NCBI GenBank assembly: GCA_951804945.1
Contig: OX638162.1
Location: 10,726,001 to 10,790,000, forward strand
Length of the DNA stretch: 64,000 bases
Origin: Podarcis cretensis
Taxonomy: Eukaryota
Direction of reading: 5' to 3'
Part shown: positions 1 to 64,000 of the stretch, piece by piece
Position numbering within the stretch: position 1 is the stretch's first letter
Layout of the letters: each line of letters begins with the position of its first letter
Made by a program: the position numbers and the translations under genes
The notes under the pieces: model-generated
The model's input: the letters and a program-made list of their open reading frames with translations, nothing else
Told to the model about the DNA's origin: nothing
Database searches by the model: none

Positions 1-224
1 CAGAGCCAGAGCCAGAGCCGCACACGGAAACGCCGTTTACCTTCCCGCTGGTAAGCGGTCCCTATTTATCTACTTGCACCCGGAGGTGCTTTCGAACTGC
101 TAGGTTGGCAGGCGCTGGAACCGAGCAGCGGGAGCGCACCCCGCTGCAGGGATTCAAACCGCCGACCTTTCGATCGGCAAGTCCTAGGCGCTGAGGCTTT
201 AACCTTTAGTGCCACCTGCGTCCC
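1..224 (-). mobile_element. Sauria SINE, young subfamily (5' part; 3' part outside window), inserted in ERV integrase
   Basis: Reverse complement begins GGGACGCAGGTGGCACTAAAGGTTAAAGCC with tRNA-like A/B boxes; about 97% identical (7 differences) to the SINE at 29293-29663; integrase codons resume at 225. Confidence 0.93.
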
Positions 225-769
225 AGAATTGCGCAAAAAGCTGTGCTCAATTCTGTGAAACTTGGAATAGTCACCATTTATTTGGCATCCCTTATAATTC
301 TCAAGGCCAAGCTATTGCTGAACGTGCTAACCACACTTTGAAAACTGCTTTAATCCGGCAGGAAAAAAAGGCCGGAGTCCCAGCCTCACTTTCAGAAAAG
401 GAAGGCTGGTTGGCTAGTGTTCTCTTTACTCTTAATCATTTGAATGTTTCCATACAGGATCATGAATCCTTTACTCGGCTCCAAAAGCATTTTCAGCAGA
501 AAGAGATACTTCCAGCCCCGCTGGTCCGTTATAAAATATTACCCTCCAACGAATGGAGTGAACCAGTGAAATTGATTACGTGGGGAAAGGGTTATGCTGC
601 AGTTTCTACTCCACAGGGTGCTCGCTGGGTTCCCGCACGCTGCGTCTGCCTCTATCATGGCTTGGCAACAGGCCCTGCAGAATCCGATACCACAGTTCGA
701 CGGTCAACTGCAGATCGCCCAGGATGCGACGCCCGGCCCCCCCAGGACTCGCAAGCGGGGAAATCGTAA
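225..769 (+). pseudogene. pol: Retroviral integrase C-terminal part, interrupted upstream by a SINE
   Basis: GIPYNSQGQAIAERANHTLK (catalytic Glu region) and LITWGKGYAAV...RWVPAR, typical of class II integrases; stop at 767-769. Confidence 0.92.
600..616 (+). promoter_or_regulatory. Probable env splice acceptor
   Basis: tttctactccacag lies in the WGKGYAAVSTPQG codons, the position used by betaretroviruses; first downstream ATG (657) has strong Kozak context atcATGG. Confidence 0.65.
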
Positions 770-2135
770 TGGACCAGTGACGTGGGGCCAAATAAAACCA
801 CTCTCACTTCAAGCTGAACAGTTTAGAAAGGAAAAGCACCTGGAAGCAACCCCTGATAATTTGCTTCTATGCCTCATTTCATGCCTTAATATAAATTCCA
901 TGATAGTGCTCATTTTCAGTGTTTTGTTTTTGCCCCTCTCTGCTTCCGCTCCTAACAGCGGTGATTCCACACCAATAAATGTGTGGGAATCTTTTGCAAA
1001 AAACCTCAATGTTTCTTCCTTTTGCCTAACTCAACAGGTATCAATAGGTGAAATCCTTGGCTCTTGCCTTATCCCTGTTTGCCATGACCCTTTTGATATG
1101 CAAAATGATACCTGGTTTTATTCATCCCTACCCCAAAATGATTCCCTTCGCACCCTTGGTTATTCCGGTTACCATCACTGGGGTAACCAACTGCGTCGAC
1201 GCCCATCTCTGGCAATTGATTTGTTAACCCCATACGTGGCCTCCTCTAATGCCACTTGTGCCCGTATGGTCAATTGCACTAAAACCAACTGTGTGAAAAT
1301 GGGCAAGGATAACAATTTTAATTGCTCTAATTATGTAAATATTTCATATATATATAAATATACAGAGCTGCCTGAAGGCTGGTTCTGGTCGTGCCCAGGC
1401 TATACATTCAATTATATTCCGGCAAACATCAGCCATGGCACACCTTGTTGCTTAAGCCGTTTGTCCATCATTTTACCCAAGAAGCATCATTTATCTCGCT
1501 CTCGATATCAACGCTCTGTAGAATTGACTAATGATTGTGATGGTTCTGTTTCTCTCCCTAGCAGATCTGAATATATTTCTCTAGCTGTCTCTCTCTTAGG
1601 AGTCCCTGGACTGGCTGTACGGAATAGCAGGAATATTAATTCTTTAGCTTGCTCTGCAGCAAAAGCTCTGAACTTTACCTCACAAGCCCTTCACCTTTTG
1701 AATAAAGAGCAGAGTGAGCTCCAACATGGACTCTTACAGAATCGCGCTGCAATTGATTATTTGCTGATGCTTCATCATTATGGATGCGAACAAGTGGATG
1801 ACATGTGCTGTTTTAATATTACTGACAATTCTAAGGCTATTCAAAAATAGATTTCTCATTTGCAAAATCTCACACATCACATCAAACAGGACGATGGACT
1901 TCCTGGCCTCTGGGATTCGTTTACCCAGTGGCTCACTGGCTGGTTGCCAAATCTGAATTGGCTTCGCAATCTTTTCCAATATGCTATTGTCATAGTATGT
2001 ATATTAATTTTGCTATGTTGCTTCATCCAATGCATCCCTGGTCTCATACACCTTTGGTTTCAGTGTTTTTCTCCTCCTCAGCCACCCAATAAAATCATTG
2101 CTGCCTACTTTGCGAAATGGCAGCACCAACAGTAA
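657..2135 (+). pseudogene. env: ASLV-type envelope glycoprotein with one premature TAG at 1848-1850 (397-aa ORF; 492 codons if read through)
   Basis: SU NVWESFAKNLNVSSFCL...SCLIPV; furin site RYQR; Cys-flanked internal fusion peptide; ISD LQNRAAIDYLL and CX6CC (CEQVDDMCC); membrane anchor YAIVIVCILILLCC in the same frame after the stop. Confidence 0.92.
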
Positions 2136-2149
2136 ACATTAGGGGAGAT

Positions 2150-2307
2150 GTGGGCAGAATTATTTCGGGCATGCGCTGGCAAACCACGAATCCCGAAGTA
2201 TTTTTGTCCCATTCACCCTGAACTCACTTAACAACATCGGTGGGCAGAATTATTTAGGGTATGCGTTGGCAAACCACGTATCCCGATGTATTTCTGTCCC
2301 CCTCACC
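2150..2307 (+). repeat. Two ~68-nt direct repeats (period 90), each folding into a long hairpin; ERV 3' UTR
   Basis: gggcagaattatttcggg...tggcaaacca...cccgaagtatttttgtccc at 2152-2210, second copy at 2242-2300. Confidence 0.85.
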
Positions 2308-2310
2308 ATT

Positions 2311-2333
2311 AAATAAAGAAAGAAAGGGGGAGA
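2311..2333 (+). other. Polypurine tract
   Basis: aaataaagaaagaaagggggaga directly before the LTR TG. Confidence 0.9.
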
Positions 2334-2848
2334 TGATGGGATGCTATGAGTCTTGCACATGACTGTGGCCTGATGGGAAGTCTTGCTCCTAAGCTTCGCT
2401 TCTGTACATAATGCTGCACAAACCATCCTAATACTAAGACATTCACTCACCACTTTAGAATGTTCAGTTCACATTGAGTTCAGGAAAACATTGTCCTTTG
2501 ACCTGTTCTTATATGCATAGTTGATCACATCTACGGAACGTGCTTGTTATGCTCTTTTAAGTTTCCTATATCAATCATTAGTAATTGTTTTAAGTCTTAC
2601 TATATTAACCATTGGTTATAATTTAATTAGGAGGTTTTCATGCCTGTCTAGTTCTGCGCTCCCTTTCCCAGTCTTTAATCTATTGGTGATTAATGCAACC
2701 TTTGCTTTGTACTTGTGTTAACCAATCAGCAATAAGCACATATGTGGCAATGCTGTAATAATCAATAAAAGAGGCTCCTTGGGACTTGCTCGAGGAGATG
2801 CCTCCCAGATGACACTCGCTACCTGTCTGTCGTTATTTCAACCCAACA
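2334..2848 (+). mobile_element. 3' LTR (~515 bp)
   Basis: Termini TGATGGG...CCCAACA after the PPT; CCAAT at 2722; AATAAA at 2764-2769. Confidence 0.85.
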
Positions 2849-4692
2849 GATCCCCACCCCAACGCCAGTCCAGATGACTTCAAAACATATTCCCCACCAC
2901 CCAACAACCCACAAACAGGCTAAAATCTGACACAATCAGCACAATGGTGGCACCAGAGCGTACCAACACCCACATCCCCACCCCAACATTCTGCTAATAA
3001 CATGTTGCTAATAACACTGGCAACACTGCTTATGAACCCTATACCCAACATTGGCGTCACAAAGACGCTTAACACTGTGTCACTGACCACCCCCTATCAT
3101 AAATGACAGGGAGGATGGTCTACCCCTGAACTAGGCCATCCATGCCAGCTGAGACTCAGGACCAACCGGCTAAACGCCATATGGCCCAAAATACCCCTAA
3201 CAAACACCTATATGACTACATATAGGATATTCTCTATAACCTAGCATACCCACTCCTCCCAAACAAACTAAAGAAAATTCCCACAACACTTAATAGGTAC
3301 ACACAGACCATGCTCAAAGCATGGAAAACAGAAATAGGCAAACTATCCCCAACCCCAGCCACACTAATCTCCCTGGCGTACCACCTATTATTCCACCATG
3401 CAGCACAAAACCTCCAGATTAAAAACCTGGCGAACCAAAGGCTTATATCGCCCAATAGACTTTTATAAAACCTTTGTCAACACAAGAAATACAAGACAAA
3501 CTAGAAGACACCCAAATGCCCTGGTTAACACAACACCAAGTACATGCCCTCTTAAACAACCCAACAGTAAAATCAGCAGCAACTAGGCCCCCGACAACCT
3601 TCGAAAACCTCCTAACAACAAAGGGAAACGGTAAAGGGACGGTATCCGCAATATACAAAATACTACTCCAAAATCCCTCAAACCCCCTAGACACAATCAA
3701 AAAACAATCGGAGAATGACATAGGCTATGAGATTAACCCCACTCAATGGACCAGAATGTGGTCTAAACCCCCCTTTAAATCCATATCAATGAAAAGAAAA
3801 GAACTCACTTTGAAACTCACCTAGAGGTGGTACCTAACACCAAGAAAACTAGCGCTAATACGCCCAGGAACCTCACCAAAATGCTGGAGAGGGTGCACCT
3901 CCACAGGCACATACCTCCACATGTGGTGGGAGTGTCCCAAAATCCAACTATTCTGGACAACAGCCATGCAAGAAATAGGTAAAATAACTAAGCAAGTATT
4001 AGACATCACCCCAGAATTGGCCCTACTAAACATCTTCCAAGACAACAATGCCCATTTACACCACAAAGAACTCATAACCCACCTACTTTCAGCAGCCAGA
4101 AACACCATAACCAGACACTGGAGAGACCTGTCAGGAGTAAGCATGGACCAATGGTACCAAATAGTATGGGAAACAGCCCTACTAGAAAAATTAACCAATA
4201 AACTGAAACTGACACGGGGACAAACAGAAGAAGATGCCTTTACCCCAGTATGGCGCCCCTTTATCACATACACAGCCCAACAAGACAATGACAATAATCC
4301 ACCAACAGCATACAAATCAATATGGCTAACCTGATCCGAAACACCCACCCACCCCACTCACACACGAAAACAAAGATCACCACATCCAATCACAAACAAA
4401 CAACCACACCCTAGGCCAACCCCAACCTCTCTTACCACCAAAGGAACACAAGTGAACAAAACAAACAGCGCTGACACCAAACCCTACATACATTAAGCAT
4501 AACAGAAACATCGCCACCCAACCCCACCCCCACCCATCTTCCCTCCCTCCACCCCCTTTCCCCCTCCCCAATGTCTCAACAAATGAAACGGATTTGTAAA
4601 AATGTTACATGGAAAAAATATGAGAGACATTACACATACTTCTGTAAAACAAGAAAATCTTTAATAAAAAATTTAAAAAACAACAACAAAAA
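2849..4692 (+). mobile_element. L1-clade LINE 3' portion (degenerate ORF2 C-terminus, 3' UTR, A-rich tail); 5' boundary uncertain
   Basis: WYLTPRKLALIRPGTSPKCWRGCTSTGTYLHMWWECPKIQLFW Cys/His knuckle; stop and frameshifts; AATAAA plus A-rich tail 4663-4692; 2849-3230 assigned only by shared A/C skew. Confidence 0.8.
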
Positions 4693-4828
4693 CTGATTTA
4701 TATTTCAAACTTTGCATATGGTAAAGCAGACACATCAGTTATAATGCATATGCAAAGACAGACACCCAAAGATAGTTAATCCCATCTTGTGCATATGGAC
4801 GAATTAACTAGGAACAGTCCTTATTCAC

Positions 4829-4971
4829 CTGCTCTGTCCAAAGTGTCTCCTTCATAACCAGCGTTCAGGTTTTCAGAGCTGTGGGCAGTGCCAATGGAGG
4901 CCTCAGATTCCAGAGTTTCATCATCAGAGGCTCTTGGGTCTAGTACCAGCATCTCAACAGTTAAGTTTTCC
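4829..4971 (-). CDS. MYO9A: MYO9A penultimate coding exon
   Basis: [35 protein letters not shown]; cctcag acceptor, gtgaat donor. Confidence 0.9.
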
Positions 4972-7900
4972 CTGAGGAAACAAACAAAAAACAATTGGAC
5001 TAAAGGGAAGAAGAGAAACCAGCAGTGTGAGCAGGGAGTCTGGAAGTACTGGAGTATTTAGGTCACTAGAAAACACATTATCTGGAGCAAACATTTTTGG
5101 GCAAACGAAACCGAACAATTTTAACTGAAGATACATTGTAAGATATTTACAGCTGGGATGGTTCTAGAAAGCATTTGGTTATCACAAACCTGCTCCCAAT
5201 TTGAATGTGCAACCCAGCTCCTATGTGAGGCTTTCATTTCTTGAACCGTGGCAACCTTGACCACCCTCCTTGCTCCTCAGTTCTACTCATCCAGACTTAC
5301 TTTTCTTTCTGAAGGTTTTCAATCTGTTCCGTCAAAACCCTCTCTTCTTCCTGCATGGCAACTTTCTGCTGCTCAGAAACCTCTGCCTCCATGGCCTCTT
5401 CGCCACTCAGGACCTCTTCAGAAGCATCAGAGGCAGATGGCAACCGGAGAGGAGCTGGAGATGAAGGACTTGGGTAGGCCCCACGATGTAGCCGACCTTT
5501 ACCCTGTAGGCACAGTAGCGCTAATGAGGAGCACGGCCTTTTAAGCCCACTCTGAAAATTACTGACACCCCTGATATATGTATGCAATATAACGAGCAAA
5601 CAAACAACACCTGTGTGTGACTGGCAGAGAAAGACAAAACAGGGAGCAAATACACATTTAAGGACACACGAATTATTTCAGAGGTTCTTTAAAAAAAAAA
5701 CATTTCAACTATAGATGATGAGCAGAATTTTGGCAGGTATCAGAAGTCACTCCTTTATTCTACAGATGTAGTTTACAACAAAGGTACCTCTGTTGGCCAA
5801 AGCATCTGTGCAGGAAGAGAATATCTGGATTTCTACATATATTACTATACTATATAGTATATTATTATGCTATACTATATATAGTATACTGTACTATATA
5901 AAATCTTCCCACACAATATTGTAAGAAACCTTTGTGTTTTTCTATGTGGAAAGTCTGAGAACAAGAGATAAATCCACCTATAGTTGATTATCCTCCATTT
6001 TGCACTGTGTAGTGAAATTCCATGACTAACAAGTGCATGAGGGTAGCTATCCCTGAAGACAGTGCCATGAAATATTCAAATTCTGATCAGGCAGTTCCAG
6101 ACTGTCCTATGGAACTGGATCCTACATGATCACACCTGTCTCAATTTATACAATTTCCTTTAGTGCTGTCTCTTTTCTTCTTGAATAAGCTTGCTCTAGA
6201 GAAGCAATCCTGGACCTCTGAAAGGGTGGAGCCGACGTTCTTATAACAGGAAAGAATTCCCTTTTCCCTCTTAGGCGGACACTGTGTGCCGTACTCCCAG
6301 ATAAATAGAAAATACAGTATCGCAAGGTTGCGCCTCTGTGCAAGAAGACCCAATGAAGCGCTGAAAGCAAATTTGATACAATTTGCTTTCTTAAGAGTCA
6401 AGGCTTTGAACTGCACACTTGCAAGATTGCATTTAAGTCTAGAAGAAAAACTGCAAAAGTGAGAATGGAGCGTGAAAGATCTTTTTTTATACACTACTGA
6501 GAAACTGCATAGAAACACAAAAACAACTTTTGATGGATCAGAGGAAATGGTCCCATCTACTTCAGCACCCTGCCAGCTGGTTTTGGAAAGGGCATGAAGG
6601 CAATTGCACAGTACACCCACGTGCAGGTACAGAAAATGTCCAGTAATTGTTTTTCTTAGGGAAAAGCAGCTTCAAGTGAAAGAGCTCTTGTGAAACATGG
6701 TGGGGAGAAGGCATTGAATCCCTCTCTCAGACTGCCAGATCTGTACTCCAATCTGTACAGCGGCTTTTCTGCCTAAAGAATTGTAGATGTGCACTCTCAG
6801 AAAGATGTGCTTGAAATCCCAAAGGAAAAGTTGTTTGGGAGCAGCGATTTGAGGCAGGGATGTGGCAGGTAGATGAAACACCACTCACTCCTCATCTCCA
6901 CTGCTCCTCTGCTCAGAATTACCACCCCCAGAGCTCCACCTCCTCCAGAAAAGGCCTATGTTAAATTTGTATGTGTGGGACAGGTTGTTCTACTCAAAGT
7001 AATGTCTGAATGCTTATCTAAATTTAAAAATATTTGATTCTCTAATGTGGTTATGCCCCACTGGTGTTGTTGTTGAAAAAAATTAAACAGGACTATATTT
7101 AGTATATGGGACGCGGGTGGCGCTGTGGGTTAAATGACAGAGCCTAGGATTTGCTGATCAGAAGGTCGGCGGTTCGAATCCACGTGATGGGGTGAGCTCC
7201 CGTTGTTCGGTCCCTGCTCCTGCCAACCTAGCAGTCCAAAAGCACACCAAAGTGCAAGTAGATAAATAGGTACCGCTCCAGGCAGGAAGGTAAATGGCGG
7301 TTCTGTGTGCTGCTCTGGTTCATCAGAAGCGGCTCAGTCATGCTGGCCACATGACCCAGAAGCTGTATGCCGGCTCGCTAGGCCAATAAAGCGAGATGAG
7401 TGCCGCAACCCCAGAGTCGGTCACGACTGGACCTAATGGTCAGGGGTCCCTGTACCTTTACCTATATTTACTATCCAATTGAATCCAATTATTTGAGCTG
7501 TATCTCAGTGATAGAACATGTGCTTTGTATGCCTAAGGGTTATCAACTTCTATCCCAGGCATTTCAGTTAAATGCATCCTGAGTAACAGGTATTGTGAAA
7601 GATCCCTGCCTAGGATCCTACAGAGCCACTGATGGTCAGAGCAAACAAACCAGTCAAGATGAACCAACACAGGCAGTACCCCACTTCTGATAAAGTGAAA
7701 CACTCTGGAGAGCAGCAGTTTGTTCCTGGAGACAATACTGAGCTAGACAGATCTGACTCTGCAAGGCAACTTCCTATGTTCATTTACTTGCAAGGAAGAT
7801 TCATAATTACCATTGGCATTTCTTCTAGCAAGAAGAGGGGGAAAGCAGACTCCTACATTGCCCCTCTCTGGTAAGGTAATGGATGATTTCTTGTTTTCTG

Positions 7901-10900
7901 GTTCTTCTTGAGAAATCTAGCTATGGTGGTGGTGGTTGTTAGGTTTAATAAAAGTTGGATGGGGAAATAGCTTTTCAGAAGGATGGATTTGAATTTGCCC
8001 TCTTCCAAGCAAATGTTGCTTAGGATCTTAAAATGAAAAAAGGACTGATCAAGCGGGCAAGACAAGGAAGAGAAAAATCACTTAGAATAAAGGGTTAGTA
8101 GAGAAGGCAGAAAAGGAGAAAATAAAAATGTAAGGAAACCAGCTCAAGGGAATGGTAAGGTCACAAATCACAAACACAACTTTCCAAGTGAACTAGCTTT
8201 ATTCTGATATACTTTTAGTTCAGGGACAGGCAATGTGGCGCCTTCCAGATGTTGCTGGACTAGTTTCCGTAATCCCTGACCACTGGGTCCTGCTGTCTAG
8301 GGCTGACGGGAGTTGGAGTCCAACAACATTTTGAGGGCCATATGTTCCCCATCCCTGCTATAGTTGTTTGGAACTGCCTGGAAGTCCAGCCTCAATCTGT
8401 GACTGGAAAGCTGTTCCATCAGTAGCAGAGACAGGCTGGTGTTTTACACTCCTCTAGAGACCACTTGCAGATCAGATGCTGGAAGAAAGCAATGTACCGT
8501 ACTTGGTTCACTGCAACCTCAGTCACTATTCAGAGTCCTTTCCTGCCACCCCTGTGGAAAACTGGCCTCATCTGTGCTTCCTGTTGGTACCAATTGTCTA
8601 CCAGAAGAACCCAAGGACAGTTTAAGGGAGAACAAACGAACACACACACACACACACAGAGTTATGAAGTGTGTTGGGGCATGGAGCATGCAGCAGCACT
8701 GAAATGAGTGGAGGGTAACAGCACAAGGTCAGTGCAATGCAATTCTGATACATACCGGGATCGAACTGCGGGTTATGCTCATAAATCTAACGGCAATTAG
8801 TACAGGTTTCTGGATTAGAGAGGATAGGAAAAGGAAAGGAGTAGGTTAGAGTGCACGTGCCATCACCCTTCTCAAAGAGGCGCTAGGCTTTCAAACGGAA
8901 GCCAGGTCTCAGCTGCAACTGTGAGAAAGCATAAGTAAACCACAAGCCACTGTGTGCTGCATAAAAGAGGTGGATTAGCGCTGACTGTGTGTTCTCAATA
9001 CAGCATGCTGAGAGGACTCAGAGTGCCCATGCTTGCTTCCAGCAGTGTAACTGGGTCACCTGCCACATGACTAGCCAAGCCCTATTATATAAGCAGATAA
9101 TGTGACACATTACAAAGCCTGCCATGTGTTCATCTCCAAACAGAGGAAAACACAGGCCACTTCAGACTGCCTTTCAACTCAGCAGCCCAGCTAACAGTGT
9201 GCAAGCTTTTCATATTTCAGAAAGGCAGCGAGGCAAGAGGAAGCAACCTGCTTAAAGGAGCTCAGCATGAGCTGGACTGAAATATGCATGGCAGCTTCAC
9301 CACAGGTTCTCCCACTGGCACGTGCATGTGGGAGGGAAGCAAATGGAAGCCTGTTCTGTGTCAGATGAGAGCACTGTAGGATTAGGGAGAACCAGATGCT
9401 AAGAAGGGTTGCTCACGGAGGAAGGCCAATTACACACAAGCTAAAGTGGCCCAAATTCACCAAGGCAACCACGAGAAGTAAAAATATCAGACCCCCACCA
9501 AGGAACTAATGGGTTGGTCTTTGTGGGATAATGCCAGAGACACACTGCTCCCACCTTCTCTGAGTTTTTGCTTTGTACACATCTGCAGCTCTGAAGACTC
9601 AATCCAGGATAAAGCCAAACTTTAGCTTATGTGCTAGACCCAACTGTGTGTTAAAAGGTTTTGAGGATGTGTAAGGTGTGGAAAGACATGAAGAAGAGGA
9701 GATTGGGGAAGTGGGAAGAGGAGAGAGAGAGGGAGGGGAAGAGAGAGAGAAAGAGGGAAGAGACATGGATGTGTTCTCAGCTCCAAGATACTGTATTAAA
9801 CAAATCTGCTGTTAAACAAGTGTGGCATTGAAACACACACACAATCTATCACCTCCAAATTCTCGCTTGAAGAGGAAAGTTACATTAACAGATGTGGGCT
9901 GACTGGGGAACAGGAAGACCATGGGTCTTGGTATAAATTTCTTCCTGTTATGATGGTCAGCCAGGAATTCATCCACTCCTTCTCCTTACCATAGACCTCC
10001 TGATCATCGAGAGCCGGCTCTTGGCCTTGTTCTCTGCGAACTCGAGGCTACTGATGTCTTTAAGGCGAGCCCGATATTTGTCCATTTGCTCTACAACGAT
10101 CAGCTCAATGCAGCTGAAAGAGAAAACGTGTTAAGATGGAAAACTGAGCTACATTTGACTTTAGGATGTATACAGAAGGAGATAGATCTGAAAATTTTCT
10201 TGTTCTGAACATTATGACTGAGAAACTGGAACCAAGTATATTCTGATGACTGCCGTTTCAGGGATCTCATTTCCACAGCAGTACTCCCTGCCTGCCACCA
10301 ACATGACCAACATGACTGACAGGGCCAGTCTCACTATGGGTCATCTTTAGAGATTCCCCTGAAACATTCTCCACAATTTCACAGTGTATTGTATGCAGGT
10401 ACTAAGGCTGCCCCCTCAAAAGCACCAACCCTGGAATTTCTGCAAGTGTGTGTGTGATTAGAAGCATTTCAGAAGAAGGGTGTTGATGCTTACTGCAATA
10501 GGGAGAGAAAAAACATCACTTCCCACCCATCCCTTCTCTCCATTGGAGGTAAGAATGCAAATTTTCATCATCATGTACAATTAAATACACATAGAAGTCT
10601 CTTTGAGACTGCTGGCTGAACACAATAAATTGGGGTGGAGATAGAAAGTGTAAAATTGCTCCCCACTGCACATATTCAGTCTATTCAGGGGAAGGGTTTT
10701 CACAAGTTTCCATTTTTACTAATAATTTAGCACTAGCAAGATACACACCAGACTGAACATACATATAGAAATGGGGCCATAAAGATGGCCTGAAGCTGAG
10801 CAGGTAGGAAAGTGATGGATCTCACTTTCTTTCACAGTTGATTTTGCCTTGCCTTTCTTTCTCTTGACCTCTGATCCTTCTTCCTATCAAACTGCACATC

Positions 10901-13900
10901 TGAGTTCTATATTGCCATCACTCAGTTGCCTTTTCAGACAACAACTGTGTTAATTGCTATTCACCTCTACATGCCCACATTTAGCCTTGGATCTTTGTTC
11001 CCAGTCCCAGTACAGACAGCAGCCTTCATCTGTTTCCTTGGTGTGAGGTATGATTATTACTAGGCATGCTCATCAGTCTAAGATTAGAGTGGAGTTGGTG
11101 TAATGGCTGATGGTGTCTCACAAGGCTATTCATGACTCCTTAAAACTGTAAAAAGCAACTATCTCCCTATGTAGTTCTCTGGAGAAAGAGGCACTGGCGG
11201 GGGGGTTTCCCTCCTATGTAAAAGTTTATTCTTTCCCATCCACTATTTATTCTTTCCCACCCTCTCAGCTTTCAGAGGGTACCTCCCTTCCCACACAAGC
11301 AAAGTAGCGCAACAGAAAAAGGCTGGCAGGCTCACAGAAGTGTGGCACATTAAAGAGAAGGCTTCAGAAACTACAATGCAGCATGTCTTTTTTTACCTGA
11401 TTGTTTTAGAGACATCCTGAGCACTCCGAAGAGGGTCAGTAGTATCTGGACTGCGGAGAACGCATGGAGCAAACACAATTGCCAGGGCATTAGCTGACAT
11501 CCGATTCGTCTCCTCCTCTAGGGCAATTCTAAACAGCACCAAAATATGACACCATCATTTTGTGTGAGAAGGCAGAAAGTTGGACATTACAAAGTTTGGA
11601 CACAGGTTAAAGAGATGGTATACAATGGTGCCAATGTCTATGGCCTGTTAGGCGCTGGCCACATTCAGCACTGCAAGTGTGTTAGAATAAGAATAATATT
11701 TTTCCACTAACATGAGGGCCACTGGGTAAAGACTCAAATTCTAATGTTTTGCTTGAGAACTGAAGGACAGTGACTAATTACCTAGAACAATCTGACTAGC
11801 TGCTGCTGCTGTGTGTGCTTGGATTGTAGTGCTCATTGGGAGATCATAATAAGTGTGATTTTAAGCAAGTCAACAACACACAGAACTTGATATTCAAGGC
11901 AGCTTTCTTGCCACACTGTATGGCTACAGTGTACAAGTCTCTGAGCATGCAGTCTGCCACCACAAGGATGCTTACAGGAAGATAGGGGACATATATGTTA
12001 CATGATGATATACATTGAGGGAAAGAGGAAAAAATCCTATTATCATTCATTACCTTACAAGGTGGAAGATCAGTCGCTCCAAGGTACTCAGATGAGTACC
12101 AGAAAGCTGGCTGATCACTGAATAGACCCCACGAATGGCCTCCTTTCTCTCATGCAAACCTGCAGAAAGCACATTTAATTCAATTCACTGGAACACACAC
12201 TAGAATTCAATAATACAAAGTCCTCTTCAAATTAAAATCTAAGATCCAATTGCTAGACATCCCATTCTCATACCCACTGGCTTCACTCTAGCCCTCAAAA
12301 TGTCAGGAAACGTGTCTCAGAAGCTGCCTAACGCTCAGGTTTTGGTGAGCCTCCTAGGAGAGGAAGTGCTCTTGTAATCCAAATGTGGCACAGGGATAGC
12401 ATAGCACAGGGACTTAAAAACCAGCACTTGACTTGTGTCTGCAGTGCAAAGAAAGAACCCAGCTAGCGTATAGTGACCCATACATAGACCACCTCCCTGC
12501 TTTGCTAGCCTATTTCCACTAGCCCAGGAGGGAGGACTGAGTCTAGCTACAAAAGCTGTTGCTTGTGAAAGGCCAATCTTATCTTTGTGCCTGCAAAACC
12601 TGCTGCTCAAAATGTCTAGAGACTATTGGGGTTAGCAGTGGTTTTAACCAGTGCACCGTGGCACCCTGGGGTGCCTTGAATGGTGGTCAGGTGTACTGCA
12701 GGCAGCACGGGCCTCTGTCCCTCCTTTCTTCCCTCGGACACCCTCTTGTGTCTCTGCCTCCCAATGGCTACAAGCTCCCTAGGCAAATGGTGCCTCTAGG
12801 GCTGGCCAGGGGGTGCTTAGAGTAAGCAAGCAAGAGGGTGAGGGCTCCTGAGGAGAGGGGAGAGGAATCTGAGGGAGGCCTCCACAAGGGAGGGTGTCTG
12901 AAAAGGGGTGAGGGGTTGATGGCTTCGCAGGTATAATTGTGCTCCTGAAACTCAGAGTGTTTCCCCATGGGGGTACCACAGAAATAATGTATTCTGTCAG
13001 AGGAGCCACAGACTCAAAAAGGTTGAAAACCTCTGTGGTAGAGTATTGTTTAGGAGTTTGGGTCGGGGTCAGTATTCAACTCTGAATATGCTTCATTATT
13101 GGTATGTTTTTGTACCTTTATTGTTAGTTATGGGGGGAATGCTTAATTTTACTGTATACTTACAGTGATGTTTTCATTTATTGGTTTTGACTGCTTTTTT
13201 GTAGTTATGTAACAACCACTCTGAGGATGGTTTAACTATGGAAAAGTGGCATACAGTGATAATGGTGACAGTGACTGCTGTTATTTCTGCTTATCTTCAG
13301 CTTGAAGCTCCAGAACAGCTAAAGGCAGCCCCATGTAAAATGTGTTGCTGTAGTTTAGTCCTAGTGGAATATACTACAACAACCTTGCAGACTTTTTGCA
13401 CGGAAATATCCTTCTGGACAATAAAGCAAGCTGTAAAAATGATCAATTGGGAGAGAACACAATACTGTACAATCCAATTATGGGAAATGAAACTTTTTAG
13501 TTCAGCATTTTAAAAACTCCTCTAAGTAGAACTGCATTCTTTTTTGTGCAGGTTGTTAGCAGTCATTATTTCCAAGTACACATTTTCTTACCCATGGCTC
13601 GCAGAAATTCTTCATAAAATTCAAATGTCATGAGAGGGTTAGGTAAATCCCGCAGCCACTGTTTGAACACACTGGCAATGACATGGATGTTGTAGTCATC
13701 AAGATTCACACTCTCAATATCTAGTTAAAAGAGAAGGGAGGCAAGCAGATTGGAAGAAAATTGTTAAGAAGGAAATTATATTTTGCCTCTTAGTGATCAA
13801 GCCAACAGCTCAATGCTAACGTAACAGTTGAGGCAGACAAAAAACCCCTTCCTAAGAACAGGTTACAAAATAATATGGACACAGCACAGAGGATACTTTC

Positions 13901-16900
13901 AAGGATTTGCTTTGTGGGGATGGGTCAGAAACTACTGAGCTCTTTGTCACCCTTATATACAATACAAAAAAGTCAACTTCAAATATCACAGCCAACTATG
14001 ATTTTAGAGTCCAAACCAATGTTTGAGCTTCCAAGCTTGCAAACATGCAGAAACGCATTGTCAAGACCTGCTTATCTGCTTTCATCTTCCTTATGTTGAG
14101 CACACCCAATTCTATAATCCACAAGCCCTTGCTGACGACACAATGGCCATAGCTATAGTTTATCCATTCAAAGAGTGAACAAAAGCTGGCACAAACTATG
14201 GTTTACTTCAAAGCACGTTCCCAGTTCTGGTCTGCTGGCTGATAGTCAAAAATTATTTGTCAATTCAGCTATTATGCCAAAGTCTAGTCAAGCTTCCTTA
14301 GCCATAATTAGGAGTGATGTACAAATTGAGCCTATAGCTCTAAAACAGTGTGGATCTGTGTTGCATGTCATCAGGAGGAAGAGGATTCCTCTTTTCTAGA
14401 AGGCTTCCTCACCTGTGTCCAGTCCCTGCCGCAACTCTTTAATCTTATTGGTTGATCCAGATTTCCTGTAAATGCCCTCTGTGTACAGTGCATGCATTTC
14501 TATATAGCTGGTGAGCTTCTCAAATACCAATGGCACTGTTCGCTCTTCACTGGTCAGACGGGAGAGTTCAACCCCAAATTGCCGCGAGGAAAGCTCAGGA
14601 TCGTACTAGAGGAACAGAGATGAGGTTATCAGTGTCTTTTAAGAGGCAACAAATCAATACTGTCCACAGTTCAGTGAACCTAGGATGCATTAGGATGGAT
14701 CCTGGTAACAGGTTCGAGCATGAGAGAAGCACATAGCATTAGAAACAGCAATTGCAAAATTTTCAAACCTATGAGAGAAGGTATTGAAAGACAGTCATGG
14801 AGTTTTAAAACCTTTATCTGATGAAATTCTTTTGTTGCTTTTACAGTTTGTATATAGATGGTTTTTATTGTTTTTAGAGTTTGTTGAATTGATATTATTT
14901 TTAGAAATTGTGTTTGTCAGTTTTATTATTATTTATGTATTTATTTGTTTGTCACTTCAATTCAAAGTGACTTACAACCAACCCTAGAAAGAGACATTAA
15001 AACTCGGAGGGAACACATTAAAGCAGAGGTTTTCAACCTTTCTGAGTCCACGGCTCCTTTGCCAAACTACATTATTTCTGTGGTACCCCCACACTCTCTC
15101 AGGAGAAAACAATTGCATTAAAGACATCCCACCCACTTCAAAGCCCACAGATAGTCAAAGGCCAAAGAGCTGGTTATAAAGGATAGCTTTTTGCCTGGCA
15201 CCTAGTTTTAGTCTGTTTTTATCTTGTGCACTGCTTCATTGGCTTTATACTGTGAAAAAGTCTATAAATCTGCATAGTATGAATAAGAAAAAGAGACAGA
15301 GGAAAGACCTTTTCCTAGATAGATGTTGTTCTTGTTATACTCCTGGGTTCACACCACTGTGTTAGCACCACCACCACAGTCCCAGTTAACAGCAAAGGGA
15401 AAACTCAGAGCTAAAAGTGGAGCCACAGTCAAAAAAATGGCTCTGTAAAGAAGTCCCCATCCAAGGCTGCTCCTGACTCTGCCCTTCTCTCTAGGCTTTA
15501 CTGCTTGGTTTGCTGAAGTGCAGGACTCCCATTTCACAAGCCTCAGCTTTGCAGGTGAATGCATAACAGTAGGAATTCTCAGTGCAGAGATAAATAAACC
15601 ATCAGTAGCCTGAGAAATTAACATGACTAGGCTGTGACACAGCCAAAAAGGCTACTGGAAGACCTGGACATGCTTTTTTTTATATTGTACCATTTAACGA
15701 CTCCACAGCCAACAGTTAAGACCACACTTCCACCTAGACAAGAGCTTCTGACTGAGGGGAAAAGTGCAGGGCTTTAAAGCAAGCATGGATCATAAGTGCA
15801 AAGAGTTCCCAACCCAAGGAATGAATGAGAAAGGGGACACAACACCAGGATCTTCCAGCATTTGGTTATCTTTTTTCTCATTCAACATGACAATTAACAC
15901 ATGAAAAAAGGGAGTGATTTTCACTGGATAAGGCTCTCCATGCAGGAATGCACCTGAAGAAAATGGGTCAAACAGTGGGTTGAGGTATTACAGACTCTTC
16001 TCCTTAGGATTACAGCATGGTCTAACTTTTGCTGTGACAGCCCTATAAGCACTTTTTATTATGGCATAAGAATGATCAGTCACTGCAAACTATCACTAAA
16101 AAACTACAAGGCTGCCACTGAAAGGGAGGGAAATAGGCAGCCCTCCTAAAATGAAGTGACCAGGAGATAAGAGAATGTCTGAGATCCACTAATATTTTCT
16201 AAATTCGGCATAACAATACATTCCTGAATTGAAGCACCATCCTGATATAAGAATACTGCTTTAGACTGAAATTGCCAGGAAGTATTAATCAAAAAGTTTC
16301 CAAATAACAAGGTAGGCCCCAAGGCCACAGAAGTCATGAGATTTGGCTGAATTCTTCAATAAACCTTTTATTTCACATTTCATGTTACATCTTCTGTAAC
16401 CATTGAAAAACTTGAAACATTCTTAAAATGGAAAACCCTGACTCAAAGAAGATAAAACCTCAGTGATACCACAACAGTATAACAAAATCATCTCAAGCCA
16501 ATTGTTCCAACATTACTATTATTCTTTCTAAGCTTGCTTTTCTGGATTCAAACATTTAATACACAAGATCCAAGCAGCAAACAGCCTCTAGTATGGGAAA
16601 AATCTCACATTATCTAGATTTCACTTGGATGGAATACCCTCATTTCTTGTTTGCTAAATTTTTGACAGCAGGCCCAGCAAATTTAGGCCCAGCAAAACAG
16701 CTAGATTAAGATGGCTGTACTATTTATTAGAAATAAAATCCTATTTATTTTTGAGTAATTGGTACCCTGTGTATGACCTATCTACAGTTTATCAGAAATT
16801 GTGCAAATCTGGTTTATTCACAACACAGCACATGCACAATCCGGGGGATGGGGCGTTGGGGTTGGGTTGGGCAGACCAGAGACAACGTAAACCGAAACTG

Positions 16901-19900
16901 CTTCAAAGAAATACATCCAAATGTATTTCCAGGCTTCACAGTGAAAAGAAAAAGACTACTAGTTACATACAGAAAGAGTTAGCCACCCTGGTTCACAAAA
17001 ACATATACCCTGAGAATATCTCAAAGGATATCTCAAATATCACAGTTTTGCCCATGCTACGTCCTAATACATTACCCAAAGTCACATCAGCCACTGACTG
17101 AATGAACTAAACACAGAAAAATGAAAAGGAACAGTTTAGAGGTAGGCCAGCAACTAAATTAATTATCCTTATTTTCATATTCAATACTCAGTTATTTGGA
17201 AAGTAGGAGTATAAAATTAGTGGGTGTTGTGGAACCAAATGGTCAATACTAAGCCACTTAAGTTATAGTAAGGGCCTTAGAAAATCAATATTGTTATGGC
17301 AGTTGCAACACAGGTCCTACATTATCCATATACTGTGAGGAAGATATGAACAGCTTTCTCCATGTGGTAAGCGGGGCTGACAAAGAACCTATGCTGCAGA
17401 GTTGAAGATGAGAGCCTAGTAGAAGACTCACTTTGCCATAGCAATCTGGATTTTCCATACCTAAAACTGAGGTCCTTCACTATCCAATAATGCAAGTTAT
17501 AGAAGGGAATGTTGGAAAACCACTGCAAGCTGAAGATGAAAGAAACCTTACCTTTTTGGGGCACTTGGTTGTGGTCCTCAGACAGCACTTTCTGTGGCAA
17601 GCATGCTTGCATACTGAAATCAGGAACACAACAATTAATACACTCGAATGTTGCTGTATCGTGGCTGACGCTGACGGGAACGCATTTAAAAAGGGGAAAT
17701 TGGTTGAGCACCCCATCACACCTGCTGATTCCCTCCAGCATTAGCACCAAGAGGCAAATGCAGGATTTAAAACCTGGAGGGCCTTCAGAACATGCAACCT
17801 TCTGGTGTTCACTGTTGGCAACCAACTGTAGAGCTGACCTGTGTCCATCCTGAACTACTTTGTGTCATGGAAGGGGTAAGCAGAGGACAGTGGCAGGGTG
17901 AATTTTAGGAATTGGGTGCATAATTCTAATATCGGGAAATAGGCTGGTATAAATATGGCTTGTTTGTACACTACAACTTGCTGCTGCTTTTTCTGACTTA
18001 TTTCAAAGAGGGGAAATAGTGAAAACTTTCACATGCAAACAGTCACTATTATATTCCATATGCTTTTTGGATCCAAGACAAATGTCTATGGGGGGGGGGG
18101 ACATTTTAAAAAAAGGAAGGAAAGAGTGCAGATGGGAAGAGTGCATAGTAGATCAGTAAGAGTAAACGTTTCATGCTTACATTTACAAACAGAGGCCTTG
18201 TCCATGATCCATATCAGGGAGGAACAGAATTCACAGTAAGTGGGAATGCTGTACTGAGTGGCCTTAAAAATGTGACCATTATGTTCTTCTACCTACAAGA
18301 AAAATTCAGTTTGACATTCAGTGACAGCTGAAAACAGTTTTGAGTGTTTACCCTTCTGCTAAAAAGCTAAACTAAGCTATACCAAAGCATTTCAGACAGC
18401 TGCTATTTCACTGTTTGGGTGGAATGCTAAAAGCGCATTCTTGGCCCTGCTGGCTCCCTGATATCCCAGAATGCATGTGATGTGCCAAATAATTTAACAT
18501 ATAAAAATGTCCTACTTGATCAGACTCATAATCCATCCAACCCTGTGGCTGTCCCAAAAAGTTACAACCATTAGAAAGTTTTCAGCAGAGTACTGGCAGA
18601 GAATCCTAGTCCCTGATGCTCATAATTAAGACTTATGAGATTCTGATATTCTCCCACTGTCATATCTTAGTTCACGAGGGACTGTGCAACTGGGGAGCCC
18701 CAATTTTCTTGTCATTAGTAATGATGCTGAGCAAGATCTGGGTTGTTCAACAGCAGGACAGTAGTCTAATGATTCAAATTATAAAGTGAACTAATTGCAG
18801 TCTGTAGTTCATTCTAAAAATAGCTGTTAGGGCAAGCAGATCTATAAATTCAACCACAGCCAAGTTAATGTGAAGAGTGTCACTCGGATAAGCACCAAAA
18901 GCAGAGTGAAGTAAACTGAACTATGAATCCTATTGTCCATAAAGGCAAGCCCCAATGTTCTACATATTTCAGTTAAGATTACCAATGTGTGTCCACACAC
19001 AGTTAGTACATTATCCCACAGAAGCCTTGGCCAACCTGGTACCCTCCAGATGTTATCGACTACAACTCCTACCACTTGGCACTGGAGGGCACCAAGTTGA
19101 TGAAACCTGTCTTATAGCCACTGTAAAATTAACCAAAAAGCATGCTTTGTGAAGATCTGTTCCTGATCTATAACTCTGGGTTGTTTCAATAGGCGGAACA
19201 ACTGTTACAAAGCTGATTGCTTAATTTCTGAAATATATAAAAGTACTTTATTCCTTTATGACTACAAGAATGTAACTTTTTTGTTCAGGACCCATGGCCC
19301 GTTAAGTGATTCCTAGCTTCAGCTTTGGCTCATACAATATTATCAGCCATTCTCTGACTGTTATATCCAAGCAGAATGACGTGCTTGCATTCCGACACTA
19401 AAAGCCAATAGGATTCAAGAGGCACACAAGCAACATCTAATGAACTTGTGGACCAGTAGTTGTAGTGTTTGAGTTCATTATGGGGGAATAGACCAGGGGT
19501 GAGGAACCTGGTGCCCTTCACATATAACCCCCATCAGCCCCAGTCAGCAATGCCAATGGTCAAGGGTGATGTAAGTTGTAGTCTAGCAACATCAGCAGAG
19601 TCACAGGTTCCCTACTCCTGGAACAGACCTTCCTAAATACTTGGTGCACAATAGTGCATTTAAACTAAACAATAAAAGAAGGAAGTTTTCAACTTACAAC
19701 ATCTGCTTCCTTCTTCCTTCTCTTTTTTCTTTCTGTTTTGGTTACCTGAAACAGAAGGAGCTAAATCAGAAATTAACAGGTTCAGAAACTGTTCTCCCAG
19801 TCACCCCTCCAGTTCATTCTGCCTCCTCATGTAACTTTCAATCCTTCACAAGCACTTTTCAAGGGCCCAATTAATGTCAGAAGGACATTTGGTATCTCAC

Positions 19901-22900
19901 ATAATGCTTCTCCCCTGCCCAGTACATCCCTCTTCCATTTCACTTCCAACCTTCAGCACTCTAGCATTCCTAAGACACTGCTCAATTAGCTCTGGGGTAG
20001 TTGGAGGGGTCTAGAATCCTGCTGCCATGGTGATACCAGTGCCTTTAAAAAGATACTCAACAAAGGGACTAATAAAGAACAATCCAGCCCTAACTACATT
20101 AGTACTAACAACTGCCCTCTGCATGTTTTTCCATGCTTCCAGCTCTGTCCAAGAGACTTGGTTCTATTCTAGAACAGCAGCCATTTAAAAGATGTGAGCA
20201 CATAGGTAAACAATTATGAGATTGTATTCAACTAAGCAGGGCCGGCCCAATACATTTTGGCACCTGAGGAAGACCCCCAAATGATGTCCCCCTCCCTGCC
20301 AGGGAAGAAGGGGTGAGGGAAGATCTACATTGGGTTCTGTTGCCCTGGTAAATCCTGACACCTGAGGCAGTCACTTCACCTTGCCTCATGGGTGGGCCAG
20401 CCCTGAATAAATATCTGCAATAGGATCTGCTGCCCCTGTGGATCCTGTTACCTGAGACGGTTGCCTCACCTTGCCTCATGGGTGGGCTGGCCCCGCAACT
20501 AAGTCCTATTCAAAGTAGACCCACTGTAATTAATGGACCTAAGTTGGTTGTGTTCATTAATTTCAATGGGCCTATTCTGTGTAGGACTAGTGAAGGATAC
20601 AGTCAATAGCTTCCAAAAATTATCTTCCTCCATGTGCTTTTCTAGAGATGAGCAGTCCCCAGGCACAAAGGTTTTACCATGTAAAAGAGATGTCCATCTC
20701 CAGTAAAGCATTATGCTCTGCAACAGTGGAGTGTGGTTTGTGTGGGTAAAGCTGCAGTCTTCTGGGGGGGGTAGTGTCACTGCTCACTTGGGTGGGGTCA
20801 GGCGAGGTAGCACTGAGGTTGAGGGAGCTCTGGATTGGCAGTTGCTGCTACCCAGGTATGCACACAACGCCTTGTCTCCTCCCAGAACTGCCACTTCACC
20901 TTCTCATCTCACACTGATGCTTCATGATCTTAATTTTGTGTTGATGACTGCAAGCTAACCTTTTCAAACTGCATTTGTTATTTAACAAACTAATTAGTGC
21001 CAGGACCTCAGCAACAAATGCCCTTTCTACAAAACAAAGCTTTAAGAGGCAGTAAGGTCACAAGAGGGAGGCTCTTAAGGTACAGATAAAGAATGTGATC
21101 CTTATTCCAGTGCAATGTAAGAGTAATAATTTGGTAGGATGTGCCAGATCAGTTTACCTTTAAGGCAGTACAATTTGAAGGCATATACTCCGTCATGTAT
21201 TCGTCCAAGAACACCTTGAATGTATTTACCCACACGCGGACAGGCGATTCACGCCAGTCCCTCTGTTCAAGCCTCATAGTTTTTTCCAAAATTTGTTCAA
21301 AGAGGGCATGTAGGTCTTTGTATCGGATGCAGTTTCCATCACCCATCTATAAGTAACAAAGAAGTGAAAGTGGATTTAGTTCGATCTGCAACATTTCAAA
21401 TTTATTTATTTTTATATTGCAATACAAAGCAAGTATCAGTTTAAATCAAAGCTCAACAACAGTAGAGCAACAGTGCAAATGCAAATTATAAGGAATAAAC
21501 TTAATTAGCTGTGTTTGTTCCTAATATTGTTATCACATAGATGAACAGAACATTGCAGCCACTTTGCTCCTCCCTCTAGTCCTGCTGCTGCCACACTGCT
21601 GTGAACTAAGCCATGATTTGGCTAAGTGTTATGTCCAAAACTGGATTCATGGGTTTTCTTGCTCTAGACCAGGGGTTGTCAACCTGGTCCCTACCGCCCA
21701 CTAGTGGGCGTTTCAGGATTCTAGATAGGCAGTAGGCAAGTAGGGGTTCTATGGCACAAGCTGAATGCTTCTTCCATTGAGCACTGGTGGGCAGTAAGGA
21801 AACCTTGCCATCAAGAAAGATGCATTAGTGGGCAGTAGGTATAAAAAGGTTGACTACCCCTGCTCTAGACAAACCATGAGCTGTAGTCAACCTAGAGAAG
21901 ATGTCAGATGTTAATTCACTTCCCCCTTTTAAGAGAGCTAATGTGTCACCCTGGTATGCAATAATAATGAGATATTTCAAGGATTCTGCAAAGTTTTGAA
22001 ATTTGATAGCAACCAAGAGCCTACAAGCTAAAGTTCTTCACTTCATAACATAGGAACCCTGCAACTTACTGCCAAAGCTGATGAGTAGAAACTGAGGATA
22101 TTTTGTCGGAATTCTTTCAAGGCTTTTTTAAAGACAACATCCACTAGAGTATCCTTTTGGCAGTCCTCACTATCAAGATCATTCATCTGTGAAACAACAG
22201 AGTAAAGTTAAACCATATCATTAAATTTTGCTAATGAGCAAAAGAACCTGAGAGGCAGAGGGAATGATAAGGTTAATTCCATCATGCTCTGGTGTGAGCT
22301 ACCGTATTTACATGAATTGAATGTGCCATTGAATCTAATGTGCACCTGAATTTTCAAAACCTTTAAACAAAAAAATTATTTGCTGGTGAATGTAAACGCG
22401 CCATCAAATCTAATGCGCACCCTAATTTTGGTGACGTAATTTGGCCAAAAAGATGCGCATTACATTTGAGTAAATATGGTAATTACAACTTGGGACACAG
22501 CTGAAACGGAGCTAAACTTGTTCTCACTAGGGGCAAGGAGTAGACTTAGCCCCATGCCAAACGGGGACTCTGAGAGCATTTCTTAACTTTCTTGCATATA
22601 AAGTGAATGCCTGCACACCTCTGTAGATTCAGAAATGCACTTGGAGATGCTATTATGGGGTGAGGAGATGTACCTGCCCGCCAGCCCCACAACACTGGTG
22701 GACCCTGCCCCACTGACAAGAGGTCCTGCCACAATGCACAAGAAGTGTGTTTCTGTACCATGAGGAAACAGAGGCACAGTGCACCTGCATCCTCACTGCA
22801 ATATCAGAGTTCAAAAGGGAACAAAATGGTGTCGCGCCGGGTTTAAATCGTCCCGGCCACGCCCCCGAGCCTCCTGATTGGGTGCTCGGTGCTGTGACGT

Positions 22901-25900
22901 GGCCGGGACACCTCGCTGTGACACGGGACTTTGTCCCGCCCATGCTGAGGTGGGAGGAATTGTGCCCAGGAGGCCAGAGGGCAACAGCCCCCGCTGTGAG
23001 GCGGAAGCGACCTGTCATAGAATAGTGAGATACCCACAATTAAAAGACCATCTTATAAGCAATTCTACTTATTTCTAACTTAAGAGCTCTGCTTAATCCA
23101 GCTATCAGATCAATCTAGTCTAGCTTCTTGTTCCCCCCAAAGTCCAGACAGATGCTTTCATGAAAAGCACTAAAAAGGGCTACAGGCAATAAGTGCATTC
23201 CACCCAGCTTTTGCGGCCTAATTGGAATTCAGTTGCCTTCATAATATAGCTATAATGGCTAATGGCCATGCCAAAACTACCCTTTGTAATTTTCCTCTAT
23301 AAAAGATATGAGATGCAGGACTCTTGGTCTGTCCATTTTTAAAGTTCAGTTACCTTTTTCAAGAGGAACTCATCCATGCTTTTCAAGTCACTGACGCTGG
23401 TTATGATCTGAAGGGCGTCATTCTGCCACTGTGCAGGCTCCATTGTCACATTGCTGATTTTCAGGCTGCGCTTTCGCCTCACCTTGGGAGACGGCTCTTT
23501 GTTCTCCTTACATTCCCTTCGATAGATGCCAGACAACTCAGGACTCCTTGGGGGAGTCAGTTCTAAAAAGTGCAAAGCAATGCATGTCACATCAAGCAGC
23601 AGGGTGTTCCAGCTCAGACATCTATTGCAAGCATCAATGCTCCAGTTCAAAGGTTCTTTATGCCCCTGGAACCTTGACGTGTGTGCAAGGAGCTGCTGCA
23701 TGCCAAAAGGATTCTCAACCCACTGCATTGTCAGGATTATTCTAGGAAATCTAAGGCAAATTATGGGCAAATACTGAATACAGCTGCCAAGAGGTAACTT
23801 TGTACAGTGTGCTTGCAACCACTGGGAAAGTTCCTCCTCACTACTAGGCAAAACAAGAGAGACAACTAGCTTACAGGGTGGTATATTATGATTTGGCAAA
23901 GGGTTGTCTGCAGCCACTCTGTATCGAGCACCTATGTCAGAATCCCTCCCCCTGGAAACAGTATGGAACAGGGGTCAGCAACCTTTTTCAGCTGTGGGCC
24001 AGTCCACCGTCCCTCAGACCATGTGGTGGGCCAGACTATATTTTGGAGGGGGAAAATGAACGAATTCCTATGCCCCACAAATAACCCAGAGATTCCTATG
24101 CCCCACAAATAACCCAGAGATTGTCACCCTGTATCAAGCACTTGTGTCAGAATTTCCCTCCCTGTAAACAGCATAGATCAAAACTGGTATGAAATCCCTC
24201 ACTGCTTTGTGTCTCATATGTAACCTCTTACTACCTGAAATCTGCATAAAAATGCAATAGTTCCATTTCTCTTACCTTCTTCATGCTGTAGACCTGAAAT
24301 AATCTCTCTTCCTGGTGCATCTTGATCAGAATGCAACTCCAACAGCTCTGACTGGGTAGCAAGCTTCTCCCTGTGTGTTTTCTTCTCAACTTGTCTCCCT
24401 TTCCCCCAAAATCTCATCTTGGCTCTTTGAGGCCTGCTAAAAGGCAAATGAAAAGAGAAATTGCTTCAAGTCAGGCTGCCAGTTTTATCCCGTATGTTCT
24501 TGTTGCAATGTAAATATCCCCTCCTAAACATTTTCTAATTGTCACTTGGAAAATAGGAGGAAAGTAATGCGAGTATGAATATTCAACCCAATTAATTCAA
24601 TTCCACATTGTATCACAATCAGCTTCATACAAAGGCTTCATCAGTTCAGCTTTTAAATATGGGATTTGTTTGACAGCACCCCCATGTTAAACAAACAAAC
24701 AAACAAACAAACAAACAAAGAACCCTATCAGAAATACATTTTTAAAATGTGGTTAACTGCATTATTCTCATCTCAATTACATGCTTCTGAACTGGCCCTA
24801 AGTTAAGTCACTAGCTCTCAGGAAGATTTGTCAAGCAACCAAGTCAACTAATGCTACAGTGCTTAAATAGCACATTATAGAATGCTTCCTGCTACTAGAA
24901 TTTAGTCATATGTATCCTCCAACAAGGTCAGGTTGTTTTAATTGCCAGTCTGGAATTAAAAACAACCTTTGTAGTACAGCTAAGGTGCTCAAAGTGTGAT
25001 GCAGGTCTCTCTACAGAGAAACAGAGGATCGCTTCCTGCCCCACCCATCATATTTTGTGCATCTTTTGGTGGGACCAAAAGATGGTCTTGCCTTTCCCAT
25101 CAAATTCCAGCCAATCACTATCAAGCATTATAACCATAGTTGGCAATGCACCTTCTTCCCATTCTTCCAAAGGTGCTGGAGGCTATAAGAATAAATTTGG
25201 CAGTCAATTAACTTTTGCTTTAGCTGAGAGCAGCTTCAGACATTGAAAGAGTGTTAATGACTTGTAATCTTTCCCTTCTTTCTATACTGTGTGAAATGTC
25301 TGAAATAGTCACTCATACTGTTTCTCCTCAGAGGTTTCTTATGAGTTTTAAGAAACTTTGCAAGGCAGTGTTAGTTTACACTGTTCATTTTTCTATGTTG
25401 CTGTATCATTGCTGCACTTAATCTCCTGTATCACCAGAGACTCTAAAGTCTCTGCCATGCCATGAACATACTTTCCTTTGATCATAACTGTTTCTTTAAC
25501 CCTTAGAAACAAACAGACCAGCTCCCTGTGAAAAGCCTCCTTTACAAAATAACTCCTCATATACAGAAAACACATTAGTTGTGAAAACAAGGCGGTACAA
25601 AAATTATTGAAGACAATGCTTCTGGTCATTCAGATTCACCTTAAATTACAGCAGATTGATTTTAATGAACAATTTATCCTGGGTTAACTGTTTGAACTAA
25701 ATCCTGTAACGCCCTACATGCCACAGGATCTCATTTCAGTGACAGCTCTATTCCATGCAGATGCATTTCTCATCATCTCATGAGAGCTAACTCCGCAAAT
25801 GGAATCATACAGTCAAATATGTTATCTGCACCAATTCCTCCCTCCAAAATGTATAATCTTTTATGCAAACGAGAAAGCAAAATATATAGATGAACAGAAT

Positions 25901-28900
25901 GGCTTTCTGAAATTTGTCCACACATACAGGAAATAAAATGCAGATATGGAGGAAAAAGAAAATTAGACGCAATTAACTCAGGATCTCCCCCTTTCTTTTG
26001 GCTAGACATTTTATACCTTCCATCTGCAGCTGCAGTCTTCTGTGCAGCTGCCAGTTTTCCAAGCTCTCCTTGGGACATTGTTTTTTGAAGAGTTGTTTGG
26101 CCTTCACTTGAAGAGAAGCGCTGTAGCAGCTGCAACAATTAGAAGCACAATAAATACTTCAGAACCCACAAGGTCGCTGGATATTGTAAGGATACACAAA
26201 CATCTTACAACGGTGTAGATATTTAAGCTGCTGCAGAGAATACAACTCACTCTGAAAAATATACTTGGAGGAAAAATTCTTTGCCTTGACTTCTGCTTGG
26301 TTGCCAAAGAACCAGCTATATAAGGAAAACATCTACAGGTCCCTTGTTACAGAGGAAAGGAATATGTAGTACATCAGTCGCCTGCCACTATTGGCTCAGA
26401 AAGTCAATAGCAAAGAAAACAGCAAGGAGCTCCATGTTTATTTTCTGTCTGATGTATTTTCGGAAGCTGCCAGATGGTGCCTGTGGACTCCAGTTATGCT
26501 TCCGAAAATGCTTCACACCCTCTTTATAAGATGTGATTATGGATTATGGTAGAGAGGTTTGCTATAGCAACTTTTCCAGGCACAGCAAGGTTGGGGGGGA
26601 GTGTCTAGCAGTTTACTGGAAATTCAGATATGAGAAATGAACACAAAGCAGTTTATTGGAAATGATTTTTCCCCCTGATGAGATTGAGTGTAGGGCTAGA
26701 TAAGGGAAAGGAAGGGAGAGGAGCTGGAGTCCTCACTACAGTCAAAATCAGTGGCCTGTGAATTTTCAGTTTCAACAGTAACATGGAAGAAATAGTAACA
26801 TTGCTAAAGAACAACAATAAAATAATGCCCCACTCTCCCTTTTCTTGACTTAATAGTGGACTCAGGCCAGGTGAGACCTGCAGGCAGAAGTTCACGGTGC
26901 ATAGCTCTTGAATAGATACATGTATGAATCAGCAACAAGACATAGCTAGCCTGTCTGTCCTCCCAGAGTTGCTATATGCACTGCCTTGTCCCATGAACTT
27001 AACTTGGTTTAATAAGATGATACAAGAACAAGACTTGTACTTGTGCCTGAGAAAAGACTGGCTGGAGCAGACCAAAGATCTATCTGGCCCAACATCTTGT
27101 TTGCCATTGTGGCCAACGAGATGCCTCTGGGAAGACCAGAAGTAGGATGCGAGAGCAAAAGCCCTCTCCTGTGGTTGTTCCCCGTGGCCCTCACAATGAG
27201 TAGTCACTACAAGTCTTAGCCTCCATTCATTTCTCCAATTCCCTTTTAAAGTCAGCTAAGCTGGTGGGCGTCCCCACGTCATGTGGTGGCAAAAGCAATA
27301 GATTTTTGTGTGAAGTAGTATTTTCTCCCTGTAAGTCCCAGATTTCTCACCATTCAGCTTCACTGGATGACCCTGGGGTCTAGTATTACAAGGGGGAAAT
27401 AAATCACTCTCGTCTTCCTCCACACTTACCACTATCATACTTTTCTCACTCACATTTTAAAAAGAAAGTAAAGATCCCCAAACATGATAACCTTTCCATA
27501 TAGAGAAATTGCCCACAATTTTTTGAGCTTTTCTACACCTTTCCCAGTTCTAAAATATCATCTTTGAACTGTGGTAACCAGAACTGTACACAGTAATCCA
27601 AGTGTGATCACGTGTGAAAAGCCAGAAAGTCTTCAGTCAACTAAAGTTTCCCAGGGCATTTGAAACAAGGAACAATAGTTACCCAATTCAGAAAAGCCAG
27701 CATCTTTAACTACTTATTAAAGTCGTTTTTTGCCTGAAGTACAGTATAACACCAGGAATTATCCTACTGATGCTTAAACTGTCAAGCAAGTGAGCAGTTG
27801 TGTTGCCTAGCGACCACTCAGAATGCTTTGATTCTTCAATCCAGAGCTCTGATTGGCTGTGTGGTTGTGAAGGAGTTTTTCCCTTGTATAGTTGCTCTGG
27901 ACCAGGCCTGAACTCTTTTTCTCCAAATATTATATAATGTACTGTAGATATAATATTATACACTGCTTTTGTTCCATTTACTCTCTGTAAAATTGTAGAG
28001 TAAGCCTGTAATTTATGGACATTTAACTCGTGTGCATTCTGCTTTATGTGTTTGGCAAAAAAGACGAATTATAGTTGTTGTTGTTTAAAAAAATAAATTA
28101 AAAGGGGAGTGGAGAGGAGGTGGGTGTCTGGGGAAAAAGATTTGCACAATTCAACCCCCCACTGAACCCAATATGCTTTGACTATACATAATTTTGGCTT
28201 TGGGTGCGATTTCCGGTATGTAACCCCCTGCAAGTTGTGTATTTACTGTAAAGGCAAAGGTAAAGGTAAAGGGACCCCTGACCATTAGGTCATCTCGCTT
28301 TACTGGCCGAGGGAGCCGACATACAGCTTCTGGGTCATGTGGCCAGCATGACTAAGCCGCTTCTGGCGAACCAGAGCAGCGCACGGAAACGCCGTTTACC
28401 TTCCCGCCAGAGCGGTACCTATTTATCTGCTTGCACTTTGACGTACTTTCGAACTGCTAGGTTGGCAGGAGCAGGGACCGAGCAATGGGAGCTCACCCCA
28501 TCGCGGGGATTCGAACTGCCAACCTTCTGATCAGCAAGTCCTAAGCTCTGTGGTTTAACCCACAGCGCCACCCGCGTTCCAGTGTGCATTTACTGTCCCA
28601 GTTTCTTTTCTCTCTTGATTCCATCAGATTTATTTCAGTCAGTCTGCTAACAGTTTTAGGATCCTGGCTTGTTGCAAACCTAGCAACCATAATTTCCCAA
28701 GGGATCTGGTCTGTCAAGTCACAAGAGTCATGACATTGCCCTCATGCAAAAAGGGGTTCATTGGGGCTTCGATGTGTAGAAGGCGGAACAGGAAAATTGT
28801 TTGTTTCCCCTCCTTCTTGCTAGACAGGGGCCAAAGGGTTTTGGGTACTTAGCTGTGCCTGATGCAACACCTTTACCATGAGCAAAGAAGATGCCGCATC

Positions 28901-31900
28901 AGTGTAAACATTTGTAAGCTTAAACAAAACCCAGCAAGCACCTCCTGGCCCCTTAAACATTAACACATTCTTATTGTGAATTAGCTTTGGTAGACAAGCT
29001 CAACATACTTTATTGCAGGTGTGGGGAACCTTTGGCCCTCCTGATGATGCTGAATTGCAACTACAGTCATCCCCAGCCAGCATGGCCAATGGCCAGTGGT
29101 GATGGGAGCAACATCTGGAGAGTCAAAGATTCCACACACCTGCTTTATCGGATGGACTATGAATGACTATAAGGACTTCAGTCAGTTAAGTTTTACATTT
29201 CAAAGCTAATTCAATATTCTCAAGTGGAATATTGCATACCACTATCATACTTTTCTCACTCACATTTTAAAAAGAAAGTAAAGATCCCCAAAGGGACGCA
29301 GGTGGCGCTGTGGGTTAAAGCCTCAGCACCTAGGACTTGCCGATCGAAAGGTCGGCGGTTTGAATCCCTGCGGCGGGGTGCGCTCCCGCTGCTCGGTCCC
29401 AGCGCCTGCCAACCTAGCAGTTCGAAAGCACCTCCGGGTGCAAGTAGATAAATAGGGACCGCTTACCAGCGGGAAGGTAAACGGCGTTTCCGTGTGCGGC
29501 TCTGGCTCTGGCTCTGGCCAGAGCAGCGATGTCACGCTGGCCACGTGACTCGGAAATGTCTCCGGACAGCGCTGGCCCCTGGCCTCTTAAGTGAGATGGG
29601 CGCACAACCCCAGAGTCTGTCAAGACTGGCCCGTATGGGCAGGGGTACCTTTACCTTTACCTTTAAAGATCCCCAAATATCATAACTTTTCCATATAGAG
29701 AAATTGCCCACAATTTTTTGAGTTTTTCTACACCTTTTCCAGTTCTAAAATATCATCTTTGAACTGCGGTAACCAGTACTGTACACAGCAGTCCAAGTGT
29801 GATCACTTGTGAAAAGCCAGAAAGTCTTCAGTCAACTACAGTTTCCCACTGCATTTGAAACAAGGAACTATAGTTACCCAATTCAGAAAAGCCAGCATCT
29901 TTAACTACTTATTGAAGTCGTTTTTTGCCTGAAGTACAGTATAACACCAGGAATTATCCTACTGATGCTTAAACTGTCAAGCAAGTGAGCAGTTGTGTTG
30001 CTTAGCGACCACTCAGAATGCTTTGATTCTTCAATCTAGAGCTCTGATTGGCTGCGTGGTTGTGAAGGAGTTTTTCCCTTGTATAGCTGTGCTCTGGACC
30101 AGGCCTGAACTCTATTGAGAGCCAGTGTGGTGTAGTGGTTAAGAGCAGTAGATTCGTAATCTGGGGAACCGGGTTCGCGTCTCTGCTCCTCCACCTGCAG
30201 CTGCTGGGTGACCTTGGGCTAGTCACACTTCTTTGAAGTCTCTCAGCTTCTCAAGTGGAAAAAAATTAATAACGACTCTAAAAGAACGCTCCAGAAATTT
30301 AAAGAAAAATTTAAACTTGTTTAAAAGAAGTTCAACCACTTATATGTAATACTGTTCTTTCCTTTGGAGAAGAACCATTGTTTGGTGATAAAATCACTGC
30401 TTGGCACACAGGTTTAATCTCTGGTATCTCCAATTAAAACTATCAGGTAGATGGTGATGGGAGAAGAGACCCTTATCTTGAGATTCTGGAGAACCTCTTA
30501 TTAGCCAGTGCTATAAGGCAGATTCCAACTTATTATATTCCACATACACTTGCCAAAATATCCAAGCTTATTCCCAGCTTAAATTCTGAGTAACTGTATT
30601 CATTTCTCAGTTATTCATATACACTAACAGGGGAAATCGCAAAGGAGAAGAATATATGAGGAAATACGAGGATATATGATAGCCATCTTCAAATATCTCA
30701 AGGGCTGTGACTTGGAAGATGAAGCAAGCTTGCTTTCTCCTGCTCTGGAGCGTAGGACTCTAACCAATGGCTTCAAATTACAAAACAAGGGGATTCCGAC
30801 TAAACATTAATAAGAACTTTCTGACAGTAAGAGCTGTTCAATAGTGGAACAGTCTCCCTTGGGAGGCTGTGGAGGTTTTTAAGCAGTGGTTTGATGCCCC
30901 TCTGTCATAGATGTTTGAGCTGAGATTCCTGCCTATCAGGGGGTTGGTCTAGATCAGTGTTTCCCAACCTTGTGCCTCCAGCTGTTTCTGGACTACAATT
31001 CCCATCATCCCTTGCCACTGGTCTTGCTAGTCAGGGATGATGGGAGTTGTAGTTCAAAAACAGCTGGAGGCACAAGGTTGGGAAACACTGGTCTAGATGA
31101 CCCTTGGGTCCCTTCCAACTCTACAATTCTATGAAATCCAAAGTGATAATCATGGAGAAGTATGTATGGGTTTATAAAAACTTCTTGAAGTGTGTGGCTG
31201 GAATGCAACCTATTGTGCAAAAGTAAGAGTCATATCTTTTGCTCTGCTCACTTTTGGCCTTTGGTTCTGCCCGCCACTGGCATTGTGGCCCCAGAAGGTT
31301 GTCCATGAGGGAATGTGGCTCCTGGGTTGAACAATGCTCCCTACCAGTGGTGCACAAGTACAATCTACCCAGCTTTGCTATAGCAACCGAACATTTGAAG
31401 TAGGAGAAAACACCATGGCTGTAATGCAGTAGAAGATAAAAGAACCATATAGCTTCACTATATCTGTAACTAAGAATGGTTTCACTATAGATATTATTGC
31501 TTTGCTGACATCTTTGGAAAAATAGCAGGCTAGTGAAATGCGATCATACTTTGTGAGAAGATGAACTGCAACCTCTGCTTGCACCTCCAACTGCAGCCAA
31601 AAGAGAGATTTGGAAGGATAAAATGTTAATCTCCCAACTTCTCTATGTCCTGAAATTTTTTCAGAAGCTTCAGAACTATAAATCACAATAAACTATGTAC
31701 ACCACTTAGAGATGAATATATTGTTGAAATAAATAAAAGATTTTAAAAGAACCTGTAGTCATGCCTGTCAGCATAAATATCCAACACAGCATGAGACTAG
31801 AAAAGTTTCCTGCTACATAAAAAAATGTTTCTTTGTCCTAAACTTGAGATTGATCTCCCAACCACACAAGTAAGTTATTCAAAAAAGGATGTCATTTCTG

Positions 31901-34492
31901 CTGCAGAACTCATAAAAGCTATAAAATGAGACTTTGTGCTGTTCAATGCAGAGAACCATTAACTTCATTTTTTAAAAAACATGTTTCTACTTATATTCAT
32001 GTATATGTTGCTGTGCGACATTTATCACTGTCCAGGAACAGATTTAAGTTCTTTTGTGCAGTGGTGCATCATGATCTGCTTTGCCACGGCCAGTTAGCCA
32101 AGCTAGTCAGCAGTAGAAGGACTGTCACTTAATCAGATTTTATAAATCAATGCTATGCTAGTATTTGTATTCTATTTGCACTGTAAATGTATTTCACAAA
32201 AAATAAATGGTATTGGGGAAAGGTGGTGGAAGTTGGTGGTTGGTTATTCTCTTAGCTGATTCTTTGCCTGAGAACATGGGAGTGTGGTGACTTCAAGCAG
32301 ACACTGTCTGGAGGAGTTTGTGAGGACAGGCAAGCTAAGGATTAATAACTTATGTTATTAAGGAGTTTTGAAAACAAAAGAGACTAAACCCTCTCTTAGG
32401 CTCAAGGGAGAGAAGCACATTGTATTCATTAATATATATACAGTCGTACCTTGGAAGTCGAATTCCGAAACATTCGAAAACCAAATCGCGGCTTCAGATT
32501 GCCTGCAGGAAGCTCCTGCAGCCAATCAGAAACCGTGGAACCTGTCAGACGTTCAGGTTTCAAAAGAATGTTCATAAACCGGAGCAATCACTTCCAGGTT
32601 TGTGGCATTCAGGAGCCAAAACGTCAGAGTTCCAGGGCATTCACTATCCAAGGTACGACTGTATATGAATAATACTTGTTGTTCAACTGTTGCTAACCTG
32701 TCAAGTCTTCTGCAAGGCGCTTATTTTATCACAAATAGCTAACACGCTATGCCTAAGATTGCTTTAATGCACTCAAAAGCCTGTGACTAATGCACAACAC
32801 TGGGAAAACATTGACTTTCAGGGCTTTTGTTCACTAATAACCAACTGGTGCAGAGGCGATAACCTACTTTCTTTCTTTCATAAAATCAATCAACTCTGCA
32901 TATAGTCAGGCTGCCTGACTTGCCTGCTTCTTTTACTGGATGCTCAAGCTAAATACCTTATATATATGCCAGTGTCCTTTCCTATATCCACTGCTGTACT
33001 GAAGGTTGCTTTATTATTACTTGAGATTAAAACGCAGCCTCTGCAAAGGGTAGCCATTAACATCTGAATACTAATGAACCACTTCCACCCTCCGAAGTTA
33101 GCAAACCGGCACATCACGGCTCTGCTTTACGCAGACGACGCGGTAATACTATCCAGAACCCCTATAGGGCTTAGAAGAGCACTAAGAAAATTTGCTGCCT
33201 ATTGTGAGACGGAATGCCTCAAAATAAATTATCAGAAAACCAAAATTCTTGCTATTGGGGAAAACCCAAATCTCAGAAACTGGAAACTTCAAGGCCAAAA
33301 TATAGAACAAGTCTCGAACTACAAATATTTAGGAATGGCGGTCCAGGTATCAGAATCCAACAAAATTCATATTAACTCAAATGGGTGTGCTGGAGAAAGA
33401 TCTGCAAATGCTATTTTTAATTTTTTTAGAACTCAAGGGGGTTTTTATGTCCCCATGACACTAAAATTATATAAAGCCAAAACGTTGGCACAGCTCCTTT
33501 ACGGATCCTTTCTGGGCCCACCTTCCTCCTCGTGTACATTCCCCTTGAAAGAGTGAAATCCAAACTCCTCAGAGCCCTTCTACAAGTTCCCAGATGTGTT
33601 TTCAAATGCATAGGTCAGACTAGAAACAGGGATGATGAAAGTCGAAGCTCATATTAGTCTAATATCAATATATAAGCGGCTAACTTTGAAACTGCTCCCC
33701 AAAGGAATAGCCCCATTGATTCTCAGCAACCAGTTTCATTCTGGCTGGCAGACAGCAGTTCTAAACACTCTTCAGAAACTGGGCTTTGCTCCCCAAACCC
33801 TCATAACTATGGGCCTGGGCCAAGCTAGATCCGTGGTCAAGCAAAGAATCATGGAAATAAAGAGACAACAGGACTGTACAAGGGTCCCCGATTATAAAAT
33901 CATAAAAAATGGGAGATATGTAGCCACTCCAGCAACATATCTCTATTTCCTCGCATCCAGAAATGCAAGAAGGGCTTTCACTCTTGTTAGAAGCTCGGTC
34001 TTGCCCTCACCGGTTCTGGAAGGCTCCTATGGAAGTGTCCCGTACGCACAGAGACTTTGCGCCTGCCCATTAGGGGAAATAGGAAGCCCCAAACATATAT
34101 TTTTTAGATGTCCTTTTTATGCTGAGATTTGTAGAGAAACCACTGACCCTTTGCTGAAGATGCTCGCCGATCTTCCAGACAAGTCTACACTTAATTCTCT
34201 CCTCTTAGGCAAGGTCACAAGACGACCTGGCTGGTAGCCAGATTCTGCGCCCAGATTTGTAGGCACAGATCATCCTCTAGAATAAAATAGCTTACTAGGG
34301 AAAAGCTGAAGTTGCCCTTTGGGACGCCTCAGGATCAATTTTTATGGTAGCCCAAATCTCAGTTGTACGGGTGTATGTATATATTTAAATTTTAACTCGC
34401 AAGCTATTGCTGCAATCTGCTCAAATTGTATATTTTATCTTTATGAACGCTGTCATTATTGTGTTATGCGAGCTGGTCTTTGACTGTAATAA

Positions 34493-34535
<43 letters not shown>

Positions 34536-37500
34536 CTACTAATGAACCACAGGAAAATTGATCAAATACCCTACTCTAACTAGCCAGATTAGAAAGAGAA
34601 ACTGGCCCCAATGGTCAAAAACTACCAACTTTAGGAAAGCAGGAACTTAAGTCCAGTGAAACTAAATATATGTTAGGAATATTCACACGTCCAGCTTTAA
34701 ATGCCTATGCAGTATGCTTATACACATGGATATGGCATACCTATGTACATGTTTATACAGTTTTTATATATAACAACGGGAATGTAATTCAGCATAAGCT
34801 AAAAAGCAGAGCTTGATGGTGCAAGCAGCTGCCCCAAAGTAGGTGTGCCAAACTACCAGCGAGAAAGCTTGTGAAGCCCCAAGGGCAGCGTAGGAAGAAA
34901 GAGAATATCAAATGAGATGAGAGTTTAGGACTACTTGCATGCAAATGAAATCTGTTAAACTATGGCAGTGGAATCAGAGGAGCATTTTGAAAAGTGGCAT
35001 GAATGGGACTCCTTCCGAGGATGGAACTCTCCAAGCAAACAGTAAGCCCAGCACCCTTTGCACCTACGCAGTGATTCCCAGTGTGAAAAGCTTTACTGAT
35101 AGTCAAACTAGTGATTTGTAACAAGGTAAACCTCCAAGAACATAGCACATTTCCTGTGTGCACAAAGGAGAAAGCTTAAAGCTACTTCACTACCCTCTCA
35201 CTGGGCTCTTCATAACAATCTGTGTAAAAACCACAAGAAGTGAATCAATGAAGATGCTAACCAGCTGCTCTGGTAGCAATGTTGTAACACAACTATATCC
35301 CCAAAGTTTTCAAAATAAGTTCTCTTGAGAAGCCACTATGCTATGGCTTTGAGTACTTAAAAGCAATCATTGCCTTGAAGGCTAGTTAATGAATATGAAC
35401 TTCAGGGAATTAGGAAATGGCTGTTCCATATAAACAGTTCTACCGCCACTTTTAGAGGGACACGTTGCCTTATTCTTTTCCAGTTTCCCTGAGGAACAGG
35501 CATGGTCATTTATTGTACTCTAAATCTGGAAGGCAGACCACTTCTCAGTAATATTTGTCTATTTCATTTGATAGTCCATTGCCTGTTCAAAGTATTTCTG
35601 TTTAACAGTGTTTTTAGAAAATTAATTTCATTCAGTCTTGGTCACTGCACTGCATTTTAGGATTTTACCATTTTATGAGGTTTTAATGATTTCATTTGTA
35701 CTGAAACATGATATTTATGAGCGGGCGGATTATGAATAAGATAAAATAAATGTGTCAGGGATGTAAAGCAGATTGTGCTCCAACCAGAAGGGTGCCTACA
35801 AGAGCAATCAGTTTTTCTTTGAAGGATAGGCATGAATGGCGGTCAAGAATGCCACTGGTGTGGGGGCTAATCATGTTCCCTGCAGCTGGTGATGCAACCA
35901 TTGCTCTTCAATAATGTACTTGCCAAAAAAAGAAAATAAAAGAATGTACACCAGCCCCTTCACCTGCAAATCTCCATAACTGGGCCATTGCAAGTCAGGA
36001 TGAAGTGTTGGAAACTTACAGAGAGAAACGACAATAGTCTAACTCAATATGGCTGCCCCATATTTCAGACCATCCCAAGAACTTGATGTAATCTGTGCTC
36101 TTTTTGACACCTGATTAAAACGTTTTTGTTTATCTGGACATGTAGAAGCTGAGATTAAAGCACATGTCTTTTTAGCCTACTGTTTGAATCGAATCTTCTG
36201 AATTACCCCTCTATTATTGTCCATGGCAGGTCGCTCAACCATCGCTGTGTCCTTTCTTTCAGCAGATCAAGATGATCAGGTGACAGCAAAAACTGCAAGG
36301 TTTTTAGTGGGGGCAATTAGAATAAGATTTATTATTTGATTATTGATATAAACCTCCAAAATATATTTTATGTACCGTAGTTAAGTTTTTACCTCTATCT
36401 TCAGTACATTTTATTTTATTGCTATGGCTAGTAGCTGATGCAAATAACGATTCTTCTCATTCTGATTCTTCTGAATGTTTTTAAGTATCTGTTTTTAACT
36501 ATTAAAGGATAATTTTTATGTTTAATTTTTATTTTTTGTAAACTGCTTAGAGGTTTTATTGCAACCAAGCAGTATATAAATACTGTTTAAAAAAAAGAGA
36601 AAATTGAAACATGCTTGTGACTATGTTCTCGGAGGTTACAGGCTACTACAAGAAGGGAGAAAGAGCAGTGGAAGGTGTCAGTACAGCTACTGGTTAGCCA
36701 AGAGATGCTCCCACACAGCTGTGTGTTGGATCAATTACCATTTCAGAGTCACTGTGACAGGGCTGCCCAAGTCTGGCTGCACAGCCGGGCTCAGGGTGAG
36801 AAGGTTGGTCAAGGGAGAGAAGGAATTCAAAACTGTCATCGTAATCCTCTTCCTCCGTATCCCCCTCCCAATCAGCAAAAGCACCTCTAGTCAAGAAATC
36901 AGAGCGTGTCCGTGCCATGCGGGCTTTCTTTTTATGGGCTGGTCTGGCAACCTGCTTGATACCAAACGATAAAACAAATAACATGAAAATGCTTTAAACA
37001 AACAAACAAAAAGGACAACAGGTGATTCTGCTGCTGTTTGAAGTCAAACAAAGGGGAACATGCAACCACAAGGATTTTAAAAAAAAAGCTAATTTCCAAA
37101 TGCAAGGGGTTTTTTAGGGGGGGTTAACAAGTTGGTAGTAAGCAACAAAAATGGACAGCACAAATAAAATGTATTGTAATGGAAGCCAATAAAAATAATG
37201 GGGGACGGGGGACGGGGACAGAAACAGACAGCACAATTGCTTTTGACACAGCTTATGTGAAGGGTCTATTCAGGGCAGGACTTGGACTCAGTTCTCATTG
37301 AGATGGTAATCCAGTGGCTGGGCTGGATTTCAGAGTGCAGGTGGGCACTTAGATGATTGAATGCTCTTCTTTTAAAAATATTCCCTCCATATAGAAAGCT
37401 AAATATTGGGGAGAATGGTCTTTGCCTAGCTTACATCCTGAATATGCTAGTTTTCTATGTGCACAGATTTGTTATTTTGAAGGACCATTCATTCATGTGA

Positions 37501-40500
37501 ATTCCCACCTGTAGCCTGAAGTAGTACAGTCCACAAACACCCTTACTACCTCAGTGAAAACCAAGCAAATGGTTTATCTTTGTATTGCTGTCTGTAGAGC
37601 ACTCTTAAACCTTGCAATTGCTTCCCTACTGATAAAATCCTGCTCCACCCCTTTACTCTCATATTATTAGGTAGCCAACAGAATAAAAAAATTCTACTGA
37701 AGAAATAAAAGGTTGTTGCGTACCTCTCCCCTACTTTGTCCAGAAACCTTTGATGGTTTTTTATGTTCTTCTTTTGGAAGCAATGGACATGCTGAAGATT
37801 CTTTGCTGAAACTAGAAAACATAATTATTGCAGATTGACCCACAACAGGTCCGATACATACTCCAGGATGCATAGTTTGGGAAAGGCACCTTCAAGTCAC
37901 ATACATTGTTATAATCCAGGGATGGAAACTCGGCCTTCCAATTGTTGCTAGACTTCAATTCTCATCAGCCTCAGCCAGCATGGCCAATCCTCAGGGCTGA
38001 TGGGAGTTGCATACCAACATTTGGAGGGCCACACTGTTTGCAACCCTGCTGAAATCCTTCCAATTATCCTGCTTGTAAAATAATCAGGATTATTACACCA
38101 TATTATGGGACAGGAGAGAGCTAAGATGGAATGGCTTGCTTGAGGCCACCAATTTAGTTCATGACAGAGCAAGATTTGAGCCCTCTGCTATTCATAGCAA
38201 AGCCTCTCGGCCAGTACTATACTATACCCCCAGTATCAGAAGTGTATAGCCAGTATCTGGGTAAAGTTTCTGAAACTGAAGATGACCAAATAAGAGGACA
38301 GGTGCTTCAGCACTCTGAATAAGTTCTTACACCTTCCTATGAATAGCAGAGACCTAGATTGTGGAAAATATAAAATATTGTAAATCAACTTAAGAAGCAT
38401 ACTTTATATAGGTTGAAGAAATTTAACTTTGGGGGTAGAATATTGATTTCTTAAGCACAGAGTAAATCAGTGAAATTCTTTCACATACACACTTCCCAAC
38501 ATCATCGCTTTCAATAGGTGTATATATAGACCCCTCTCCCCGTTAATACTGTTCTGGGTTGGAGGTAAGCCACACATGTTCCTGTGTAAATGTCAATATG
38601 CATACAAATGGAAAAGCCAGAATATATATGTATACTAAAAAGGAACACCACATAGTAAACAAAAGAAACAAATGCCATTTTGATGTTTGAATTTTTCCTG
38701 TGCATGATTTTTCTGGGGGAAGAATCCTTTGGTTTTCCTCCAAGCAGTTAATATTTCTAGGAGGGCTCAGGCCTTGTGAAAGTGAAAATGAAATAGAAAT
38801 ACTGCAACATCATACTCACTTAAGACCCACATGACTATCCTTTGGGGTAAAGAAAATAGAACCACCTCTAGTTTCATTAGAAGAGCTTTCAGTACCCTGG
38901 CGAGGAATTCGGGGCAACCTGAACCGTTTTTCTCTTGCAGGCAGATTGCTCGAGCCTTCTTGAGATCCAGCAGCCACTTGCAAGTTTAACTGATCTTCTC
39001 CAGCAGACTGCTGAACAACTGGGGTCTTGTCTTCCTTTCGTTCCAGGATCATGATGATAGTCTTTTCTTTCTGGGTCTTCTGGCAAGCAGGTGGGCTTCT
39101 TTTTGTTGTGACAGTAAGACCTTTAATATCTACCGTTGAAGTGGGCCCTGCACGTGTTGTAAGACAAGGCTCCTCTTTGCTCTGGGGACTCCCAATGAGG
39201 AGAGATTGAGGCTTGTCCGTTTTCTTTGGTGACCTGATAGAGGCTCCTTGAGAGGACTCCCTGACCCTGTTCTGCTGCTCAAAAACTTTACGCTGCTTCC
39301 CCAAAATTTCCTTCTGCTGTCGAATCTGCTCCATCATTTCTTTCTCGTTCTGCAGTTGCTTTTGTTTCTGGCGCTCTTCCTTCTCCACATTTAACTTCTC
39401 CAGCTTCTTGATAACTGGATCTGAAGATAGCATTTCTGAAGCAGGGCCTTCTTGTCCTCTGAAGGAAGGCTGACATTCCCCATGAAAGGTTCTGCTCTGC
39501 CCTGCCCCGTCCAGGTCAGTGGTATGCTTGGCTTCTGGGAACAAGAACTTCCCCCCTATTTCCATTCGCTTGTTCCTTAAATTGTTCTCTATAACTGACT
39601 GGCCAGCTCTGAGACTGTCCTGTGGCGGCAGGTAAAATGTAGGTAGGCTGCTTGAAATGAGTGGCTCTCTTGTGTGCAAGTTGTAGACAACGCCTTGAGA
39701 ATCGCAAACTGACCCATCTTTAGCAGCAAGGCACTCTGGTAATTCAGAGCTTGAGGCCAAACTTTTTCCACCCAACACATTTCTATTTACATCTGCATCA
39801 AGGATGGGGATGCATTTAACACTGTCAGATTTAGGGCTGTTTGGTAACGAGTTTCTGGGAACAGGCTCGTGCGGCAAGGTTGGGTCCTGCTTGCCCTTCT
39901 GAGTGTCTTCATGGCTCAGCATCTCTAGACTTCCCTGAGAGCTTTCACTCTCTGGAGTTCCCCTAGGAGATTGCGTGTCTTCAGAAATAATCTCTGGTGA
40001 CCACTGATGCTCTTCTGAGGGAGAAGCCCCACCAGTGGACCGAACCTTAAGCAATTCCAAACTAAATATTTCCTGTTCCAATTCACGCATCCGCCGGCTC
40101 TCTCGCTTTGCACGAACTCCTTTCTTCTGGTTGAGGTCTTCCAATGACTTGGGTCTCTCTCTCACAAGAACTTGCTCATCTATGCTCTCTCCACTCTGGC
40201 TGTTGGCTCTCTCATAGTGTTTGTACAATAAAGCCTCAGAATTATCCAAGGGATCAATCTGACCCACTCTGTTTTCAATCACTGACTTATGTTCTTCCAC
40301 AGCTTTCACTCGCTCTTCAAATGAACGATCCTCCCATTCAGAAGGATCTGAACCTGTAATATCCAGGTTGTCCCCTAGTGCAAGTCCACCCTCTTCTTTA
40401 ACTGCCAGTCCATTCCTCAATGGAGCCTCTCTTAAGCTTTGCTCCTTTAAAATCCTCAACCTTTTTTAAAAAGAAAGAAAAAAGAGATTTTAGAATTATT

Positions 40501-43500
40501 TTTTGCAAATCTATCACCCTTCTCTTTAAAGCATTGCAAGGCTTTGGATTAGATGACCCTTGGGGTACTTTCCAAATCTACAATTCTATGAGGCTTTCCT
40601 TTTTCTTCCAAGCTTGTTCCTCTAGCAATATGGCAAGATTATTAAGTCAATCACCATTACTAGCAACAATAAAATGTAAAAGTAAGAAAGAAAAGTGAAA
40701 TTAATAACAATACTATACCTGAGAAGAGATGAGATGGGTGTGATGGGCTTTAACAAGTATGAAAACCATGCTGTAAGCCAAATTAAGTTTGCATCTTAAT
40801 TAACCCTTTATTCCCTTTATTTCTGAGCTCATTGTTCCTAATTAAAATTTCCGCAGCATTCCACTGAAACTTCTTTACACCCCTTGGCCCTTTTCTACTC
40901 CCTTTCAATCCCTTGGTCTTTATTCACCTGCTGCACTTCAAGTGGTCAATATTGGCTACTTTGGGAACTCCTGATTTACACGCACTTTTGTCCTCCCATG
41001 AAGGGCACAAGTATTACCTCTGCCTTGCTTTGTATCCTCTATACGCTGCTTGCAACAAAATTACTTTGTTTCTCTTGGCCCTGTAGACACTTCTGGTGTG
41101 GTAGCTTCGCCATTTTGCCTGGACGATGGTAGCTGCAGCATTCCGGTGCCTCAAGCATTCCCGCCAGTAGCTCTGGATAATGAAGCCAGCCACCCGCATC
41201 TGCTGAAATCTTCTCCTTGCCACAAAGCCTCGCCAGTAGGCCTGAAGAACAACTGCTGCCTTGCCTAAACAGATGGAATTGTTTAGGGACTCTTCTTCCT
41301 CAGCTTGCTTTCTTCTTTGGTAACTACGCCAGTATTGCTATGGGAAGAGTGAGAGAAAATATTTTCCACTACTCCATACTGTGTCAGATTCCCTTAAAAG
41401 AAAAATCCTTGAAAACAATATCTAACAAAGATCCAGTAGCATAACCACAATTTCGCCTGCTAATAAGACCAAGTGGTATTGAATGAAGAAGAAAGGCTGA
41501 ACAGCCATTTTCTTATTCTTGTGGATGACTAATCTGTACTCACGGGGGAAAAAAGTTTTAAAATGATGAGGTGCAAGCATTTTTAAAGCTGGTGTTTTAC
41601 TGACATTTAAGATGACAGAAGACAAAGCAAAAGAGAGAGCAATCATGTTTTTCAATAATAACCTGGACAAATACTTTGTGGTATGAATGAAATTGAGAAG
41701 GGACTTTTAGTGTTAGTAAAGATATACACATGATATGAAAATAATTTTCTTAACTGTGCATAAATATACTGACATATGCCTTACTATGTATTAAACTTCC
41801 ACATTCCTTGTTATTACAATGCCACTGTTCTGCACATAACTATGCCCTCATTTCCACACAACACTAAGCCAAACCATGGTTTAGTGTGAATGAGCATGTT
41901 CCTAGATAAGAGATTGTGGTCTCTGCTTCCCCTCAGTGGTTCTGCTGCTGCGCTGCACTGAGCCAAGCCATGGTTTGGTTTAGTGCAGAGCTTTCCAAAC
42001 AGTGTGTCGTGACACGTTAGTGTGTCAGCTGCAGTGTGCAGTATGTCGCACGAATGATCGTGCAGTATGTCACACGAATGCTCTTATAAGGAGTTAGTTT
42101 AACCTCCGGTGTGCTGGCAAAACTGAATTACTATGTCACAAAATGATGCATATCTAAAAAGTTTGTCAGCAACATGGACGGTTTGGAAAGCTCTGGTTTA
42201 GTGTGTCATCCAAACCATGGCTTTGTGCAAATGAGCAAAATCTGGGGTGGAGATTGTGATCACTTTGTTCCTCCTTTGATTATCTTACTGCTGCACTGTG
42301 CTGTGCTAAGTCTGGCTGTGTGTTGTCCAAACCCAGGTTCGTGGTTTAGAGAAATCATGAGCTGCAAACCATAGGCTAAACCTTGGTTACTGTTTGCAGT
42401 TTGTCTGGAGCGAGTTTAACCCCAAGTCTTTGTTCAAAATCAGCACAGTGCTGCAACAAAATGACTGAGGAGAAGCAAAGCATTCACAATCTCCTCTCTG
42501 GGAGTGTACACATTTGCTTGTGCAAAGGAAGGCATGGTTTGGCTTAGTGTTATGTACAAACCAGGCCTATATGTAACATAAAAGAAACAGCTTTTGTCTT
42601 GAGATAAACGTCAGGCATGCTAAATGTCTGAAATTACTGGAAATCACACTGTTGACACCCACCTGTATGACCACAGCAGCCTGCTTCAAATTCAGGAACT
42701 GCCTCCTGTAGAGCATAGTGCGGAACCAGCTCTGCAACAGAGTGATCCTTCGCAACACCTCCTCATGCAGCAGGCCCTGTAGAAGCTGACGTCCCTGCTC
42801 TTTCATGAAAACCTAACAATGTGGAGAGCAATAATAAATGCCTATTTATTAATGAACAAATTACTGTCAGTTCCCCACCAGGCACATATAAAGATTTCTG
42901 CAAAATAATTGCAATGGTGTAAGTAACAAAACAAAGGAAGAACCTGTTCTGCCCACCAATCTTGGCACTCGCAAGGGAAAAAGAGCCTGAATATTCATCC
43001 AGGGAAACAACTGGCTGAACATATGGAATCTTATGAACTTTTTTGGGGGGTTTTACCTCAAGTCTGCAGCCTGAATACTTTAAAAAAAAATAATGAAGGG
43101 GATGAGGGAATCACCACAAATTTAAATAATTTATTTTATTTTATTTTATTATTTTTTAAGACACACAGTGAAGCAAATCCACAAAATGCCTTTTAAATAA
43201 AATAAGGGTCACATTTACTTCAGAATCTTTCTCTCCCCTCCTTCAGAAATAAATTCCAACTGATGTTCACGTACTTGAAAATGAACTGAAAGGTGAGTTG
43301 CCTCATTCTAGAGTCTGGGGCAACTTTGGTGTGGCAAAAAAAGTCTTGGGGAGTTGTAATTTTGAGTTCTACCAGACATTGTCTTATTTACATGCAACAC
43401 TAAAATTGTGGCTACTTTGCTCCCCCCCCCCTGCTCATTTTGCTGATGGACTGCACCGAGCTAAACTATGTCACAGTTTGACTTAGTATGCTGTCCCAGT

Positions 43501-46500
43501 CTGGGTTCATGGTTTAGCTCTCCCCAACAAACCACAAGCTGTAAATCATAGGACAAACCTTTGTTATAGTGTGTGGTTTGTCTGCAGAAAGCTAAGCTAT
43601 GAGCTCAGGTCTGGACAACATGTTGAGCCAAACTAAAGCTTAGCTCAGAGAAGCAGCAAAATGACTGGCAAGGAGCAAAAACCCCAAATCTCCTCTCTGG
43701 GAGCCCATACATTTGCTTGTTACTGATAAGCCGTGGTCTATGCTATCAATACATGCTAAATGGGTCACTGTATATCTGATAAACACCACTATGGCAGCAG
43801 GGTACACCCATAAATAATACTAGAAAGGGACAAATGTATTTTAATATTGTGTCAGGGAGCAAAAGGGAAACGAGGCTTTGAACGTACCATTGTTCGTCCC
43901 ACTTGATAATTGTCAGGGTTGGTCTTTGTTTTCCTTAAGAATTCTTGGATATTCTCCTTGGATGGTATCATGCCTCTTGGCAGAAGTACATGAAAATGAT
44001 CCACGAACTCCTGAAAAATTAGGCATACCTCTGCATGTTATTTAACACAGTTTGTCATTTTACTCTGAAAGTTCATTGAAGTCAACTCTGTATCTATGGA
44101 AATTCAGGCTGCCTTAGTAGATGAGATGAGAAACAGGGATCATTCCACCAGCTCTGCTGAAAGACTAGCTTCTGCCCTGAGCTGTTTCTATGTTGGCTGA
44201 GCATTACAAGAACTACTATTTAGGAACTGGTGCCTGAGTTTGCTTTTTCCCTCTTCCTTCTGTGTCCCCTTTCTCTGGTGTGTCATGCTTTTTTAAATCA
44301 TACGCCTGAAGGGACTGCTTTGTTTTAAGTGATTGTATGCAAGCAGCTCTGGGAGGTTTTTCAGCTGACAAGTGGACTACAAATGTTCTAAATGCATAAT
44401 CAATAAATAAACATAGCAATTCTGAAAAGGGCTGTCATTGTGGATACTGAAAAGTAACAGTTTTAATTGCCTATTATATTCAAAGCTCTCTAGTTTACAC
44501 AACTGAATTAATCAGAAAGGCATGAAAGCTGGGGGTGGGGTGGGGCAGGGATCAATATTAAGCTCTCCCCAGCCACATTGTTCTGGTGGCTGTATGAAAA
44601 ATGTGACACCGGGATGCATAACACTAGTGTAGCAGGAATATGGTTGACCTTTCCTTTAACTAACATGTTGATTTGGAAATGTGTTTTGTAAAAGTATAAT
44701 AATTCACAAATATGTTTTACACAAATATCACTATTTCCTGCACAGTGTTTCTACAGCATCCCATGGTCCCTCCTTTCCTTCACTGATTTTCTATTTACTT
44801 CTCAGTCCTTGCCAGATAGCAGCTGGAGCTCACAATGAATATTCCCAGCCACATCTCTGCATGCTTGCAAGCCCTAATTTGACATGGCTATTTGTTCTGC
44901 CAGTTGCATCATTTTTAGCTGCAGAAATAATACTTTCCATACACTTATGTATTCACCTACATTTAAATCAAGGAATTGCCCAACTGACCATAGTGCCTTG
45001 GAGTCCACTTCACCAAAACTTTTTTGGGAGATTCAAATAATCTAACCTTGAAGGTGTATTTGGAACTATATCCTGACTGTCGTATGCGCACTGTCTCTCG
45101 CATCCCTGTGTACCGCAGCTGTCTAAGCACCTGGTTGTCGCTGAACCTCAGGGGAAGCTGAAAAAACAAAACATACAAGGGCCAAACAGTTACACATTGA
45201 CTGCAAGTTCATCCAGGTAAGCAAGTTTTCATGGATGACTTTGTTGACTACCAGGGCTCACCGGTCCTTTGCTGATGGCTGCCCTTTAAATAGATCCCAG
45301 TCTACACCACCAGCATCAACCAGGCAATGGCCTCTAAGGAGGCTCCACTTGGGAAAAGGAAGGGTGGAGCACTCTCAGTCATGCTCCTGATGGAAGGGAA
45401 GGAGCCCAGCTGCCGTACCTCAGGCAGAACAAAGGGTATGGGGACAGGGAGGATGTAAAAAGCCTAAGAGAGTAGAAAAAGGGGAGAAGTCCAGTGGAGA
45501 CAGAGAACAGTCTGGGCACCTAAATAAGGCTCTTCCACAGATACTGGGGCAACTTGGTCCTTGGTCAAAGGCCTTCTTCAGGATATCCCCCAAGCCCCAG
45601 AGAATGCAGTTAGATAGGAAATATCAGCTGTCTGTTTATCTAGTCCCCAATCCCTGGGGAGGCATAGGAATCCTAGATTTCAGCCTGCCAAGGCGAATGG
45701 TATGGAGAGATATATTCAGTGCTTATTTTTAAAAGGGGGGGAGGTACTCAATGGTATGCAGTACCGGCACCTCTTTTGTTATTAAAAAGTGTGGCACTTA
45801 CTCTAACAACTTCATGGTGAGTACCAGCACCTATTTCTCTAGAAAAAAAGCACTGTCCTCTTTGGCATGGGACCCCAAGATGACAATTTTTCACAGCCCT
45901 CTAGCTGCTATGGTGGCTCATTTACCAGAAGTAATACAGTATATTTAGTGTATGGACTTTGCAAGGCTTGGTTTGGTCAGAATTGAGTATACACTTCCAG
46001 AGTTAACACTAAATACATTACTTCTGGAAAATGAGTCACCATAGCCACTAGAAGGCTGTGAAAATCTGTGTCCTGAGTTTTCAGACTGGTCTACACAGGT
46101 ACTATTTGAAACTATATGGGCACAGCTCACCTACCCCACTGCTAGCTGAATCCTTGTTCCTGATGTATAGCAGGATGGTATTGAGGATTATTGCTATGTT
46201 GATCTGAAAGATCAAAAGGGCACGGCACCCCTTTACATTTATTTATTTTTTTATTCAGATTTGTCATGGCCAATTGCTAGTATAATCAAGTTATTTGGAT
46301 TGGCTGTAACAGTCCAGCAAAACTGATTTTCATTGTGGATTACTTGGGATTGGAGAGGCACTTACCTTGTCAGCATTGGAGCGAATGCACTTGACAAAAT
46401 AGGGTTCTGCTTGGCCAAGGGTCTCCATCAATTTGGTAAGCGATGCCTAAAGTGGAAAATAAAATTATGGAGTTGGCTTCTGCAACAATTATTTTGGTAA

Positions 46501-47166
46501 GAAAATAACATGTTGCCAAACCTCTCCTTATGCTATTTTTAAACTGTAATTTAACACACATATGAAATAGAAATTGTGATAATATTGCTTCTTATTGTAG
46601 ACATTCAAAGACATGAAAATGGCTTTGCTATACAATGCATAATAATGGCATTAAGTACATATATGTAAATCTTCAAAAGCATGTTACTGGTCAGAACAAT
46701 AGCATACATGTCCCTCAGCAGTTCTCCTTCTGGAATGCTGCATATTTTATTCAAAATTCAGCTTCATTTATCTACTTAAGAGACAAGGTGTTCAGCTTAC
46801 CTATAGGCCTGGACCATAGGCTCCAGCTTGTGGAAATTCTGCGGTTAGACTGTTGATGGGGACAGACTATCACCAGGGACAGTTTCAGAAGACAGCTCTG
46901 GATGAGCATACCTGAACCACTTGGCTTTTGAATTAAAGGGTGCCAAAGGGCACTATAATGTCTCCAATGCTATTTAACATCTACATGAAGCCATTTGGGA
47001 GCAAAGTGTCAATGGTATGCTGATGATAGCCAACTCTATTTTTCTGTAATGTCTGACTTGGAAATGCTGAGAAGGCCCTGGACTAGTGTCAGTTAGATAA
47101 TTTTTTGACTTATCGTATTGTGTCTAGTGTACACTGCTTATAGACTATTGTGATTCAGCACTGAAA

Positions 47167-47201
<35 letters not shown>

Positions 47202-50200
47202 AGGCTTTTAATTAAAGGAGGTTAGAAAACTACTTAAAGCTATTTAGAGAGCATAGTACTGCTGAAATTAAAACAGCTTTGGCAGAAAGTATATGGGTAA
47301 TTACTATACTGTTCAAAAATTTCAAACTGACATACAATTTATGTCCTGAACTTTATTAAGGACTCATATGGGCATCTGTGGAGTTAGCAGTCACAGCCTA
47401 TGCAAAGTATAAAGTCATATAATCATATCAGTTTGACTTACTGTATATCACATCTGACAATTAATCAGTCTAGCCTGGTATTGTCTACACTGACTGGCAG
47501 AAACTTTTCAGGATCTGAATCAGAGTTCTGTTTCCCAGTTGAGCTACCTCTGACTTTTTAAAAAAAAATATGGAGGTAATAGGAGTGAAGCCGATACATG
47601 ATGCACACAACACATATATTCTACTACTGTGTTATGGTAGCTATGACCCCAAAGGGCTGATTGATGTCTAAGGGATTTTAAAGAAGATCTAAGCCATACA
47701 TAAATGGCTTGGCTTGCAACAATCTTTTCTTTAATGCGAGTCAGTTACTGAGTTGACTTACAGAAGGCTGGAAATGCCCAGAGGGAACTAGAGAATTTAC
47801 TAGTTGGCCAAAAGAAAGAAAAAAAGACTGTGATGTAAAAATGAATGGGACAACCTGGGATAATAAAGAAAATGGGAACTGCAACCAATTGTTGTTCTTG
47901 TTGTTTTTTCCTAAAATGAACAGTAGGCTACATTCCAGTCCATCTAGTATCCCTATTTTATTTCCATTGGAAATAGATATTCTACATGGTTTTCCTTAAG
48001 TTAAACTTCATGAAATTAACAATGGTAAGTTACCTGGAACTGGGCACTGATGCTTGGAGGCTTCTTCTTCTTGTGAAGGTGGAGAAGAGACTTTGTGATA
48101 CGGTCATGGAGAGTTAGGTTCGTCAAGTGCTTGAGCGATTTCACTTCAAGCAAGTGCTAAGAAACACAAAGATTCTAACTTTGGTTATGAGAAATTTGAA
48201 CCAACATAAGCACAAATCTTTGCAAGAAACCAACAGTGGAGCATGGTACCCACAGGTCTCTGCCCCACCCTCCCCCTTCTGAAATTAGGCTTCCACTGTA
48301 GCCAATAGAAGGCTTTTTTCAAGCCCAATTGCAGTTTGGAAGCACAAAGTATACTTTTGGGAGTCTCAACTATTGAGGAAAGAATAAATCTCTACCCTCC
48401 AGATGTAAGCCTCTGAAATTACTCCTCTCTAATTGTTGCCGGGGAGGGGGGGAGCAGTGATCTTCCTGGGGATTATAGCTGAAGAAGGGCCCATGCATTC
48501 CCAGTTGCATTCACCAGAAAAATAATCCACTGCCTCCCACTCCACTTGAAAAAAGTAAAACCCCTTTTTCAAAACCTAACAGTTGATATGGAGTGAGTGG
48601 GCGTGCCATCACAATCTCTGTGGTTGTGGTGCTCACAGCAGTTTACAGTGGTACCTCGGGTTAAGTACTTAATTCGTTCCGGAGGTCTGTTCTTAACCTG
48701 AAACTGTTCTTAACCTGAAGCACCACTTTAGCTAATGGGGCCTTCTGCTGCCATCGCACCACTAGAGCACAATTTCTGTTCTCATCCTGAAGCAAAGTTC
48801 TTAACCCAAGGTACTATTTCTGGGTTAGCGGAGTCTGTAACCTGAAGCGTATGTAACCCAAGGTACCACTGTATATGGTTTGCAAATGTGCACATCACAT
48901 TAATACAGTGGTACCTCGAGTTACAAACACCTCAGGTTATAAACTCCACTAACCTGGAAGAGTTACCTCGAGTTGAGAACTTTGCCCCAGGATGAGAACG
49001 GAAATCGTGTGCCGGCAGCACAGTGGCAGCAAGAGGCCCCATTAGCAAAAGCACGCCTCTAGTTAAGAACAATTTCAGGTTAAGAATGGACCTCCGGAAC
49101 GAATTAAGTTCATAACTAGAGGTACCACTGTACATCAATTGTACACATGGTGAAAACCATACTATGAGTTCGTGGACAGTGTACACTTTCTGTATGCTTT
49201 CTTATGAAAAAGGAATAGCCTTGTAAAAAACAGCATAATTTGTGAAATTAATCTAGTTTAAATATGTTAGCTCAGGTTCTTTAGCTCTAGTACTCTCACC
49301 TTTGGAAGGTTAGGCTTCGCTTTGAAGTTCTTGTTTCGCCTAGGAAGAAGCAACAAAGATCCATATTAAAGCAGCAGGGACATGTTAATGCTAATTTGTA
49401 AACTTTCATGAGAAAAACATTTGCTTCTGGTGTGATGGCAAAGCATGTACTAGTGCAGTGTCAACAAATCTATTGTGAGTGCTGGTTTCATGTGGTCACT
49501 CGCACTCTTGCTTGTGGAAGTGTGTGCATCTGTTTCAGGAATAGCAAACTCCGGCCCTCCAGATGTTTGGGATTACAATTCCCATCATCCCTGACCACTA
49601 GTCCTGTTAGCTAAGGATGATGGGAATTGTAGTCCCAAATATCTGGAGGGCCGGAGTTTGCCTATGCCTGATCCATTTGAAGAGATACTGAACTGAAAAT
49701 ACAAGTTTCACACATATTTTTTCAAACCCACTCAACTCCTAGTGACAAGCTTCTTTAGAACTGCAGACATTCTTTGACAATTAATTCAGATACTTTATTC
49801 TTCCAGCTGCATCTTTGAAGGGGTATTTGGAAATTATAAAAGAGAATATAATTGATGTAATTACAATACTTTCACAAATACCTAAAAGGAGATTTGTGTA
49901 ACACAGGAACCCCTTTTAATTTAATAAATGTTCATAATAAAAACTCTGGCTCTACCGATCAGAGTCTCTGGTCAGCTCCCAAGACCAGAGGAGAGTAATT
50001 GAACTAGAACAGTTCAAAGGTTGCTTCCATGTATTTTATAGTGTCCCAGTTCTGCAGTCTACCTCATCATCCAGATTTAAGATACACTTATGAGGATTTC
50101 TGAATTGTAAATCTGTGTGCCTTGGGTGATGAATGCTGATGGGTAATAGAGACCTCTCTTACCCCAACTTGTCCCATGTTTGTTGCTATCCCTAGAGATC

Positions 50201-53200
50201 AATTTATCTTTGTAACAAAGAACAAATATGAACTAACATGAGGATGCCATGGGCTCTCTCCAAGAGTTTGCTGTTAGTTGAATTCACAAATATCCCATCT
50301 TTGTCGAGGAAACTGCTTTGGCTGGAGAGTTTGCTCTGTCGCACGCCCATCTTGCTATTCCAACCAACTCCATACATATCACTGCAATGTGGGAAACAAA
50401 TACACTTTATTGCTTAGATTTCACAAAGAATATACCAGGGTTTTGTTTTGTTTTGTAAAAAGGTAACTTTTCCAAAGTCACAATTTCATATGTAAAGCTC
50501 TTGCTCTAGCAGTCACACTTATCACACAATCTGACTTACCGCTGACTTTTCTCATTGATAGTGTTAACTCCCTGCAGATCTGAAAGTGGTGTTCTGGGAC
50601 GTTTGCGGGCAATACCTGTGGCAGCATATCAACAAAAAAATTAACATTCTATTTAGCATTAGATAAATTCTCTGCACCAGCTTGGGAGGGGGAAAAATCA
50701 GACTGCAACATGTGCTGAAAATGGTACATGCTGGGAACTGGGGGAGGGGGGAGGGAGAGAAGAACCATAAACGAGGAGCCATGGCTGGTAATAATGATAT
50801 ATTTGAGTTAAGCTCTTAAAATAAAGAAAAGATGTCCTAAACTCGTTTGCCACAAAATTTACTTGTAATCCTACATATAAAGCCATATTTTAAATATATT
50901 TTTTAAAAGATGCACATCTCTATATCCAAGAAACAACACAAAGGGGAAAGCTTTTATAGGAGGAAAATATTGCAACTAAGAGCCACACCTCCAATAAGAT
51001 TATTATCTGTAAAAGTTCTTTTCTGGTCAGCTGCTTTCTCCTCCTTATAAAAGTAGAACAATGCAGACCATATGAACACCACAAATTTGTGCAGAGGTAA
51101 GCCTCTGGATTCTATTAATAGCTTAACTGGAAATCTTTCTTATATACTGTGCTTGGACAACCTCCAACCTGGTAGCAGAGCTACCAGGAACAAAGTTCAC
51201 TATTTTGGTCTGGGCATTTTCTTTTTAAAAGCCCAGCATGGTTCAATACATTTTACTGAATACAAGATACACTTCTTAGCTGTTCCATCTTAAAAGCTAC
51301 AGCCTCTATTGTAAAACATACTATGCAGAATTTAACACAAACATGGCTTGCCTTAAGTGGGTCTCAAAGTCTCATCTGAAATGCAAAACTATGGGGGCTC
51401 TAACCTGCATTACTAACCCTAACATAGGTATTCAGAGATGGTGTAGCACAGTGGACAAGAAATGAATCAGGAAATTCTTGGTTCCAATTTCCCTCCTCCA
51501 CCATGTCATAACAAATCAGATACAGAACTGACCTAATCTACAGGGTTTTCTAAGGATTAGCTGATAATGTATATTCAGCATTTAGAACACTCAGTATCCT
51601 CAAACTGGATTTATAAAGGGCAGATGAGATTGGTTTAACAATTTTGGAACATTTGAACCCAGTCATCTGGTATGGAATGACCCCAAATTTTAGGTAACTA
51701 GATTTGCAAAATAAATTTACTGGTTTGTTCCCCTTTGATATATCCTTGTGTAAGGGAAGTACCAAAAAATAAGATATTATACACCCCCACACACTTGGCT
51801 AGAAGTCAAGCCAAGACTTATTGCTTTTAATAAGGCCACAAATATCCTAATTAGAAAAAAAACACACAAAAAAAAACTGAGCAAATAATAATAAATCTTT
51901 CAGTCATAGTATACCCATAGGACATGAAAAGATTACTGAAGAGATAAATAAATATTAATAAATTAAGGTGATTCAATAAGCTAAAGCTCTATCTTGATGA
52001 CGAGATTTGAAGGTGAGCAGTCTTACTGTGTTTGGCAAGAATCACTCATGCAATGTAATCTTCTCTGGGCCTAGTCATTTTCAAAACATTAAATTAGCAT
52101 TTGTAAACTTTATTATTTCTTCCATGACCACTGAATTTTCTTAAGAGCTGCTAGTGAGGCCCTTTTGTCAACAACTATGCATGAATTGCATCATTCATGA
52201 TTTAAGAGCAACGAGGGATAATATTTATTCAATTTATTAGTCACCTTATACAAAGCGTCTCTAGGTAACTTACCGGTACATATACAAATTAAAATAACCA
52301 TTAGGTTTTAACCATAAAATACTATTCCTCCACCACCCCAAAGCAATAAGCATGATTATTACACTCTCTCAAAAGCCTGGGAGGTGGTTAGTGCCGAGCA
52401 AGCAGGCATCCCTGGGAATAGCATCCCATAAATTAGAGGCCACAACTAAATATCCCCTCTCCCTTGCTGCCACCCTCTGATCCTCTCTCACATGATCTTC
52501 AAGTGAAGGGAGATATTCCATTTGGTATCAGGGTCCTGAGCTGTACAGGCCCTTTTTATGTTAGAACCAGCACTTTTGAGCCAGACTCAGAAACACAAGC
52601 ATATGTGCCAGAACCAGTGTTATATGTGCAGACTGCTTCATAATATGCTACTGTAATGTTCTGAAAATAAGTAGTCCCCTGTGGGGGAAGAGAAGCATTC
52701 AACTATATTAACAGAAAGCAATAAATGCCATCCCCTAAGGATTTGTATCGCACCCACTGCTACGTAACTGATTCATAAGGACCTAAAGTCATGGAATAAG
52801 GAGTGAGGTCTGCAGAAGTTTGCAAATTGTTCAGGACAGAAGAATCCCAAGCAGACCACAGATGTATACCAAAAATAATTTGCAAAGTAAAAGTTATAGC
52901 AGTGCGCACGTAACTACTACTTTTGTGTTTTTATATTGTAAACTGCCCTGTGGTGCTTGGATGAAGGGTGGTATATAAAAACAACCTTTCTCCCTCCTCT
53001 ATGTGACATCCGTTCAAATATATAAAAGGATGTCACATAGAGGAGGGAGAAAGGTTGTTTTCTGCTGCTCCAGAGAAGCGGACATGGAGCAATGGTTCCA
53101 AACTACAAGAAAAAAGATTCCACCTAAACATTAGGAAGAACTTCCTGACAGTAAGAGCTGTTCGACAGTGGAATTTGCTGCCAAGGAGTGTGGTGGAGTC

Positions 53201-56200
53201 TCCTTTGGAGGTCTTTAAGCAGAGGCTTGACAACCATATGTCAGGAGTGCTCTGATGGTGTTTCCTGCTTGGCAGGGGGTTGGACTCGATGGCCCTTGTG
53301 GTCTCTTCCAACTCTATGATTCTATGATTCTATGATATAACTTAATCAATCAATAATACTTGGTGACCAGTTGTCTGTAAAATCATACCATGCCTTCCAA
53401 ACCTGATTAGAAATTCACAGAAGCAAGAGTTGGAAGTTTCTCCTCACTGTGTGACCCAGCACACAGATGGCTGGCCTAACAAGTGGTTACACACACACTG
53501 TGGCAAAGCTACAGCTTGGTAAATCTGCATTCTCCCCATGGAAAGCTCCAAATAGAACGGACGGGCAACAAAATGGCGATTGAGATGCAGTGTAAGAGCA
53601 AACTGATAAAGACAGCCAGTATCTTAATATATTTATATAAAATCTATTGTGCAACTTCATTTGAAACACTTGTGTGTAGTTCTGGTCACCTTAAGAAAAG
53701 ATAATGCAGAGCCTGAAAAAGCAAAGGGCGACTAAAGTAACTGTGGGGTTGAAGCACTTTTTCCCTAATGGGAAAAGGCAGAAGTATTCAATACTTTTTG
53801 AATTAGAAGCAAGATCAAGGAAAGACACAGTAAAGACTTAAAATTATGAATGATGTTGAAAATAGGGAGGCATTTTTTCTTCCTCTATGCTGGAACTCGA
53901 GCTAACCCAATGAACTTGATTAGCACAAGACTCAGGACAAACACAGTTTCACACAAAACGTAAAACACTTTATGGATTTTGTTAGCAACAGCTATTGCGA
54001 AGAGCACTATACTTTTTTTTAAAAGGTGGTGAAAATTCATTGGGCCTAATCAACAAACTATTGCCCTTGACTAGATGGAGCTAGATGCGGAGAACAAAAA
54101 GATGAATACCAGATGCTGAGGACAAACAGGAGAAGGCTGTTGACTTCCAGCTTCCCACAGGCATTTGGTTTGATGCTGCTGGAAACAGAATGCTGGCCTG
54201 GATGGACCTTTTGTCCAGCAGAGCAGTTCCTACGCTGTTCCATCCAAAACTGATTTCAGAGCACGCTTTTACATTTTTTTCTTGTTAATTATATATTCTT
54301 ATTTTCAAACACAATGGAGAAAATCCATGTAATGCAAGACTCATGCAACTTGTTCAACTCAGTTCATATCACACCATCCGTTCAGCTCTTCTTATAGGTT
54401 AACACCATCCACACCCATTGCAGAGGGAACACCAACCTTTGTGGGGGATGGTACTCCAAAAGATACGCAACATATACATGAGGGAAAGGCATTTCCTTTA
54501 TTAAGATTAGCAGCGATGTGGCGTCTCTATAAGCCATTACAGCACAAATGCAAAAATGGAGGTCAATGAAGGAACAAGGTTTCAGTCTTCCTTGGAACCC
54601 AACACATTGAAAAGCTGAATCAATTCTGTCCAAGTAGTCAGGCAAACATTGAAAAGAAACTTTTTCATAAAAAAATATCTCCTGTTTCAAGAGTCTGAAA
54701 TGGTGATGCGCCTGATCATTAAGGTGGAATGGTTACTGCATATGCAAAGCTGTTTAATGAGCAAGTTAGCATCAAGGTACCCTTCAGTAGGCTCCCAATG
54801 TAATTGTAACACTGAAACACCATGCGCTACTCTTTATGGCAGAGGGTGTTATGTTTCATGCTGCTAGACCCCTGCTCCTCCCACAACAGAAATCCAGCCA
54901 TCATTAGTATCAAAGGCAAACGGGCCTGGTTTTCATGCAGGACTAGTTCATTATGTAACAAACGGAAGTGAGGAGAAGGAAATGGAGACCAAGTGCATAT
55001 CTATTCTCTTCTGTGAAGGAAATCCTCCAAAGGCAGAACAGTTAATCTACATTGCACTAGAGTTTTCAAAAAGGGAAGGTTTTCTTTTTAAAAAAGATGT
55101 ATATACATTTATATCCACATGTAGACACTACTATATAAAAAGAGTGCACCAGAATTTGGTGGAATCTTGCCAAAAAAAATCTAGCTAGGATAAATACAGA
55201 TTAGATTATTCCTCTGTCTAAAGGGTGTCACTAATGAAAAGCTTTTAACTAAAATCTTGGGATACCTAGGAGATTTAATCAACAGTTCCTTCGGTAAAAT
55301 GGCTCCATGCCTTAATCAAGCTTATATAATGGGAAAATCTTTATGACTGAGGTAAAAACAGGATTCAGAGCATCCACTCAAACCTCTAGGGCCCATCCTG
55401 CCTATAAATTCCCAAGAAAAGGCACTAAGATCCCTCCGACATTTTAACAGGTCTTGTCATTCAAGATGCCTTCAGGTTCTGCATTACAAGGTTCCAAGCA
55501 TGGTTGCCCACCCTTGCTACTAAGTATGCTCCTGGTTTCCATTTCCTGCTGTGTGTGAGTGTCATGTCAGAGAGATGGTGGGATATGGCGCCTTACTGTA
55601 CTTCTCCTCCTTGCATCTCTGCAGAATCTCTAAGCTCCTCTGATGAACTGGGTGATGGAGAAAGCTAAAACTATCCACACTTTTCAAAACCGCATCATCA
55701 TGCCCTTGGGAAGCAAAACAAAAACATGGAGAAAAGAGAAAGATTACATAAGCAGAAACCAACGAAGAGTCAAGAACAGTGCGGACAACTGCCTTATTGA
55801 CACAGAATAGTTCAAAAGTGATGGGTGCTTTCTGCCTACGGACAGTAATTTCACCATTTCTAGCAATTCTGAGGAGTGCACAAGACAGAGATGAACTGAT
55901 TTTTTACTGGATCGTTGTAAGGCAAGTTGCTGGGTTTTGGGCAACTTCCCTTCGTTTTTTGAAAAGATAACGCTGCAGCCAAAATATTGAATTATAAATT
56001 GGAATCAACAATGAAACAGCACTGCATTTTATAATGCATGGCCATGATATGTGTTAACAGTTTTATCATAGCATTTTCATAAAATAGCATGACATTTCTA
56101 TGTTTAATGGGATTAATGAGCTCACTTACCCATTAGCAATTAGGATCACATTTTCCAAAGGGCATTGCCTAATGCATCATTTTAAATAAGCTGTTCTGAT

Positions 56201-59200
56201 TATTATAAATATGTGTATCTGATGTGGGCTGTGAATTATTTCCAGATTAGGTATAGCCTGCTGAAATATGGAATTCAAAACAAATCATAACAATTATTGC
56301 TTTTATGTGGCTCTTAGGGCTTTAATCTTGAAAACAGAAAACTATCATCCATGTCTCCAATAATTCTAATTATTACTTATCTTGTACTTCCAGTCTTGCA
56401 AAAATCCTGCATCAGATATGCCAGATTCTGCATGTGGACTCTCATAATGCAGGACAGGCCTATTTAATCTACATAGTTTATTCTAGATGCTCTCTTTGTT
56501 ACAGTTTTTTTACTTTCAAGCATCATGAGTTATTATTTGTGTTGGGCTTGATACATATTACTGTTGTTACAACATAATCAGGAAGATAAAGACTAAATGG
56601 CAGTGCCTCTTATGTTTGTAACCAAACATCAGAAAGGCTCAAGTCTTGCACTGTAACACTTGGGAACTGATTTTTAGTGGCAGATCTGGAGATGGTTCAC
56701 CACAAGGCGTGTGTTGAGGGTGTTGTTTTGAGTGACTATTACAGTTCACCTGTCATATGCAGGCACAACAGACACTCAAAATAACTCTCTGTATGAACAA
56801 CTTGTGAGGAATCGTCAGCAGATATGCCACAAGGTTTAGTTCATAGTTAAGCCAAGGGAGATTTGAAGTTTGTATAGTTTAAGTTTGCCCAAGACTTTTC
56901 TGCTGAAGAAACAGAGACATTCGAGTGATGTCACCAAGTCGTACTTGTGCAAAAAGAACAATTCATGAAACTATCATGTGATTGGACCATCAAATATTGC
57001 TTGGTTACTCAGTTACCACTGAGTATCCTGAGCTTGTTGAATCAGTCTCTGTGCTTATCTTTGCAATACAGGTTTTTTCAGCAATGACAGCTATGAAGAC
57101 AGTAGCAAGCTATCTATCAATACTGATCTCAGACTATGTCTGACAACTATCAAACATTGCATTGACCCACTTGTTGGAAAAATGCAAACTAAGCCATCCT
57201 ACTGATGATGCTTGCCATAATGAACTTTTTCATTAATTATATTTGACACTGCCTGTTTAATCACCTGTTTTTAGAATAACTTTCATAGTTTATGAATTAA
57301 TAGCCTGCAATCAGTTGACTGGTGATTCCCATTAAAAATAAAAAATTGTGAATAACTGCAAGTACTATAAATATTTCAACAAATTCTACACTGTGAAGGG
57401 TATTAAGTAAATTTTTGCTTGGATGCCTCAAATAATGGTTATTAGATAGGCGAACTTGCAATTAAAACACATGAAATTGACAGCTGCTGAAGACCTCAGG
57501 TCCAAAATTCATGTGACAACAAATCAATGGACCATCCTAACAAGCAAATTTGGAATTGTGGGTTGCAATACCAAAAAGCTTAGGACTAACAGCCCACATC
57601 ATATAATTTCCCTGCAAACTTTGTAGAAGCAAATCAGGATGAATGCTCAACAAACAAGTTGTCTGAAAGCAACCTTGATGGTGAAATGGAATACAAGACT
57701 GACCGAAGGAATGGATTAAACTGAATAAATTTCAGAACAGCTGCAGTCTAGATGTGGACAGACCACAAAAAAGTTCATTTTAAACTGGATGCTGCATATT
57801 TATTCTATGATCTTGACTGGGCAGTCTACCTCACATTATACCATTTTAACTACTAGCCTTGTTTCACCATCAATAGCCAGCAGAAATGGTTACATAATAG
57901 GGATTATACTGACAGTAACATGGGATAGCTAAATGCAACACAAACATAGCTCAAAACAGAAAGAGTTGCCAGATACTTAAAACAGTCTCGTGTAACTTAG
58001 AAGGGTGGCTATTTAACCTTGCAGCATATTCCTAACACAAATGGTTAAGATGGAGGATGAACCAAGAACTACAGCAAAATATGATACAGGACCACTATTA
58101 CAGGGAAATTACAATGGTGGAAATAGATTCTTTGCCTGAAATTTTCTACATCATCGAAATATTTCAATTTAAAAAGCCAGGGTTTGCATTCATAATGATT
58201 TCACAGGCCCACTTGAATGTGGATCATTTTTATGTGAGATATATTAATCAATTTTTAGTGTGGAATGCAAATCTTTCTTCACTAAAATTTGAAATACGAA
58301 CTTTGAAAATGTGATGTTTGTTTTTTACTTTCAGTTATCAGGATGAAAGTTTGCTACTATAAATGTAGAAGGGCTACAGTATCACTTGCTGAGTCAGGAG
58401 AAGAAAAGCACAAACTGTAGACACTTGCATTCATTCAACTCTAGAAACTTAACAGATGTACTTGAAAAGCTAAACTACATAAACAGAAATACAAAAAGCT
58501 ACAGAAGAAAACACTGCAAATAAATATTAACTTCAAGTTAATGCACAGCACCGATATTCAACATCACTGGCACGGAAAGAACAAAATAAAGTGATTTAAA
58601 ACGAACGAGACATAGGCATGAGATACTTTCCATATGTACCATAAATGTAACTGTAGAAGCTTTCTCAGACAATATTTCCTATTGCTTTCTGACTGTCCAT
58701 GAGATGTTCCACACACCTGTAGATAAAAGCTACCCTTGTAAAGAACAGCAGTATATGATTAAGGAAGTATATCTAAGAGTTGATGTGGAATGCTCACATC
58801 AGGAGTTCAAGCTATACCAGGTGCAAGAAACTAAAAAGCCCTGACTATTCCACTTAATGCTTTTAGATATTCTCCATGGTACATTTGTAACAATTAAAAA
58901 CAGATGAACTACAAGGGTCCAAAGTTTAATTTTTCACACCATCATTGCCTCCAACTAGATTTGAATTGGCTAGAAAATTTACCACTATTTCGCTGAAAAA
59001 TGCCCCCTCTGAAAGCTGCTTTTCTTAGTGAAAGCTACTCCTCCCCCACCCCCAGTACAAATCAATATGACTAATCTGACCCAATAATCCTTCCCACCCA
59101 CCCATGCAAGCAGCAGCTACTCCTATCATTATACATTTGTAACATGTAGTTTGGCCAGAGTGAAAACCTTTTAGCATCTGTAAAAACGTATTTTCATTTG

Positions 59201-60693
59201 TCCAAAAGGAAAGCTCTTATTCCCCTCTCCCTTTGAGTTTCCCATTTTTAGGAATAAGATCACAGCAATCTGCATTGTGTGTGTTTAATTCTTATAAATA
59301 ATAAAAGCTGCAAGAGACTGACACAGTTAACACTCTGGATATTTGTGAAAGCAGGTTAGGTTTTGTTTCTCACATGACATCCCCCCTCCCTGCCAAAAAA
59401 TGAAAGAAGAGCAAACATGGAAAGGCTGTATACCATCACATATGAGTATATTTTTGCCAATATAGCTTCTCAGCATATGCACTCACAGCAAAACACACAT
59501 TTGTGTCATATAAATCTGTAGTGAAAACATCCACCATCCTACATAAAACAATACCTTATGCAATAGCCCAAATTCTTGCTCTTCTAGCTATGTAGTTGAT
59601 AGACAAGTTAGTACCTGTGCCACAAAATCTGCATTTTGGTTTCTTGAACAAACTGACTGGTAGCCATGATACACTTGGAAGCGCTGAGCATATGAAAATT
59701 ACTGTGAAATAGACTAGAACATCAGGCACAATTCCATTATTCTATTTCTAAATTAGCAGCAGCCAGATTTTACTATAACATTTGTAAGCATACTTGCAAA
59801 ACTAATATCCTGAGTAACTTGTAATGCCAAATATTTTTGAATGCTCTTCAGTACAAATGCTTACATGCAAATTGTAATATGTAACAGCATTTGAGTATGT
59901 TCAATGTGAATCTCCCCAAAGACGATCTTTTACACATTTGTTTTGAGCTAATTGTTTTCAGTTTCGAAAAGAAAAAGGCCCCCAAAACGCAGACATGAGA
60001 GAAACAAGGACAAGCCTCACAAAATACTGTGCGCACCTTAAGCAAAATATCCTCAAATATACAAGGCTACAGATTCAGAGTCCATTAGAATGTAGTTTTT
60101 TGGGGGGAAAGGGGTTGAGGTTAGGTTATAGAAAGGTTTTAAGGAGAACCAGGACAAGAAGATGACCATAGCCCAGTTCACAGTAACCAGCAGGCCCCAA
60201 ACAAACAGCCTGGGAGAAATTAATTTTGTTATGATTAAATGCAAAAGGACTTTTTAAATGACCTCTGTTTTATAAATGTTAATAGAGGGGTTACTTTTTT
60301 CAAACCAAGAGTCCCATGCTAGTGGTGGGCATGGCCAATGTATGTACACACAGACAGAAATGCACTTACCAGACATGCCATCACACAGCACCTCTGTTGC
60401 ACCCAGTATTTCCAGCCCTCCCCATTCTGGTGCTGGAGTGGTAGTGGCTGGAATAAACTGTATTTTACTTTGCCCAGATCATTCTGGGCAAAGTGAAATG
60501 ACAGCATTTACAGTGATTCCCACACCAGTGCTAGAATGGTGGGGAAATGCTGTCTTTTACTCTTAAAGGGCAGGAAGAGGTCTTTGTTTTCTAGAGTAGT
60601 ATTGTGGTGCTGTGGTACTAAGACTGGAAATAAAATCCATCTACCTATTCTTTAGAAATCATCTCTAAATGTTCTATGCATTCAGACTTTGCC

Positions 60694-60724
<31 letters not shown>

Positions 60725-62516
60725 GGCTCAGTTAAAACTATCAACACTCCTATCAGGTATGTTTAATCAGCTTTAAGACTATCAAAAGCTCAGACAATAG
60801 TTTGTCCTAAACTATTAAGATCCATCTTATTTTTGTATTCATGGGATCATGAGGTTCATCTCTTATGTGCCACAAGCTTTGGGGGAGGGGGGGAATAACA
60901 GATGTAAAGCATATAAAACCTTGATTTCTTATAAAGCAAGATCTGAAATTGGAGACTAGCCTTTAAAGATACAGCAGACACCTTTGAGAGGTTCAAGAGG
61001 ACAAACCCATTTTATATGAAGATAGTTACAGTATACAACACCTACCAGTTTTCTTCTCAATGTGCCGCCTTCCTGCCTCCCTAAATGCAACTACACCTCT
61101 GAAGAAAGCTCTGAGGACCGCCCAACGAAACACAGCAACAGGATCAATTCCTATCATTCCACAAATAAAGGCACTCTTGCTGCTTCTTAGGAGAGCGACA
61201 ATGTCTGGTCGCATATGATCTGTATTTTTCTCCCGGAAATCCTAAAGAGGAAAGAAATGAAATAGAGTGTTCAGCAAGTCCTGAAGTAGTAGAGTACAAG
61301 TTTTCAGAGCAAAAGGTTTTGGGTTCAATCTCTGACATCTTCAGGTAAGCCTGGGAAAGATTCCTACATGAAACCCTGGAGACAGCCACTGCTTATCAGT
61401 GTACGACAACTCTGAGCTAGATGAACTAGTAGCCTGACTTGGTATAAGGCAACTTCCTATGTTCCTAAAACATTTGATTTCTACAATAGTCAGGGCAATA
61501 ATATATGCTCAATAGTATGCTGTACATCTGTTAAATGCATCTGTTAAAGCTGCTTGGCCGAATAAGGTTCTAAGACGTTCCTCAAGCTTAGCATTATTCT
61601 CTAGCACTTTTTGAAGCATTTACAAATTAGATGAAATATGCATTGTCACCGCTGCTAACATTGCCTAAGAAAGCAATCAAACTTGGGAAATATGAATAGG
61701 ATCATGGAATGACAAGAATGCAATGGAATCTCACTTATGGTCCTGCACTTCCCTATAAGAACTGTATAATAATTTCAAACTCAAGACAATGTACACATGT
61801 TCTTCATGTGATCTGTTTGTGCACATGAACATGATAAGCTTTTCCTACTGCAGGTGGGCTGTGCTAGAATAACTGATATTTTCATTTAAAAATTAGGCCA
61901 TACACATGCTCACATTCAGGTGCATTAAGTTCCATTCAAATCAATGGAACTTATATGCAGGTAACTATGGTTAAACGTCAGCTTCAACTGGGATAAAAAG
62001 GAAAGACAAAGGCAATAGGTGATTATGTTAAAGTGCATATACTCTTGATTCAATCCACCAAGTTCCAATATTGGCACAAATATAGGAAGAGAAAGAGTAA
62101 AAGTGCAGATTCAAAACTTACAGTACTGAAGTCGAAATCCCCATTCTACAGGTGATAAACCATCTGTCATGTATGTTTTAGTTGTGATTCCTGCACTGCA
62201 GGGGGTTGGACTAGATGACCCTCAAGGTCGCTTTCAACTCTACAATTCTATGGTTCTATGATAAGGATCACTTAATTCAACAGCAAGAGCCTCCAAAGGC
62301 ATTATTATGGCTTTCAAATATTAAAAGTTGCATCTATTTTTAGAGAAAATGTTAGCAGTGAACAATGTACAGACCTTCACACCATATTTAACTTTTCCAG
62401 CATAGTGTTTTATGATGAAAGCAGGTTCCATTACAGCTGGAAATTCAATGTAGAGGTTCCCTTCATGTTGACGCTTAAACTTGTCTAGTAGCGTTTGATT
62501 TGTGGCTTGTGGGAAA
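4829..62516 (-). CDS. MYO9A: Unconventional myosin-IXa, partial multi-exon gene (31 exons in window)
   Basis: Exons translate collinearly with vertebrate MYO9A (motor with loop-2 insert, IQ motifs, long tail exon, C1, RhoGAP GIYRKSG, coiled coil); all GT-AG and phase-consistent. Confidence 0.93.
5301..5503 (-). CDS. MYO9A: MYO9A exon (tail coiled coil)
   Basis: [16 protein letters not shown]...[18 protein letters not shown]; ctacag/gtaagt. Confidence 0.92.
7108..7463 (+). mobile_element. Sauria SINE, full length
   Basis: GGGACGCGGGTGGCGCTGTGGG head, ACCTTT tail, imperfect TSD ctatattta(g/c)tat. Confidence 0.92.
8221..8357. mobile_element. hAT-derived palindromic MITE
   Basis: CAGGG...CCCTG ends, internal inverted repeat, degenerate 8-bp TSD. 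Confidence 0.7.
8756..8809 (-). CDS. MYO9A: MYO9A 54-nt cassette exon
   Basis: [18 protein letters not shown], phase 0-0, strong polypyrimidine tract with ccag acceptor and gtatgt donor. Confidence 0.8.
9990..10113 (-). CDS. MYO9A: MYO9A exon (RhoGAP end)
   Basis: [41 protein letters not shown]. Confidence 0.93.
11397..11528 (-). CDS. MYO9A: MYO9A exon (RhoGAP)
   Basis: [33 protein letters not shown]. Confidence 0.93.
12054..12159 (-). CDS. MYO9A: MYO9A exon (RhoGAP)
   Basis: [34 protein letters not shown]. Confidence 0.93.
12636..13035. mobile_element. Non-autonomous hAT element
   Basis: CAGTGGTTTTAACC...GGTTGAAAACCTCTG terminal inverted repeats; GGCACC/GGTGCC subterminal motifs. Confidence 0.7.
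13592..13720 (-). CDS. MYO9A: MYO9A exon (RhoGAP)
   Basis: [42 protein letters not shown]. Confidence 0.94.
14413..14605 (-). CDS. MYO9A: MYO9A exon (RhoGAP start, arginine finger)
   Basis: [31 protein letters not shown]...[22 protein letters not shown]. Confidence 0.95.
17552..17613 (-). CDS. MYO9A: MYO9A exon (C1 domain, second half)
   Basis: [20 protein letters not shown]. Confidence 0.93.
18181..18292 (-). CDS. MYO9A: MYO9A exon (C1 domain, first half)
   Basis: [37 protein letters not shown]. Confidence 0.94.
19494..19620. mobile_element. hAT-derived palindromic MITE
   Basis: CAGGGG...CTCCTG ends, TSD gaatagac/gaacagac. Confidence 0.7.
19698..19745 (-). CDS. MYO9A: MYO9A exon
   Basis: [16 protein letters not shown]. 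Confidence 0.9.
20237..20495. mobile_element. hAT MITE with duplicated 3' terminus
   Basis: CAGGGCCGGCCC start, terminal repeat at both 20405 and 20495, perfect 8-bp TSD caactaag. Confidence 0.75.
21158..21346 (-). CDS. MYO9A: MYO9A exon
   Basis: [51 protein letters not shown]. Confidence 0.94.
21670..21862. mobile_element. hAT MITE
   Basis: CAGGGGTTGTCAACC...GGTTGACTACCCCTG, perfect 8-bp TSD ctctagac. Confidence 0.85.
22070..22186 (-). CDS. MYO9A: MYO9A exon
   Basis: [39 protein letters not shown]. Confidence 0.94.
22302..22479. mobile_element. Tc1/mariner (Tigger-like) MITE
   Basis: TA|CCGTATTTAC...GTAAATATGG|TA. Confidence 0.7.
22830..23019 (-). promoter_or_regulatory. CpG-rich promoter-like insert (possible LTR remnant)
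   Basis: On the minus strand: CRE-like ACGTCA, CCAAT, GGGGGCGTGG GC box and TTTAAA in promoter order; sharp CpG-rich island in an AT-rich intron. Confidence 0.5.
23354..23562 (-). CDS. MYO9A: MYO9A exon
   Basis: LTPPRSPEL...[21 protein letters not shown]...[12 protein letters not shown]. Confidence 0.94.
23969..24121 (+). mobile_element. hAT element 5' fragment with an internal 29-bp tandem duplication
   Basis: CAGGGGTCAGCAACCTTTTT start; attcctatgccccacaaataacccagag occurs twice. Confidence 0.65.
24276..24433 (-). CDS. MYO9A: MYO9A exon
   Basis: [23 protein letters not shown]. Confidence 0.9.
24690..24719. repeat. (AAAC)n microsatellite
   Basis: Direct reading. Confidence 0.9.
26017..26129 (-). 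CDS. MYO9A: MYO9A exon
   Basis: [31 protein letters not shown]; a second in-frame acceptor is possible at 26120. Confidence 0.87.
27030..27620 (-). mobile_element. Degenerate CR1-group LINE 3' fragment
   Basis: Reverse strand resembles CR1 ORF2 end and 3' UTR; boundaries approximate. Confidence 0.6.
27427..27916 (+). repeat. Source copy of ~490-bp local duplication (second copy 29237-30113)
   Basis: Near-identical text taccactatcatac...accaggcctgaactct in both places. Confidence 0.9.
28250..28580 (-). mobile_element. Sauria SINE (small internal deletion)
   Basis: AAAGGT tail on the left, head on the right, TSD gtg(t/c)atttactgt. Confidence 0.9.
29016..29142. mobile_element. hAT-derived palindromic MITE
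   Basis: CAGGTGTG...CACACCTG, TSD ctttattg/ctttatcg. Confidence 0.75.
29293..29663 (+). mobile_element. Sauria SINE, full length, young
   Basis: Intact head, CpG-rich body, (ACCTTT)3 tail, perfect 14-bp TSD taaagatccccaaa. Confidence 0.95.
30117..30247 (+). mobile_element. tRNA-derived squamate SINE head, 3'-truncated
   Basis: GAGAGCCAGTGTGGTGTAGTGGTT A box, GGGTTCG B-box region, GTGACCTTGGGCTAGTCAC core. Confidence 0.75.
30668..31133 (+). mobile_element. CR1 LINE 3' fragment, interrupted by a MITE
   Basis: Codons resembling [10 protein letters not shown]...KNFLTVRAV; ends ttccaactctacaattctatga. Confidence 0.85.
30955..31090. mobile_element. Near-perfect palindromic hAT MITE
   Basis: CAGTGTTTCCCAACCTTGTGCCTCCAGCTG...CAGCTGGAGGCACAAGGTTGGGAAACACTG; perfect TSD gtctagat. 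Confidence 0.92.
32441..32661. mobile_element. Tc1/mariner MITE
   Basis: TA|CAGTCGTACCTTGGA...TCCAAGGTACGACTG|TA. Confidence 0.88.
33083..34536 (+). mobile_element. 5'-truncated LINE (RTE-X-like), degenerate RT
   Basis: [16 protein letters not shown]-terminal RLCAC...HIFFRCPFY; (TAT)n tail; 14-bp TSD tactaatgaaccac at 33069-33082 and 34537-34550; clade is inferred. Confidence 0.85.
36739..36951 (-). CDS. MYO9A: MYO9A 213-nt cassette exon
   Basis: [23 protein letters not shown]...PCHSDSEM; phase 0-0. Confidence 0.88.
37724..37811 (-). CDS. MYO9A: MYO9A exon
   Basis: [29 protein letters not shown]; phase 2-0 joins its neighbours. Confidence 0.85.
37917..38048. mobile_element. hAT-derived palindromic MITE
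   Basis: CAGGG...CCCTG with internal inverted repeat. Confidence 0.65.
38820..40460 (-). CDS. MYO9A: MYO9A large tail exon (1641 nt)
   Basis: 547-aa ORF with [48 protein letters not shown]. Confidence 0.96.
41018..41337 (-). CDS. MYO9A: MYO9A exon (IQ motifs)
   Basis: [31 protein letters not shown]. Confidence 0.93.
41825..42563. repeat. Older interspersed repeat rich in AACCATGGTTT/GGCTTAG motifs (related copies near 21540-21900 and 43445-43740)
   Basis: Recurring motifs and loose inverted symmetry; family not identified. Confidence 0.5.
41986..42195. mobile_element. hAT MITE nested in an older repeat
   Basis: CAGAGCTTTCCAAAC...GTTTGGAAAGCTCTG; perfect TSD gtttagtg. Confidence 0.88.
42663..42812 (-). 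CDS. MYO9A: MYO9A exon (converter and first IQ)
   Basis: [34 protein letters not shown]. Confidence 0.94.
43888..44010 (-). CDS. MYO9A: MYO9A exon (motor)
   Basis: [41 protein letters not shown]. Confidence 0.94.
45047..45157 (-). CDS. MYO9A: MYO9A exon (motor SH2/SH1 region)
   Basis: [37 protein letters not shown]. Confidence 0.95.
45717..45855. mobile_element. hAT-like MITE
   Basis: CAGTGCTT...AAGCACTG ends; AGTACC(G/A)GCACC repeats; no clear TSD. Confidence 0.55.
46366..46446 (-). CDS. MYO9A: MYO9A exon (motor)
   Basis: [27 protein letters not shown]. Confidence 0.95.
46860..47202 (+). mobile_element. L2-like LINE fragment followed by (AAAT)n
   Basis: LFNIYMKP and YADDSQLY codons; (AAAT)n at 47165-47202. 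Confidence 0.6.
48034..48156 (-). CDS. MYO9A: MYO9A exon (end of loop-2 insert)
   Basis: [41 protein letters not shown]. Confidence 0.95.
48646..48871 (+). mobile_element. Tc1/mariner MITE copy 1
   Basis: TA|CAGTGGTACCTC...AGGTACCACTG|TA. Confidence 0.9.
48906..49130 (-). mobile_element. Tc1/mariner MITE copy 2, inverted relative to copy 1
   Basis: Same TIRs and TA TSD; interior is the reverse complement of copy 1. Confidence 0.9.
49300..49339 (-). CDS. MYO9A: MYO9A 40-nt exon (loop 2)
   Basis: [13 protein letters not shown]. Confidence 0.9.
49536..49670. mobile_element. hAT-derived palindromic MITE
   Basis: CAGG...GCAAACTCCGGCCCTCCAGAT / ATCTGGAGGGCCGGAGTTTGC...CCTG. Confidence 0.85.
50238..50381 (-). 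CDS. MYO9A: MYO9A exon (loop 2)
   Basis: [20 protein letters not shown]...[22 protein letters not shown]. Confidence 0.92.
50540..50615 (-). CDS. MYO9A: MYO9A exon (loop 2)
   Basis: [24 protein letters not shown]. Confidence 0.92.
53015..53335 (+). mobile_element. CR1 LINE 3' end
   Basis: [21 protein letters not shown]; (ATTCTATG)n tail. Confidence 0.92.
53655..54245 (+). mobile_element. Old CR1-group LINE 3' fragment
   Basis: Degenerate ORF2 end and 3' UTR related to 27030-27620; boundaries approximate. Confidence 0.55.
55597..55704 (-). CDS. MYO9A: MYO9A exon (loop 2)
   Basis: [35 protein letters not shown]. Confidence 0.93.
60693..60724. repeat. (AAC)n microsatellite
   Basis: Direct reading. 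Confidence 0.9.
61046..61241 (-). CDS. MYO9A: MYO9A exon (motor)
   Basis: [48 protein letters not shown]. Confidence 0.95.
61310..61467 (+). mobile_element. LINE/SINE 3'-end fragment (related copies near 7540-7780 and 47465-47520)
   Basis: gaaaccctggagacagccactgc...tgagctagatg...ggcaacttcctatgttccta. Confidence 0.6.
62186..62261 (+). mobile_element. CR1 3' terminal fragment
   Basis: gcagggggttggactagatgacc...caactctacaattctatg. Confidence 0.8.
62375..62516 (-). CDS. MYO9A: MYO9A exon (motor)
   Basis: [47 protein letters not shown]. Confidence 0.95.
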
Positions 62517-62865
62517 CTGAATGAAGAGAAGAGAATGTTTTTAGTTGATGATTTTAATACATGTATTCCTATAAGACATACAGATATATTCAGTTCCCAA
62601 ATCATTAGATAATTAGATAATTAGTAAAACAGCAACATGTCTATAGAGCTAAAATTGATTGGTTTTTCACTCTCCTTTTCTAGCACACAGGCACTAAGCA
62701 TCTCTGGGCTGCTTAGTAGGGAGACAAAAGAGTAGCGGCTTGATCAGCATATTTGCATCACAGCAAAAACTACACTCATATCATGCTTCAAACAAACTGG
62801 ATTTTTAAATTTTGTTTTCATGCAGGAAAAGAGTAGTGTGTGAAGAGAGCATTGTTGCTTAAGTG

Positions 62866-63018
62866 TTTATTGTTTTTCTCTCCTTTCAGTAAATGGTATA
62901 CAGTAGCAAAAAAGAAACAAACAGACCAGTAACAGGAAAAAACAAACAACAGAACCATCAACATAATGTTTGGTCACACACAGTGTATGTATATCAAAAT
63001 TCGGAAAAAATGAAGGGA

Positions 63019-63050
<32 letters not shown>

Positions 63051-63660
63051 GAGAGGGGGCTTGGCACCATAGTCAATAGCATAAAATGAAGATGTCCGCT
63101 CACTCCTTCTTGGGCAGGCAGCTTTGAGAGCAGGCCCCAGCCCTCCTCTGTGAACCAGCCTATTGAAGGCAAGATTGTCCCCTTGCCACCAAATTGGCAA
63201 ATGGTGGCAGAAATCAGAGGGCGTTCCCCTGGGCGCAGTGCCAACTGACCGACAGTGGCGCTTGGCACCATGCCCAGGGCAGGGATAAATTCCTGGCCTG
63301 TGGGGCCTTTCGGCCTCTCTCTCACCACACCGGTTCTTCCTTGTGGAAGCTGCAATTGTCCTAAGGGGTGCTTTCCTCCAGACACAATCTAAGATCTGAA
63401 TCACAAGATCAGCCTCCCACCATCCCTTGAGATCATGAACACTGAGAAGCGTATCATAAATCACTGGTGCTATCTCCCTTTTTCTGATCTGTTTGTTGTA
63501 GGCACTCCTGCTCAAACAATGTGATAGCTCTGTGGGTATCTGGGTCACTGTCCAACTTTCTAGCAAAACTGAGAACTTGCAGAGCATGCAGTCAATTTGG
63601 GATTGCACTTGGGACTGGGGCTAGCCAGCCTCTCCTGTGAGAACAGCATGTCCTAGAAAG
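62866..63660 (-). mobile_element. Degenerate L1-like fragment interrupted by a GC-rich insert and (GAAA)n
   Basis: LKGWWEADLVIQILDCVW resembles the L1 ORF2 W-E-x-D-L motif; AATAAA on the minus strand near 62866. Confidence 0.45.
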
Positions 63661-64000
63661 AACATTTTTTTGTTTTGTTTTTTAGCATCACTTCAGCAAG
63701 GGGAAAACAATCCCTTCATGCACCAAAACTGTCAAGTGCCATCTTGAATAAAACATGGGAGGGGGTAAGCACACTATTTGAATGGCAATGTCCATCAACT
63801 TTAGAGAGGCCTGGCTCCCTCAACTATTTTAGTGAGGGGCGGAATGAAGAGACCTTGGTCCCTAGGAGTTGGCTCCTATGCTAATAATCACTTTCAATTG
63901 CAACTTATTTAATTGACTTTCAACACAGAATTTTCTCTTGGGACCCCATAGTCTGTGCACACTGGTCCTCAGTATACCTCCTTGCCTATGTTGACTAGTC

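Follow-up and report, generated by a model that had tools for sequence, protein, structure and literature searches.

Rev-like proteins of betaretroviruses have been named in three viruses, all of them mammalian, according to an overview that also places the response elements of such proteins in the env/LTR region (PMC5568270). The signal peptide (SP) of MMTV is described as a leader of 98 residues that p97 extracts; its extraction, oligomerisation and activity all require W57-Q58, and the peptide has been modelled with two helices (PMC8725593). JSRV Rej is reported to act mainly on translation, its RNA element is both a CTE and a response element, and Rej is functional in a form without the NES (PMC3185594). 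For HERV-K, the NLS has been assigned to residues 13-20, the NES to residues 54-60 and the h-domain to residues 76-90. The full HERV-K signal peptide enters nucleoli and, despite these motifs, neither shuttles nor exports RNA; a form of 75 residues shuttles (PMC2649029). Macaque sRec has been retained without export activity beside the LTR-derived MER11 CTE (PMC11379458), and the CTE of MPMV lies between env and the polypurine tract (PPT) (PMC3621094).

Gamma-type Envs are stated to carry short canonical signal peptides (PMC9967133), and in a study of a bat betaretrovirus it is argued that the capture of a gamma env removes any Rev-like protein (PMC3621094). Alpha-like envs are common in reptiles according to a survey from 2026; in the passages of the survey that are cited here, signal peptides of 16-32 aa are given for its bat elements, and the word Rec is absent (PMC13568524). 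No account of a Rec-like leader in reptile endogenous retroviruses (ERVs) was found in the open-access literature; subscription papers and supplements may contain one.

Results

Layout of the provirus and composition of the virus

The window, i.e. the whole stretch of DNA that was analysed, comprises 64,000 nucleotides from the lizard Podarcis cretensis. The features of the ERV that it contains are listed in Table 1.

Table 1. Features of the ERV and of its Env leader. Positions are those of the window; residue numbers are those of the leader.
Feature	Position	Strand	Basis
pol 3' end (integrase C-terminal domain)	203..769	+	Pfam IN_DBD_C, E 1.3e-6; ORF
Predicted env splice acceptor (AG 615-616)	603..616	+	Sequence; 41 nt 5' of ATG 657
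Env leader (long signal peptide), 98 codons	657..950	+	ATG 657 to A98; ORF, sister alignment
N-terminal motif, residues 1-14	657..698	+	Outside the Pfam Rec match; inside the pol overlap
Basic patch R30-R37, candidate NLS/RNA-binding motif	744..767	+	5 K/R in 8 residues
Core T42-S81, very probably Rec-homologous, predicted helix-turn-helix	780..899	+	Pfam PF15695; structure model; pN/pS
Hydrophobic h-region M82-L94, 3' of the polar N80-S81 break	900..938	+	Hydropathy peak at residue 83
SU and TM, ASLV-like gamma-type	951..2135	+	Best PDB match ASLV TM; ISD, CX6CC; ORFs
Short purine run followed by TG, 5' of the first hairpin	2141..2148	+	Shared by 20 of the 22 sister loci scanned
RNA hairpin unit 1, candidate response element or CTE	2150..2217	+	z -4.3; covariation
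RNA hairpin unit 2, candidate	2240..2307	+	z -5.2; 90-nt period; 86% identical to unit 1
Polypurine tract	2315..2333	+	Sequence
3' LTR, TG...CA, AATAAA at 2764	2334..2848	+	LTR match

A first-pass annotation of the window had described a leader of about 98 residues, with a set of motifs in a given order, that lies intact upstream of the env stop. The sequence agrees with both statements: length and motif order are as quoted, and the env frame, which is open from 576 to 1850, contains the leader whole. Leader codons 1-38 are also covered, in a different frame, by the integrase ORF. The predicted acceptor is pyrimidine-rich and its context is identical in the sister locus L017; moreover, a Podarcis gene model (P0011) splices pol sequence onto the env acceptor point. 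ATG 657 is the first ATG downstream of position 616 and stands in a good context (A at -3, G at +4). By the -3/-1 rule of signal peptidase cleavage, predicted cleavage may follow A96 or A98, and the proline after A98 (P99) disfavours the latter. In this beta-like virus the N-terminal extension of the leader amounts to 81 residues, which exceeds the 60 residues taken as the lower limit for the Rev-like family. Residues 1-14 are identical at 8-11 of the 14 positions in nine of ten distant relatives compared.

At least 12 sister loci, with 84-94% identity over the leader region, are present in the host genome. In one of them gag, pro and pol occupy separate frames; two zinc knuckles and, in pro, a dUTPase fragment were found. 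The reverse transcriptase of this sister scored 304 bits with PDB entry 7sr6, which we take to be HERV-K, as compared with 163 for the best HIV entry. Its integrase scored 177 with 5cz2/3jca/7usf (presumably MMTV) and 106 with 5ejk/4fw2 (presumably RSV). TM is closest to that of ASLV (best PDB matches, E 1e-12), and the ISD and the CX6CC motif, which characterize gamma-type Envs, are both present. The leader departs from this type: gamma-type signal peptides are short (21-64 aa), whereas the lizard leader has 98 residues and a Rec-like core. A primer site follows the 5' LTR in six of seven loci, and three of the six genomic matches to its complement are tRNA-Trp genes. As judged from these comparisons, the virus combines a beta-like backbone with an alpha-like gamma-type Env and a tRNA-Trp primer site. 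It sits near the continuum from beta- to alpharetroviruses that has been reported in birds (PMC3482500).

The leader core matches Rec across reptile relatives

The only Pfam family matched by the window leader was HERV-K_REC (PF15695; residues 37-84, E 0.0077), with a score of 16.7 bits that is below the gathering cut-off of 27.5 bits. Thus, the profile check proposed in the first-pass annotation, when run with Pfam, returned the expected family at a score short of the cut-off. All six aligned copies of the leader matched the same model. As a control, 61 further window frames of 90-100 codons without a stop were scanned, and none of them matched. A genome-wide search with PF15695 gave nothing at E<=1 for the seven candidates scored, which indicates that the score of the window's own leader is weak.

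A search with a leader profile covered 1.84 billion representatives and returned 29 proteins. Two of these (P0018 and P0025) look unrelated; the others are ERV-derived. The named relatives stem from lizards (Anolis, Sceloporus, Hemicordylus, Phrynocephalus, Salvator, Podarcis), snakes (Naja, Pseudonaja, Crotalus), turtles (Gopherus, Mauremys, Caretta) and the caecilian Rhinatrema. Among public proteins, a 491-aa product of Podarcis lilfordi comes closest, with 92% identity over residues 1-130. The Rec model was matched at E<=0.1 by 15 of the 29 proteins, 12 of them below 0.01. A later search added mostly snake members, and 14 of 18 scanned sequences matched HERV-K_REC (E<=0.1). One snake relative exceeds the cut-off of PF15695 with 30.3 bits; its UniRef name, 'Rec21/ENK19 domain-containing protein', was assigned automatically, i.e. 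automatic annotation has already reached the family. In the best matches the spans in query and profile are of equal length, and the register is therefore free of gaps.

Several searches were negative. HERV-K_REC was absent at 0.1 in the 491-aa close relative and in one turtle Env; in the scan that included these two, three of five leader-bearing sequences gave no Rec match. Two word-seeded searches with the leader profile returned neither a mammalian Rec nor an MMTV protein, a search of the PDB with this profile gave no match, and for two relatives the ESM Atlas yielded best feature scores of 0.82 and 0.76, which are leads only, and no Rec cluster.

It is conceivable that a weak score on the Rec model is obtained with any long amphipathic helix that has a signal h-region behind it. 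The sub-threshold score of the window leader, the two proteins without a match at 0.1, the blank genome-wide search and the missing Rec cluster would fit such a convergence. However, divergent relatives match identical profile positions without gaps, in one case above the cut-off, the control frames are blank, and Rec has the same genomic position and the same beta-like gag/pro/pol context. We therefore regard convergence as very improbable. The likeness to Rec claimed in the first-pass annotation is borne out for the helical core by the Pfam matches across the family and by the control, and homology of this core to Rec can be considered highly probable from sequence comparison.

Constraint on the core and exchange of the ectodomain

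Alignment of 20 leaders showed T42, G44 and K47 to be invariant and conservation to be at least 90% at W43 and P66. In a set of 37 leaders, which were chosen by a pattern around T42-K47 so that counts at those positions are circular (one patternless protein was left out), the spacing from T42 is fixed to T65-P66 in 34 cases and to N80-S81 in 31. AlphaFold2, supplied with an alignment of 13 rows, predicted helices at residues 43-59 and 66-90 with pLDDT values of 84-90 over residues 41-80; the model as a whole has a mean pLDDT of 70 and a pTM of 0.44, and its N-terminus is poorly defined. For residues 1-82, prediction of a homodimer gave a score of 0.01, which is evidence neither for nor against dimer formation. 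Sequence and model thus both contain a Rec-homologous helical core, which in Rev-like proteins is the core of oligomerisation; the leader itself may oligomerise.

For 13 copies, pN/pS values were determined from pairwise counts without a tree. The value was 0.18 for codons 39-81 (bootstrap 0.09-0.36), 0.28 for codons 82-98, 0.20 for SU, 0.16 for TM and 0.47 for the pol-overlapping part. Among sister copies, the constraint on the leader core matches that on SU and TM. N-regions of signal peptides are ordinarily little conserved, as stated in a study of HERV-K (PMC2649029). Conservation among sister proviruses is evident from both the sister alignment and pN/pS, and it extends across reptiles and to a caecilian.

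The leader stands before three groups of SU sequences (9, 2 and 3 sequences; one lies outside the groups), and blastp between groups never gave a value better than E 0.06. The caecilian leader has 23 of 42 core residues in common, and its SU has no blastp match. In a tree of 20 leaders (79 columns; 6 of 17 branches well supported) the SU groups interleave, and in none of 200 bootstrap trees (0%) did groups A and C together make up one side of a branch. Repeated exchange of the Env ectodomain behind a retained leader is therefore likely, the order of events being left aside.

Basic patch, export signal and splice sites

Of the motifs that had been read as the signature of an RNA-export protein, the Arg-rich stretch is borne out in part. 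The window lineage has 5 K/R in 8 residues, and the patch is also strong in Anolis and in sea turtles. However, it is not conserved: at least 4 K/R in 8 residues within 30 residues of T42 were found in 11 of 37 leaders (6 of 87 in an SU control) and at least 4 Arg in the patch in six of 37, and the snake leaders with the best Rec scores, which contain 2-3 K/R only, lack it. The proposal that the Leu-rich stretch is an NES is not supported. The ungapped Pfam register, combined with the positions known from HERV-K, aligns this stretch with the start of the membrane h-region of HERV-K; the reptile leaders carry an extra hydrophobic stretch (82-94) beyond the polar break. The NES patterns used here match helix 1 in one of the 37 leaders and helix 2 in three, the window leader being among the latter. 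A classical CRM1 NES is not evident from the leader sequence.

A regulator could also be made by splicing a leader exon to another one close to the env end, in the manner of HERV-K Rec and MMTV Rem. HERV-K makes its exporter in this way, donor-like sites that match at six of nine positions follow just 3' of the leader (961, 981, 1038, 1048), and several public gene models of relatives stop shortly after the core. On the other hand, 657-950 contains no donor-like 9-mer with at least 6/9 matches, env contains none with at least 7/9, and the recurrent deletion junctions described below are microhomology joins, not splice junctions. A spliced product is thus improbable, and the lack of a strong donor inside the leader favours the signal-peptide route.

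A covarying hairpin between env and the PPT

A 90-nt repeat is located between the end of env and the PPT, outside the LTR. The array at 2150-2307 belongs to the env/LTR region, in which Rev-like response elements occur (PMC5568270). The z values of the two hairpins are the two lowest among 86 windows scanned across the element. In 21 distinct units, 96.6% of the cells pair and six of the 21 pairs change on both sides; these values were reached by 0-2 of 500 shuffles, a kind of test that is inflated by relatedness. In a wider set of 53 units from 25 of 26 loci, pairing is preserved in 23 of 37 variant states, where 14.9 would be expected, and none of 2000 simulations reached this number. Searching Rfam gave no match at gathering score and four matches at chance level (best E 0.097). 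The hairpin, which is present in two or three copies, is a candidate RNA element. The purine run and TG that precede the first unit may be what is left of an older PPT/LTR junction.

The repeat search uncovered further loci. Nine of the ten that were fetched have a common junction that deletes pol and the 5' half of env including the leader. In six of these copies the LTR pairs are 97.8-99.7% identical; all nine keep two or three hairpin units, and six or seven have three. A copied splice junction was ruled out as the source of the common junction, which is a microhomology join. Since the nine copies keep the hairpins, the hairpin has been maintained in cis while the leader was lost. These copies needed a helper for pol, and for this reason they do not discriminate between a CTE and a response element. 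The genome also harbours a distant second family with the leader; in two of its loci the hairpin model had no match and no comparable repeat was seen.

The array might be a CTE that recruits host export factors alone, the Rec-like core being kept for another job such as Env targeting, cleavage timing, quality control or a nucleolar role directed at the host. The MPMV CTE and the LTR-derived MER11 CTE occupy the corresponding place between env and the PPT, a PPT-like run lies 5' of the first hairpin, and the nine copies with the common junction retained two or three units without pol and leader. In addition, the ARM and the NES are not conserved, and HERV-K SP and sRec provide examples of a Rec domain that has been kept although it is inactive in export. 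However, the helper that supplied pol to the deletion copies could have supplied the leader too, JSRV has a CTE and a trans-acting leader together, and the hairpin belongs to no Rfam family at gathering score. A CTE acting alone is possible, at clearly less than even odds, and is a close, somewhat less probable rival of the interpretation that the leader is a regulator acting on the hairpins.

The copy in the window is a damaged fossil

A partial 5' LTR lies about 4 kb upstream of the window, and the last 297 nt of the 3' LTR differ from it at four positions. The copy has suffered a deletion from just past the primer site through gag, and insertions interrupt pol. A donor-like site about 84 nt after the primer site, present in 10 of 11 sisters, is missing; this conserved site is weaker than a perfect splice donor, whose presence after the primer site was ruled out. 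The copy keeps a donor-like site in pro, behind six upstream ATGs. env is broken by a premature stop at 1848-1850, which leaves a TM frame of 1851-2135. Proline 48 in helix 1 (within QIKPL) is private to this copy: it occurs in none of ten sisters covering the codon and in none of 36 other leaders. An open leader is also kept by five of 12 sisters, so that 98 open codons in a copy this young do not point to host use. The first-pass annotation had concluded that the leader could still be made. This is unlikely, given the loss of gag and of the donor-like site and the proline in helix 1, and we consider a working product of this damaged copy to be most improbable.

Discussion

The interpretation that we prefer concerns the active ancestral virus: its leader may have been a released RNA regulator of the Rej/Rem type that acted on the hairpins. 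By analogy with the known systems, a probability of roughly 0.45 is assigned to this reading. It is favoured by the Trp-bearing helix pair, which is deeply conserved, and by the occurrence of a structured element at the expected place; a strict Rev-type export function is doubtful. In such a virus, env mRNA spliced to the acceptor at 616 would be translated from ATG 657, residues 82-94 would target Env to the ER, and signal peptidase would cut after residue 96 or 98. The leader could be freed by p97 extraction via the conserved W43, taken as the counterpart of W57 of MMTV, or alternatively by intramembrane cleavage at the N80-S81 break. With the basic patch the freed leader would then enter the nucleus, where its helical hairpin might oligomerise on the repeated RNA hairpins and promote export or translation of the virus's unspliced RNA.

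The leader probably works like the Rev-like regulators, if the analogy holds; membership of the Rev-like family is not established. To judge from the precedents of HERV-K SP and sRec, homology to Rec leaves the function unsettled. The precedents are split two versus two, with MMTV SP and JSRV Rej on one side and HERV-K SP and sRec on the other. Observations in line with a regulator are the Rec matches across relatives, the constraint on the core, the retention of the leader before three SU types and the covarying hairpins. Observations that argue against it are that the strong basic patch is a minority trait (11/37; 4 Arg in 6/37), that the NES patterns fit 1/37 (helix 1) and 3/37 (helix 2), and that the full HERV-K signal peptide and sRec are export-dead. 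Furthermore, nine deletion copies spread without the leader and yet with the hairpins, the hairpin was not found in the two loci of the second leader-bearing family, and the equivalence of W43 and W57 is based on motif order.

On sequence alone, the lineage is a counter-example to the view that a gamma-type Env excludes a Rev-like leader, and the Rec domain is placed in lizards, snakes, turtles and a caecilian. Dozens of divergent homologues indicate that the Trp-bearing helix pair is what is conserved in Rec, while the ARM and the NES are not. The short covarying hairpin is an RNA element that can be tested directly, and either outcome would be informative: it would reveal a non-mammalian Rev-like system, or a new CTE together with a second function of Rec-like domains, which has already been suspected for HERV-K SP and sRec. 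A broader and rather unlikely proposal is that Rev-like regulation by an Env signal peptide did not originate in mammals but goes back to the ancestor of class II retroviruses. The reptile-amphibian lineage would then have kept the Rec-type leader as a portable module through swaps of the ectodomain, including that to an ASLV-type Env, with the repeated 68-nt hairpin as response element and with a non-canonical route of RNA binding and export. If this were true, the 'simple' alpharetroviruses would descend from complex viruses by loss of the leader.

Comparison with known systems

ASLV, which uses tRNA-Trp as primer, has the most similar TM and shares the tRNA-Trp primer site. The lizard virus differs from it by a dUTPase fragment in pro and by an integrase that is closer to the entries which we take to be MMTV than to those of RSV. 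ASLV and the saurian alpha-like Envs also differ in their short signal peptides of 16-64 aa, for which the cited passages describe no Rec-like domain (PMC9967133, PMC13568524).

SERV-K/MER11, with sRec and the MER11 CTE, and MPMV/SRV with its CTE resemble the lizard virus in having a recombinant env and a non-coding element between env and the PPT. However, sRec of SERV-K is export-dead, a Rec-like product has not been described in MPMV, and the lizard element, unlike those of MER11 and MPMV, is a short hairpin of 68 nt that is repeated two or three times.

HERV-K(HML-2) shares with the lizard virus the homologous helical core in ungapped register, a beta-like pol, an Env N-terminus that overlaps the end of pol, and a leader of similar length (96 residues in HERV-K, 98 in the lizard). 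In contrast, HERV-K Rec is a spliced protein of 105 aa, and its Arg-rich NLS (residues 13-20) precedes the core by about 30 residues, whereas the basic patch of the lizard leader lies 4-12 residues before it. The lizard leader further differs by a second hydrophobic stretch after the Rec-like part and by the gamma-type Env that follows, and the virus by its tRNA-Trp primer and a candidate RNA element outside the LTR.

MMTV SP/Rem appears analogous in being a cleaved signal peptide of 98 aa with a basic region followed by a Trp-bearing helix pair. This likeness is one of motif order, not of alignment, and MMTV differs in having a defined ARM/NoLS and NES and a beta-type Env. JSRV has a beta-type Env as well, and its element is located within the 3' end of env. 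Nevertheless Rej, an Env signal peptide that acts as a regulator together with a 3' RNA element, the JREE, may by analogy be the closest functional model for the lizard leader and its hairpins.

Possible splicing into the env acceptor

A strong donor-like site (8/9 matches) lies inside pro at position 6113 of the sister provirus L015 and was found in 11 of the 16 loci scanned. In gene models from turtles, gag or pro sequence is joined to the env acceptor. A model of the Crotalus host gene SLC2A11 (P0027) ends in the ERV leader, which suggests that a host transcript was spliced into the env acceptor.

Related proviruses in the same genome

Loci L082-L090 (contigs C4, C5, C6, C10, C11, C12 and C17) form a young clade of non-autonomous ERVs with the layout LTR-gag-pro-3' env-hairpins-LTR, in which pol and the leader are missing between pro and env. 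A single microhomology junction is common to the clade, and the gag and pro frames are long and open in most copies. These proviruses may be more numerous than the env-bearing copies.

A second, older ERV family (L042, L044, L045, L105, L109 and L110) carries a related leader, which is 31-48% identical to the queries; the start of its SU is alpha-like. The hairpin model gave no match in the two loci of this family that were tested.

Hairpin array and surrounding elements

In most copies, a purine run followed by TG (window 2141-2150) stands just before the first hairpin, as though the array had once formed the start of an earlier LTR and had stayed in place after the provirus acquired another. 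LTR length varies among copies from about 365 to 628 nt. Further features of the window are listed in the table; one of the SINE copies interrupts the proviral pol.

Other features of the window
Feature	Position	Remark
Host myosin gene exons	41038-41337, 62324-62620	minus strand, opposite to provirus; matches to IQ motifs with E 1e-13 and to the motor domain with E 8e-6
SINE copies	1-227, 7107-7399, 28290-28581, 29293-29516	presumably Sauria SINE
LINE-like fragment	2850-4350	directly adjoins 3' LTR on its 3' side
Further RT fragment	33068-33367	
Inverted repeat, about 490 bp	48644-49132	arms 77-87% complementary; possibly a MITE

Conserved elements of the leader

Residues 1-14 of the leader (window 657-698) lie outside the Pfam Rec match and overlap the integrase tail; across reptiles and a caecilian, they are as conserved as the core. 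Likewise conserved is a break at N80-S81 (window 894-899), which interrupts the long hydrophobic stretch of the leader. Cleavage at this position would free a leader product that lacks the membrane segment. Substrates of signal peptide peptidase have helix-breaking residues, and by analogy the N80-S81 break recalls these.

Follow-up and report, generated by a model that had tools for sequence, protein, structure and literature searches.

In the interval from env to the 3' LTR of a lizard endogenous retrovirus (ERV) we find a tandem pair of short hairpins that is probably a cis-acting export or expression element of the viral RNA, whether read by a Rec-like viral product or working constitutively. 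The narrower proposal, that the hairpin is a docking site for the product of the Rec/Rem/Rej-like leader of the neighbouring env, is a prediction that we hold tentatively, and we consider it likelier than a constitutive element. The wider reading draws on the position of the hairpins, their strand-specific folding, their family-wide retention, the Rec-homologous leader and the unstructured LTR. Elements of this kind are known; the novelty lies in the sequence found here, in how small it is, in the lizard host and in the association with an alpha-type env and a Rec-like leader. Throughout, the window denotes the whole stretch of 64,000 nucleotides that was analysed.

A lizard provirus with a beta-like pol and an alpha-type env

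The 3' half of an ERV on the plus strand occupies the first 2.85 kb of the window, with the following features:

203-769, plus strand: 3' part of the integrase of a class II, beta-like pol (Pfam IN_DBD_C, E 1.3e-06, above the cut-off; ORF list)
657-2135, plus strand: env of alpha (ASLV-like) type (ORFs, Pfam, homologue comparison)
657-950, plus strand: long env leader of ~98 aa, Rec/Rem/Rej-like (PF15695 HERV-K_REC, invariant columns)
2062-2081, plus strand: candidate splice acceptor, a pyrimidine tract and CAG, 52 nt before the env stop and in the env frame (crude score)
2141-2150, plus strand: first polypurine tract (PPT)-like motif with TG, a probable ancestral env-terminal PPT (9-mer common with the true PPT; env-frame peptide)
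2150-2217, plus strand: hairpin copy 1, with an extended stem at 2141-2219 (repeat, folding; present in all four runs examined)
2218-2239, plus strand: spacer, which varies between family members (contig joints, loose ends)
2240-2307, plus strand: hairpin copy 2 (repeat, folding), with two mismatches private to the locus or its close kin
2312-2333, plus strand: true PPT, purines throughout except one T, then TG
2334-2848, plus strand: 3' LTR, with TG start at 2334, AATAAA at 2764-2769 and structure not above chance

A SINE-like repeat at 1-202, which we take to be a Sauria SINE, truncates the integrase on the 5' side; a further copy of this repeat lies at ~7100-7333 on the minus strand. The env is interrupted by an in-frame stop at 1848-1850 and has its terminal stop at 2133-2135, from which an interval of 198 nt leads to the LTR. 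Its closest named relative is the Podarcis lilfordi protein P0001 (93% identical), and a protein search returned 20 homologues, including ones from turtle, Sceloporus, Anolis, caecilian, rabbit and mole-rat. Using Pfam we obtained weak matches of env to Ebola-like HR1-HR2 and, in two relatives, weak matches to Avian_gp85; because of these matches and of an internal fusion peptide flanked by cysteines, which we take to be an ASLV-like feature, env was placed in the alpha-like group. Lizard proteins that join the same env to pol carry HERV-K-like names, and its sequence marks the element as a beta-like provirus of lacertids that has an alpha-type env. The 3' end of the LTR would be the CA at 2839-2840 or that at 2847-2848. 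Directly after it, at ~2850-4334, lie fragments like the 3' end of LINE ORF2, a label that we assume, with no significant Pfam match. Bats, lizards and caecilians carry alpha-like env lineages whose host range has been described (PMC13568524); relatives occur in squamates, turtles, caecilians, rodents and lagomorphs, in keeping with our env search. The accessible text of that paper covers neither the leader nor the env-LTR interval, and its supplements and those of bioRxiv 2024.03.17.585361 may list the present env family.

A putative Rec homologue at the start of env

The env leader carries a basic cluster, RTRKRGNR (744-767), followed by a conserved TWGQxK helix. Compared with PF15695 (HERV-K_REC) it gave E 0.0054 and 17.2 bits, below the 27.5 cut-off, over positions 26-70 of the 87 in the profile. 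Likewise, PF15695 was detected in all six long-leader relatives tested (E 0.14 to 1.6e-05) and in none of the four with other leaders, and a profile search with the leader retrieved ten short reptile proteins, tortoise, snakes and tegu among them, of which nine matched PF15695, one above the cut-off. A Rec-homologous leader is in this way found in turtles, lizards and snakes (P0003-P0006, P0011, P0021-P0030). A PDB search with the leader profile gave a single match (E 0.55), which was disregarded. Rec-type proteins have an arginine-rich motif and a leucine-rich export signal. The matched stretch spans the export signal (NES) of Rec, at aa 54-60 (PMC2649029), with its hydrophobic pattern kept only in part, and the Rec NLS falls outside the match. 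The basic cluster lies just ahead of the matched stretch in the window and in four of five aligned relatives, and the snake homologues have few basic residues. These matches, weak but consistent, suggest that the env leader is a Rec homologue.

The env of P0002 is 81% identical in SU/TM, with an unrelated leader and tail, and by sequence both ends of P0002-type env appear to have been swapped. Since its leader is unrelated, this env can travel without the Rec-like leader.

In Rec-type systems the active form comes from a doubly spliced mRNA or is the leader once released. Near the end of env, the candidate acceptor at 2081, a strong one by prediction, ranked first among 114 AG sites in 230-2850 by our own crude score, and the five family differences listed in its tract keep or add pyrimidines. 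The second exon of HML-2 rec starts at a comparable position of the env tail (PMC11379458). A middling donor at 1037, not outstanding among 117 GT sites, would join this acceptor in frame in a Rem-like layout. In the literature searched we found no description of a reptile Rec-like system or of the present hairpin.

Two hairpins in the interval from env to the 3' LTR

Within the window, 2150-2217 and 2240-2307 form a direct repeat of 68 nt with a period of 90, at 88% identity (E 6e-19), and a similarity search of the 64 kb found no third copy. The lower stem, 2152-2169 with 2192-2209, is predicted to form 17 pairs with one U-U opposition, and the TGG-CAAA-CCA cap is identical in the two copies. 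Eight differences separate the copies: one changes G.U to G-C, one G.A to G.U, two are mismatches in copy 2 and the remaining four are bulged or outside the core. In the period, the lower stem, the cap and the copy differences that improve or break pairing, the original prediction, made from the letters alone, was borne out, as it was in placing the pair between env and the PPT, like the MPMV CTE and the ASLV DR, and in pointing to a PPT-like motif followed by TG ahead of copy 1.

Folding of the 68-mers gave z scores of -4.85 for copy 1 and -5.45 for copy 2, while stretches of 82 nt gave -5.1 and -4.2 on the plus strand compared with -2.2 and -0.6 on the minus strand. The whole region gave z -5.6, with none of 200 shuffles as stable. 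When 46 windows of 80 nt and 17 of 150 nt were folded across 1851-2830, z fell below -3 only in those overlapping the hairpins, and the LTR at 2334-2800 gave z +1.1, which argues that the present U3-R holds no RcRE-like structure. Since no other part of this region folds, the hairpin is left as the sole candidate for a response element. Copy 1 is the longer of the two, as the PPT-like motif pairs with 2210-2219 to give a hairpin of 79 nt (pair probabilities 0.92-1.0), a basal extension that copy 2 does not have. In longer folds the 3' end of copy 2 (2297-2303) can pair with the true PPT (2325-2331; probability 0.7-0.97), much as copy 1 pairs with the first PPT-like motif.

The AAGACA loop motif has a role in the MPMV CTE, which binds NXF1 directly and exports RNA in the absence of viral proteins. 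We did not find it in 2141-2333, which includes both hairpins, in agreement with what was noted originally; the sole AAGACA in 1-2900 lies in U3, at 2436-2441, in a region without predicted structure, and about one is expected there by chance. Rfam includes a dr1 family, and none of the three and four Rfam matches obtained at E up to 10, all far below gathering, was to a retroviral family. No tRNA gene was found, and no Pol III cassette was seen by eye.

The predicted fold also allows a viral pri-miRNA pair, from which Drosha and Dicer would cut the hairpins out of Pol II transcripts as in the E (XSR) miRNA of ALV-J. The readings considered originally included the export element that we favour and overlooked this one, which we regard as quite unlikely and which has an alpharetrovirus precedent at the same position, in the ALV-J 3' untranslated region (PMC3911700). 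The arms of the extended copy 1, 39 and 36 nt long, would give a 55-nt precursor and compare well with an optimum of 33-39 nt (PMC5340965), and the best Rfam match is to a miRNA model, mir-55 (E 0.019). However, that match scores 22 bits where gathering requires 53 and concerns shape only, the loop has 4 nt, and copy 2, being without the basal extension, has a stem length outside 33-39 nt. Of three helper motifs, which are helpful and not required, copy 1 has none (basal UG, apical UGU/GUG, CNNC at +16 to +18). Furthermore, the would-be 5p seed region varies among family members, whereas the XSR seed is nearly invariant (PMC3911700). The two elements are alike as hairpins in a 3' untranslated region of a virus with an alpha-type env, but ALV-J E (XSR) is a single element of 148 nt with a sequenced miRNA and a fixed seed (PMC3911700), and here the Microprocessor motifs are absent and the seed region is variable. 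At 2155-2165 the 5' arm agrees in a few letters with the ALV-J XSR miRNA at the latter's 5' end (probe, PMC3911700), a stretch too short to exceed chance.

Origin of the hairpin

The 9-mer GGGGAGATG occurs at only two places on either strand of the whole 64-kb window, at 2142 and 2327, which are the site ahead of hairpin 1 and the junction of the true PPT with the LTR. Past its stop, the env frame reads *TLGEM at the PPT-like motif, while the turtle env P0003, with four of seven cluster mates, ends in KNKKGEM and the anole env P0006 in KNEKGG. The PPT-like motif probably sits where these relatives end env, and the hairpin is probably the retained start of an older LTR, an origin that we infer from the 9-mer and the peptide ends. 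The hairpin has no similarity to the present U3, and a duplication of the element's own LTR start was rejected for this reason. It was also feared originally that the repeat might be a unique decayed duplication of a PPT and LTR start; the missing similarity to U3 and the presence of the hairpin in all four runs examined speak against this. An origin from a PPT and LTR start had been taken as grounds for dismissing the element, and here the original prediction holds in part: such an origin is probable, yet function is possible all the same, as in SERV-K/MER11 (PMC11379458).

In the sequence of events that we propose, a PPT would have closed env in the ancestor and U3 would have come next, the arrangement of the turtle and anole relatives. 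A template switch would then have supplied another LTR and PPT, leaving the former PPT and part of the former U3, its first 70 nt, in place behind env, and later duplications of this old PPT/U3 unit would have added binding sites. Solo LTRs would be expected to leave a depth step or loose end at 2149, and there was none among those listed (24 of 117 loose ends). DNA of the relatives was not found among viral contigs by pattern, env, env alignment or integrase, nor among metagenome contigs by env alignment. The sole metagenome pattern match, L001, was rejected as chance, having no similarity to the provirus.

Retention and variation among family members

The stretch was present in 20 of 24 listed runs, and we examined four of the 24, from four coded organisms, each in the form of contigs, which are not phased copies; the contig data listed comprise 40 of 188 differences, 24 of 117 loose ends and 32 of 557 pieces. 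The hairpin was present in all four runs, with differing env tails, spacers and second-copy junctions. One contig retained 2134-2219 (13 differences in 86) behind 106 unrelated letters that replace the preceding env tail, and one joined 2222 to 2140, so that the hairpin is followed by the PPT-like motif and the hairpin start again, a joint that would be either a duplication or a captured older LTR. Second-copy junctions were of four kinds, with periods of 67, 89 and 89 in contigs and 90 in the window. The second copy of one run retains the strand of the central stem, its differences being in the lower 5' strand, the upper stem and the loop. Depth falls after 2240, remaining low over the opening part of U3 in three runs; therefore most members differ from the locus in the spacer, second copy and U3 start, and have env and hairpin 1 in common. 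Depth also rises at 2148-2209, ~1.9-fold in X1 and ~1.4-fold in X14, with no rise in X15 and X17; depth being a sum over contigs that carries no copy number, this is a hint only. Joints that skip part of the region (2217-2309, 2220-2319, 2223-2311 and 2145-2241) may be last copies placed on the first position and are no proof of one-copy elements.

At the locus itself three core pairs are broken, one in copy 1 and two in copy 2, and in the family the letters at these sites are compatible with pairing (among the 40 of 188 differences listed). By comparison with the family, the three breaks appear private to the locus, and the improving and worsening copy differences appear to be largely drift after insertion. 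As the copy differences are mostly private to the locus, they do not amount to covariation. The pairing-friendly differences noted originally are thus no evidence of selection, since other members agree with one copy and the locus is the outlier. The response or constitutive element proposed originally is supported in part, in that position, folding, retention, the Rec-like leader and the unstructured LTR fit it. Among members, four stem sites vary in the differences listed; at three of them a one-sided change leaves the pair intact and the fourth opens, a result that is not significant, and no two-sided compensatory change was seen among the 40 of 188 differences. Listed differences per base were 0.06 and 0.09 in the hairpins and 0.07 in env, and so are no fewer in the hairpins. 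A count in which seven of eight stem differences were pair-compatible (null 0.40, p ~0.01) was set aside, because four of the eight merely undo changes private to the locus.

Such figures would suit a neutral relic, a recombination scar of old PPT and U3 start whose hairpin served, if at all, solely in the donor LTR and whose extra copies are slips of reverse transcription. They fit it in that no covariation is seen among the listed differences, whose density is no lower than in env, that changes break pairs in both copies at the locus, and that elsewhere in the family second copies show differences in the lower 5' strand as well as in the upper stem and loop. We nevertheless consider a relic unlikely. 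The hairpin is kept while the env tail, spacer and 5' part of U3 differ between members, its folding is strong and strand-specific, and breaks that arose after insertion are expected at a locus where env is broken too. Furthermore, SERV-K/MER11 deleted a functionless flank and kept its functional insert (PMC11379458). By these comparisons the hairpin is a family trait, and the evidence that would argue for its function is retention across rearranged members, not covariation.

Relation to known export elements

The closest layout is that of the primate SERV-K/MER11 (PMC11379458), likewise a beta-like ERV in which a PPT derived from the donor comes after env, then a non-coding insert, another PPT and the LTR, and which has a Rec-like leader and a present LTR without an intact response-element structure. 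The hairpin region, with a second, upstream PPT directly before the insert, matches this layout in sequence, with a putative donor. The SERV-K/MER11 insert is 726-850 nt long, comes from an HML-8 LTR and has proven Rec-independent activity (PMC11379458), whereas here we see a hairpin of 68-79 nt in one or more copies, an inferred donor LTR, a lizard host and an alpha-type env.

That precedent speaks for a constitutive cis element, which would recruit host export or translation factors without a viral protein in the manner of the CTE, the ASLV DR or MER11; it might also serve RNA stability or packaging in a DR-like way, and the leader would be kept just as the env signal peptide. The matching SERV-K/MER11 insert works without sRec (PMC11379458), and ASLVs, whose env type is that found here, keep at least one 115-nt DR at the env-LTR site (PMC3856414). 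A variable number of copies suits an additive site for host factors, and the small size suits one better than it suits a Rev-type scaffold. On the other side stand the lack of AAGACA in the hairpins, the lack of a stem of 150-175 nt with two internal loops, a CTE feature (PMC7551171), and the lack of a retroviral Rfam family at E up to 10, together with a basic cluster and helix of the leader that are conserved in turtles, lizards and snakes beyond the need of a plain signal peptide. On balance we judge a constitutive element somewhat unlikely.

Among individual elements of this group, the ASLV DR resembles the hairpin pair in being a direct repeat placed after env and before the 3' LTR, in one or two copies, in viruses with an alpha-type env (PMC3856414, PMC7551171). 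It differs in its length of 115 nt and in flanking src (PMC3856414). The hairpin pair is alike in position and repeat form, but by sequence it is probably not a DR, no homology having been found among the Rfam matches at E up to 10. The MPMV/SRV CTE shares the env-PPT position, a stem-loop and a beta-like pol (PMC7551171, PMC12789967), but is a stem of 150-175 nt with two internal loops and not two separate hairpins of 68-79 nt (PMC7551171), a paper in which the AAGACA loop motif is named for the gamma-CTE. In size, loops and motif the hairpin differs from an MPMV-type CTE and, by sequence, is not one.

The reading that we prefer among the specific ones, a site for the Rec-like product, follows the Rec/RcRE, Rem/RmRE and Rej/RejRE-JREE systems of HML-2, MMTV and JSRV (PMC11379458, PMC2649029, PMC2577329, PMC3185594, PMC12789967), which have in common with the present element a Rec-homologous long env leader, a structured RNA at the env-U3 junction and, here as a candidate, a splice acceptor near the env end. 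In MMTV (PMC2577329), JSRV (PMC3185594) and HML-2 (PMC11379458) the response elements lie at the env-U3 junction, at the env end or in U3. The hairpin alone, or within a composite element as in JSRV, would bind the product of the env leader, and the bound product would help unspliced RNA to leave the nucleus or to be translated.

The known response elements are, in contrast, far larger (433 nt for the RcRE and 490 nt for the RmRE; PMC11379458, PMC2577329), multi-stem structures in U3 or across env-U3, while only short hairpins fold here. Lying upstream of the PPT, the hairpin would not be copied into the 5' LTR, and the cases described in the accessible texts are all mammalian viruses with a beta-type env, compared with a lizard ERV with an alpha-type env. 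On account of its size we do not file the hairpin as a Rec-type response element, though it may work like one. Two further points weigh against a site for the leader product by analogy: SERV-K/MER11 keeps a Rec-like product that has no added effect on its constitutive insert (PMC11379458), and the HML-2 signal peptide alone is described as having no RNA export activity. The Rec-dependent and constitutive readings are not exclusive, because JSRV combines protein-dependent and constitutive roles in one element (PMC3185594). Other roles, such as packaging alone, are very improbable.

In its fullest form, which we regard as doubtful, the model would have a reptile lineage with beta-like pol and alpha-type env carry a Rev-like two-part system, formed by a Rec-homologous leader and a minimal 70-nt hairpin that was captured from an LTR and repeatedly duplicated. 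If the two-part system is true, no Rec/Rem/Rej system outside mammals would precede it, its response element would be the smallest of the class, and Rec-type systems would be far older than HML-2, MMTV and JSRV. A constitutive hairpin would be a new and compact export element, and a neutral one would still give a clear second example of a double-PPT layout made by recombination. The ways in which beta-like retroviruses change from protein-dependent to constitutive RNA export, or back, have been learned from a few mammalian cases. In reptile ERVs, a hairpin of 70 nt next to a Rec-like leader has a size that suits structural and binding studies. Because some families have the leader and others lack it, one can test which of the systems is older and whether the element co-evolves with the leader.

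As an observation apart, three predicted Podarcis lilfordi proteins (P0014, P0017 and P0018) have a reverse transcriptase fused to the middle of env at the same point in all three, which suggests an amplified subfamily without the leader that has a common pol-env deletion, or else a common annotation splice.
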